A model generated the notes under the pieces. It did no database searches. It was not told the origin of the DNA and saw only the letters and a list, made by a program, of their open reading frames with translations. A stretch of DNA of 64,000 nucleotides from Okamejei kenojei. Taxonomy: Eukaryota. The stretch covers positions 131,440,001-131,504,000 of the forward strand of contig CM069132.1 in the NCBI GenBank assembly GCA_035221665.1, in the 5' to 3' direction. The position numbers were made by a program, and so were the translations under genes. This document shows, piece by piece, positions 1 through 64,000 of this stretch (position 1 is the stretch's first letter; every line of letters begins with the position of its first letter).

Positions 1-1240
1 TGAATGTTTTGAAGCGGTAACTAGGGAAATTGATGAGGGTAAAGCAGTGGATGTTGTCTATATGGATTTCAGTAAGGCCTTTGACAAGGTTCCCCATGGA
101 AGGTTGGTTAAGAAGGTTCAATCTTTGGGTGTTAATGGCGGAGTAGCAAGATGGATTCAACAGTGGCTGAATGGGAGATGTCAGAGAGTAATGGTGGATG
201 GCTGTTTGTCAGGTTGGAAGCCGGTGACCAGTGGGGTGCCTCAGGGATCTGTGTTGGGTCCACTGTTGTTTGTCATGTACATCAATGATCTGGATGATGG
301 GGTGGAAAATTGGATAAGTAAGTATGCAGATGATACTAAGATAGGTGGTGTTGTGGATAATGAAGTAGATTTTCAAAATCTACAGAGAGATTTGGGCCAT
401 TTGGAAAAGTGGGCTGAAAGATGGCAGATGGAGTTTAATGCTTGATAAGTGTGAAGTACTACATCTTGGCAGGACAAATCAAAATAGGAAGTACATGGTA
501 AATGGTAGGGAATTGAGGAATGCTGTGGAACAGAGGGATCTAGGAATATCTGTGCATAGTTCCCTGAAGGTGGAATCGCATGTAGATAGGGTGGTAAAGA
601 AAGCCTTTGGTGTGCTGGCCTTTATAAATCAGAGCATTGAATATAGGAGTAGGGAAGTAATGTTAAAATTGTACAAGGCATTGGTAAGACCAATTCTGGA
701 GTATGGTGTACAATTTTGGTCGCCTAGTTATAGGAAGGATATCAACAAAATAGAGAAAGTACAGAGGAGATTTACTAGAATGTTGCCAGGGTTCCAGCAA
801 CTATGTTACAGAGAAAGGTTGAACAAGTTAGGTCTTTATTCTTTGGAGCGCAGAAGGTTAAGGGGGGACTTGATTGAGGTCTTTAAAATGATGAAAGGGA
901 TAGACAGAGTCGACGTGGATAAGCGTTTTCCCATTGAGGGTAGGGAAGATTCAAACAAGAGGGCATGGCATGAGAATTTAAGGGACAGAAGTTTAGGGGT
1001 AACGTGAGGGGGAACTTCTTTACTCAGAGGGTGGTGGCTGTGTGGAATGAACTTCCAGCAGAAGTGGTGGAGGCAGGATCGATTTTAACATTTAAAAGTG
1101 GATAGGTATATGGACGTGAAGGGAATGGAGGGGTATGGTCTGAGTGCAGGTAGATGGGACTAGGGGAAAACAAATGGTCGGCACGGACTGGAAGGGCCGA
1201 GAGGGCCTGTCTCCGTGCTGTAATTGTTATATGGTTATAT
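1..1240 (+). mobile_element. CR1-clade LINE, 3' half (RT domain + 3' UTR), frameshifted; subfamily A
   Basis: ORFs 47-445 and 438-1007 carry RT motifs DFSKAFDKVPH, GVPQGSVLGPLLF, YADD and the C-terminal LERRRLRGDLIEVFK. Ends in a TTATATGG microsatellite tail. Near-identical to 17870-19115. Confidence 0.95.
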
Positions 1241-1465
1241 CTTCTGTAGTCAATGATATGCTTAAAAATATACACTTGAAATTGTGGTAGCTTCATCCAG
1301 CAGTTCTATTTTGATATTATGAAGCAAGATTCAAGGTGTTTGTCATGAAGATGCTCAATTTGCTCAACTAATGTAATCTGGTCTACAACTGTGAGTACAG
1401 TAGTGTTCATCTTTTAACAAATAAAGACAACATTTCAAAGTAATTTCTTACTATGGCCGAAGTAA

Positions 1466-1880
1466 GAGATCTGAAGAAGGGTCCTGACCCAAAACATCAC
1501 CTGTTCATGTGCTCCTCATAACTCATAGGAGCAGAATTGACCATTTGGCCCATTGAGTTAACTCTGCCATTCAATCATGGTTGATTTATCTTTCCCTCTC
1601 AACTTCCCCCATTCTTCTGTCTTCTCCCCATATCCTTCTGAGATGCCACCTGACCCGTTGAGTTAGTCCAACAAGAGTTTCCACCAATCACTTGCCATGC
1701 TTTATTCCGCACCAACCTTTCTGCCAGCTCCCTCTTCCCCACTACAATCTGTCTGAAGAATTATCCCAACGCAAAACATGGCTTATCCATGTCCTTCAGA
1801 GATGCACCCTGACCAGCCTAGTTACTCTAGCACTCTGTTAGATGCAAGATTCCAGCATCTGAAGTTCCTTGTGTCTGCAC
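1466..1880 (+). repeat. Cluster of decayed Penelope terminal-repeat fragments with a nested antisense CR1 3' fragment (~1520-1630)
   Basis: CTGAAGAAGGGTCCTGACCCAAAACATCACC at 1471, a degraded copy at 1753, and GATGC..CTGACC..GAGTTACTC..CAGCATCTG tails matching 14242-14367. Confidence 0.7.
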
Positions 1881-2106
1881 TAATCCCAACTGTTGTTAAT
1901 TTTAATACCACTCAAAAGTAACACTGCAGAAATGCTCTCAAATTCCAAAGCTTTTTCCAAGGCACTTTCAGGTTTATACTAGGTTCCTGTAAATAAGAAT
2001 GATTAAACCATTTCTGATAAATCCCATCAACCACATTGACAGCTTTGGTGATGCTTGAACTCATCTGTGTTACCACAGCACAAACTCCCAGCAGATACAT
2101 AACCAA

Positions 2107-2364
2107 TGTCAGGTGGCACAGCGGTAGAATTGGTGCCTTACAGCGCTTGCAACGCCAGAGTCCCGAGTTTGATCCCGACTACTGGTGCTTGTAAGTTTTC
2201 CCTGTGACCGTGTGGGTTTTCTCTGAGATCTTCGGTTTCCTCCCACACTCCAAAGATGTACAGGTTGGTAGGTTACTGGCTTGGTATAAATGTAAACTGT
2301 TCCTAATAAGTGTAGGATAGTGCTAATGTGTAGAGGTTGCACTGTATGTCTAAAATAAACTAAA
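2107..2364 (+). mobile_element. tRNA-derived SINE (HE1/V-SINE-like)
   Basis: A-box GGTGGCACAGCGGTAG, B-box-like GAGTTTGATCCC, core CGGTTTCCTCCCACACTCCAAAGA, TAAAC tail. Confidence 0.85.
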
Positions 2365-2662
2365 GGAAAAAAACTGTCAAACTGGTTTGTGGCCAATCCA
2401 GAAATTCATATTGAAGAACAGCTTAGGTGTTCTCACTATTAGTGTTAGTACTTTATTATGTTTATAAATATATGTTATTTATGAATTCTGCACAAAGTAT
2501 ACTTCAAGGTATGTACAGGCTAGTTGTCACGTCTAAACTATTATGCAGTTTATAGGCCATCTTCACTTGGAATTGCACAGTAGAAGGATGGGCCTTTATT
2601 CAAGATCAACAGTTATGCATATTTGGTATTTGGTATTAGTTACTTATGTAATTATGTATAAA

Positions 2663-3214
2663 ATAGAAACATAGAAATTAGGTGCAGGAGTAGGCCATTC
2701 AGCCCTTCGAGCCTGCACCGCCATTCAATATGATCATGGCTGATCATCCAACTCAGTATCCCGTACCTGCCTTCTCTCCATACCCTCTGATCCCCTTAGC
2801 CACAAGAGCCACATCCAACTCACTCTTAAATATAGCCAATGAACTGGCCTCAACTACCCTCTGTGGCAGAGAGTTCCAGAGACTCACCACTCTCTGTGTG
2901 AAAAAAGTCTTTCTCATCTCGGTCTTAAAGGATTTCCCCCTTATCCTTAAGCAGTGACCCCTTGTCCTGGACTTCCCCAACATCGGGAACAATCTTCCTG
3001 CATCTAGCCTGTCCAACCCCTTAAGAATTTTGTAAGTTTCTATAAGATCCCCTCTCAATCTCCTAAATTCCAGAGAGTATAAACCGAGTCTATCCAGTCT
3101 TTCTTCATAAGACAGTCCTGACATCCCAGGAATCAGTCTGGTGAACCTTCTCTGCACTCCCTCTATGGCAATAATGTCCTTCCTCAGATTTGGAGAAATG
3201 TCCTTCCTCAGATT
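2663..3214 (-). mobile_element. 5'-truncated CR1 LINE, subfamily B (young)
   Basis: ORF 2753-3235(-) IEGVQRRFTRLIPG...LEFRRLRGDLIETYK. TTTCTATG tail. Flanking TGTATAAA at 2655-2662 and 3215-3222 as TSD. Confidence 0.95.
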
Positions 3215-4289
3215 TGTATAAATGAAAACTATCAACGTGAATCTGTTATTCCAAGTTTCCAGCGTCAGCTCCGTTGCACTTTCATTTTGTCCTCATCTGC
3301 TTCATTGTGGGGAAAGCCCATATTTTGCATCTAGAGATAGACTCAAATAAAAATGATTTAAGAGCAAAGACGAACTGCACAACTTTAAAATGGGAACTGC
3401 ACAACATCACATATCTTGCCTCAGATTTATTTTTAAACTTTGAGCAAAGCCGATACTTCAGAACTGCCGAGTGAGGGATATTAAACAACTTTGAAGTTGC
3501 AACATTGAATTTTGTTCTTGCCATTTGACATAATTTCAACCCTCACCATATGCCGCTGCCTTGTAACACACTCCAGTCTGTGTCTTTTCCTATAATACAG
3601 TGGAGGAGCTTGATCAGGCTGGCTGTGGCATGTGGCCAAAACCCTCATGGGACTTCACTGCCTGAGGTAAGAACAGAATGCAGAGTTCAGCTTGAGCACC
3701 GCATTCAAAGTCAGATAAAAGTGGGAACTAAAGACTGTGCAGATTGGATTGACAGTGGATTGATTTCAAATGACATAAGTCACTATAGAAACTGACCTTC
3801 AGCAAAGGGATTCCTTCAGTTTTCATTTGCCTGAGGAAACTTGAAAGCTTTCTTCTCTGGGGGAAATCGAGAGAGCCTTTATTCTTTTGGAACGATTGTT
3901 CAACTTTGGCAGAGTTGGTAAAAGAAATCAAAAGCCACAAATACCAAAACATTGTGAAGCATGATAGACAGCCAAGCACATATTTTATGGAGTAATCTCT
4001 GGAGTATAATCAATATTTTAAAAAACATCAAATCTTGTCGCCCCCCCAGCCCTACCAATTTTCTCTTCCCATTCCTACAAGCCTTCTGACTCCTTATACA
4101 GATGAGGTTATAACATCAATGCTGTGGCTGAACTTCGCTACGCTCATTGATCACTTTACAGGGTCAGAAAGCTACTCAACCTCTGAAGGCACAAGTTAAA
4201 CCTAATCTTGTTCTTGAACAGATCCTGCAATGGGCTGCGAATAGTAATCTGGAATGCGACCTGATCATTGCGTACAAAATAATAATCAG

Positions 4290-4572
4290 GTTGACACAGT
4301 GGTGCAGCTGGTAGAGTAGCGACCTCAGTGTCAGAGTGTCTGTGTGGAGTTTGCAAGTTCTCCCTGTGACTGTGTAGGTTTCTTCCAGGTTGTCTGGTTT
4401 CCTCCCACATCCCAAAGCCATGTAGATTTTTAGATTAACTGGCATCTGCAAATTTCCCCTCCTGAGTAGGGAGTGAAAATGTCATAACATAGAACAGGTG
4501 TGAACGAGTGACCAATAATTGGTGAGGACTTGGTGGGTTGAAGGACCTTTTTCCATGCGGCATCTCTAAACT
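4290..4572 (+). mobile_element. Older tRNA-derived SINE copy
   Basis: CAGTGGTGCAGCTGGTAGAG head, GGTTTCCTCCCACATCCCAAAG core, CTCTAAACTA tail. Confidence 0.75.
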
Positions 4573-6652
4573 AGGAAGGAACTACTGATGTGATCAGTGG
4601 TGCGAACAATGACTCCAGCACATATGTTTATATTAAATGGTAGATGGATTAGCGGGACGTTGAGGGGAGTCAAGTCAAGAAGGGCTTCCTGGAGCAATCT
4701 ACAGGTTATTTTATGATATTCATCGATTGCTCCTGCTCTGGCAGTTTACATACAGAAAGAAAAAGTTTGCACCTGCTCAGGGATTTGAAACTAGGTTCTG
4801 CAAGGTACTCGACAGACACTCACCATGTTTCCTCCCTTACATTAAGCACATGGATAGGCCAGTGCTTGAGTTGCTGTGTAATGAGGGCACAAAGCTTAGA
4901 ATAATCCACAACTGCCCCAAACAAACTAGTACCATCCCCTTCTGCTCTTCCCCTTCCCCCCCCCCCCCCCCCCCCCCCCCACTACTGAGTAACACGATAA
5001 CTTTGAACTCGATAGGTTGCAAATATGTGGGGCTGTGTCACTATAACCCAATACAGTCGCAGATTCAGGAAGGGAGAAAAATTCACAATTGTGAGAGGCC
5101 TTTACAACACATTGGATCAGTAACTCGTTTAGGCAGCTCTTTCCTTTAGAAAGATTGTCCATGCACAATTTGACATCGCATTTGATCCGGAGCCCAGCCC
5201 AGCTTGCCTTGATTCTCCGAAAATAAAATGGAAAAATATGCAGCCTTGTCTTTATAAAATCTGCAGACAATTAAAACCAGAAGCCTGTCAATAATTAATT
5301 TGGAATAACTTTCATCCCTCAGAGCATGGATGAAGAAAAAAAAAAATGCCATGAGTAATGGTTACCAGAGATCAAGCAATAGTTTAGAGAACCGCTTTAT
5401 TCAGTTATTTCATGCCAGACTTACCATGCATGATAGAGGGGGAGGGAGGTGGGAGAAGGGAAATAAAACAGTAACCTTTCTATGGATTTCCAGGAACTCT
5501 GGATAAATATTGGTGAAGAATTTACGTAAAGTATTATGCAGAGCTCAGCTAAACCTGTGTGTCTAACTTCTTAAGACCTCATCAATTGTGGCCTGAATGC
5601 AAGAGATAGAATTAATTCTCCCACTGTGTCATTCAGGAGATAGATTGCAAAGGCAAAAGCAAAAGCTGTTTCTTTTTTCTTTGGAGTGGGGAGGGGGGTG
5701 GGGGTGGGATGTGGTGAAATCTGAAACAAGAAAGCAGTACTTTGAAGTATGCAATGTTGCCAGAGAAATAGGCATTGATAAGACATTGTGCACCCATGAC
5801 ACAAACAGTCACTATTTCAGTTTTGTTTCTACTATCGGTTCTTAAAATGGGGACTACATTTGCGAAAATCACACTCTACAAAAAAGAGTTTAAAGGGGTC
5901 TTTCTGCGCTAATGAATAAAGGAATCAGCTACCATCTTTCACATGAGCAAATGGAATGCAGTGACGTCGACACATCGCAACATCAATGCACCGTGATGCT
6001 ATTGTGATGAAAATAAGGGGCCCTTTTCTAACCCATCTCTTCCCCCTGCCACAATTGGTATAGCAATTTATTTTTTCATGAACAGTAGTTTTTTTTTTAA
6101 ATCATGGGGGAGGAATTTAGTGCAATTGGCAAGTAAAGTCCTTCTTGATGCAGTCTGATATTAAGCATTAAATATATCGGGCTGTTCATTAAGGTGAGGC
6201 AAACCAAATAAGCTAATGCACCAATGAACTTTTCAAACAAGGATATAATGGGCCATGATTGACAATGTGTGTGGTCAACAGGCTAACGAAAAACAGAAGT
6301 TCCAGCAATCCATCTAAAAGCTCATCACCACGTGCTCCGACCTGAAATGTCATCTGTCAATTTCCCTCCACAGATGCTGCCTGACCTGCTGAAAGTCTCC
6401 AGTGCTTTGCTCAAGATTCCAGCATCTGCAGACCCTCATTTCTTCAACACCAAATCTAGTCAGATGCTCAAACTATACACATCAGACCAGTTTCAAATAA
6501 AACGCATTGTAAAGATGGCAAGACTTCTGTTGCTAATAACATGCTTGCCAGACATTCTTTTGGAAACCGATTCCAGTCAAGATTCTACATGCACCACATA
6601 AAATTATGGCTCAATATTACATCTCAAATTTGGAGTTCTGAGACATCATCTA

Positions 6653-6940
6653 GGGCAGCAAGGTGGCGCAGCTGTAGAGTTACTGCTTTACAGCACCAGA
6701 GACGCTGGTACGATCCCAAACGGGGTGGGGTGGGAGATTGCAAACTTCACGTGGTCCACCCTATTTCGACTAATGCAATCAACCCAGCGTGCACAAACAA
6801 GATCAAATAGAACAAGTTGACCTACAACTTAAGACTGTGCAATAAGCAGCAAACGGGGTGATCACTGATCCGCAGAGTCTTGGTGGGCTGAGGGGCCTAT
6901 TTATGCACTGTGTCTTGAAAGTCTAAAAATCTAAAGTGTA
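6653..6940 (+). mobile_element. Internally deleted tRNA SINE carrying a 122-bp unknown insertion
   Basis: SINE head 6653-6727 and tail 6850-6940. CAAACGGGGTG is duplicated at 6717-6727 and 6850-6860. Confidence 0.7.
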
Positions 6941-7074
6941 AAGAATGCTCTCACCATTTTATTTGCAGCCTAGTTGCTGCAAGCTGGGCTAATGCAGTCT
7001 ATGGAGAAGAAAATAGTAGCTATGGGACTAGATTGTCACTGTGAGAACATGGATTCCCAGAATGTTAGAATTCT

Positions 7075-7335
7075 ACATTACCCTTGATACCCCTTTGATG
7101 TCTCGTTTTCACACCTTGCCCTTCCTTATCATTGTGTCTCCCTCTCCCCTGACTCTCAGTGTGAGGAAGGGTCTCAACCCAAAACATCACTCATTCCTTC
7201 TATCCAGAGATGCTGCCTGTCCCGCTGAGTTACTCCAACTTTTGTGCCCATCTTTGGTGTAAACGAGCATCTGCAGTTCCTTCCTACACACTTTGCCAGG
7301 GATACAGCCTGACCTGTTGAGTTACACAAGCAGTT
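7075..7335 (+). repeat. Penelope terminal-repeat derivative
   Basis: Similar to 14125-14367, including GAAGGGTCTCAACCCAAAACATCAC and CATCTGCAGTTCCTTCCTACAC. Confidence 0.8.
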
Positions 7336-7439
7336 TGATTCTTTTCTCCCAAAGTAATTGGGATAGACAACTTGAGGAAGGAGAACACTTCTGACATGGA
7401 CCCTGGTGTTGTCACCTACTTGAAAAGATCATAAGATAA

Positions 7440-8340
7440 ATAACAATGAAAGAGTTGCTTTAATACCTATTGTATCCCTTTCAGAAAACTTCAACGCACA
7501 CTGAAGCCACTAAACTACTTTTGAAAATGTAGTCACTGTTGTAATATGACAATCTGTCATATGCTGTGAGGGACTGTCATATGCTGAGAGAATGGAGCAG
7601 CTGGGCTTGTACACTCTGGAGTTTAGAAGGATGAGAGGAGATCTCATTGAAACATATAAGATTGTTAAGGGTTTGAACACGCTAGAGGCAAGAAACATGT
7701 TCCTGATGTTGGGGGAGTGCAGAACCAGGGGCCACAGTTTAAGAATAAGAAGTAAGCCATTTAGAACAGAGATGAGGAAACACTTTTTCTCACAGAGAGT
7801 GGGGATTCTGTGGTATTTTCTGCCTCAGAGGGCGATGGAGGCAGGTTCTCTGGATGCTCTCAAGAGTGAGCTAGATAGGGCTCTTAAAAATAGCGGAGTC
7901 AGGGGATATGGGGAAAAGGCAGGAATGGAGTACTGTTTGGGGATGATCAGCCATGATCACATTGAATGGCGGTGCTGGCTCGAAGGGCTGAATGGCCTAC
8001 TCCTGCACCTATTGTCTATTGTCTAACCTATATAGATCGCAAACTTCCACAAACAGCAGCAATGTGATAGTGATCCAATAATCAATTTTAGCGATGTTAG
8101 TTGAGGTTTAGACACAGGTTAAGGTACCAATAATAGCTCTCCAGCTTATTTTTGAAATTGTATCAGGTTATTTTATTTTTATTCCACTGCGGAGAGATTG
8201 ATTTGGTTTCAACGTAAATGTTAACACGTCCAACATGCAACACTCCCTCAGATTACCGAAGTAGATTTGTTCCATTGAGCGAGACCCAAATCCAGAACCA
8301 AGTGAGTAATGTAGTGAAAATCACCTTTAAAACCTGACAT
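7440..8340 (-). mobile_element. Ancient DeuSINE-like (SacSINE/AmnSINE-type) remnant split by a CR1 insertion
   Basis: TACTTTTGAAAATGTAGTCACTGTTGTAAT (7516-7545) continues after the CR1 with CCACAAACAGCAGCAATGTGATAGTGATCC..TGTTAGTTGAGG and CACTCCCTCAG, resembling my recollection of the Deu-domain antisense. Confidence 0.55.
7554..8025 (+). mobile_element. 5'-truncated CR1 LINE, subfamily C
   Basis: ORF 7592-8026 LGLYTLEFRRMRGDLIETYK; ATTGTCT tail. Confidence 0.92.
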
Positions 8341-8839
8341 TGGTGAAGCCCACACACGAAAGGCAAATACTAACCAATAACGAGTAGGGCACAGAAGTCA
8401 CACTTGGACTTGGTGACAGGACTTCATTAACAAAGTTATGCTTCATGGCTAACTACACTACACAACATTAACCTCAGCAAATATGAACTTCCATGGACTG
8501 CCTTTGATTGCACCCAAAACTTTTTTTTTTGGTACTAGTATTATTAATTTGGTGAATTTATTAAAATGCAGGAATTTTATGGTACATATGACAATTAAAC
8601 ACATGACAAGATTCTCTTGACTTCTGTAATTGCTCATTAGACCGAAGTCTGGGTTTGGGTCATGCTCTATGTGATTATTATATTCTGTTTATTTTGTTAA
8701 TTTTTATTGTCATGTTGTTTTGCATTCCACCAGGCAGATCATACATCTATCCACATATATACAAATATACATATATTTGTATACATCTACACCAACGTAG
8801 TGCAAGAGAGAATAAAAAGGATGTAGTATATAGTGCTGA

Positions 8840-9185
8840 TAGACACAAAAAGCTGGAGTAACTCTGCAGGTCAGAGAGCATCTGGAAAAAAAAGGAATGG
8901 GTGACGTTTTGTGTCGAGATCCTTCTTCAGATTGAGAGTTGGGGGAAAGGGAAATGAGAGAGATAGGCAGTGATGTAGAGAGATATAGAACGAATGAATG
9001 AAACGTATGCAAAAAAGTAATGATGATAATGGAAACAGGCCATTGTTAGCTGTGGTCTTGGCGAAAATGAATGCAGACAATGAGGCTCAACAAGACGACT
9101 TTGAAGCTGGTACGACGTGGGTGTGGGTGGGATGGAGAGAGGGGGGGGGGGGATGCAAGGAAAGAGTGTTACAGCTAGAAGAATG
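8840..9185 (-). repeat. Penelope 3' terminal fragment, antisense
   Basis: Reverse complement matches 14060-14330 (TMACFHYHHYFFAYVSFI vs TMACSLYHRYFFAYLSFI in the ORF track). Confidence 0.85.
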
Positions 9186-9239
9186 TGTAGATTAAAATGC
9201 AAGGGCCACAACATAGGTTGGGAGAAAAATAATCTATCT

Positions 9240-9425
9240 TCACATGAAGGTACATGCAAAGGTTTGATTACAGCAATTCCACGATAGCAGGAAAGATGGT
9301 ATTCTTGAATCCGGTGGTATGTGTTGTCGAACTTGTGTACCTTCTGCCCAATTGTAGGGAGAAGAGTGTACGACAGGGTGGGAGGGGTCTTTGATTATGT
9401 TGGCAGCTTTCCTTTGACGTAGCAG
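9240..9425 (-). mobile_element. Old Rex1/L2-type LINE 3' fragment
   Basis: ORF 9240-9500(-) RKAANIIKDPSHP resembles KKAGSIIKDPDHPGH of the Rex1 copy at 45223-45537. Confidence 0.6.
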
Positions 9426-10475
9426 ATTCTTATACAGAAATATCAGCTGGGATCTCAGTGTTCTACTTGGAGAATGCAGCGCCGTTGGAGACATCAGCAA
9501 CTGATGTGTTTAAACAGATGCCCCGGCTTCACTTGGTAGATGCAGTTTAAAAAAAAAAAAAATTATAAACACACACATCCTGGCACTATTTCAAAGAGGA
9601 GATTGAATATCAGAACCCCGACCTATTTATATCTAAACAGCAGTAAAAAAAACGATTATCAAGTCATTATCACATTGCTTTATATGGAAGTGCCCCACCA
9701 AACTCATGCAGCATCAGCCAATTGATAATGCCTTCCAATTAATTCTAGGAGCCTAATGTAGTCATCCTAATCAAGTCTTCTTCCTCTCCCCTGCAGTCTA
9801 CTTGAATTCTCCAACACTCTCCACAAAGAGAAAGGTGTTGGTTGTGTGGCAACGGCATCAAATTTCACTCTCACATTCTTGACCATTGTAAGGGTGTGGT
9901 GTAAATAGATGCATATTTTGAAGAGTACGCTCTGTGGAGAAGCTCAGAATAGCTGGCAGTGCTGGACAGCTGACATCCCCGGTGTATGTAGAGGCCTATG
10001 TTGCTGACACAGTTGGGGATCTCACGCAGTCAGACGCACCACCTTCTGAGAGAGTTCACACGGACAACTATCTAGAGTCAATGAGTTAGTTGCTATTACA
10101 TTACCACGCACACAGTCATTCCCCACAGAAAGCTGCCAAGAAGATTTGAAGCAGCATTGTCAAATTTTCTCAGGCCTGACTTGAACTTTGTGACTCAGAA
10201 GCCTGAAACTACTAGAGCTCTTCTCAACCACCTCATAGTGGGCATAATTAAAAAGAGTTCAAACACAAGAGACTGCAGATGCCCCAATCTGGAGTTAAAA
10301 GAAAGTGTTGAAGGAATTTACCAAGACATTGAACATCCAGTTCATTTTTTGCTAAAAATAAGTGTCAGAGCAATGCATTTTTCAATTCTTTCCAATTTTC
10401 CACTTTGCCCAACCATACATTTATGTTATAGGAGTAGAATTAGGCCATTCAGTCCATCAACTCTACGCCATTCTA

Positions 10476-12537
10476 GCAGAGGTCTTACCTTTGTCCCCAC
10501 CTCAATGAGTTCCCGCCCACCACGACTTGGAGCTCTTCTACCGTCGCCTCCGCCTCACAGCGTTCTTCCACAGGAAGAAGTCCTCGCCCCCCACTGACGA
10601 TCCCTTTTCCTGTCTCCAATGTACCCCCTCCACTTGGACCCCCCCTCGTAGCCTTCCGACTCTAGAACTATTTATCCAGAACTGCCGTCGGGACATCAAC
10701 CGCCTCGACTTATCCACTCCCGTCTCACTCCGTAACAACCCAGACTGGGTTATCAAACCCGCCGACAAGGGAGGTGCCGTGGTAGTCTAGCGCGTCGATC
10801 TCTACAAAGCGGAGGCCGCGCGCCAACTCTCGGACACCTCCTCCTACTTACCCTGGACCATGACCCCACTGACGAACACCAGGCCACCATCTCGAGCACC
10901 ATAACCAACTTCATCAGCTCCGACTCCCTACCCCCCCCCCCCCCCCGAGCCTCCAACCTCATAGTTTCCCAGCCCCGCACGGCCCGATTTTACCTTCTCC
11001 CCAAAATCCACAAACCCGACTGCCCTGGCAGACCCAATGTCTCTGCCTGTTCGTGCCCCACCGAACACATTTCCACATACCTTGACGCCATCCTATCCCC
11101 CTTTGTTAAATCCCTCCCCACCTATGTTCAAGACACCTCAGACACTCTCCGTCAGCACCACGCATTCCATTCTCCAGGCCCCCATCCTCTCATCTTTACC
11201 ATGGACGTCCAGTCACTCTACACCTCTATCCCCCACCAGGACGGTCACAAAGCCCTCCAGTTCTTCCTCGACCAGAGGAGCAACCCATACACATCCACTG
11301 ATACCCTCCTCCGCCTAACGGAGTTGGTCCTTACCCTCAATAACTTCTCTTTTGACTCCTCCCATTTCCTCCAAACACAAGGCGTAGCTATGGGCACACG
11401 CAAGGGCCCCAGCTACGCTTGCCTCTTTGTTGGGTACGTCGAACAATCCTTGTTATCGGCGTACCAGGGCCCCATCCCCGACCTCTACCTCCGTTACATC
11501 GACGACTGCTTTGGTGTCACCTCCTGCACCCACACACAACTGACTGACTTCATTCATTTCACCACCAACTTCCATCCGCCACTCAAATACACTTGGACCA
11601 TTTCCGACATTTCCCTACCATTCCTTGACCTCACCATCTCTATTGCAGGTGATACACTCCTGACCGACATCCACTACAAACCAACTGACTCCCACAGCTA
11701 CCTGGACTACTCTTCCTCCCACCCTGCTTCCTGTAAAGACTCCATCCCCTATTCCCAATTCCTCAGTCTACGCCGCATCTGCTCCCAGGATGAGGTGTTC
11801 CACACCAGGTCATCACATGTGTCCTCATTCTTCAGAGAACGGGGACTCCCCTCAACCCACTGTAGATGAGGCTCGCACCAGGGTCTCCTCCATACCCCGC
11901 AACACTGCCCTCTCTCCCCATTCCCCCACTCGCAACAAGGGCAGAGTCCCCCTGGTCCTCACCTTTCACCCCACCAGTCGGCAAATACAACACATAGTCC
12001 TCCGCCAGTTTCGCCACCTCCAACGTGACCCCTCCACTCGCCACATCTTCCCATCTCCCCCCCTGTCTGCCTTCCGCAAAGACCGCTCCCTCCACAACTC
12101 CCTTGTCAATTCTTCCCTTCCCTCCCGCTCTACCCCTTCCCCGGGCACTTCCCCTTGCAACCGCAAGAAATGCTACACTTGTCCCTTCACCTCCCCCCTC
12201 CACTCCTTTCAGGGACTCAAGCAGTCCTTCCAGGTCTGACAGAGGTTCACCTGCACCTCCTTCAACCTCATCTACTGCATCCGCTGCTCCAGATGCCAGA
12301 TGATCTATATCGGTGAGACCAAGCGGAGGCTTGGCGATCGTTTCGCATTAACCAAGCCGACCTCCCGGTGGCTCAGCACTTCAACTCCCCCTCCCATTCT
12401 GTATCCGACCTCTCGGTCCTGGGCCTCCTCCACGGCCTGAGTGAGCAACACCGCAAGTTGGAGGAACAGCACCTCATATTCCGCTTGGGGAGTCTGCATT
12501 ATCTGGGCTTGAACATTGAATTTTCTCAATTCTGTTA
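10476..12537 (+). pseudogene. PLE ORF copy 1 (RT + GIY-YIG), several stops and frameshifts
   Basis: Fragments 10527-10790, 11201-11869 and 11790-12239 lie in different frames; TGA at 12237; deletion near 12345 relative to copy 2. Confidence 0.9.
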
Positions 12538-12662
12538 ACCCTTGCTGTCTCCTCCCCTTCCCACCATTCCCTCAGCCCTCGGGCCCTGGCATTCCCTCTC
12601 TCTCTCTATCTCTCTCCCCCACCCTAGTCGCACTAGCTTCTCATTTTCGCACTACAAACAGC

Positions 12663-14005
12663 TCTACACCTCCATCCCCCACCAGGACGGTCTCAAAGCC
12701 CTCCGGTTCTTCCTCGACCAGAGGAGCAACCCATACCCGTCCACTGACACCCTCCTCCGCCTAGCAGAGTTGGTCCTCACCCTCAATAACTTCTCTTTTG
12801 ATTCCTCCCATTTCCTCCAAACACAAGGCGTAGCTATGGGCACACGCATGGGCCCCAGCTACGCTTGCCTCTTTGTTGGGTACGTCGAACAATCCTTGTT
12901 CTCGGCGTACCAGGGCCCCATCCCCGACCTCTACCTCTGTTACATCGACGACTGCTTTGGTGTCACCTCCTGCACCCACACACAACTGACTGACTTCATT
13001 CATTTCACCACCAACTTCCATCCGCCACTCAAATACACTTGGACCATTTCCGACACTTCCCTACCATTCCTTGACCTCACCATCTCTATTGCAGGTGATA
13101 CGCTCCTGACCGACATCCACTACAAACCTACTGACTCCCACAGCTACCTGGACTACTCTTCCTCCCACCCTGCTTCCTGTAAGGACTCCATCCCCTATTC
13201 CCAATTCCTCCGTCTACACCAAATCTGCTCCCAGGATGAGGTGTTCCACACCAGGGCATCACAAATGGCCTAATTCTTCAGAGAACGGGGATTCCCCTCC
13301 CCCACTATTGATGAGGCTCGCACCAGGGTCTCCTCCATACCCCGCAACACTGCCCTCGCTCCCCATTCCCCCACTCGCAAACAGGGCAGAGTCCTCCTGG
13401 TCCTCACCTTTCACCCCACCAGCCGGAAAATACAACATATAGTCTTCCGCCAGTTTCGCCACCTCCAACGTGACCCCTCCATCCGCCACATCTTCCCATC
13501 TCCCCCCCTGTCTGCCTTCCGCAAAGACCGCTCCCTCCGCAACTCCCTTGTCAATTCTTCCCTCCCCTCCCACTCTACCCCTTCCACGGGCACTTTCCCT
13601 TGCAACCGCAAGAAATGCAACACTTGTCCCTTCACCTCCCCCCTCCACTCCTTTCAGGGACCCAAGCAGTCCTTCCAGGTCCGACAGAGGTTCACCTGCA
13701 CCTCCTCCAACCTCATCTACTGCATCCGCTGCTCCAGATGCCAGATTATCTATATCGGTGAGACCAAGCGGAGGCTTGGCGATCGCTTCGCCGAACACCT
13801 CCGCTCGGTCCGCAATAACCAACCCGACCTCCCGGTGGCTCAGCACTTCAACTCCCCCTCCCATTCCACATCCGACCTCTCGGTCCTGGGCCTCCTCCAC
13901 GGCCAGAGTGAGCAACACCGCAAGCTGGAGGAACAGCACCTCATATTCCGCTTGGGGAGTCTGCATCCTTTGGGCTTGAATATTGAATTTTCTCAATTCT
14001 GTTAA
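12663..14005 (+). pseudogene. PLE ORF copy 2 (5'-truncated RT + GIY-YIG), single in-frame stop
   Basis: My translation shows the frame of ORF 12542-13273 continuing past TAA 13271-13273 (TCA in copy 1) without stops to ...LGLNIEFSQFC* at 14005. Confidence 0.88.
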
Positions 14006-14241
14006 CCCTTGCTGTCTCCTCCCCTTCCCACCTCTCCCTCAGCCCTCGGGCCCTGGCATTCCCTCTATCTCTATCTCCCTCCCCCACCCCAGTCGCACCA
14101 GCTTCTCATTTTCACACCACAAACAGCTTACAATGGCTTGTTCCCTTTATCATCGATACTTTTTTGCATATCTTTCATTCATTGTTCCTTATCTCTCCAC
14201 ATCACCGTCTATATCTCTCGTTTCCCTGATCCCTGACCAGT

Positions 14242-14269
14242 CTGAAGAAGGGTCTCGACCCGAAACGTC
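14242..14269 (+). ncRNA. Minimal hammerhead-ribozyme-like core in PLE pseudo-LTR (copy 1)
   Basis: CTGAAGA-A-GGGT(CTCG)ACCC-GAAACGTC: CUGANGA box, stem II, GAAA, palindromic ACGT and a GUC triplet. Stem I pairing is weak. Confidence 0.6.
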
Positions 14270-14484
14270 GCCTATCTCCTTCGCTCCTTAGATGCTGCTG
14301 CACCCGCTGAGTTTCTCCAGCTTTTTGTGTACCCTCGATTCTCCAGCATCTGCAGTTCCTTCTTTAAAGCTTACAATGGCTTGTTCCCTTTATCATTGAT
14401 ACTTTTTTGCATATCATTCATTCATTGTTCTTTATCTCTCCACATCACCGTCTATATCTCTCGTTTCCCTGATCCCTGACCAGT

Positions 14485-14512
14485 CTGAAGAAGGGTCTCG
14501 ACCCGAAACGTC
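14485..14512 (+). ncRNA. Minimal hammerhead-ribozyme-like core in PLE pseudo-LTR (copy 2)
   Basis: Identical 28-mer 243 bp downstream of copy 1. Confidence 0.6.
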
Positions 14513-14576
14513 GCCTATCTCCTTCGCTCCTTAGACGCTGCTGCACCTGCTCAGTTTCTCCAGCCTTTTGTGTACC

Positions 14577-15102
14577 CGCCATTCTATCATAGCTGATCTA
14601 TTCTTCCCTCACAAATCCATTCTCCTGCCTTTTTTCCATAACCCCCGACACCCTTACTAATCAAGAATGGAGCTATCTGCCTTAAAAATACCCATTGACT
14701 TGGCCTCCACAGCCTTCTGTGGCAATAAATTCCACAGATTCATTACCCCCTGACTAATGAAATTCATCCTCATCTTCTTCCTTTTTTTTAATTCTGTGGT
14801 TATGACTTCTGGTCCTAGACTCTCCCATTAGTGGAAACCATCCTCTCCACATCCATTCTATCCAAGTCTTTCGCTATTTTGTAAGTTTCAATGAGGTGTC
14901 CCCTCATCCTTCTAAACTCCAACGTATACATGCCCAGTGCCGTCAAACGTTGATCATATGTTAACCCAATCATTCATGGGATCATTCTCCTAATCCTCCT
15001 CTGGACCTTCTCCAATGCCAACACATCCTTCCTCATATGTGGGGCCCCAAACTGCTCACAAAACTCCAAATGCAGTCTGACCATTGCCTTATAAAACCTC
15101 AG
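14577..15102 (-). mobile_element. CR1 3' fragment, subfamily D; host of the PLE insertion (its tail lies at 10421-10475)
   Basis: Antisense CR1 3' UTR and ORF2 end; joins 10421-10475 across the TSD; similar to 27104-27704 and 61958-62590. Confidence 0.85.
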
Positions 15103-16039
15103 CCACATTAACTCGACTACATTAACATTGACCCCGGCTTTTTTCTAACAAAAGGCGAGCAGCTCACACACTGGAGGAAGATCAGTCAGTTGAGCCCAAT
15201 TACATTCCATATTTCTCCCCTTCTTACTGGCCTTATCTTCTCTTCTTAGGCAGTCCTTCAATGCTCCCACTCATGTCCTGTGAGTTCCACAGATGGCAGA
15301 CGAGTCCTCCATGGGATCAACAGACTATACAACAGCTATACAAGAGCTCGATATGGAAAATGGATTGTTTGCACTGTAAACGTCATTTGATATGATTGAT
15401 TTACATTATGCACAAAGCTTTGAAAGCACCAAGGTAAAAGATGGTTAAAAATCATACCTGGGCTGTATGAAGAGAAAACAGAGTGGAAGAGCAAGGAAAC
15501 CTTGGCCAATCTACAAAGACTAGTTTAGCCATAGTTCGAATATCATGTCATGTCCTCAGCACCACACTTAAGATGCAAAGGTCTTGTGAACAGAAAAGGA
15601 TTGATTGAAATGATTCCACAGCTGAGGGAATTGGTAATGAATAGAGTGGGAGAGGCTGGGGTTGAAATACTTGGAATAAAGGAAGTTGTGAGGGGATCTG
15701 AGAGAGGTCAAGAACTTGGGGACAGTGTACAAGTATAAAAGTAGCAGCTGGAAAGTTTTCTTTAAAAACACACAGGCTCTGTAATACACTGCCAGGAAAA
15801 GTAATGGAGTCAAGTTCAACTACGGCTGCAAAACAAACCTAGATGAGCATGTGAACAGAGATTTTGCAGGACAAGGGGGAAGGGTGGCATTAAATTGAAT
15901 GGGTTGCTTTTACATAGTGCTAATACATATTCAAAAAAATAAAATCATCATTTTCCAGGCGGAGAATGAAGTTTCTCATTCTGAGAATCTTCGACCTATT
16001 TCATAGTACGTAATGGAAATTCTGGTTTCAAAGGATAGT

Positions 16040-16440
16040 ACATCACAGGAACAGGCCCTTTGGCAAACAATGTCCGTTGTTGCTATCAATATTGATGATG
16101 ACCAATTTTTATTTACCTGTCACGTAATCCATATCCCTCCATTTCCTGCACATCCATGTGCCTATTCAAAAGTTATTCAAACGCCACTGTCGTATCTGCC
16201 TCCACCACAACTCTGGCAGTGCAATCCAGGCACCCACCACACTGTGTGCAATCAAAAACTTGCCCCACTCAGCTTAAAGCTATGCCCTCCAGTATTTTAT
16301 ATTCCCATCCAAAGAACAAGGTTTTGACCGTCTACTCTATCGATGCCTCTCACAATTTTATACACTTCTATCAAGTCTCTCCCTCTATTTTCAGCATTCC
16401 AAAGAAAACAATCCAAGTCCTTCCAACCCATTCTTGCATA
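16040..16440 (-). mobile_element. Old CR1 3' fragment
   Basis: ACAGGCCCTTTGGC..CCATATCCCTCCATT..GCCTCCACCAC antisense CR1 3' signature. Confidence 0.65.
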
Positions 16441-16446
16441 GTTTGA

Positions 16447-19117
16447 AAGGAGAAGCACAGAGTGCTTTGGCAGGATAGATTAGAGGGCTCGTCTAGGGAG
16501 GCTATTTGGGTGGAACTGAGAAGTGGGAACGGTGTAGCAACACTTTTAGGGATGTATTATAGACCGCTAAATGGGGAGCGAAAATTGGAAGAGTAAATAT
16601 GTAAGGAGATAGCAGATATTAGTAGTAAGCACAAGGTAGTGATTGTGGGAGATTTCAATTTTCCAAAAATAGACTGGGAAACACATTCTGTTGTAAAATG
16701 TTTGTAAAATGTGTGCAGGATAGTTTTTTTTTTGCAGCAATACATAGAGGTATCGACCAGAGAAGGGACAGTGCTGGACCTCCTGTTAGGAAATGAGGCA
16801 GGTCAGGAGACTGAGGTATGCGTTGGTGAGCACTTCGGGACCAGTGATCACAATACCATTAGTTTCAATATAATTATGGAGAGAGTCAGAACTGGACCTA
16901 GGGTGGAGATTTTTGATTGGAGAAAGGCTAACTTTGAGGGAATGCGTTAGGATTTAAAAGGAGTGAATTGGGACACTCTGTTTTATGGGAAGGATGTAGA
17001 AGAGAAATGGAGGACATTTAAAGGGGAAATTGTAAGAGTACAGAATCTTTATGTCCCTGCTAGGGTGAAAGGAAATAGTAAAAATTGGAAAGAGCCATGG
17101 TTTTCAAGGGGAATTGGACACTTGTTTCGAAAAAAGAGAGATATCTACAATAATTATAGGAGGCATGGAGTAAATGAGGTGCTAGAGGAGTATAAAGAAT
17201 GTAAAAAGAATCTTAAGAAAGAAATTAGGAAGGCTAAAAGAAGATATGAGGTTGCTTTGGCAAGAAAGGTGAAAGTAAATCCAAAGGGTTTCTACAGCTA
17301 TATTAATAGCAAAAGGATAACGAGGGATAAAATTGGACCATTAGAGAGCCAGAATGGACAGCTATCTGCAGAGCCAAAAGAGATGGGGAGATATTGAACA
17401 ATTTCTTTTCTTCGGTATTCACCAAGGAGAAGGATATTGAACTATGTGAGGTAAAGGAAAAAAAGTAGAGTAGCTATGGAAACTATGAGATTCAAAGAGG
17501 AGGAATACTGACACTTTTTGAAAAATATAAAAGTGGATAAGTCTCCAGGTCCTGACAGGATATTCCCTAGGACATTGAGGGAAGTTAGTGTAGAAATTGC
17601 AGGAGCTATGACAGAAATATTTCAAATGTCATTAGAAACGGGAATAGTGCCGGAGGATTGGCATGTACTGCGCATGTTGTTCCATTGTTTAAAAAGGGTT
17701 CAAAGAATAAACCTAGCAATTACAGACCTGTTAGTTTGACATCAGTGGTGGGTAAATTAATGGAAAGGATACTTAGAGATAATATATATAAGCATCTGGA
17801 TAAACAGGGTCTGATCAGGAACAGTCAACATGGATTTGTGCCTGGAAGGTCATGTTTGACAAACCTTCTTGAATTTTTTGAAGCGGTTACTAGGGAAATT
17901 GATGAGGGTAAAGCAGTGGATGTTGTCTATATGGATTTCAGTAAGGCCTTTGACAAGGTTCCCCATGGAAGGTTGGTTAAGAAGGTTCAATCTTTGGATG
18001 TTAATGGCGGAGTAACAAGATGGATTCAACAGTGGCTGAATGGGAGATGTCAGAGAGTAATGGTGGATGGCTGTTTGTCAGGTTGGAAGCCGGTGACCAA
18101 TGGGGTGCCTCAGGGATCTGTGTTGGGTCCACTGTTTGTTTGTCATGTACATCAATGATCTGGATGATGGGGTAGAAAATTGGATAAGTAAGAATGCAGA
18201 TGATACTAAGATAGGTGGTGTTGAGGATAATGAAGTAGATTTTCAAAGTCTACAGAGAGATTTGGGCAATTTGGAAAAGTGGGCTGAAAGATGGCAGATG
18301 GAGTTTAATGCTGATAAGTGTGAAGTGCTACATCTTGGCAGGACAAATCAAAATAGGACGTACATGGTAAATGGTAGGGAATTGAGGAATGCTGTGGAAC
18401 AGGGAGATCTAGGAATAACTGTGCATAGTTCCCTGAAGGTGGAATCGCATGTAGATGGGGTGGTAAAGAAAGCCTTTGGTGTGCTGGCCTTTATAAATCA
18501 GAGCATTGAATATAGGAGTAGGGAAGTAATGTTAAAATTGTACAAGGCATTGGTAAGACCAATTCTGGAGTATGGTGTACAATTTTGGTCGACTAATTAT
18601 AGGAAGGATGTCAACAAAATAGAGAGAGTACAGAGGAGATTTACTAGAATGTTGCCTGGGTTCCAGCAACTATGTTACAGAGAAAGGTTGAACAAGTTAG
18701 GTCTTTATTCTTCGGAGTGCAGAAGGTTAAGGGGGGGACTTGATTGAGGTCTTTAAAATGATGAAAGGGATAGACAGAGTTGACGTGGATAAGCTTTTCC
18801 CATTGAGGGTAGGGAAGATTCAAACAAGAGGGCATGACATGCGAATTAAGGGACGGAAGTTTAGGGGTAACGTGAGGGGGAACTTCTTTACTCAGAGAGT
18901 GGTGGCTGTGTGGAATGAGCTTCCAGCAGAAGTGGTGGAGGCAGGATCGATTTTAACATTTAAAAGTAAAGTGGATAGGTATATGGACGGGAAGGGAATG
19001 GAGGGGTATGGTCTGAGTGCAGGTAGATGGGACTAAGGGAAAACAAATGATCGGCACGGACTGGAAGGGCCGAGTGGGCCTGTTTCCATGCTGTAATTGT
19101 TATATGGTTAAATGGTT
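16447..19117 (+). mobile_element. CR1 LINE subfamily A, long 5'-truncated copy (part of APE endonuclease + RT), disrupted
   Basis: YYRP, VGDFNFP, LDLLL, SDHN endonuclease motifs; KSPGPD, NYRPVSLTS, QHGF, DFSKAFD, ADD RT motifs; stops and frameshifts; TTATATGG tail. Confidence 0.96.
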
Positions 19118-19345
19118 AATGAGAAGTAATTGCAGATATAGTTCTATCCATCCATTCCAGTTATGTTGCTTCAATTTATTCAACTATGTGACGGACCCAA
19201 ATTAAGTTGAACACTACCTCAGATGTATTCAGATCTGGCAATGTTTACAGGTGTGTGCAAGTGTGCTCAATAAGTTAACCTCGATTTTGAAAAGAAAACC
19301 AAGTATTCAGAAAATAGTGCAGGTGACTGGGATAATAAGGTTCTT

Positions 19346-19642
19346 GGGCAGCACAGTGGCACAGCAGTAGAGTTGACGCCTTACAGCGACAGAGACCCGG
19401 GTCCAATCCTGTATACGGTCCTGTCTGCTCAGAGTTTGTACCTTCTCCCTGTGACCGCATGGGTTTTCTCTGGGTGCTCCGGTTTCCTCCCACATTCAAA
19501 AGGCGTGCAGGTTTGCACGTTAATTGACTTCTGTAAATTGTCACTAGTGTGCTGGATAGAACGTGCGTACAAGGTGATCGCTGGCCGGCGTAGACTGTGG
19601 GCTGAAGTGTCTGTTTCCACGCTGCATCTCTAGACTAAACTA
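19346..19642 (+). mobile_element. tRNA-derived SINE
   Basis: GGGCAGCACAGTGGCACAGCAGTAGAG head, GGTTTCCTCCCACA core, TAAAC tail. Confidence 0.88.
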
Positions 19643-19651
19643 TAACTTGCA

Positions 19652-19835
19652 TTATATAACAATTACAGCACGGAAACAGGCCCTCTCGGCCCTTCCAGTC
19701 CGTGCCGACCATTTGTTTTCCCCTAGTCCCATCTACCTGCACTCAGACCATACCCCTCCATTCCCTTCACGTCCATATACCTATCCACTTTACTCTTAAA
19801 TGTTAAAACCGATCCTGCCTCCACCACTTCTGCTG
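19652..19835 (-). mobile_element. CR1 subfamily A 3' fragment
   Basis: Reverse complement of ~1057-1233. Confidence 0.92.
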
Positions 19836-21289
19836 AATAGTCTAGAGGTGGGAACCCTTAGTCTAGTTTAACTAAATAGTCTAGAGGTGGGAACCCTTAG
19901 AGTATCTGTTACTGTGCGAAACTGCAAGTTGTAAGCAAACTACATATTTAAAACAAATCACATTCAATGTCCTCTACTTCCACACTCCAGCACAAAAGCT
20001 CCAGTTAAGTTTCCCAGTTACTGCAGTCACAGATTTGTCTTGGGGTACACAATGTATTTTTCAATGTTTACTGCTTCCATTGAGATCTCTCTACTTGGTC
20101 TCTTTCTGCCTTCCACTTGAATGTTTATACATATTCCCTCTCACTATTGCTGACCACTGCATTAATAAGTTTTGACATTTATACTGATTAACTAACGTAG
20201 CAACTTGAGAAGCATTAAAGGATTGTGCCACAGATACGTCATGTTTGGCTAAATTGATTTTACACCTTCAAATCCAGCTTGCATTCTCGAAATCTCACCG
20301 CTGTACATTCCTACAATATTGTAGGTGGGCGATCTAGAAACATATATTTTAACTATAGATCATACAAAACGTAAAGCAGGAATGGGAAATTATCACACAA
20401 ATTAACCAGAGGGCAGGGAAAGGTCATGCCATAGAACTACTGTAACCTCTTAAAACCTTCATTGCTAGAACTCTTGAAAATTGATGCATTTTATTTAGGA
20501 ATAAACATGTTGAACTACCAACAAGTGCAATTTTAAAACTGCTCAGAATTAATGAGTCCAAAGTCAATTCTCTTTTCATCCGCTTTAAGTGGCCTGTGTG
20601 AGGAGCAGAGTTACCAGAGTATGACTGAGACGACACTGTTAACATGTAATACAGCTTTCACACAGTTAAATGGTGGGAAATAAAACCACTAGCATTGGTT
20701 CACAAACAATCCAGGTTTTTTTTTGTAATTAAACAAAGAAGTAAAAACTGGCAGGCCTGAACATAGTTGTTAAAACACAATTGCAAGTTGGGAGTTGGTG
20801 GCCCAGGACAAGAAGTTAACATGGCAGCTGCTGCTTCTGCTATCCAGAGTGTAACACAAACTGTGCTGTGACACTCAATTGCAAGTGGTGTGGAAACCAG
20901 CACAGGTTTCCAAAGTGAATGGAGTAGAATGGCGCTTGCAAATAACAAGATGAAACATGGAAAAAATCTGACAATAATATAAATCATTATTGACTTCAGG
21001 AGTCATTTTGTTTTTACTGAATTTGATGATGAACTTCAATTCATGGCAGAGAGCTGCATCACAAGCCCAGAGCCAAAACAGTATCAGAACCAGCCCCCTG
21101 CACTTTATGCAGCTTTATTTGGGGATTACACATATATTAAAAACAATCATGCCACTAAGGAAGGTTTTTTATTATTAAAATAGTGCTATTAAAAGTGCAA
21201 AGCATCATTACCATCTGTTTCTCAGCCTTTAAAGTAAATTATATCATGGAATCTGGCTGACTACAGCAGTGATTGTTGCATCAACCCCG

Positions 21290-21778
21290 ATTACCCCTAA
21301 ACGGTGGAGGAACCGCAACACCAACCACAATGGTGGGTCTGGAGTCACATATGGGCCGGAACAGGAAAGGCTAATGGGTAGACGATGGGTAAATCAGAAT
21401 GATTTCATTTTAGAAAGACACAAAATGCTGGAGTAACTGAATGGGATGGGCAGCATCTCTGGAGAGAAGGAATGAGTGACGTTACGGGTTGAGACCCTTC
21501 TTTAGACTGATGTCAGGGGAGTGGGCAGTACATAAATAAGGTAGTGTATAGATAAGGAGGTGTAAGGTGAGAATACAGGACAAAGGGAATGGAGATCAAA
21601 ATGTAGAATTGGTTGATTTAATGGAAAATCAGTATATTTTTAATGCTGATTATTTAATTACACAGATCTAAAGTTCCCCTTTTGTGCCATGGCGGGGTTT
21701 GAATTGATGCCTACAGATCAATAGTCCGGAAGATTTTAATTTACTAATTCAGTAATTTAAACACTACGCTGCCATACT
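21290..21778 (-). mobile_element. Ancient tRNA-derived SINE (LF-SINE-like) interrupted by an antisense PLE terminal fragment (21413-21610)
   Basis: The minus strand begins TGGCAGCGTAGTG..TTCAAACCCCGCCATGGCA; GGTGGGTCTGGAGTCACAT at 21332. Family assignment is from memory. Confidence 0.45.
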
Positions 21779-21784
21779 AGTGTG

Positions 21785-24250
21785 AAGTGGTGCATTTTGA
21801 GAGGTCCAATGCAAAGGCAAAGTATACAGTTAATGGCAAGACCCTTAACAACATTAATGTACAGAGAGATTTGGGGGTCCAAGTCGAAAGCTCCCTGAAA
21901 ATTGAAAGAGTCATAGATGGCAGTGGAGGTAGATATGAAAGTGGCATTCATGCTGCTTTTGGATAGTCACGTGGATATGCAGGGAATGGAGGATATGGAT
22001 CATGAACAGGAATGGGGGGATGAGTTTAACGTGGCATTATGTCCGCACAGTCATTGTAGGCCGAAGAGCCCATTTCTGTGCTGTACTATTCTATGGACCT
22101 CCTTCGATTCCCGACATAACTTTCAAATTGCTTTCAATCAGCTGAACCAAGCACTGGTCATACAAAATGTAAACACACACTGCCCAGCAACAGGTACCAA
22201 CAACCATGGGAGGGTTCATCCCTGAAAGACCATGGACATAATATCAGCTCTTGGGACTCAATTCCAGAATTTCGCCAGAACACAAGACAGCGATCAAAAA
22301 CTCGCATCTGCCCATTCCCGTTAACTCTGTTTCACACTCGCTCTCTTGTTCTCAGGAACTAAGCAGCTTTTTTTTGTGCTAATCCATTTTAAGTTTCCAT
22401 ATAGCCATGTTGCACAATCTGTGCAGTTTTAATTTAAATCATCTGAAGGCCCTCATTCAAGGTCACAAAAGGCACCTTAGAACAACGAGTTTTCATTTGT
22501 GCCAGGGAGCTGAATCGCCAGCCAATAAATCCACCCTCTTCATCCATCAAAGCTCCCCAGGAATGTAATCTCTTATGGCGATGCAAATCAAACCTCCTGG
22601 TTAAACATTAATAGAAATTAACACAATGGGCGCTGAAGACAATAAAAAAAGTGGTTTTACTTCTAGTCCAAGTGTGTGGAGTTTGGGCTGTTTTGCATAG
22701 TGATACACATTGCAGGAAAAATGTTCTCGTCTGTATTTATCATGGTGAAGGACATGAAAGCTAGTGATTTTCAGGGGAGGGAACAATAAAATGATGGACA
22801 CATCAACAATACACAGGGGGTAGTGGTGATGGTCTTGAAATACAAAGGTGGATATATCCCTGGGACCTGACCAGGTGTATCCTAGGTTGGTACAGGAACA
22901 CAGGAGATTGATGCTGCTTTGGCTAACCACAAACGAGATAGCAGGAGACGAGGAAGATAACTAATGTTGTGCCTTTATTAATAGAAGGACAGTATGAATA
23001 AGCCAGGGAAATGCAGCCAGGGAGCCTTGCATCAATGGAAAGCTATTGAAAGGGATTCTGAGGGGCAGGATTACTTATATTGGTAAAAGCAATGACTAGA
23101 GACAGAGCTATGCAACAAAAAAATTGACTCTTCAGCTCACCTTGTCCATGCCAACTAGGGTGGCATTCTGGGTTAGTCCCATTTGCCTGTATTTGGCAAC
23201 GTCCACAACATCCTTCCTATCCAAATGTCTTTTACAAGTCAGAATTGGATCCGCTTCCAGAAGATTATCTAACAACTCGTTCCAGATACGGACTAAGCAA
23301 CGAGTGAAAAGGTTGTCCCGAGGTCCCTCATAAATCTTTCCCCTCACCTTAAGCCTACAGCCTCTAGTTGTTGTATTCTCAACCATGGACAAAAGAGAGA
23401 CCCTCATAAGCACCTTAAGTTCATCCCTCAGCCTCCTGCAGTCCAGAAATAAAATATCCCAGCCCATCCAACCTCTCCCTATAACGGTAACCCAACCCTG
23501 CATGTCCAGATAACATCCTGGTGAATCTCTTCTCAGCCTTTCCAACTTAAAGAATCCTTACTAGAGCCAAACAACCAGAATTGCACACAGTACACCAAGT
23601 GTGATCACAGCTACTCAAAAGTGCAAAATTACTTTGTTAAATAGAGAATTAGGCCATATTGGGATAACGACCATAGCTTTGCCAATAGATGTTGTCAATA
23701 TTCACTGGCAAGCTTTGTCAAGGTCCTACCCATGTTAGCTTGGTGATGGTTGGACTACATGAGATTCCAGGAAGAGTCAGTAAAATGGACACAGAATTAA
23801 TTTGAGGATAGTGGAGGATCATTTTTCATACTGGAAGAGTATAAAAAGTGGTGATCCGCAGCAATTGGTGCAGGGTCCATTGTTTCTTGTCATATATATT
23901 AATGATTTGGATGAGAAGATAGATGGTACAATTAGGAAGTTTACATATGACACCATATGGAGTCAGGCCTTATGGAGGACAGTGAAGGTGATTATCCAAG
24001 GTTCAAACAAGATCTAGATCAAAATAGATCAGGTAGATGCAGTCTTTAACCCAGAGTAGGGGAATCAAGAATCCGAGGACATAGGTTAAAGGTGAAATGA
24101 GAAAGGTTTAATAGGAACCAGGGGAGGTGGTCGAGGCTGGTACTATAATATTTAAAAGACATTTGGACAGGTCCATGGAGAGGAGAGGAGAGGTTTAGAG
24201 GGATATGGGCCAAATATAGGCAGGTGGAACTAGTGTAGATGGTAGGCATA
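21785..24250. mobile_element. Patchwork of old CR1 fragments (+21785-22095, +22730-23095, -23135-23610, +23700-24020, +24045-24250)
   Basis: Degenerate translations such as GPLFLVIYINDLDEKIDG (23802-24017) and LDCRRLRDEL..TRG.RLKVRG (23132-23545 -). Interspersed with unique sequence at 22100-22700. Confidence 0.7.
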
Positions 24251-24329
24251 CATTAATATTTTTGTAGTGCAGTACAAAAAAGGGGCCCAACTCAATAGGT
24301 CATCTGACCTTTCACTCCTAAGATCATAA

Positions 24330-24500
24330 GTGTTTAAGAAGGAACTGCAGATGCTGGAAAATTGAAGGTAGACAAAAATGCTGGTGAAACTGAGTGGGTG
24401 AGGCAGACTGAAGAAGGGTCACGACCCAAAACGTTGTGTATTTGCTTCGCACCATAGCTGCTGCCTCAATTGCTGAGTTTCTCCAGCATTTTTGTCTACC
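24330..24500. repeat. Palindromic PLE-terminus derivative
   Basis: GGTAGACAAAAATGCTGG ... CCAGCATTTTTGTCTACC inverted arms around CTGAAGAAGGGTCACGACCC (24408). Confidence 0.8.
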
Positions 24501-24767
24501 ATAAGATCATAAGATGTAGAATTAGGCTATTCAGCCCATCAAGCCTACTTCACCATTCAATCATGACTGATCTATCTCTCCTAACCCCATTCACCTGCCT
24601 TTCTCCTCATAACCTCTGACACCCATACAAATCAAGAATGCTGCCTGACCTGCTGAATTCCTCAAGCACTCAGTATTTGGTTTACGATTACAGCACCCAC
24701 CTGCATTTCTTTCTCTCCAATTGTTACAAGGTATTTATCTATCTATTTTTTAATAGATTCTTTAGAG

Positions 24768-24980
24768 CACGGGCTCCCAAGCTTTTTCATCCCGTTTACC
24801 CCTGACAACTTTAATAGCACATAACAATCTTATTTCACTTATTTATGAACAACTAATGACGAACAGATACTGGTATACCAGAACCAAACACAGTCAGTCA
24901 ATGAGAAAAAATGTACAAATCCTGAATCTACAAGTTTACACCCTGGCTAGGCGAAATTTACCCCAGGTTGGGAACCCTTG
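24768..24980. mobile_element. Non-autonomous hAT-type MITE
   Basis: TIRs CACGGGCTCCCAAGCT / AGGTTGGGAACCCTTG; 8-bp TSD CTTTAGAG (24760-24767) / CTTTAGAA (24981-24988); subterminal TTTACCCC repeats. Confidence 0.8.
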
Positions 24981-25447
24981 CTTTAGAAAATGAAATGCTG
25001 AACCGCTAAATTTTGTTCACCAAGAGTCTGAGTTAAATCATTCCTGAGATTTAAAAAAATAGACAACAAACAATACACATTAGGTGCAGGAGTAGGCCAT
25101 TCGGCCCTTCAAGCCAGCACCGCCATTCATTGTGATCATGGCTGATCATCCACAATCAGTACCCTGTTCCTGCCTTCTTCCCATATTCCTTCACCCCTCC
25201 TTCTTAAAGATATCACTCTAACTTCAGTCCTATCAGTCTGCCCAACACCATTTCCTTAACCTTAAACAAGAGATTGAAAGGTAGAAAAACAATTACATTA
25301 GTTGCATGGTGCAGGACGAGATAGGATGTTCCAAAAACCAATGCAAAAATGATCTGAATGTGTTTATAATCGACTTTTATTACATGGCATTCCAGATTTG
25401 GCAGTAGGAGCTGCAGATGCCGGTTTATACACAAAACAACACAAAGT

Positions 25448-25816
25448 CTTAAGGGGTTGGACAGGCTAGATGCAGGAAGATTGTTCCCGATGTTGGGGAA
25501 GTCCAGGACAAGGGGTCACAGCTTAAGGATAAGGGGGAAATCCTTTAAGACCGAGATGAGAAAGACTTTCTTCACACAGAGAGTGGTGAGTCTCTGGAAC
25601 TCTCTGCCACAGAGGGTAGTTGAGGCCAGTTCATTGGCTATATTTAAGAGTGAGTTGGATGTGGCCCTTGTGGCTAAGGGGATCAGAGGGTATGGAGAGA
25701 AGGCAGGTACGGGATACTGAGTTGGATGATCAGCCATGATCATATTGAATGGCGGTGCAGGCTCGAAGGGCTGAATGGCCTACTCCTGCACCTAATTTCT
25801 ATGTTTCTATGTTTCT
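25448..25816 (+). mobile_element. CR1 subfamily B 3' fragment inserted in an antisense PLE-terminus remnant (25405-26060)
   Basis: ORF 25457-25720 is near-identical to the ends of 2753-3235 and 59134-59646; AAGT TSD at 25444-25447 and 25817-25820. Confidence 0.93.
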
Positions 25817-27103
25817 AAGTGCTGGGGTGTATCAGCGGATCAGGCAGCATCTCTGAAGTGCATTATGTTTCAGGACAAGACCCTTCAGACCGATTGTAAT
25901 CGTGGTGGGGGGAGTGAAGGCAGTCGAAAAGGGGAGAGGCAGGACAAATGTGGCAGGGAATAGGTTGACATAGGTGAGGGGGAATTTTGATAGGCAGAAG
26001 GTTGGAACAAAGACCAGAGATAAGAAAGGAAAGCGAGAGACAGGTTTGAAGGGTTGCAGATTTTGTGACCTGTAATTCGAAGTTCATTGCTCCACTATTT
26101 CATCCATTGTCCCAAAGACATCAGATCATAACCATGGTGACTCTCACAAGTGTTACTGTTAGATTGGAGTAAAAACAATCTAAAAACAAAGAGGAGATGG
26201 GAGTGTTGAGGGTGGGGGCAAGGAACTTAGTTAATAGATTATTTCCTGATTTATATATAGTGGTTCTTATAAAAGTGTAGACATGTGGATTCCTCATTGT
26301 GGATGACAATACAGATACACTGTGTCACTGAAGGCCAGACTAATTGATGCCATAAGGCAGTTTAACTCCAAAATTAAAAACAGCCCAAAGGGCCTTTAGT
26401 TAAGGAAGAGAAAATATTTAAATGCAGTGGGTGGGGAGGATGAGGGGGCAAGGAAGCAGAAAGTATAAAAATGACTGATCAACAACCACCACTTACTGAA
26501 TATCCAGAAATGTAACTACTTATTCATGCATTTCAAAACTCTCCAAAAGCATTTTAAATCCGTTGCCCCTATCGGTTCTGTGTAGAGATGACAACAGTCT
26601 CTCTATTTAGCTCTGGCTGATGGAAGAAGACAGCACATTCTGGAAAGCTCAGAGAGATACTGACTTCTCATGCATAGCTCGAGGCAAATGACAGTGTCAA
26701 TCTCAGAATAAAATGCGAGCCCATGTGTTCCTGTCAACTCAACACTTTTGGAAGATAACAGCTCCTTGGATTCATGCCCAGTGTAACTGAGCTGGCTGAT
26801 AAGATTGCTAAAACTAAATTGGGAATGGACATGATAAAACTGCAGTTAAGAGAGTTTCTATAACCGCAGTCCCAGGAACACAAGTAAAAATGTTTCCAAA
26901 TTAACAGACTACTTGATGTTTTTTTTCACATTTGGTCTTTGTAGGACTATAAAACATAACATTGTGCCAACATGACTATAAGATAAATGACCAAACAGTT
27001 TGGTAGGTTTTATTGACCTTCTGGAGACCGAGTGGTTTTGGGCAAGGAATCCAAACATAGTTGGTAGGAAGTTGGAAAGACATGGTCATCAATGCAGAAA
27101 CAA

Positions 27104-27704
27104 TCATAAGATCATAAGATGTAGCAGTAGAATTAGGCTATTCAGCCCATCGAGTCTACTTCACCATTCAATCATGACTGATCTATCTCTCCTAACCCCA
27201 TTCACCTGCCTTCTCCCCATAACCTCTGACACCTATCTCTGCCTTAAATATGTCCACTGACTTTGCCTCCACAGGCAAATAATTCCACAAATTCACCACC
27301 CTCTCACTAAAGAAATTCCTCCTCATCTTCTTCTTAAAAGTACGTATATTTAATTCTGAGGCTATGACCTCTAGTCCCATACTCTCCCACTAGTGGAAAC
27401 ATCCTCTCCACATCCACACTATCCAAGCGCTCAACTATTCTCTACGTTTCAATGAGGTCCCCCCTCATTCTTCTAAACTCCAGCAAGTACAGGCCCAGTG
27501 CCGTCAAACGCTCATCATATGTTAACCTACTCATTCCTGGGATCATTCTTGTAAACCTTCTCTGGACTGTCTCCAGAACCAGCACATCCTCCCGCAGTTA
27601 TGGTGCCCAAAATATTCCAAATGTGGCCTGACCAGCACCTTATAGAGCCTCAGCATTATATCCCTGTTTTTGTAGACAAGCCCTTCTCAAAATAAATGTG
27701 AGCA
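27104..27704 (-). mobile_element. CR1 subfamily D 3' fragment
   Basis: ORF 27192-27380(-) KKMRRNFFSERVVNLWN; CATAAGAT tail repeats. Confidence 0.88.
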
Positions 27705-28924
27705 ATGATTGAAAGAAAAGCCAAAGATGTGTCAAATTGGAAGATTGCTAAATTTGTCAGCAATAAGGCCACGAATGATTTGAAAACAGGTGAAGACTTC
27801 GATAAACAAAAATATTCACCAGTTCAATGTGGAGTCATAGTGGAAATTCCACATTGTGGAAACAAGCCCTTTGGCCCAACTCGCCCACACCGGCCAACAA
27901 TGTCCCAGCTACATAAGTCCCACCTGCCTGTGCTTGGTCCATATCCCTCCGAACATGTCCTTTCCATGTACCTCTCTTTCTGTTTCTTAAACGATGGGAT
28001 TGTCGGTCAATGAGCACAGGGTCAAGAATGTTTAAATGTCATATGGACAATAGAACAATGAAATTCCTGCATGCAGCAGAACAACAGGCCTGTAAACACA
28101 ATACACGTAATATATAAATGATTTAATAAATGAATAACCTCAATATTAGTACAAAATAGCCACAAAGTCAGTGCAACTAAAGGCAGTCCTTAATTCATAT
28201 TCGAGTGTAGTGGTGTTGAGGGTAGTGGTTCAAGAACCTGATGATTGTCAGAAAGAAGCTATTCATGAACCCTGTGGTCACAATTTTTAGACTCCAACAT
28301 ATTTCTACACATAGTAGGATTGAAATGAATGGGATTTGCAACAGTTAGGAGAGGGACAGAATTTTGGATGACCCAAAATGTATCCATGGTGAATATATCA
28401 ACAGTCCAGGTGAGATACAGGAGAGTTGCCCATCTGTGACAAAATGTAAAAGGGAGTCAGCAGATGAGAAGAGTACATGAAACCAGGCAGTCTTGTTGGA
28501 AAAAGGTCATGGCAAGAGTAGCTTCCATTTTTAAGATACATACATAAACCTGAAGAAAATTGAGCCATTCCTCTTATCCTAACTTGCTCTTCCCCTCTCA
28601 AATGCTCCAGAAATTTTTCAAAAAATATACATACTGCCCAAACGTGGGAGGCTCAAGTGTTTATTTAGCAGCACTGAAGCAAGTTGACCATGAGCTAATT
28701 CAATGGTGGGAAAGGCAGGGCTGCCAACGCTCACGCATTGAGCGTGAGACTCACGCATTGCGACAAATTCTCACGCTGATCACAAATTTCTCACGCTCTG
28801 TTATGAGAAATTCTGTAATCAATGAGAATTTCAAAATCTCATGGGCCGCAGGTGTTGTAGAGCTGGGGCTGAGGGAGGGATGGAAACAGAAGCAGCGGCG
28901 GGGATAGATGCAGATGGGGAGCTG

Positions 28925-28981
28925 GGGCTGGCGAGTGTTTGCTGGGCTGGCGAGTGTTTGCCGGGCTGGCGAGTTGTTCGC
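28925..28981 (+). repeat. 19-bp tandem repeat x3 (GGGCTGGCGAGTGTTTGCY)
   Basis: Three consecutive copies directly upstream of the ATG at 28995. Confidence 0.9.
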
Positions 28982-28994
28982 AGCAGCTCCAGCC

Positions 28995-29150
28995 ATGGAG
29001 CAGCCTCAGTGCAAGAGTCCCGGGCTGTCGGAGGCGTCGGAAGCGTTATGCCGCTGCCGTGACAGTCTTTGTGCCGGATTCGCCCTGGTGACCGGGATGG
29101 ATCAGGCTGCGGCTCAGTGCATCCTGGAGGACAACCCGTGGCTGCTGGAA
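28995..29150 (+). pseudogene. TDP2: Isolated exon resembling TDP2 (tyrosyl-DNA phosphodiesterase 2) exon 1, UBA-like domain; gene fragment or first exon
   Basis: GCCATGG Kozak start; 52 codons MEQPQ...RDSLCAGFALVTGMDQAAAQCILEDNPWLLE; phase-0 donor GAA|GTAGGT. Resembles human TDP2 LLCVEFASVASCDAAVAQCFLAENDWEME as recalled. No downstream exons recognised. Confidence 0.72.
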
Positions 29151-29256
29151 GTAGGTACCAAGCACTGGGTAGAAACGGTGGAAGATAGTGGCCTCCAAAA
29201 GGGAGTGGTTGGAGAAAGCATGCTGCTTGCATGCTAGATTTTCACTTACTGTAACT

Positions 29257-29597
29257 GCAGGAAAATGTTCCCGATGTTGGAGGAGTTCAGAACCAGGGGT
29301 CACAGTTTAAGAATAAAGGGTAGGCCAGTTAAGATTGAGATGAGGACAAACTTTCTTCACCCAGAGAGTTGTGAATCTGTGGAATTCTCTGCCCTAGAAG
29401 GCAGTGGAAGCCAATTCACTGGATGTTTTCAAGAGAGATTTACATTTAGCTCTTGCGGCTCGCGAAATCAAGGGATATGGGGAAAAAACAGGAAAGAGGC
29501 ACTGATTTTAGATGAAGAGCCATGATCGTATTGAATGGCAGTGCTGGCTCGAAGGGCCGAATGGCCTATTCCTGCACTGATTTACTATGCTTCTATG
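29257..29597 (+). mobile_element. CR1 3' fragment
   Basis: MFPMLEEFRTRGHSLRIKGRP; 3' UTR GGCTCGAAGGGCCGAATGGCCT. Confidence 0.88.
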
Positions 29598-31227
29598 CTG
29601 AGTATATGGCAACAAAACACGACCACTTGATTTTGAAGCATTTGTGCATGGCGGAGGTATAATGTAGTCATAGAGTGATACAGTGTGAAAACAGGCCCTT
29701 TGGCGCAACTTGCCCACACCCGCCAACATGTCCCAGCTACACTACCTGCTGTTGGTCCATATCCCTCCAAACTTATCCTATCCATGTATCAGTCTAACTG
29801 TTTATTAAATTTTGTGATAGTCCCTGTTGCATTCCTGACACCGAGTCCAGCCTTACACCTGGCCCCCTATTTTACCCTGATCATAGCTGCTTACCTGCTT
29901 AGGTTCCCAGTAATGAACACTCCCATTGTCCCAGCTTTGACTGTACACCCAGTACTATTCCAGACCTTGACTCTGGATGCACACTTGGCCTTGCTCCTAG
30001 CCCCCTCTGGACTGACAATATATCTGGCCCACACATAAAGCCCCATATCTGACCCCTGGGACTTAACCTATTATGTTCAAGTCCACAGGTGCTTATCTAA
30101 TGTGGTAATCTTTTATGAGGCACTTCACGGACCAAATTTTGTATAACAAATTTGCTACATCCATTGGCTTCCTTGTTATCTAACATGCCAGTTACTTTGT
30201 CAAAGAAGTCATCAATTGTGGAGGCAGGTTCTCTGGATGCTTTCAAGAGAGAGCTGGATAGGGCTCTTAAAGATAGTGGAGTCAGGGGATAGTGGGAAAG
30301 GCAGGAACGGGGTACTGATTGGGGATGATCAGCCAAGTGTGTAGTGAGACCCAGGTTGGTCAACATGGGCCAAGTGTTTAATTATAATCTGATTTCCATA
30401 CATTTATATTACTAAGATCATTCATGCGCTGCACCTGTTGATCAGAGCCTGGCTCTACTGTGGAATGTAATTAGGAATGTAATTTAGCATAACCTTATTC
30501 ATAGCTAATCCAATTTAAAGCATAAATATTACATAAATATTGCATTCAAGTGTAAGTTAAAAAACACGCTACAGTATGCACCAGATTGCACAATTTCAAG
30601 CTGAAAAATGCAAAAGCTCCATGCCAATGGGAGGGGACACACCACCCTCCCACAACCCCCCCCCCCCCCCCCCCCCAACCTTGGTCGCCAGGCTCCCTCG
30701 GGCTTGGTCTCTTGCAATTTCTCACTCACAACTTTCACCCAATGTAAAGGCCGAGGGTTATTGCTTGCTCCTGTTCCTCTGAATACACACATCTAAAGAA
30801 GGGTCTCGACCCGAAACATCACCCATTCCTTCTCTCCAGAGATGCTGGCTCACCTGCTGAGTTACTCCAGCATTTAGTCTATCTTCAGTTTAAACCAGCA
30901 GCTGCAGTCCCTTCCCACAAATTTGTTGCATAAAACTTGTGGAAATTTGAATGATTGCTTGAAAGTACAGGTTAGGCAGAATCTTTTAAAGAAGGAGCTA
31001 ATAATTCAGATTGCTAACATTCTACAACTTAAAGCAGATGATACGAAGTTGTGGTGAAATGTGACTGGACTGATTTCTACCTACAGTCAACATGTTCAAG
31101 TTATTTAATCTTTTCAGGTTACTATATTTTGCTGAAGAGTCCAGCTACATTTTTTGGCAGGCATATGATTAGAAAGAAAATAACATTAATAACAGGGCCA
31201 CTTAGACTAATGAGTGATCAAATGAAA

Positions 31228-31547
31228 AGGGCAGCATGGTGACACAGTGGTAGAGTTGCTGCCTAACAGCACTTGCAGCGCCGGAGACCCGGGTTCGATC
31301 CCGACCACGGGCACTGTCTCTACGGAGTTTGTATGTTCTCCCCGTGACCACGTAGGTTTTCTCAGAGATATATTTTCCTCCCACACTCCAAAAATGTACA
31401 AGTATGTAGGTTAATTGGCTTGGTGTATGTGTAAATTGTCCCGAGTGTGTGTCGAATAGTGTTAATGTGTGCAGGGATCGCTGGTCGGGGGAGACTCGGT
31501 GGGCCAAGAGGCCTGTTTCCACGCTGTGTCTCTAAACTAAACTAAAC
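31228..31547 (+). mobile_element. tRNA-derived SINE, full length
   Basis: A-box GGTGACACAGTGGTAG, B-box GGTTCGATCCC, (TAAAC)n tail. Confidence 0.9.
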
Positions 31548-31689
31548 TCTCTCAAATTCACCACAAACTCCTTCCCAAGCAGAAGACATTTGTAGCAGGA
31601 GCTAGGACTCCCCAGTAAAAAAAGTTGCAAAGAATTATGTTCATAGGCTTTAAGAACTCTGGAGCCACTAAATTACATAGAACAGTACA

Positions 31690-31887
31690 GGAAGGAACTG
31701 CCAATGCTGGTTTAAACCGAAGATCGACATAAAAAAGCTGTAGTAACTCAGAGGGTCAGACAGCATCTCCAGAGAAAAGGAATAGGTGAAGTTTTGGGTC
31801 TGAAGGGTCTCAACTCGAAACGTCACCTATTCCTTTTCTCCAGATATGCTGTCTGATCCGCTGAATTACTCCAGCTTTTTGTGTCTA
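31690..31887. repeat. Palindromic PLE-terminus derivative
   Basis: AAAAGCTG..TCAGACAGCATCT..GAAAAGGAATAGGTGA arm mirrored by TCACCTATTCCTTTTC..ATGCTGTCTGA..CAGCTTTTT. Confidence 0.85.
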
Positions 31888-33028
31888 TAGAATAGCACAG
31901 CACGGAAATGGCTCTTCGTGCCGGTCATGATGCCAAGTTAATCCAATCTCATCTGCCTGGACATGATCCATATGCCCTTATTCCCTACACTTCCATGTGC
32001 CTATCCAAAAGCCTCGTAAATGCTACTCTTGTACCTGCCTCCACCTCCAGCCCAGGCACTCTGTTCAGGGTTTGTCAAGCATACCAAGGTTGTTAATTCT
32101 CAATTTTCAGGGAGCGTTCAGAGATGAAAGTTTAATATGCTGTGCACCACAGCAAATGATCAAGGAGACATGTAGATTTTTTGCGTTCTAACTCACACTT
32201 GCGGCTTGCCATCTATGCGTTTTTTTTTCTATATTCGGTCTCTCTCAACGTCACACATGGAGAGGGAACAGCATTTCCAATCAACAGTCAGGCTTTATCT
32301 GATCATACTTTCAATTAGTTGTGGAAAGAGTGATAAATCCCCAAGCTCATGTAATAGGAGGATTTAATAGTATGAAGCAGGAAGTAGCATCTAAAGGGAC
32401 AATAAAGACTGGGTGACAGCAGAAAAAACAAAAGAAAGATCCTAAAGGTTCATTACTCCAAGGGAAAACTGCCAGCATATTGATGTGCCTGGGGAAATGT
32501 AAACCAGCAGATGTCAAAGTTCAGCATACAATGTAACCTTGCTTCTCAGAGCAGGGTATCGTTCGGTCCTGCTACGTTAGATTTTGATGCGACTCCCACT
32601 TTCAGTTGTGTGGCGATACAAAGCCGATCCCTTTTCCCACAGCCTGCCGTGACTCTGACGATGATCTCTTTTACACCAGCTTTAGAACTTCAGTGCTTAC
32701 TTTACATTCAAATACAATCAAAGAGTTGTCAGTCAGAAGGGCAGTGGAAAATAAGAGACCCCTCTCAAAAAATGAGAAGGCAATTTGTAATTTCTGTTCT
32801 ACGAGCTACACACTTCAAGACTTCATCCAAAATCATGTCTCAATTATTACTAGATAGCAAATATAAATCACTTTAGATTTCAAGCCATGACCATCAAAAT
32901 CAAATTATCACAGAAGAGAACTGCAAGGCTGCAGCAAATCTGCAAGGGCTGCAGCAGGGAAGGAGACCATTCAGCGCATCAAATTTATACTGACACTTTA
33001 TAAAAGTCAAATAACCCCACTACGCTAT

Positions 33029-33328
33029 TAGTTTAATTTAGTTTAGAGATGCAGCATGGAAACCTGCCCTTTGGCCCACTGAGTGCATGCAGACCAGCGA
33101 CCCCCAAACACGAGTACTTTCCCACACACTAGAGACAATTTGCAATCTTTACTGAAGTCAATTAATTCACAAACACAAACGTCTTTAAGTGTTGGAGGAA
33201 ACCGGAGCACCCGGAGAAAACCCACGTGGTTACAGAGAGAATGTACAAACTCCACACCTATAGTCAGGATTGAACCTGGGTCTCTGGTACTGCAAGGCAG
33301 CATCTCTACTGCTGAGCCACCATGCCGC
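33029..33328 (-). mobile_element. tRNA-derived SINE
   Basis: Reverse complement of the 31228-31547 family. Confidence 0.88.
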
Positions 33329-33571
33329 TATTCTCTCCATGTAGCAATTTGAATCTTTTTACTTTTTGATATGTATCGAGCTCTAAGTTTGAATTTTCCT
33401 TCATTACCACTCCTGACATTACATTATGGCGGTACTGGCTTGAAGGGGCAAATGGCCTACTCCTGCACCTATTTTCTATGTTTCTATATTTCTATGTAAC
33501 ATCTCATTTCATAGCTCATTTACATTCCAGTAAAAAAGCACTAGTATCATTAGGCAGTATTCTGCACATTC

Positions 33572-33790
33572 TTGTGTTGGCAGGCACTGCAGATGCTGGT
33601 TTAAACCAAAGACAGACACAGAAAGCTGGAGTAACTCGGCCGGTCAGGCAGCATCTCTGGAGAAAAGGACGAGGTGACATTTCAGGTTGAGACCCTTCTT
33701 CAGTCTCAATGTGAAAAGTCACCTATTCATTTTCTCCAGAGATGCTGCCTGACCCACTGAGTCAATTCAGCTTTTTGTGTCCATCTTCTG
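33572..33790. repeat. Palindromic PLE-terminus derivative
   Basis: GGTCAGGCAGCATCTCTGGAGAAAA ... TTTTCTCCAGAGATGCTGCCTGACC inverted arms. Confidence 0.85.
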
Positions 33791-34911
33791 AAAATTTTAG
33801 TTGAGATGCTCACCTCGTGTGAACCAAAATTGAACCATGCACATCCTAGATACATCTACTCTGTTGATTTCTGTTCATTTTAAACACAGAAAACAATTAC
33901 TATTTTGGCTGCTGGTTTTGAACTTTTATATTCCATGCAAGGTCATACAAGAGGTCCAAATTTAATCTGCCCTTTAAAACAGGCAAGCAACTTTATACTA
34001 CAGGAGGAAACCCATACTCATCAGGTGCGAACAAAAAGTAATTAACTTTCTTCCTCCAACCCTTTTATAAAACAAAATAGGCTTTACGGCCCATTATTGT
34101 GAATTACTGCTGTGGCAAAATAACTCTTTTTTACTTTCATTGTTTTATAGATATACACTGCAAAAGGATTATTTTTCAAGTGGCTCATGAAAATTACCTT
34201 GTCCAACATGGAATGCAGAAATATAGTAAGCCTTGTGAATTATAGGCATTCAGGAGCTCAGTCCCTCACAATGTTAAGCAAAGAGGAGGAAATAAGTAAT
34301 CAGGCAGAATAAGCATTTATCTGCAATACTAACACTTCCTGCAAGAGGGATTAAATATCATTGACAGGAAACAAAATATATCTTGTTTAATTGTCCACAC
34401 TGAGGCATGCCTACGCCTTAGGCCTTTTACATTTTACTGTTAGTTAATCCCAAGGTGTGCAGTTACATCCCAACAAACTAGGGCACAGGAAGAAGAAATG
34501 AAATACAAACTCAAATAAATGATGACATTTTCAATTAGAGTAAGAAAGAGAAAGTTCAAAGCTCAAGTTATCAAAGATTTGAATAATATTTGCTGACAAA
34601 GACTGCTGTAAACCAACTCCTTCCCTACACTTGACTCCTTCCCTACACTCAAGTCGCATTCAACTCTAAATCAACACGTGATCAGCTCAAAACGTTTCTG
34701 CAATATTCTGCTTGGTCTACTAAAGACACCATAGTCAAAGGGTGTGAATTTTCATTTTACATTTTAGTTAGATAATACTTCTCCTGATGTTGAGCACAGA
34801 GAGTTAATGGATATCTTTTTACCTGCAAAAGGTATGAATTGTGAAACCTGTGAAAGGGATACAAGTGGAATGGTAGGGAGAAGGGGAGAAATTGGTGCTA
34901 ATTCAGGTGGG

Positions 34912-37900
34912 GTGCCGGGAAGATATGGGGGGGGGGGGGGGGGGGTGGTCGCGGGCGCGTCAGGGGCGGGGTGGAGGGTCGCGGGGGGGGTGGTGGGGGG
35001 TCCTGGGGGGAGGGCGGGTGGGGGGGGGGGGGGGGGGGGAGGCGGGCCGTGGGGGGTGGGGGCGGGGTGGGGGGGGGGGGGTGGGGGAGCGGGGGGGGGG
35101 GGGCGGGGGGGGCGGGGGGCGCGTAGGGGGGGGGTGTAGGTGGGGGAGGGGGGGGGGGGGGGGGGGGGGGGGGTTCGGGGGGGATGGGGGTGGGGGGGGG
35201 GGGGGCAGGGGTGGGGGTGGGGGGTGGGTGGGGGCGGGGGGTGGGTGGTGGGGGGGTGGGAAGGGTGTCCGGGGTGGGGGGGGGGGCGGGGGTGGGGGTG
35301 GGGGGGGGGGTGGGGGTGGGCGTGGGGGCGAGGGGCGGGTAGGGGGCGGTAGGGGGCGGGGGTGGGGGGGCTAGCGGCGCGGGGGGGGGGGGGGGGGGGT
35401 AGGGGGGGGGGGGCAGGGGAGGGGGGGGGGGGGGGGGGTGGGGGGCTCAGGGGGGGGGAGGGCGGTGGGTGTGGAGGGGTCGGGTGGGGGCGGGACGCGG
35501 GAGGTGGGTGGGTGGGGGGGGGGGTGGGGGCGTGCTGGGGGGGTGGGGGGGGGGGTGGGGGGAGGGGGGGGAGGGTTGGGGTGGGGGGGGGGGGTGGGTG
35601 GTGGGGGGTGCGGCGTGGTTTGGGGGGAGGTGGCGGGGGGGGGGGGGGGGGTGGTGGTGCGGGGGCGGGGGGCGGGGGGGGGCGGTGAGGGGGGGGGGGA
35701 GCCTGTGGCCGGGGGGCGGCGGGGGAGGGGGGGCAGGAGGGGGGTTGGCCGGGGGGGGCGTAGCGGGGGGGCGGGGTGGGGGGGCGCGTGGGTGAGGGAG
35801 GGGGGGCTGGGGGGGGGGGGGGGGGTAGTGGGGGGGGGGGGGGGGAGGGGCCTGGGGCATGGGGGGGCGGGGGGCGGGGGGGGTCTGCTCGGGGGGTTGG
35901 GGGGGTGGGGGGGGGTGGGGGGTGGGTGGTGGGGTGGGGGGGGGGGGCGGGGGCGGGGGGGGGGGGGAGGGGGGTGATGAGCGATGCGGGGGGAGGAGTT
36001 CAGGGGGAGCGGGGGTGGGGTGGGGGGGGGGGGGGGGGGTGGTTGGGGTGGGGGGGGGGCGGCGGGGAGCGGGGGGTGTGCGCGGGGCGTGGGTGCGGGG
36101 GGGGGGGGGGTGGGGGGGGTGGGACGCGGGGAGGCGGCGGGGGGGGGGGGTGGGGTGGGGGTGGGTGGGGGGGGGGGGAGGGAGGGGGGGAGGGCGGGGC
36201 GGTGGGGGGTGGGGGGGGGGGGGGCGGCGTGGGGGGGGGCCTGGGGGGGTGGGGGGGTGGGGGGGGGCGGGTGGGGGGGGGGGGGGGGGGGGGGGGGGTG
36301 TGGAGTGGGGGGGGTAGGGCTTCACGCTGGGGGGGTGGGGGGGGTCGGGGGGGTGCGGGGGGAGGGTGGGGGGGGGGAGGGCGGGGGGGGGGGCGGGGGG
36401 TGTTGGGGGGGGGGGGGGCGGGCGGGGTGGGTGGGGGGGGGGGTGGGGTGGGGGGGGGGGAGGGGGGGGGGGGCGGGGAGGGGGGCGGGGGGGGGGGCGG
36501 GGGGGGGGGTGGGGAGGGGGTGGTGGGGGGGGGGGCGCGGGGTGGGGGGGGGGAGTGAGCTGGCCGGTGGGGTAATGGGTGGAGGGGGGGGGGGGGTGGG
36601 CGGGGGCAGGGGGGCGGGGGGGAGGTAAGGGTGGTCCGGGGGCTGGGGGGGGGGGGTGGGGGGGTGGGGGGGGGGGTGGGGGGGGGGGGGGGGGGTGCGC
36701 GGGGGGGGGCGGGGTGGGGGGGTGGTGGGGGGTGGGTGGGGGGGGCGGGTGGGCGGTGGGGCGGGGGGGGGGGGGGGGGTGGGGAGGGGCGGGGGCGGGG
36801 GGGGGGGGGTGAGGGCGGGGGGGTGGGGGGTGTGTGGGGGGTGGGGGGGGCGAGTTCGGGGCGATGGGCGAGGGGGCGGGGGGACGGGGGGGGCGGGGGG
36901 GGTTCGGGGGGGGGGGGGGGGTGTGGGCATGTGGGGGGTGGGGGGGGGGTGGGGGCGGGGGGGGGAGGGGGGGGCGCGGGCGGTGGGGGGGGCCGGGGGG
37001 GGGAGGCGGGGGGGGTGACGAATTGGGGGGGGTGGGGGGGGCGGGGTCTGATAGCGGGGGGGGGGGTGGTGGGGGGGGGGGCGGGGGGGTGGGGGGGGGG
37101 AGGGGTGGGGGGGTGGGGGGGGGGGCGGGGGGCGGGGGGTGGGGAAAGTGGAGGGGGTAGGGGGGGGGGGGGGGTAAGGATGGGGCGGGTGGGGGGGGGG
37201 GCGCGTCCGCGCCTGTGGCCGGTGGGGGGTGGGGGGGGAGGGGAAGGGGCGGTGGGTGGGGGGCAGTGCTGGGGGGGGCGGGGGGCGGTGCGTTGGGGGG
37301 TGAGGCGGGGTGGGGGGTGTGGGGGGGGGTGGGGGGGGAGGTAGGTGGGGGGGGGGGGGGCGTGGGGCGGGGGGGGGGGTGGGGGCGCCGCAGGGTAACG
37401 GGGGGGAGGGGAGGGGGGGTTGGGAGGTGGGGGGGGGGGTTGGGTGGCCGGGGGGGGGCCGGGGGGGGGGTGGGGGGGGGGGGGGGGGGGGCAGCGGAGG
37501 GTTGGGCGGGGGGGTCGGGGGGGGGGGTGGGTGGTGGGGGGGGGGTGGGTGGGGGGGGGGGGGGTGGAGGTGGAGGGGTGGGGGTGGGGGGGACGGGGGG
37601 AGGTGGGGGGGGGGGGGGGTGGAGGGGGGGGGTTGGGTGTTGGTGAGGGGGGGGGGGGGGGTGGGGAGCGTGGGCGGGTGGGGGGGGGGGGGGGGGTGGG
37701 GGGGGGGAGGGGGGGGGGTGGGAGGGGGGCGTGGCTGGGGGGGGTTTGGGGGGGGGGGGGGTGCGCGGAGCGGGGTGGTGTGGGGAGGGGGCGGTGGTGG
37801 GCCAGCCGGGGGTGGGTGGGGGGGGGGGGTGGGGGTGGGTGGGGGGAGGGGTTGGGTTGGGGGGGGGGGGCGGGAGGGGGGGGTGGGGGGGGGGGGGGGG

Positions 37901-38194
37901 AGGGGGGGGGGGGGATGGTGTGGGGGGGTGGGGGGGGGGGGGGGGGGGGCCGGCGGGGTGGGGGGAGGGGGGCGAGTGGGCACGGGGGTGGGGTGGGGGG
38001 GGTGGGGGGGGGGGGGGAGGTGGGGGGTAGGGGGGGTGCGGGTTTTGGGGGGTGGTGGGCGGAGGCGGGGGGGGGGGGGGGGGGGGGGGGGGTGGTGGGG
38101 GGGTGGGGCGGGGGGGGTGGGCGGGGGGGGGGGGGGGGGGGTCGGGGGGGGGGGATGGGGAGGGGAAGCAGGGAGGGGGGGGTGGGGGGTGGGT

Positions 38195-38229
<35 letters not shown>

Positions 38230-39027
38230 CGGGTGGGGGGGGGGGGTGGGGAGGGTCGGCACCTCACACACGGGGGGGGGGGAGCGGGGTGGGGGGGAGG
38301 GTGGGATGGGGGTGGGGGGGGGTGGGGGGGCGGTGGGGGGGGGGCGGGTGGGGGTGAGGGTGGGGGGGGGGAGGGGGGGGGGGGGGGGTGGGGGGGGGGG
38401 GATGGAGGGGGGGGGGAGGGGGGTGGGGCGGGAGGGGAGTGCGGGGGGGGGGGAGGGGCGGGGGGGGGGGTGGGGGGGGGGGGGCGGCGGCGGCGTGAGG
38501 TGTGGGGGGGGCGGGGGGGGGGGGGGGGGGGGAGAGTGGCGGGGGGGGAGGGGTACCGGGGGGGTGGGGTGGGTGGGGGGGGGGGAGGGGTTGGGGGTGG
38601 GTGGTGTGCGGGGAGGGTGAGGGTTGGGGTGTGGGGGGCGGGGGTCGGGGTGGTTGGGGGGGGGGGGTGGGGCGTGCGGGGGGGGGGGGGGGGTGGGGGG
38701 TTGAGAGGGGGGGGGGGGGGTCGGGAGGGGTGGGGGGGGGGGGGGGTGGGTGGGGAGGGGGGGGGTGGGTGGGGGGGGGGGGGGGGGGGAGGGGGGGGGG
38801 GGGGGGGGGGGGGGAGGGGGGGGGGGGGTGGGTGGGAGGGGGGTTGGGGGGGAGGGTGGCGTAGCGGGGTGGGGAGGGGGGTGGGGGGGGTGGGGGTGGG
38901 TGGGGGGGTGGGGGGGTGGGGGGGTGGGGTGCCGGAAGAATGGGGGGGGGGGGGGGGGGGGCGGGGGGGCGGGGGGGGGGTGGGGTGCCGGGAAGATATG
39001 GGGGGGGGGGGGGGGGGGGGGGGTGGT
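34912..39027 (+). repeat. 4.1-kb G-rich low-complexity tract, probably a degraded or mis-called minisatellite
   Basis: Mostly G. GTGCCGGGAAGATATG(G)n is exact at 34912 and 38985 and degenerate at 38929. Confidence 0.9.
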
Positions 39028-39370
39028 AATGTTAGTTGAATTTGCAGAACCTGAAATTGCAGAATTCAATATTTATACTGTTATGCTGTAAATGACCTAA
39101 GCAGAATGAGGTGTTGTTACTCCAGTTTGCATGTGGCCTTACCTTGCCATTGGGAGGCGGCCCAGTATAGAAACCTGTATAGGAAGGCGAGTTAAAATGG
39201 TTAGCAGCCGGAGTTCCAGCAAGCCTTGGCAGACCGAGCACAAGCATTCAGTGAGAAGGTCTCCGAGTTCACGCTATGTCTCGACGCAAAGGAGACCGTG
39301 TCAGGGTCAGCAAATGCTGTAGAAGATCGAGTCATCATCCATGAATCTCCGTCTCAACTGGAAGGATGTT
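39028..39370 (-). mobile_element. Old Penelope GIY-YIG C-terminal remnant; its 3' UTR continues at ~34820-34910
   Basis: ORF 39032-39247(-) PAANHFNSPS...LGHLQHNSINIEFCNF aligns by eye with PVAQHFNSPS...LGSLHPLGLNIEFSQF of the PLE at 13830-14005. Confidence 0.75.
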
Positions 39371-39554
39371 CTGCTGGCATCATAGACTCTGAGCAGAATA
39401 GCCTCCTAGCTCACGGTTAGGAAGCCAAACTGCACATATTATATTTAACCGTCAACATCACAACCTTTATCTTAAACTGTAACCCCATCACACACCCCCA
39501 GTCTTGCATGGTGCTCTTGTAAAGCAAAGTACACATTCCACGAGTTTTAATTCA

Positions 39555-40015
39555 GAGAACGTAGAACAGTACAGCACAGAGACAGGCCCTTCAGCCCACA
39601 GAGTCTGTGCCGAACCTGGTGCCAAGATAAACTAGCCTCATCTACCCACGTGATCCATATCCCTCCATTCTCTGCATATCCATGTACCCATTCAAAAGCC
39701 TTTTAAATGCATTCAGGTATCTTCCTCCACCACCACCCCTGGCAGCAAATTCTAGGCAGCCACCACCACCACCGTGTAAAAAAACTTGCCCACACATCTC
39801 CTTTAAACTTTGCCTCTTTCACCTGAAGGCCATGCCTGCTGGTCTATGACATTTCCACCCTTGGAAAAAGGGTCTGACTGTCTACTCCCCTCTATGCCTC
39901 TCAGAATATTATATACTTCCATCAAGTCTCCCCTCAACTTTCAACGTTCCAGAGAAAACAATCCCAGTTTCCCCAACCTCTCCATGCAGCCAATACCACC
40001 TAATCCAGGCAGCAT
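39555..40015 (-). mobile_element. Old CR1 3' fragment
   Basis: GAACAGTACAGCACAG..CAGGCCCTTCAGCCC..CCATATCCCTCCATT antisense signature. Confidence 0.75.
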
Positions 40016-40524
40016 TTCATTCCAAAGAGGGAAGACAATATTTCAAAAGGGGTTTTACCCCAACACTATAATGACAATTGACTCAATTGTTACACTGAAG
40101 ACAAGCAAGCCAGCAAGTGTGACATCTCCCTTGTTTGTGTCTCACTACTGACTGAGCAGGCAGCAAGCCTGCACCAACAAGAACTACTGCACTTGGATTT
40201 AAAGGCAGGGATATTTGACCATAATAGTGCATTTAAATTAATTCAATGCCACATAAAACATTATATCTGGCAATGATAATAATTTAGTTCAATGCTTTCA
40301 TTGAAGATGAAAATGCCACATTGTCACCACCCACCTCTTTTGTTCCCCAATTCACTGGGAATGACCAAATTTCTGAAACATTTTTCTGTTGGCAAATATA
40401 GACTTTGCAAGGCGGTGGACTCTGCTGAAACATCATATCTTGAGAAAATGAAGTCAGTTTCTACTCCGAACAAGTACAGGGCAGTAGAAAGCCCCAGCCA
40501 TGCAATAAACTAGGAGGCTGACAG

Positions 40525-40803
40525 CTTAGTTTAGTGATACAGCACGGAAACAGGCACTTCAACCCACAGAGTCCATGCCGACCAGCAGTCCATGTACACT
40601 ATCACTATCCTACACACTAGGAACGATTTACAATCTTTACTGAAGCCAATTAATCTTTGGAATGCGAAAGGCAACCGGATCACCCGGGGAAATCCCACAC
40701 GGTCATGGGGCAAATGTACAAACTCCATACAGACATCACACGCATTCAGGATCGAACCCGGGTCCCTAGCACTGTAAGGCTGCAACTCAACCACTGCGCT
40801 GTC
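40525..40803 (-). mobile_element. tRNA-derived SINE
   Basis: GGATCGAACCCGGGTC (antisense B-box) and GTTTA tail. Confidence 0.85.
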
Positions 40804-41164
40804 GCACACCCGACAAGCCCTAAACCTGCAGCCAAAGCAGTCGGCCAAGGGGTTAAAGCTGGCTGCTGTTACATTTTATGTAGAGGGTTCACACCAAAAT
40901 AAAATTAGTAGCGAGGAAGGGGGCAATGGGCACGATAGCCACAATGAATCCATAACTGAAGGAAAAAAATCCAGCAACAGTTAAAATAACCAATTCCACC
41001 ATCAGATCATTCTTCGAGTATAGTTTATTATTGCACCAAGATACAGCGAAAAGCTTTGTTTTTGCGTGCTATCCAGTTAAATCATACCACGAACTAGCAC
41101 AATCATACACAAATACAAGAGTGGAACCTGATACTTTCCCTTTTCCAAAACCTTACTCCTTAAA

Positions 41165-41280
41165 AGTAAAAGGAAAAAGATTTATTTAGCACCTATCACA
41201 ACCTTAGGACGTCCCAAGGGGTTTCACAGGCAATGGACTATTGTTCAAGTGTAATCGCTGTAGGAACGTAGGAAAGTGCA
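41165..41280 (-). mobile_element. DeuSINE-like 3' remnant
   Basis: GACGTCCCAAGGGGTTTCACAG..TTCAAGTGTAATCGCTGTAGGAACGTAGGAAA, similar to 7480-7550. Confidence 0.45.
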
Positions 41281-42124
41281 TGAAAGTCTGCTCGTTGTAC
41301 GATTGGTACATGAGTATGCAAAAGCAGTGTTATTATTCATTATGTTAACAAAGTCCACATGTGCCCAGGTGGTAGCGGACGTGAATGATGACCTCTCAAT
41401 GCACTCGGCCAGCAACAGTTTTTGAACTTCAATTGAGTTAAGTTTTTGACAGAAAGATGAAACACTGGTGCACCACAGCACCCCTTCCCGGGGAGGAGCC
41501 ACATGGGGTTCATTTTGATCTTAATACAAGAGAAGGCCATCTCAATATTGCAAAGCTCAGCTCCGATCAACTCTGGTAGCAAGTCGAACAGTCTGCTCAA
41601 GAACCCATGGATTAAATAGTCAGTCAGATAAAATGGATCGGATCAAGCACATAACCTGCATCACCAGCAGATTTGTGCCCCGAGCTTTGGCTCCCCATTC
41701 TCCACTGTGAAAGGATAAAATTGTTTGATTTAATCAGCAACAATTGGACAGACCCAATACCGCATTTAACCTCAAAAAGTTTATTCCAAATGTTAAATGA
41801 CTTCTTTCTCCACTGCAAAGGTATCCAGGTTCACACCGTTAATTAAGGCCAACACAAATCACTCATTTTTGGTTGGTTAGCAACAGAACCCAAGCCCAAC
41901 AAAAACAAGTCGAGATAGAATGCACAATTATAGCAACAGGTAAACAAAACATTTGGAAAACAACGCATACTTTTGTTATGCCCTGAACAATCAACTACTG
42001 ATCAATCACTGGACATGAAAAACTCTTTGAAGTTATAGAACCAAATTAAAACTAAGCAATACAAACACATGGCTCTGGTTTGGTCTCTTACTGGGCTTGC
42101 AAAACCCAATCAAGATCTATTATA

Positions 42125-42342
42125 AGGACACAAAGTGCTTGAGTATTTCAGTGGGTCGGGCAGCAACTCTGGAGATTGCGGATAGATTACTTTTCAGGTT
42201 GGGGCCCTACTTCAGACTCAGACTGTCTGAAGAAGGGTGTCGACCCGAAATGTCACCTATCCATGTTCACTAGAGATGCTGCCCGACTCACTGAATTGCT
42301 GCAGCACTTTGTACAAACCAGCATTAACAGTTCCTTGTTTCT
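42125..42342. repeat. Palindromic PLE-terminus derivative with head-to-head cores
   Basis: CTTCAGAC..GTCTGAAG centre with ACAAAGTGCT / AGCACTTTGT arms. Confidence 0.8.
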
Positions 42343-43204
42343 AAAAGATTGATTTACATAGTCCAATTTAAGCCAGCACATTCAACCCAATGTCAATCAC
42401 AATAACAGTAAACGGACATTAAAGAACTGCCATGATATTGCCTGTACCTAGATTAACAACCCAGATTTCACCCTTCCTCTAAAAAATTGTTTTACACATA
42501 TGAAGATTCCCTGACATTTCTTCCAATGTATCACGGTAAGACCCGAAATGGCACCCATTCCTTCGCTCCATAGATGCGGCCTCACCCACTGAGTTTCTCC
42601 AGCTTTTTGTCTACCTTCATGGTAAGGAATGATCGCTTAACAGGCATTGAACACAAAAACTTTCATTTGTTGCCCTGTAACAATTTCACTTGGACTTAGC
42701 TGATACATGTTCACCACAGAAACACAAGGCATTGAAACAATACAGTCATGTGCTACTACGGAGACTTCAGCACAAAGCCCAGGAAAAGGCAGGGCTGTAC
42801 AGAAGATGTATTGCAGATGTAATGTTAAATATGGGTCTAATCTGCTCTCTCAACTGGACAAAAGTTCCCTGTAGAAACAAGGAACTGCAGATTGCCCATA
42901 AACTACTTCAAAAAAAATAATTAGGGAAACTAAATCTGTCTGGCCAAAATTCAACCTACAAAAATCTCTCATTGAGGGATCTTGTCATCACAGACCCATA
43001 CTGCATGTACATGAGTCCCTTGGTCCAACTCGTCCAAGCCAACAAAGATGCCCCATCTAATCTAGTCCCATTAACTCACGTTTAGCCCATACTACTCTAA
43101 ATCTTTCCTACCCATGTACATGTCCAACTATCTTTTAAAATGTTATAATAGAGCCCACGACCTTGCAGATTAAATTATGTAGATGACACCAGTTACTACA
43201 AATT

Positions 43205-43565
43205 ATGTGTATAAAATCACAAGAGGAATAGATCAGTAGACAATCAGTCTCTTGCCCAGATTTGGGGAAGTTGAGAACCATGGGTTTAATGTGAAGGGGG
43301 AAAGATTTAATAGGAACCTGAGGGGTAACCTTTCACACAAAGAGTGGTGGTGTATGGAACGAGCTGCTGGAGGAGATAGTTGAGGCAGGTACTATCGCAA
43401 CGATTGAGAACCATTTGGACAGGTACATGGATTGGACAGGTTTAGAGGGATATGGGCCAAATACAGGCAGGTGGAACTAGTGCAGATGGGACATGTTGCC
43501 CCCTGTTAGCAAGTTCAGCCGAAGGGACAGTTTCCACGCTGTAAGTCCCTATGAATCTATGAATT
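43205..43565 (+). mobile_element. CR1 3' fragment
   Basis: GGAACCTGAGGGGTAAC..TGGAACGAGCTG..GAGGGATATGGGCCAAA; CTATGAAT tail. Confidence 0.8.
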
Positions 43566-44084
43566 TATAACTATATTCTCTTGGCTGCCAGGGGCATTGA
43601 GAAAACATTAAAACCACTCCACTGAAGCGGACTTTTTGCTCAAGGGGGAAGAGAGAGCATGCGTGAGGGAAGGGGAGGAGTGAAACCATCCCACTGTATG
43701 CCATCAACGGCTGGTTCATTATTAGAGAACTGCTTGGAAGAGGTCAACAACCTAATCTCAAGACACCTTCTGGGGCTGCAAGTCTTCTTGAAAAAGTGTC
43801 AAACATGCAATAAGACATCCAGAAGAAACCTTTTTCATGAACATAACAAGCCGTGAAGAATTTGGCAGCGCTTTAAATGATTTTGTCCATCCATTAACAG
43901 TTGAAGGAGAGATTATTTATGCACATGTTTATTCAAACCTGCTGAATACCTTGGGAGATCTCGGGAGATACAAGAAACTGCAGATCGTGAGCTAAAAATA
44001 AAGTGCTAGAGGAGTTCAGTGGAACAAGCAGCGTCTGTGGAGGGAACAAACACGATGTTTCGGGTGAGGATCCTTTTCCAGACT

Positions 44085-44121
<37 letters not shown>

Positions 44122-44291
44122 GGCAAAGAGGGCAAAACTATATTTAAATCACCTTTTTTCCACCTGTATCCACCTTTCGCACATCAAGTTTCCACCATCA
44201 CCACCTCTTTTCCAACTTCCCTACTCAAATCTGAGGAAGAGTCTTGACCTGCAAATGTGTCTGTCCATCCCCATCCAGAGATGCTACACAC

Positions 44292-44838
44292 CATATAACC
44301 ATATAACAATTACAGCACGGAAACAGGCCGTCTCGGCCCTTCCAGTCCATGCCGACCATTTGTTTTCCCCTAGTCCCATCTACCTGCACTCAGACCATAC
44401 CCCTCCATTCCCTTCACGTCCATATACCTATCCACTTTACTCTTAAATGTTAAAATCGATCCTGCCTCCACCACTTCTGCTGGAAGCTCATTCCACACAG
44501 CCACCACCCTCTGAGTAAAGAAGTTCCCCCTCACGTTACCCCGAAACTTCTGTCCCTTAATTCTCATGTCATGCCCTCTTGTTTGAATCTTCCCTACCCT
44601 CAATGGGAAAAACGTATCCACGTCAACTCTGTCTATCCCTTTCATCATTTTAAAGACCTCAATCAAGTCCCCCCTTAACCTTCTGCGCGCCAAAGAATAA
44701 AGACCTAACTTGTTCAACCTTTCTCTGTAACATAGTTGCTGGAACCCTGGCAACATTCTAGTAAATCTCCTCTGTACGCTCTCATTTTTGTTGACATCGT
44801 TCCTATAATTAGGCGACCAAAATTGTACACCATACTCC
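44292..44838 (-). mobile_element. CR1 subfamily A 3' fragment
   Basis: ORF 44370-44981(-) EYGVQFWSPNYR...GYGLSAGRWD, near-identical to ~700-1240. Confidence 0.95.
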
Positions 44839-45047
44839 CTGCTAAATTTCCTCAAGCATTTTGCTTTTTGCACAGTTATTCCATTACTGTACTTTAAACA
44901 TTTTTGCATTACGACAGATTGTGGTGCAATCTTGTTATTCTGCACTATTCTATTTTTATTGCTGTTTTTATATCTGTGCATACCATTTACATTTCAAGAC
45001 AACAAGGAATTTTATTGCACTCTGACCTTATAAACTAATCCAAATCC

Positions 45048-46511
45048 GAGTCAAAAAGAGTCAAAAGAGTTTATTGTCATGTGTCCATGACAGGACGATG
45101 AAATTCTTTCTTTGCATAGCACAACAGAACATAGTAGGCATTGACTACAATTATATACGTAGATACACACATTAATTAATAAATTAATAAAGTGCAAATA
45201 ACAGATGGAGGGGTATTAATGTTCAGAGTTTTGCCCGAGCCATGTTTAATAGCCTGATGACTGTGGGGAAGTAGCTATTCCAGAACCGGGTTGTTGCAGT
45301 CCTCAGGCTCCTGTACCTTCTACCCGAAGGTAGCAGGGAGATGAGTGTGTGGCCAGGGTGGTCTGGGTCCTTGATGATGCTGCCAGCCTTTTTGAGGCTG
45401 TGACTGTGGTAGATCCCCTTGATGGAAGGAAGGTCAGAGCCGATGATGGACTGGGCAGTGTTTACTACTTTTTGTAGTCTTTTCCTCTCCAGGGCACTCA
45501 AGTTGCCGAACCAAGCCACGATGCAACCGGTCAGCAAGCTCTCTACCGTACACCTGTAGAGGTTAGAGAGAGCCTCCTCGACAGACCGACTCTCCGTAAT
45601 CTTCTCAGGAAGTAGAGGCGCTGATGAGCTTTCTTAATAATTGCATCTGTGTTCTCGGACCAGGAAAGATCTTCACAGATGTGCACGCCCAGGAATTTGA
45701 AGCTCTTGACGCTTTCAACCATCGACCTGTTGATATAAACAGGACTGTGGGTCCCCATCCTACTCCTTCCAAAGTCCACAATCAGTTCCTTAGTTTTGCT
45801 CGTGTTGAGGGCCAGGTTATTGTGCTGGCACCATATGGACTGTCGCTCGATCTCTTCTGTACTCCGACTCATCCCCATCAGTAATACGTCCCACAACAGT
45901 GGTGTCGTCAGCGAACTTGATGATGGAGTTCGCACTATGACTGGCTACGCAGTCATGAGTATAGAGTGAGTACAGCAGGGGGCTGAGCACACAGCCTTGA
46001 GATGCTCCCGTGCTGATTGTTATCGAGTCTGACACATTTCCACCAATACGAACAGACTGTGGTCTGTGAATGAGGAATTCGAGGATCCAATTGCAGAGGG
46101 ATGCGCAGAGACCCAGTTCTGCGAGTTTGGTAACCAGCTTGGAGGGGATGATTGTGTTAAATGCCGAGCTGTAGTCAATGAATAACAGCCTGACATATGA
46201 GTTTTTGTTGTCCAAGTGGTCCAGAGCGGAGTGGAGGGCCAGCGAGTTTGCGTCCACCGTTGATCTGTTGTGGCGGTAAGCGAACTGCAGTGGGTCCAGG
46301 TTTTTGTCGAGGTAGGAGTTGATATGCGCCATGATCAACCTCTCGAAGCACTTCATCACCACAGGCGTTAGTGCCACAGGTCTATAGTCATTGAGGCACG
46401 TCACCTTGCTCTTCTTGGGCACCAGATTATTGATGCCCTTTTGAGGCAGGTGGGAACCTCAGACCTCAGAAGTGACAGGTTGAAAATGTCTGTAAAAACT
46501 CCAGCCAGTTA
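45048..46511 (-). mobile_element. Rex1/Babar-clade LINE, 5'-truncated, frameshifted
   Basis: [76 protein letters not shown]; (TTTTGACTC)n tail. Confidence 0.93.
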
Positions 46512-47504
46512 TTCCACAGGTGTTCACAGGTATTCCACCAACCAATACATCAGTTCAGGTATGTGAGAGCATTGGACCAAGCTGACCAAGACTTCCATAA
46601 ACATAGTTAACAGCTACTATTGCCAATGTCCATCACCCCCCCAATAACCCTCAAAATGGAACTACAGGTGGGAACGGATGGAATATTGGGATCAACACGT
46701 TCTTTCACATTCCATCACTTCAGAGGAATTTTAGTGTAACTGAATTAATTTTCACAGATTCCTACATTATCCATGGGCTTTGCCTAAACTCCTTGCAGGA
46801 GGAACAGTTAATCCCAGTTGTAGCCAAGCCGATTTCAGTTATGTACATCCAGGCCAAAAAGTTATTTTAATTAATCCTCTTTAAAACCAACATTTGAGTT
46901 TAAAAATAAATTCTAAATATTGGTTTAGTTTAGGTCCGTGCATGCAAGCAGCAGCAGTTCTAAACAATTAAACTAATCCTCGTGTATTTTCTAATGCCAG
47001 TGCACTTAATGTGACCCCCCCTCCTGGCAATGCCATCTGCTCCCCCTTCCCCCACACCAAAGCAGCTCTTAAAACCTGCCACTAATTGCTCCAAATCTGT
47101 TATCCCAACATGCCTTCAGTGGAGTTTATTGGAGGTCATTCACAGAATTCACTCACACTGCTTTTAGACAAAGTAGGTACACAGCTACCAGCCAGAGTTG
47201 CATAATTTACCAATTAGGGCCAATTTTGGAATAAACCTGCAAGGAATTTTTGTCGTACTTTAAATCATGCCAGTTGAAGGAATTTGACCTTGGTTGGTGA
47301 CAAATGAAAGCGATAACAATACAAATAAGCAGGAGAAACAAAAGCAAAACAATCATTTCTAGCGGAAAAGGTTGAATTGGAATTTCATTTTATTCTCCCC
47401 ACCACGATAGAAGAGCACAATAAAAGGCAAAATATAAATGCCATTTCACATGAGACCATTTGCAGAACAACACATTTTCCCTGCACTGCATGGCCTTCAT
47501 GTCT

Positions 47505-49055
47505 ATACCCAGCTTACACCCCAGCAGTATGAATATCGACTTCTCTGACTTGAAGTAACCTTTGCTTTCCCTCTCTCTCCATCCCTCCCCCTTCCCAGTT
47601 CTCCGACAGGCCTGACTGCCCCGAATTACATTTTATCTCTGGGATGTGCAGGAAGGAACTGCAGCCGTTTTATGCAACAAATTTGTGGGAAGGAACTGCA
47701 GCTGCTGGTTTAAACCGAAGAGAGACAAAATTCTGGAGTAACTCAGCGGATCAGGTAGCATCTCTGGAGAGAAGGAGAGAAGGAATGTATGACGTTTCAG
47801 GTCAACCCGAAAAGTCACCCAATCCTTTTCTCCAGCGATGCTGCTTGTCCAGCCGAGTAACTCAAGCATTTTGTGTCCATCTTACATTTTATCTGTTTGC
47901 TTTGTTGTTACCCTCTAGCTAACAATGATCTATTTGCCTTAATCTCCACCACCTTTGATGTCTCATTCTCACACCTTACACTTCCTTACCTCTGTATCTC
48001 CCCCTCCTCTCAGTCTGAAGAAGGGTCTCAACCCGAAAAGTCACCCATTCCTTCTCTCCAGAGATGCTGCCTGTGCTGCTCAGTTACTCCAGCATTTTGT
48101 GCCCACAAATGATGATCTGATCCAGGCTGGGGCAGTTCAACAAAGTTAGCATACAAATCAAAGCATGTTCCTATTCCTAAGTATTTGTGTCTAGCTTCAG
48201 TTTAAACCAGCATCTGCAGTTCCTTCCTTCACATCTTTGTAATTTAGTTTAGTTTAGAGATGCAGCACGGAAACAGACCATTCGGCCCACCAAATCTGCA
48301 TCGACCAGCGATCTACGCACTATCCCACACACTCGGGACAAATTACAATCTTATGCAGTCATTGGATTGTGGAAAAATATTTATCCGTGAAAGACAATAC
48401 CTCCATTTAACAGAAAAGATGCCACCTCCAAAGGTGCAGCAGATCTTTCCATACAGTCCATAACTCCCAGCCTGTTCTTTGGTTATGCGGAAAAAGACTG
48501 TAAACCAGAACCTTTCCAATGTCTGGGTTGAGACCCTTCTTTCATCTAAAGGGTCTAGACCCGAAGCATGGCCTGTTCCTTCTCTCCAGAGATGCTACCT
48601 GTCCCAGCATTTTGTGTCTATCTTCAGTGAAAACCAGCATCTGAAGTTCCTTCCTACACCTTTAAAATTACTGCTGACCCACGTCTGTTTAAATATTACA
48701 TCCAAGAGCATGTGAATCTATATATACTGAGGTGGTAAGTATCTAGCATCCCTAATGTTATTTTAAAGCGATAGCGAATTGCATGATGTGAAATCATTTT
48801 AAATTTAAGTGACTTATTTAAATGGAGTCAGACAGATCATCTATATTTAGTCGACAGCTGTTGGAGGCCACAGTTAACAGAAGAACAACAAACGACCATT
48901 GGAATGGGTGACGTTTTAGGTCGAGACCCTTCTTCAGAGTGGTTCAAAAGGATCTCGACCCGAAACGTCACCCTTTCCTTCTCTCCAGAGATGCTGCCTG
49001 TCCCGCTGAGTTACTCCAACTTTTCGTGTCTATCTTCGGTTTAAACTAGCATCCT
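47505..49055. repeat. Cluster of PLE-terminus derivatives (sense, antisense, palindromic) plus a SINE fragment
   Basis: Core copies at 48015(+), 48909-48936(-) and ~48945-48970(+); repeated GGAACTGCAG and GAGATGCTGCCTGTCCCGCTGAGTTACTCC. Confidence 0.8.
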
Positions 49056-50174
49056 AAACAACTATTAGAAGCGGTTATCAGGCAGATATAGTCAGTCATT
49101 TCTGAGTTGTTAAAACAAGATAAAAAGTATGTATGGTGTTGAAGTGTTTGGTGCCCCAGTTTAATAGCAGCAAGCAGTTAAAAGGTCTTAAGAAGCTGCC
49201 AAGAGCTTGCCAAATGACCAGAAATAGCTGCCCATTAAGCGTTAGCAACACCTTTGCAACGGAGTGGCAAATGGGAGGTGATGTTTCCCCAGTTTAGGCA
49301 CTATCCAGAATAAGCATGGATGAAGTAAGTGGTAACACTCTGCATCATTGCTCATATACATAGGTTGTGTGCGACATCTCCAGGGATAATGATCAAAAAA
49401 GATCAGCTTAGCAAGCAGTCACTCTATCCATCATGCCTGCTCAACAAAGGAGCTGCAAGATGTGTCGCATTCCTCTGTTCTCTCAGCTTCTGGCCATCCT
49501 CAGGTCAACGTACATACCACTAACAAATGGAGAGCAGTCCTGAACTACCATCTACCTCATCAGAGACCCTCGGACTGTCCTTGATCGGACTTTACCTTCC
49601 ACTAGTATTACCCTCATCACATATCTGTACGTTGTGGATTGTAATCATGTATTGTCTTTCCGCTGACATGTTAACACGGAATAAAAGCTTTTCACTGTAC
49701 ATCTGTGCAAGTGACATTAAACTAAACAGTTTTATTTGTATAGGAAGGAACTGTATATACTGGTTTAAACCGAAGATAGACACAAAATGCTGGAGTTACT
49801 CAGCGGGACAGGCAGCATCTCAGATGCTGCCTGTCCCACTAAGTAACTCCCGCATTTTGTGTCTATCAAGTTTATTTTCTACATTCCCTTTAAAAGTCGG
49901 TCATTTAGTTACAATGCCTCTTCCTGATTTTTTTCCAAGGAAGATGGATTACTTGAAACTTCTAATGTTCACTGCTTCTGGTTGAGTGATTTCCATCTTT
50001 CTAAAGTCCCTTGGCTCTTCTCCCGAACATACTTACCTTTCATAAAGTAGCCATTTGGCCGATTTGGTCCATGTCAGCTCCCAACAGAGCAAGCTGCTAA
50101 TTTCCGTTGCCCTCTTTTCCCTGCATGTCAGAATCTTATTATCAGATTATTAGATCAGTCTGAAGAAAGGTCTC

Positions 50175-50444
50175 AATAGACAATAGGTGCAGGAGTAGGC
50201 CATTTGGCCCTTCGAGCCAGCACCACCATTCAATGTGATCATGGCTGATCATCCCCAATCAGTACCCCGTTCCTGCCTTCTCCCCATATCCCCTGACTCC
50301 GCTATTCTTAAGAGCCCTATCTAGCTCTCTCTTGAAAGCATCCAGAGAACCTGCCTCCACCACCCTCTGAGGCAGAGAATTCCACAGACTCGCCACTCTC
50401 TGTGAGAAAAAGTGTTTCCTCGACTCCGTTACCGAATGAGTAAC
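50175..50444 (-). mobile_element. CR1 subfamily C 3' fragment inserted into a PLE-terminus core
   Basis: ORF 50259-50468(-) RKHFFSQRVASLWNSLPQ; GTCTC TSD at 50170-50174 and 50445-50449. Confidence 0.9.
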
Positions 50445-51337
50445 GTCTCGACCTGAGACGTTACCCATTCCTTATCTCCAGATGTGTTGCCTGTCCCGCT
50501 GAGCTACTCCGGCATTTTGTGTCTATCTTCGATTTAAACCAGCATCTGTTCTTTCCTACACAGCCCAACTCCCGTCTGATTCTTTTTGCCACATACCTAC
50601 ACTAAATGGCAATTTACAATCTGCAATTAACACCACCAGCAAATCTGTGGGACACCAGAGCAACACGGAGAAGCCCCCACAGCAACGCAGAGAAAACACA
50701 CAGACCACAGCCAAGGACAAGATTATCCCCAGGCACTCTGGAGCTATGAGGCAGCGGCACTAACTACAATGCAGCCCTGTCACAAACATCGAAATCACAA
50801 CCTCTATAACTCGGTCATTAATATACAATCTGGTATAGCAGTGACCCTAATATGTTGCCATGGTGCTTAAAGACTGACCACGAAAAAAAGTGTTATTAAA
50901 TCACCTTCACTAAAATAGACCAACTCTCAACATGTTTATTCATGCATCAAGGACAGCAAAACTGAACCCACTGCATAAAGTAGAGATCAGGCCACTGCTG
51001 CTCCAAGACACATCAACAATCCCCTTCAACTCTGCCTCTTCAGTCATCTCAAGGTGTGGGGGTGGGGGCAATTTTTGAAATATTTCAGGGACTGACCTTT
51101 GTATTTTTGAAGGAATTCTAGAATTAGCATATGTGAAGAGCAACATGCTAACCTCCACTGGTTACTGTTGTTGCTATGGAGCCCATCACTGATACGAACA
51201 ATAGGCCCGCACATTCAATAGGAATGGGCTATTCTCCAACTTATCTTAAAACTGATTGGTGGACAACTCTTTGGGAGTGTCACGAGTTTCACTCGTTAAA
51301 CCCTCATTCCCTTAAAAATACGGTAATTTCCAAGTAG

Positions 51338-51752
51338 ACTTTAAACATAGAGTGCAGAAACAGGCCCTTCAGCCCACACGTCCATGCTGACCAGCAAACA
51401 TCCCCAACACTAACACTATTCTGCACACGAGGGACAATTTTACAACTTTACCAAAGCCAATTAACCTATAAACCTGAACATCTTTGGAGGGTGGGAGGAA
51501 ACTGAAGAACCTGGTCACCGGGAGAATGTACAAACTTCGTACAGACAGCACCCGTGGTCAGGATCGAACCCGGGTCTCTGGTGATGCAAGGCAGCAACTC
51601 TACAGCTGCGCCACTGTGCCACCCCTTTTACCTACATAGTTACAGGGAGATCATGTAAACTCCACACAGACAGCCCCCGAGGTCACGATTGAACCCGAGT
51701 CTCTGGCGGTGTGTGGCAGCAACTCTACCGCTGTGCCACTGTGCTGTCCCCA
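51338..51752 (-). mobile_element. tRNA SINE with a second tandem SINE head
   Basis: GGATCGAACCCGGGTCTCTGG (51561) and GATTGAACCCGAGTCTCTGG (51687), each followed by GGCAGCAACTCTAC..GCCACTGTGC. Confidence 0.82.
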
Positions 51753-52828
51753 AATACACGAGTACCACTCAAGTATATTCAGCTCTTTCCCAAATGAGCA
51801 CGATTCAAAATCCTAAATTTCCCATGTTCATTAAAATACACAATTTAATCCAACATTGAGTGTACAAACATAGAAAATAGGTGCAGGAGAAGGCCATTCA
51901 GCCCTTTGACCCAGCACCGTCATTCGTTATGATCATGGCTGGTCATCTAAAATCAGTACCCTGTTCCTGCTTTCTCCCCTTATCCCTTGATTCCTTTAGC
52001 CCTAAGAGCTAAATCTAACGTATAGGGTCTTTCTTTAAAAAATGCTATGAATTGCATTTACATAAACATGAATGAAAAGTATAGCGATTAAGGTGATTCC
52101 CAAAACATTCTGATGTAAAATTGGAGACCATCCCAAAAATAATTTGACTTTGTTTTTATATCAAAGACAAAACAAAAATCAGAAGACGAGAACTTGGCAG
52201 TTATATGAACTTGATTAAACAGTATTTTTATTTTCTTATAATTTCAAGAGACTATTTTAGGTAAATATTTCAGATTTCAGAATTGCGCAAAATGAGAGGT
52301 AGATAATGTATCAATGGTAGTATACATCAATATAATTAACTGTCAATGAAAAGCCATGCACAAGCCAATGCATTAAACTTCTGCTTTATACAAATAGGTA
52401 GTTAAATTTATAGAAGCAAACAGAAAAATACAAGTTCAGTCTTCTTGGGTCAAGTGCTCCACTTTAAAAGGTTTTCAACCAATTATTTTTTGATTAACAA
52501 TGAAATTTTTGGCCCACTTGGGACAAAAATCAACAGTTGCCAATTAGAATAAAAGGCACTCGTCTAGCATATGGCTATATTAACCAAACACTGCTAAGGA
52601 AACTGGGCAAGTATCTCTCATTTCATTAACTTAAGTTTAGATCCATTTGCAAATCATTTTGTTTCTCCGCCGACTTACTTCTACACAAGGGATCATTCTG
52701 CCTCAGATGTCTGCACAGCCCCAGTAGAGCAATCCGATTCCCTCTTATTTCCTTGTATCCCTGCAACTTATTTTCCCTCACTCCCAATTTTTTTTAAAAA
52801 CCACTTAGGGCCAATTAACCTACCAGCA

Positions 52829-53118
52829 AGTTTAATTTAGTTTAGAAATACAGCACGGAAACAGGCCCTTCGGCCCACCAAGACCGTGCCAACCAGCGAT
52901 CCCCATCCTACACACAATAAACACAATTTAATCACACCACATAGCCTACAAACCTGCGCATCTTTGGAATGTGGGAGAAAACCAGACATCCCGAAGAAAA
53001 CCCGCGCAGGTCATAGGGAGAACCTATAGACTCTGTACAGACAAGCACCCAAAGTCAGGAATGATCCCGGGTCCCTGGCACTATAAGGCAGCAACACTAC
53101 CACAGCGCCACCATGCCT
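52829..53118 (-). mobile_element. tRNA-derived SINE
   Basis: Same family, antisense. Confidence 0.85.
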
Positions 53119-53329
53119 CCCAGTCTTCAGGATGAGGGAGCAAACCAGAGCAATTGGCAGATACTCACCTTCTCAAGGAGAACGTACAAAATCAATACAG
53201 ACAGCATCTGGAGGTCTCGCTTCTGGAGCAAAGAGGCAGCAATGCAAACTTCTTCAGCTCCGTACCACCCTATATTAATATAAGTGTAGCATGCTTGGTT
53301 TATACTAATCAAATTAACCCAGTAAGTAA

Positions 53330-53708
53330 TGTGTAGGAGGAACTGCAGATGCTGGTTTATACCGAAGATAGACACGGAATGTTGGAGTAACATAGCGGGT
53401 CAGGCAGCATCTCTGGAGAAAAAGAATAGGTGACGTTTTGCGTTGGAATCCTTCTTCAGAGTGAATAATAGAGAAGGTCTGAACAAATCAGGCCTCGCAA
53501 CAGATGACCTCAGGATGGATGGGGTTGGCTTCCTCAGCCAACAATGGACCATTATGGATTACAACCATCCTGACGTCATATGTTACCTGGTTTTGTTCTA
53601 GCCTTCTCTATTTTCAGTCTGAAAAAGGGCTCTGACCCAAAAGGTCATCCTATTCTTTTTCTCCAGAGATGCTGTCTGGCCAGTTATTCCAGCATTTTGT
53701 GTCCATTT
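53330..53708. repeat. Inverted PLE-terminus pair
   Basis: Antisense core 53432-53459 and sense core ~53619-53648 with mirrored CAGCATCTCTGGAGAAAAAGAATAGG arms. Confidence 0.8.
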
Positions 53709-54502
53709 CCAGTAAGTAGTGTGATTTCTTTACAAATTCCTACCACAGGTGCATGCCACCATTCACAAAAAATATTCAAAGCCTTATCTTCATGATTCCT
53801 GTGCTTATCTAACAGGGATTTCTGATAGCTAGAAGAACGGCGATCAGATTTGTGCAGAGAACAACGGGACGTACTTGAAAGGTCAAAGCCAGTTGAATAG
53901 CAGACAGGTATTAATAAACAATGCACAAAGTTATTTAAGTGTGTTCGAGCTTTGTAACTCGCAAATTCCAGACTTTCTTGTTGCATCTTTCCTTATCAAG
54001 GGCCTCACTCATTTGGCCATCCAACAAGATAAGACGTTGGCCAACACCACAAATGTCACATTCCAAATGGCTTCCACTGACAACCCGACTTAATGAGCTT
54101 TAATAGCAGCCCATAATAAACCCAGAACTTGAAGGATAGCAGAGCTTTAAAAATAAAACATTTACTCATTTGGACCTTGCGGCAAAACTATTAAAAATAA
54201 AATCACCCATCAATCTATAATAAAACACATTTAGTTAAATCGATGAAATAGCCAAAGTTTCACAAGAGCAAAATATCCCATTAAGATTTGACAAACAAGT
54301 CGCCCTGAATAAATAGGAACTCCATATGCTTAGCACTTATTCCCGAGCTTGCGATTTAAAGGTCAGACTCGCATTCCTGTCGCCTTCCACTGTTGCCATT
54401 TCCAATTGGAGAGCTGATCTATTTGCATACATTTTATAAGGATATTCTTAGGAATACAAAGAATTGCAAGGCAGACAGTACATTTCCCCAAAGTTCACCA
54501 CT

Positions 54503-55244
54503 CAGGCACCGAGGTAGAATTGCTGTCTTACAGCATCAGAGACCTGGGTTCGATCCTGACTCTGGGTGTTGTCCGTACAGAGTTTTATATGTTCTCCCTG
54601 TGATCACGTGGGTTTTCTCCAAGCTCTTTGCTTTCCTCCTGCACTCCAAAGACATACAGGTTTGTAGGTTAATTGGCTTGATATAAATGTAATTCATCCC
54701 TAGTGTGTTTAGGATAGTTTTAATGTGCGGAGATCACTGGTGGGCGCAGACTCAGTAGACTGAAGGGCCCATTTCCACACTGTTTCTCAGTCTAAAGTAA
54801 ACTAAACCTCCTTTAGCTGATAGATACTGTAAAAGTAGCAGCAAAGTTATTGTTGAGCTTCCATTAATGCAATTTTATCAATCTACCCAAAGTAAGTAAT
54901 CCTCTTTGAATGTTTGAAAATCCCTTATCATGCAAAACATATTCCACCCAGAGGTGGCACAGTGGTAGATTTGCTGCCTTACTGCGCTGGAGACCCGGGT
55001 TCGATCATGACTATGGGTGCTCTCTGTACAGAGTTTGTACATTCTCCCTGTGACCTGCATGGGTTTTCTTCGGGATATCCGGTTTCCTCCCACACTTAGA
55101 TATACAGGTTTAAAGGCTAATTGGCTTGGTATTGTTATAAATTGTCTCCAGTGTGTGTAGGATAGAGTTATTGTGTGGGGGTCATTGGTCTGGATGGATT
55201 TGTTGGGCCCAAGGCCCTGTTTCCATGTTGCATTGCTAAATTAA
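54503..55244 (+). mobile_element. Two tRNA-derived SINE copies (54503-54806, 54951-55244)
   Basis: B-boxes GGTTCGATCC and GGTTCGATCA, TTTCCTCC core, TAAA tails. Confidence 0.85.
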
Positions 55245-58200
55245 ATGTACAGTCAAATCCACTTGCATTTAGCATAGAATGATAGCAAGGCTTGAGTTAA
55301 CATACACACACACCCCTCCGTCCACCTTCATTTAGTTTGATCATTTCCGACCGAGACAGATAGGAGATTTGGGAATTGGAAAATTTGAATGAAATCAAGG
55401 AAGAAATTGACATAAGCCTTATATATATGAGATATTGACATATGCGTCCTTTAATTCAGCAATCAATTAGCTGGCAAAATTACCTCTTTCTTATTTCTCA
55501 GTTTGAATGGTTTTGCCTTGTTTCTACCTGACCTACCTATGCCATCACTGCCATTAACTATGAGATTGTGATGCAATAAAACTAATGTTCACTGTACTTG
55601 CCTTCTATTCGATGACCTCTTATAAACCCTGCTCTCTCTTTGCAGGCATCTGGTCACTTGCCAATAACGATGTCTCATATCGAAACCACGAACCAAGAAG
55701 TCACCTTTAGTTCATCCCAGTGACTCCAGACAGCCAAGCAGTGTGTACTTTAAAAAATACCATTAATGACTCTGTACACAAACAATTAAAACAAAAAGAA
55801 TGGCAAAAGTTATAACTGGCTCAACATTTTGGGTGGTTTTCAATAATGGTCGCGAAAACTACTGCATCAGTCCAACACTCCAAAATCAACTCTATGTTGT
55901 CCTGGCATTCATCAGACCTCATGCAACAGTTTCCTTTGATAACTTGCAGCCGTTTTATTTGGCAGCATTTTCAATGTTATCTCCTGACAGCCAGTTTTAA
56001 ACAAGCCTCTGATATCCCACATGCTTGCAGCACCAGGAACTTGTTTTCTCAGCTCATTCTGTGGCAACAGTCCGAGACACATCACATAAATGGTGATCTG
56101 TGCCATCACCTTGGATAGATACCAAATGGTGGAGCAACTCAGCGGGACAGGCAACATCTCTGGAGAGAAGGAATTCTTGATTAGTACGGGTGTCAGGGAT
56201 TATGGGGAGAAGGCAGGAGAATGGAGTTAGGAGAGAGAGAGAGAGAGATACATCAGCCATGATTGAACGGAGGAGTAGGCTTGATGGGCCGAATGGCCTA
56301 ATTCGACCCCTATCACTTACGATCTTATATGAATGGGTGATGTTTCGGGCCCAGACTCTTCTTCAGACCGAGAGTCAGGGGAGAGGGAGAGTAGAGATAT
56401 GGAAGGGTATGGTGTAATAACAACAGATCACAGAAGATTAATGTTCATGGAAATCATAACCACCTTGATCTCTTTTGCTTCGATTCTTTCGTCTTCATGC
56501 TACCAATTAGGTAGCACAGTTACACAGAATTACGATGCCTCCAATTCTATTGTTTACTCGAGGAATGAAGTGAAACAGTTTTGACTCTCATTATGCAAAC
56601 CTCTGTAAATACGAGGCTTCAAAATGACCACAAGTGCTCTACCAAATCTTCATATTTTCTTTGCTCTTTTTGCTCAACTTTTATTTTGTACCTACATTTA
56701 TTATGTTCAATCGAGCAAGAAATTATTGCTTTAAAAGAAAAAAAATCACTGATCATGGTGAATCATCTAGTAAGAATTTCATTGTTCCATTTTCGGGACA
56801 AATTAAAATGATACATTCTTGACGAGGCAGTTTGGACAAAAAGTAGCAGCAATGTAGCAGCAAATTGAAAGCAAATTTATCAATGTTTTACAATTTGTTC
56901 CAGCATTGATCCTTGTTGGGCTTGCCACTTCCTTCAACCCAGTTCTTCACCATGGTTGGTGCATTGCTTCAAGAACTCTGGAAGTATCGTCAAGGATGGC
57001 CTTCCACCTTGGCCATTTCCTTTCCTCGCTTCGAACTTCTGGGAGAACAAACCACAGCACCATAGCATTGATTTCCCGACTAAAGAACAGCGACCTGAAC
57101 AGATCACTTCTTTCACACACCCTTTTTTGTGTACCCTCGATTCTCCAGCATCTGCAGTTCCTTCTTTAAAACTTCTTTCACACACCCTTTTCTGGAGATG
57201 CTATCGTGCACTCTTGCCCTTAACTCTACCTCATTCAGTTATTCTGTTATTGTATTTCAGTATTTTTTTGCACTTTTTAATATTGCACTACAATACTACT
57301 CTTTTGTATTCATTATAGCATCTATCATTATCACAAGGTCCTTCTGCACGTCCCAACTTGTCCATGCTGACCAAGGAGCCGACACTAATTCCATGACCTG
57401 CATATGGCCCATATCCTTCTAAATCTTTCCAAGGAATTTTACTGCACCCTAATGTATAAGACAGTACATTAATCTAAACATGATGTAGAATTGTCAGCCT
57501 CTCTCAAGCAAGCAGACATTTACAAGCATGGCACACTATTTGACCATAGGGGAATGCAAGGGAGATGGATGAACTGCATAACGCTTCACTTTTACATGCC
57601 CCCCCACCCAAAAAAAAAATCAGTTAGCATGAAAAGCCTCAATAAACATTATGCATTCAGTTAAAGTGCTTCCTCCACAAGTGGTCAAATTGGAGTTCCT
57701 CAGCACCAGGGTTTCACACAAATCCACTCAGCTTTCCAACTGTTTGATCTCATACATGTGAAATATAATGTTCACAAACTAGAATTGGGGTAGATTGTCA
57801 CCTCAGCCCTTAACATACTCATCATATAGCTATTAATGATTATGATATAGTTGGGATCACGGAGACATGGCTCCAGGGTGACCAAGGCTGGGAGCTGAAC
57901 ATCCAAGGATATTAAATATTCAGGAGGGATAGAGAGAAAGGAAAAGGAGGTGGGGTAGCGTTGCTGGTTAGAGAGGAGATTAACGCAATGGAAAGGAAGG
58001 ACATTAGATTGGAGGATGTGGAATCGGTATGGGTAGAGCTGCGAAACACTAAGGGGCAGAAAACTGGTGGGTGTTGTGTACAGGCCACCTAACAGTAGTA
58101 GCGAAGTTGGGGATGGTATCAAACAGGAAATTAGAAATGCGTGTGACAAAGGCAAAACAGTAATAGTGGGTGAATTCAATCTACATATCAATTGGGTGAA

Positions 58201-58570
58201 TCAAATTGGCAGGGGTGCTGAGGAAGAGGATTTTTGGAATGTATGCGGGATAGTTATCTAAATCAACATGTAGAGGAACCAACGAGGAAGCAGGCTATTT
58301 TAGACTGGGTTTTGAGTAATGAGGAAGGGGTACTTAGCAGTCTTGTTGTATGTGCCCCCTTGGGCAAGAGTGACCATAATATGGTCGAGTTCTTCATTAG
58401 GATGGAGAGTGGCATTGTTAATTCAGAAACAATGGTTCTGAAATTAAAGAAAGGTAACTTTGAGGGTATGAGACGTGAATTGGCCAAGATTGACTGGCAA
58501 TTAATTCTAAAAGGGTTGACGGTGGATATGCAATGGAAGGCATTTAAAGAATGGAAGGCATTTAAAGAAT

Positions 58571-59712
58571 TAGTATACAAACTTAAAGCATACGGTATTA
58601 GGGGTTCAGTATTGATGTGGATAGAGAACTGGCTGGCAAACAGGAAGCAAAGAGTAGGAGTAAATGGGTCCTTTTCACAATGGCAGGCAGTAACTAGTGG
58701 GGTACCGCAGGGCTCAGTGCTGGGACCCCAGCTATTTACAATATATATTAATGATCTGGATGAGGGAATTGAAGGCAATATCTCCAAGTTTGCGGATGAC
58801 ACTAAGCTGGGGGGCAGTGTTCGCTGTGAGGAGGATGCTAGGAGACTGCAAGGTGACTTGGATAGGCTGGGTGAGTGGGCAAATGTTTGGCAGATGCAGT
58901 ATAATGTGGATAAATGTGAGGTTTTCCACTTTGGTGGCAAAAACAGGAAAGCAGACTATTATTTAAATGGTGGCCGATTAGGAAAAGGGGAGATGCAGCG
59001 AGACCTGGGTGTCATGGTACACCAGTCATTGAAAGTAGGCATGCAGGTGCAGCAGGCAGTGAAAAAAAGCGAATGGTATGTTAGCTTTCATAGCAAAAGG
59101 ATTTGAGTACAGGAGCAGGGAGTTCTACTTCAGTTGTACAGGGTCTTGGTGAGACCACACCTGGAGTATTGCGTGCAGTTTTGGTCTCCAAATCTGAGGA
59201 AGGACATTATTGCCATAGAGGGAGTGCAGAGAAGGTTCACCAGACTGATTCCTGGGATGTCAGGACTGTCTTATGAAGAAAGACTGGATAGACTCGGTTT
59301 ATACTCTCTGGAATTTAGGAGATTAAGAGGGGATCTTATAGAAACTTACAAAATTCTTAAGGGGTTGGACAGGCTAGATGCAGGAAGATTGTTCCCGATG
59401 TTGGGGAAGTCCAGGACAAGGGGTCACAGCTTAAGGATAAGGGGGAAATCCTTTAAGACCGAGATGAGAAAGACTTTCTTCACACAGAGAGTGGTGAGTC
59501 TCTGGAACTCTCTGCCACAGAGGGTAGTTGAGGCCAGTTCATTGGCTATATTTAAGAGTGAGTTGGATGTGGCCCTTGTGGCTAAGGGGATCAGAGGGTA
59601 TGGAGAGAGAGCAGGTACGGATACTGAGTTGGATGATCAGCCATGATCATATTGAATGGCGGTGCAGGCTCGAAGGGCTGAATGGCCTACTCCTGCACCT
59701 AGTTTCTGTGTT
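58571..59712 (+). mobile_element. 5'-truncated CR1 subfamily B copy nested in the same-family host
   Basis: Duplicates 60661-61940. The host frame WKAFKE resumes as CMDELQK at 59713; AAT is present on both sides. Confidence 0.88.
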
Positions 59713-61205
59713 AATGCATGGATGAACTACAAAAATTGTTCATCCCAGTTTGGCAAAAGAATAAATCGGAGAAGGTAGTGCATCCGTGGATAACAAGGGA
59801 AATCAGGGATAGTATCAAAGCAAAGGATGATGCATACAAAGTAGCCAGGAAAAGCAGCATACCAGAGGACTGGGAGAAATTCAGAGACCAGCAGAGGAGG
59901 ACAAAGGGCTTAATTAGGAAAGGAAAAATAGATTATGAAAGAAAACTGGCAGGGAACATAAAAACTGACTGCAAAAGTTTTTATAAATATGTGCAGAGAA
60001 AGAGATTAGTTAAAACAAATGTAGGTCCCTTGCAGTCAGAAACTGGTGAGTTGATCATGGGGAACAAGGATATGGCGGACCAATTGAATAACTACTTTGG
60101 TTCCGTCTTCACTAAGGAAGACATAAATAATCTGCCGGAACTAGCAGGGGACCACGGGTCAAAGGAGGAATTGAGTGAAATCCAGGTTAGTCGGGAAGTG
60201 GTGTTGGGTAAATTGAATGGATTAAAGGCCGATAAATCCCCAGGGCCAGATAGGCTGCATCCCAGAGTACTTAAGGAAGTAGCTCCAGAGATAGTGGATG
60301 CATTAGTGATAATCTTTCAAAACTCTTTTGATTCTGGAGTAGTTCCTGAGGATTGGCAGGTAGCAAATGTAAACCCTCTTTTTAAGAAGGGAGGGAGAGA
60401 GAAAACGGGGAATTACAGACCAGTTAATCTAACATCGGTAGTGGGGAAACTGCTAGAGTCAGTTATTAAAGATGGGATAGCAGCACATTTGGAAAGTGGT
60501 GAAATCATTGGACAAAGTCAGCATGGATTTACGAAAGGTAAATCATGTCTGACGAATCTTGTGGAATTTTTCGAGGGTGTAACTAGTAGCGTGGATAGGG
60601 GAGAACCAGTGGATGTGGTGCATCTGGATTTCCAGAAGGACAAGGTCCCACATAAGAGATTAGTATACAAACTTAAAGCATACGGCATTGGGGGTTCAGT
60701 ATCAATGTGGATAGAAAACTTGCTGGCAAACAGGAAGCAAAGAGTAGAAGTAAACGGGTCGTTTTCACAATGTCAGGTAGTGACTAGTGGGGTACCACAA
60801 GGCTCAGTGCTGGGACCCCAGCTATTTACAATATATATTAATGATCTGGATGAGGGAATTGAAGGCAATATCTCCAAGTTTGCGGATGACACTAAGCTGG
60901 GGGGCAGTGTTAGCTGTGAGGAGTTTGCTAGGAGACTGCAAGGTGACTTGGATAGGCAGGGTGAGTGGGCAAATGTTTGGCAGATGCAGTATAATGTGGA
61001 TAAATGTGAGGTTATCCACTTTGGTGGCAAAAACAGGAAAGCAGACTATTATCTAAATGGTGGCCAATTAGGAAAAGGGGAGATGCAGCGAGATCTGAGT
61101 GTCATGGTACACCAGTCATTGAAAGTAGACATGCAGGTGCAGCAGGCAGTGAAGAAAGCGAATGGTATGTTAGCTTTCATGGCAAAAGGATTTGAGTATA
61201 GGAGC

Positions 61206-61336
61206 AGTGTTAAAGAAGGAACTGCAGATGCTGGAGAATCGAGGATACACAAAAGGCTGGAGAAACTCAGAGGGTGCAGCAGCATCTAAGGAGCGAAGGA
61301 GATAGGCGACGTTTCGGGTCGAGACCCTTCTTTTTC
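61206..61336 (-). mobile_element. 131-bp PLE terminal fragment inserted in the CR1
   Basis: Reverse complement of ~14246-14367; TSD AGTATAGGAGC at 61195-61205 and 61337-61347. Confidence 0.92.
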
Positions 61337-61957
61337 AGTATAGGAGCCGGGAGGTTCTACTTCAGTTGTATAGGGTCTTGGTGAGGCCACACCTGGAGTA
61401 TTGCGTACAGTTCTGGTCTCCAAATCTGAGGAAAGACATTATTGCCATAGAGCGAGTGCAGAGAAGGTTCACCAGACTGATTCCTGGGATAGCTGGACCG
61501 TCTTATGAAGAAAGACTGGATAGACTCGGTTTATACTCTAGAATATAGGAGATTGAGAGGGGATCTTATAGAAACTTACAAAATTCTTAAGGGGTTGGAC
61601 AGGCTAGATGCAGGAAGATTATTCCCGATGTTGGGGAAGTCCAGGACAAGGGGTCACAGCTTAAGGATAGGGGGGAAATCCTTTAAGACCGAGATGAGAA
61701 ATACTTTTTTCACACAGAGAGTGGTGAGTCTCTGGAACTCTCTGCCATAGAGGGTAGTTGAGGCCAGTTCATTGGCTATATTTAAGAGGGAGTTAGATGT
61801 GGCCTTTGTGGCTAAGGGGATCAGGGGGTACGGAGAGAAGGCAGGTACGGGATACTGAGTTGGATGATCAGCCATGATCATATTGAATGGCGGTGCAGGC
61901 TCGAAGGGCCGAGTGGCCTACTCCTGCACCTAATTTCTATGTTTCTATGTTTCTATG

Positions 61958-62590
61958 TAAGATCATGAGAGATAGGAGCAGAATTAGGCCATTTGGCCCA
62001 TCAAGTCTACTGCCATTCAAAAATGGCTGATCGATCTCTCTCTCCTAAACCCATTCTACTGCCTTCTCCCCATATCCTCCGACACCCGTACAAATCTGCC
62101 TTAAATATTTCCACTGACTTTGCCTCCACAGGCAAAGAATTACACATATTCACTACCCTCTCACCAAATAAATTCCTCATCATCTCCTTCCTAAAAGAAC
62201 ATCCTTTAATTCTGAGACTATGACCTCTAGTCTTAGACTCTCCCACTAGTAGAAACATCATCTCCACATCCACTCTATCCAAGCCTTTCACTATTCTGTA
62301 TGTTGCAGTGAGGTCCCCCTCATTATTCTAAACTCCAGTGAATACAGGCCCAGTGCCGTCAAACAATCGTTATATGTTAACCTACTCTTTCCTCTGAACA
62401 TTCTTGTAAACCTTCTCTGGACATCCTCCAGAGCTAGCATATCCATCCTCAGATATGGTGCCCAAAATTGCTCACAATATTCCAAATGCGGCCTGACCAG
62501 CGCCTTAAGCTTCAGCATTTCATCCCTGTTTTTGTATACAAGCTCTCTCGCAATAAATGCGACCATTGTGTTTGCTTTCTTTACTACCAA
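61958..62590 (-). mobile_element. CR1 subfamily D 3' fragment
   Basis: ORFs 62007-62291(-) and 62291-62599(-): LVRPHLEYCEQFWAPYLR, KTRGHSLRIKG. Confidence 0.9.
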
Positions 62591-64000
62591 TTCAAACAAT
62601 CAATTCCATTCCTACACGAGCCGAGCTTTGCTGATTCTGCCGAATGGATCAGACTAGTTTTCATTGCACACTGGTGCATATGACAATAAACTATTCTGAA
62701 TCTGATGTAGATGTATCAACTTCTCTCATTCAAGCAAACCTTCATAGTTTCAGTTTAGTTCCCACCTCAGTTAGTGACAAGCCAAGTCATGAGGGCGCTC
62801 AAAACATACAACCCTAAAAATATGGCAAGTTACCTTAACAGGAAGTTTTCAAACAGACCTGTCTTGAAACCACTGCAATAACTCAGTTCAAACTCCCTCT
62901 GATATGTTAATGTAATTTTGGATCCTGAAGTTTGCAAAAAAGCAAACACTTGTCAGTCTATATTCACTTAAGATTATTTTAAATTTTGCTTGGGGAATGC
63001 AAGATGAAAACAGTTTATTTTCAGATAAACTGAAACTTTAATAAACTTCAGCACAACTGATTGCTTAAAGTGTCCAATTTCTCCATTGCAATTAACTTTC
63101 AAAATTGAAAATTTGAAGCATTAGCAAGGACTGATAAACATAATTACAAACTTCATTCCCAGTATTCCACCTTTCCCACTTATGCCTCAATCTATAACTG
63201 GCTACATCCTCGCCCTCCTTCACCTCTGCAATGTTCCCAAATATAAAAGCTGGGCTCAATGCGATATTGAATTGAATACCATAAAAGGATTTGCAAAAGT
63301 TGCAATAAAGATGAAGAACTTCAACCAATAGATTCACAGAACAGAATTACCTGATACCATAATAACAGACTGAAACTGACGTCACAATCTTTCCTGTTTA
63401 TATGTTGTGATTTCACGTAGTTCTCAGCATGAACAACAGGAGATGTTAACTCTGCAGCCAAGTCAAAAGGAATAGACCACAGCATAAGCAACACTTTTAG
63501 CCACAAGGCGTGTCGCTGCTGTGTTGTGATGGCAAGAGTTTGGGTAGAGTGCTCCAACTGATCAGAGACATGGAAATGTTGGTGAAGAATAGGTCCTAGT
63601 CAAGGCTTATCCATTTTGCCTGGAGAAGCAGAGCTATGGTCCGATGCTCTTAACTTGTCACCATTGAAGCCCGTCATCCTCTCTGCCTCAATGACGTCTG
63701 GATCATCTCTAACACAGGGAGTAGCACAATGTGGCAAAGTCCAGAAGTAGAGGCATGTAATTAAGCCACAGCTAGAAGCTGCCCCGACCAAGGTATCAGG
63801 GATTATGGGGAGAAGGCAGGAGAATGGGTTGATAGGGAAAGATAGATCAGCCATGATTGAATGACGGAGAAGACTTGATGGGCCGAATGGCCTAATTCTG
63901 CTCCTATAATATGTGAGTGAACCTCCATGGCAAAACACATTCAACAACATGAGATTGTATTTAGAATCACAGGAGGGTGCATGAATGTGGACATATAATA

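Follow-up and report, generated by a model that had tools for sequence, protein, structure and literature searches.

The window, that is, the whole stretch of 64,000 nucleotides of Okamejei kenojei DNA that was analysed, contains between 28709 and 30750 a damaged member of a repeat family in which DNA from the 5′ end of the tdp2 gene is enclosed by the remains of an inner and an outer TIR element. Its features are as follows.

28709..28715, no strand: left target-site sequence, the last 5 bases of which are repeated at 30746-30750
28716..28728, + strand: outer left TIR, 13 bp (CAGGGCTGCCAAC), with a sharp edge and unrelated flanks in most copies
28729..28839, + strand: outer subterminal region with TCTCAC/GTGAGA motifs
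28840..28851, + strand: relic of the left TIR of the inner element (CATGGGCCGCAG), the motif that opens free-standing inner copies
28852..29826, + strand: captured DNA from the 5′ part of tdp2 (remaining leader, coding part of exon 1, start of intron 1)
28880..29062, + strand: 60-codon frame from the ATG equivalent to the start codon of the gene, with TGA at 29060
28925..28981, + strand: 19-bp tandem expansion within the captured coding sequence
28995..29150, + strand: open frame of 52 codons from an internal ATG, encoding an N-terminal portion of the TDP2 UBA that excludes helix 3
29151..29156, + strand: phase-0 splice donor GTAGGT
29256..29597, + strand: older dispersed-repeat fragment, presumably LINE-like, with a counterpart at the equivalent position of tdp2 intron 1
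29674..29826, + strand: another older repeat fragment that tdp2 intron 1 likewise contains, at which the window copy breaks off
29830..30218, - strand: piece of the outer-element body, inverted in the window copy, at 96% to the reverse of family positions 2525-2913
30218..30335, + strand: repeat fragment where the rearranged pieces join, at 75% to the intron repeat and foreign to the family at this position
30333..30745, + strand: outer right end, with the first 2 of 13 TIR bases left
30746..30750, no strand: AAAGG, what is left of the right target-site copy

The original prediction for this locus had described a TIR-like start at 28716, a subterminal motif array and a recurrence of the motif on the right, and all of these were found: the subterminal motifs are TCTCAC/GTGAGA, the recurrence on the right ends at 30745, and AAAGG flanks the copy on both sides. 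The GC- and CpG-rich segment was also present, at 28850-29160, with 63% GC and a CpG observed/expected ratio of 0.67, compared to 43% and 0.36 in the window once its G-rich run is set aside. The window copy is a damaged family member, from which about 1.4 kb of family sequence after 29826, the inner right TIR included, has been deleted, and which carries an inversion and has lost 11 bp of its right TIR. Loss of the tip of this TIR had been anticipated, and 18 of 19 other right ends indeed run on into the predicted TIR, their terminus being the reverse complement of the outer left TIR. One or two bases of the right target-site copy were probably lost together with the tip, given the TSD length of 6-7 bp in the family. 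In the surroundings of the window copy, comparison of 59 of 120 long frames with Pfam returned retroelement-type domains only, a search that short exons could escape, and neither of the two copies compared with Rfam had a match.

As proposed, a Kozak ATG (GCCATGG) opens a frame of 52 codons that runs to a phase-0 GT donor at 29151, the ATG being at 28995 instead of 28997. It is an internal ATG, since the equivalent of the gene-start codon is at 28880, out of frame here by the 19-bp tandem duplication. The 60-codon frame from 28880 is not in frame with the UBA part, and the number of 19-bp units varies widely between copies. At the position where the window copy has GTAGGT, the true tdp2 gene has a GC donor.

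The resemblance of the peptide to TDP2 was confirmed by a match with 6q00_B, the UBA chain of human TDP2, at E 0.001 over residues 3-34 of the 45 in that chain, and by 39 identical residues out of 54 in Leucoraja TDP2. The source of the peptide is the N-terminal UBA of TDP2 (PDB 6q00), of which it matches the first two thirds. As described by Rao (2016; PMC5137425), helices 1 and 3 of this UBA contact ubiquitin and a conserved aromatic residue ends helix 3. The captured exon covers positions 2-30 of the 43 of the UBA_4 profile and does not encode the complete set of helices 1-3 with the helix-3 aromatic residue, helix 3 being encoded in tdp2 exon 2, outside the captured DNA; the exon is therefore not a whole ubiquitin-binding domain. 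The proposed module, a putative start exon with its donor, is dispersed, but its ubiquitin-binding-type domain is reduced to a partial UBA.

Copy number, target sites and donor gene

The exon end with its donor gave 1,572 matches in the genome and the outer left end 3,937, with no match to either reversed-pattern control; these numbers greatly exceed what chance would give and agree with the multicopy nature that had been predicted. The sharp outer left end was also present in thousands of contigs in each of 4/4 runs, whose organism labels were all different. A full copy measures about 3.3 kb and has 13-bp TIRs, the family sequence has five subterminal TCTCAC/GTGAGA motifs on the left and two on the right, and the exon sequence was found inside 35 of 37 two-ended elements, so that both ends co-occur with it as had been expected. 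In a sample of copies biased toward the best matches, a TSD was present in 25 of 31 two-ended copies, all of them different (shuffled mean 0.44, maximum 3). TSDs of 8 bp, as originally predicted, were observed in only two of these 31 copies, the remaining TSDs being of 6 bp (10 copies) or 7 bp (13 copies). Of the 32 stop-to-stop frames in L084:1700-3790, the longest has 114 aa; the remainder is tdp2 DNA.

As the prediction of a true tdp2 gene elsewhere implied, a search with the Leucoraja protein as query located it at C2:145.913-145.942 Mb, 14.4 Mb from the window, with all exons present; an approach through PF03372, the Pfam family of the catalytic part, gave too many candidates to be of use (34,883, which are probably LINE endonucleases). 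The captured DNA at 28852..29826 is collinear with the gene at G000:C2:145,913,215-145,914,142. Its parent locus, C2:145,913,132-145,914,231, is not flanked by the element, and exon 1 of the true gene has no flanking TIR. The polarity of changes was set by the proteins of relatives. The element lacks exon 2 and has two nested older repeat fragments in common with intron 1 of the gene; this shared intron and its repeats indicate capture at the DNA level and not a retrocopy. Upstream of the start codon, similarity between element and gene extends for no more than about 100-140 bp, so little of the promoter may be included. TIRs at both ends, distinct TSDs, an identifiable parent locus and DNA-level capture, by which Pack-TIRs are recognized, were all found in this family.

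Partial tdp2 duplicates adjoin the gene, as might be expected if the exon in the window were the real tdp2 exon 1 or a piece of a segmental duplication, with unrelated repeats as its ends. The probability of this is practically negligible, however, because the gene with its full set of exons lies so far away, tblastn over the window and the 10 kb adjoining it at either end revealed no catalytic exon, nor any other TDP2 exon, and homology between copies ends at the TIRs, with TSDs. Collectively, the core predictions of the earlier interpretation are supported.

Nested structure and mobilising enzyme

That an element captured the 5′ end of tdp2 was upheld, but the capturing element is very probably not the outer one, as had been proposed: the capture, which likely took place only once, is flanked by an inner element with other TIRs. 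The inner left end yielded 346 candidates; it sits behind the outer left end in 10 of 25 loci, and many of the others have unique flanks. Free-standing inner copies have both of their own ends and unique flanks and keep more of the gene DNA (to L121:1231), and longer composite forms keep about 230 bp of outer DNA together with the entire inner left end. The empty-site motif of the outer element gave five matches (control, 0), in none of which a TIR was kept. At one of these loci outer-element sequence continues on both sides, and the other four, members of a related repeat, have only short stretches in common. The site duplication at the nesting point is only 3 bp; among eight free inner copies with both ends, a 5-bp TSD was exact in two and near-exact in one. 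Hence, an inner TIR element carrying about 1.1 kb of tdp2 (exon 1 and the start of the intron) sits within an outer element.

In the commonest form, window copy included, the outer subterminal region abuts the captured DNA almost directly, as it would if the outer element had taken tdp2 DNA in a single step and the inner TIR-like motifs were incidental. Such direct capture is very improbable in view of the free inner copies with their longer capture, the longer composites with a whole inner left end, and the existence of an empty nesting site.

We consider it very probable that these sequences form a non-coding TIR family which, after capture by the inner element and nesting in the outer one, was carried by a putative hAT-type mover and now contains tdp2 exon 1, together with the donor, at over 1,500 loci. 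A tree of 27 sequences was star-like, with 0 starred branches and no subfamily order, so the order of the steps proposed here rests on structure. The inner element (TIRs CATGGGCCGCGG...CCGCGGCCCCTG, at most about 1.9 kb, probably with a 5-bp TSD) would have acquired its tdp2 segment of about 1.1 kb through template switching or gap repair, and would then have spread alone to a few hundred places. A single inner copy would have inserted into the outer element, after which deletions may have stripped most of the inner left end and left the composite committed to the outer TIRs. The composite of about 3.3 kb would have burst before the split of the Okamejei kenojei lineage from Amblyraja, and the copies would have decayed since then as passengers.

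The mobilising enzyme of the family is likely of the hAT type, an assignment that is putative. Members of the hAT superfamily have a short TIR and subterminal repeats, and their TSD is usually 8 bp. The 13-bp TIR and the TCTCAC/GTGAGA motifs agree with the former, whereas the usual TSD length is that of just 2/31 copies, and the mixture of 6 and 7 bp agrees with no single hAT subgroup published so far, nor with the 8 bp usual in hAT elements. No hAT partner with either TIR was found in 47 of the 150 PF05699 loci listed (30 taken with 1.5-kb flanks and 20 of 8.2 kb, three being in both sets).

A P-element-type or other DDE transposase might have acted instead of a hAT enzyme, which is possible, if somewhat unlikely. 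The TSD length, ranging from 6 to 8 bp, would be compatible with it, and a P-type family with 39 matches exists in this genome, in which an internal sequence begins like the outer TIR in 10 of 20 copies examined. That sequence, however, lies within the first intron of the P family with a constant flank, the family ends in its own, different terminus, and TSDs of 5, 6 and 7 bp are on record for groups of hAT elements (PMC12730594). Likewise, no autonomous P-type partner with either TIR was found in 30 of the 39 P-type loci.

Decay of the copies and possible start-exon use

Individual copies differ by 4.5-5.6% from the consensus, and subfamily consensuses are 0.6-1.1% apart. In 98 copies, 449 nonsynonymous changes were observed compared to 493 expected (dN/dS-like 0.91), together with 29 stops compared to 27 expected; the GT donor was kept in 90 of these copies, and the internal ATG, the open frame and GT were all kept in 43. 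These 98 copies gave no sign of purifying selection on the exon. The decay of the sampled copies resembles that of neutral DNA, and selection does not appear to maintain the module.

Given the same origin, some copies might still act as alternative first exons or exon traps spliced to host exons, in the manner of HelibatN3, and the 43 copies that keep all three features would suit such use. So would the Amblyraja RefSeq protein XP_032892111.1 (granzyme K-like), which starts in an element-type exon and exits at the donor of the element; the insertion concerned, upstream of granzyme genes, is common to the Okamejei kenojei genome and this Amblyraja gene model. We nevertheless regard exon trapping as unlikely. 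The frameshift in the exon of XP_032892111.1, its passage through an inverted element end and another repeat, and its skipping of a candidate signal-peptide exon make it look like an automated prediction. Moreover, the bulk of the copies decays neutrally, little promoter may have been included, and this was the one chimeric protein of its kind returned by homologue searches and by a profile search of cluster representatives (four short proteins, one examined).

Active gene remodelling in skates, in which hundreds of intact cassettes would give their neighbours new first exons and silencing of the tdp2 island would put the donor gene in epigenetic conflict, is doubtful and, in our view, quite unlikely. 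If true, the granzyme cluster at C1:131.55-132.0 Mb would be a candidate recipient of new first exons, silencing aimed at more than 1,500 tdp2 CpG-island copies would account for the marked divergence of the skate's tdp2 exon 1 from the element, and the family would provide a vertebrate counterpart of the gene-capture conflict described in maize (10.1101/777037).

Read as decaying passengers, the copies look neutral, their domain is incomplete and any function is putative, which limits their significance. They provide a ready test set for the exonisation of dispersed start exons and for cross-silencing of the donor gene, and family insertions could be used as markers in skate phylogeny. They are also an annotation hazard, as a source of false TDP2 matches and chimeric models.

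Comparison with known systems

The skate family is a high-copy, nested variant of the Pack-TIRs, and it appears to be new: no earlier description of a skate family carrying tdp2 was found in the literature searched, and Repbase or Dfam may list the repeat without the link to tdp2. In animals, 370 Pack-TIRs were reported from 100 genomes, only four of them multicopy and the illustrated frog case with three copies (Tan et al., 2021; PMC8277862). According to the same report, gene capture by animal TIR elements is mostly single-copy and transposition-independent, hAT elements are the commonest carriers, and multicopy cases tend to GC-rich captures. The skate family, which is probably non-autonomous, resembles these Pack-TIRs in that host DNA lies between its TIRs, its parent locus can be identified and its TSDs are distinct, but differs from them in its nesting and its at least 1,572 exon-donor copies. 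The pipeline used there requires a unique best hit at ≥90% identity (PMC8277862), and could therefore miss families like this one. A search of the supplement to that report (PMC8277862) gave no TDP2 and a single shark entry, that of elephant shark, in which 0 Pack-TIRs are recorded.

Plant Pack-MULEs and Pack-TYPE elements are likewise TIR elements that capture GC-rich gene fragments as DNA and amplify them, with many cargos in few copies each, whereas the skate family has a single cargo at very high copy number. MULEs have long TIRs and 9-10-bp TSDs (PMC8277862), in contrast to the 13-bp TIRs and 6-7-bp TSDs observed here; Pack-MULE identity was rejected, since self-comparison gave no long inverted repeat and the TSD is not 9-10 bp. 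The short TIRs and the 5-, 6- and 7-bp TSDs of hAT5, hAT6 and hAT7 (PMC12730594) may have a parallel in both skate elements, the inner maybe with 5 bp and the outer with 6-7 bp, although the outer TSDs are of more than one length and hAT7 is described there from fungi.

In both cargo and scale, the skate family comes closest to HelibatN3 of bats, which carries the 5′ end of NUBPL with its first exon, donor and intron start in about a thousand copies (PMC4224331, PMC4778049). HelibatN3 is a rolling-circle Helitron without TIRs, in which the promoter is included and exon trapping was shown experimentally (PMC4224331, PMC4778049); the skate family has TIRs and TSDs, which exclude its identity as a Helitron, and any exon trapping by it is putative. 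Since the free inner element, the nested long form, the deleted form and an empty site are all kept as intermediates, a single genome suffices to trace the route. The skate family represents unusually large copying of a gene piece by a TIR transposon in a vertebrate, on the scale of the bat Helitron.

Copy number, termini and target-site duplications

The original prediction read 28716..30750 of the window as a gene-capturing DNA transposon, and its TIR-like start, exon, splice donor and right-hand motif were all found where it had placed them. This copy belongs to a real, nested, high-copy Pack-TIR family with a coding first exon. First-look genome searches with the exon region, the left end and the right end gave 2,764, 2,914 and 3,109 candidates respectively, of which 40 per query were scored. 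In direct pattern counts allowing up to 3 mismatches, the exon end plus donor yielded 1,572 matches, and the left end, whose total takes in internal duplicate ends and derivative subfamilies, yielded 3,937; the controls yielded 0. A multicopy element had been predicted. Both ends co-occurred with the exon as anticipated, its sequence being present in 35 of 37 two-ended elements; it was also found in 23 of the 36 loci chosen via the right end. A family sequence of 3,351 bp was derived from eleven copies of 2.8-3.4 kb. We also observed a subfamily whose left end is doubled (L011, L035, L037, L039, L041, L045, L049), in which the first ~380 bp are followed by a long GA-rich run and a second full left end, and another (L023, L025, L032, L033, L034, L036, L046) in which a different repeat cuts the exon near codon 40, with different sequence beyond.

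In order to score target-site duplications (TSDs), 7 of 38 end pairs were set aside because their left TIR resembled the internal duplicate (one of them has a 5-bp match). A TSD with at most 1 mismatch flanked 25 of the remaining 31 copies (shuffled mean 0.44, maximum 3), measuring 6 bp in 10, 7 bp in 13 and 8 bp in 2, with none in 6, which departs from the 8 bp predicted. At 18 of 19 other right ends the sequence runs on into the left TIR in reverse complement, and the window copy has indeed lost the tip of its right TIR, the final 11 bases being gone. The AAAGG on either side of this copy fits a 5- to 7-bp TSD trimmed along with the TIR. Compared with the family sequence, the window copy shows 92% identity over positions 1-1130, a deletion of 1131-2524 and an inversion of 2525-2913, plus an extra repeat fragment at the rearrangement junction.

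Elsewhere in the window, the following features were recorded:

10736-14002, decayed retroelement with reverse transcriptase matches
17589-18744, decayed retroelement with reverse transcriptase matches
45546-46458, decayed retroelement with reverse transcriptase matches
58222-61286, decayed retroelement with reverse transcriptase matches

A weak GIY-YIG match lies at 13274-14002, in one of these four. A 4-kb G-rich low-complexity run of ~86% GC with a short recurring unit (34927-39023) is either a satellite or an assembly artefact.

Donor gene, nesting and probable route of capture

A protein-to-genome search located the true tdp2 gene 14.4 Mb away on the same contig (C2:145,913,232-145,941,822), its exon 1 and another six exons lying in sequence, which bears out the reading of the exon as element cargo. 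Its catalytic exons were 93-98% identical to Leucoraja in three tblastn matches, the ground for treating the host as a skate, and no other TDP2 exons were found in the window or 10 kb either side. As had been proposed for a captured 5' end, the family is collinear with the gene over its 5' leader, exon 1 and part of intron 1, and two older repeat fragments occupy the same places in both; this shared intron 1 sequence places the capture at the DNA level. The longest captured form corresponds to approximately C2:145,913,132-145,914,231. Upstream of tdp2, at a distance of 17-26 kb (C2:145,887,230-145,896,396; L118-L119), there is a full minus-strand family copy together with two additional left ends. 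The gene is also flanked by partial, broken duplicates of itself (C2:145,725,221-145,757,335 and 145,967,605-145,967,883). In these duplicates the exon 1 region matches at 88% and has numerous single-base indels, and the last exon occurs three times; they may represent true pseudogenes or else insufficient polishing of the assembly.

Exon 1 of the gene differs from the element by 25% in its N-terminal part, against 7-12% in the captured repeats. Across the exon and nearest intron, the gene has G or C at 40 differences and the reverse holds at 9, while the distal repeats give 17 and 24. At seven residues where the proteins of three other skates agree with the element, the gene changed from A/T to G/C five times and never in reverse. 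Exon 1 itself (L121:232-510; C2:145,913,232-145,913,510) is 78.5% GC and has a GC splice donor. The simpler cause of this shift would be GC-biased gene conversion acting on a CpG island; with less probability, it may reflect an escape of tdp2 exon 1 from silencing directed at family copies.

One family copy lacked the outer end and started with a different terminus. A search with this inner terminus gave 346 candidates; it lay within the outer element, ~370 bp in from the left end, in 10 of 25 loci and had unique flanks in many others. The inner element is bounded by a TIR pair of its own and measures up to ~1.9 kb. Its TSD is probably 5 bp: of 8 free two-ended copies, 2 have an exact 5-bp duplication and 1 a near one, 1 sits in a TA run and 4 lack a duplication. 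The predicted empty nesting site had 5 matches (control 0), one of which extends as outer-element sequence 277 bp upstream and ~300 bp downstream; the four others share short stretches only, and no TIR is kept at any of the 5. At the nesting site, the duplication measures just 3 bp. In the commonest family form, two deletions have reduced the inner left TIR to 12 bp (window 28840-28851). The free inner copies, the empty site and the deleted inner left TIR argue that the inner element likely captured the tdp2 DNA, and that the outer element, originally taken as the captor, served as its vehicle.

Coding state, age and spread

The window copy exon has an ATG at 28995, 52 open codons and a GT donor at 29151. 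Alignment to the gene places the counterpart of its start codon at 28880; a 19-bp tandem expansion throws that start out of frame, so that 28995 is an internal ATG. The peptide is TDP2-like as proposed, matching the human TDP2 UBA chain 6q00_B (E 0.001) and sharing 39 of 54 residues with Leucoraja erinacea TDP2. Pfam UBA scores fell under the cut-off for this copy; a better-kept one reached 27 bits (cut-off 21.8) over profile positions 2-30 of 43. An excerpt of PMC5137425 has UBA helix 3 binding ubiquitin together with helix 1. Helix 3 is encoded by tdp2 exon 2, absent from the captured DNA, and the captured exon alone would therefore not yield a whole UBA domain: of the ubiquitin-binding-type domain predicted, the N-terminal part is present and helix 3 is missing.

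Among 98 distinct copies, a sample skewed to best hits, which would favour apparent conservation, 24 exons were frameshifted, 22 had stops, 12 had lost the ATG, 90 kept the GT and 43 were intact. After removal of 18 shared variants, we counted 449 nonsynonymous changes versus 493 expected from synonymous rates, and 29 stops versus 27 expected. To judge from these sequences, the captured exon acts as a passenger. At codon 31 (family position 388) the copies divide between Leu, seen in 44 of the 98, and Gln; Leu is also the residue in tdp2 of this genome and in Rhinoraja, and Gln that of Amblyraja and Leucoraja, a split that homoplasy or gene conversion may account for. The Amblyraja radiata model XP_032892111.1 begins with an element-type exon. 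This chimeric model would be a weak sign of exon use, since it is frameshifted, crosses repeats and bypasses a candidate signal-peptide exon.

Copies lie 4.5-5.6% from their own group consensus, the three group consensuses are 0.6-1.1% apart, and a tree of 27 rows was star-like with no starred branch. Such a pattern would fit rapid capture, nesting and amplification, the order of these steps not being given by it. Fourteen runs under nine organism labels contained 0.31-0.46 of the sampled words of a query that is partly older repeat DNA. The TIR-exon part gave 3,967-6,593 contigs in each of four runs of four organism labels, with all 30 bins covered, and contigs from all four had unrelated flanks at 28716.

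In a granzyme cluster (C1:131.54-132.00 Mb; L280-L290), each of the six paralogues examined has an element remnant upstream, 4-10 kb from its first matched exon. In these six the position of the element left end and its flank are the same, and one paralogue retains an inverted exon piece matching XP_032892111.1. The common site and the piece shared with this single protein model suggest that the insertion predates the local gene duplications and the Amblyraja split.

Classification and comparison with known systems

No autonomous partner with the family TIRs was found among the hAT-domain and P-type loci examined. A P-type transposase family with introns (L351:2056-9992, related L350-L369; PF21787, 39 matches) carries in intron 1 of 10 of 20 copies examined a CT-rich passenger with the same 18-bp end as the outer element. 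This family was rejected as partner because its own terminus differs and the matching end belongs to the passenger. The tdp2-carrying family has short TIRs, motifs in its subterminal regions and TSDs of 5 to 7 bp. In these it resembles the hAT5, hAT6 and hAT7 groups, as far as these are described in part of PMC12730594, but it departs from the 8-bp TSD usual for hAT in general. It is filed as Pack-TIR, and is fairly probably hAT, by likelihood only.

The literature searched, a scope with Repbase and Dfam outside it, held no prior description of the family. An excerpt of the animal Pack-TIR survey of Tan et al. (PMC8277862) gives four of 370 as multicopy, in 100 animal genomes, and a pipeline that demands a unique parent hit; the rarity of multicopy Pack-TIRs may thus be partly methodological. 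From what excerpts of PMC4224331 and PMC4778049 describe, HelibatN3 is similar to the family in cargo and scale but is, unlike it, a Helitron.
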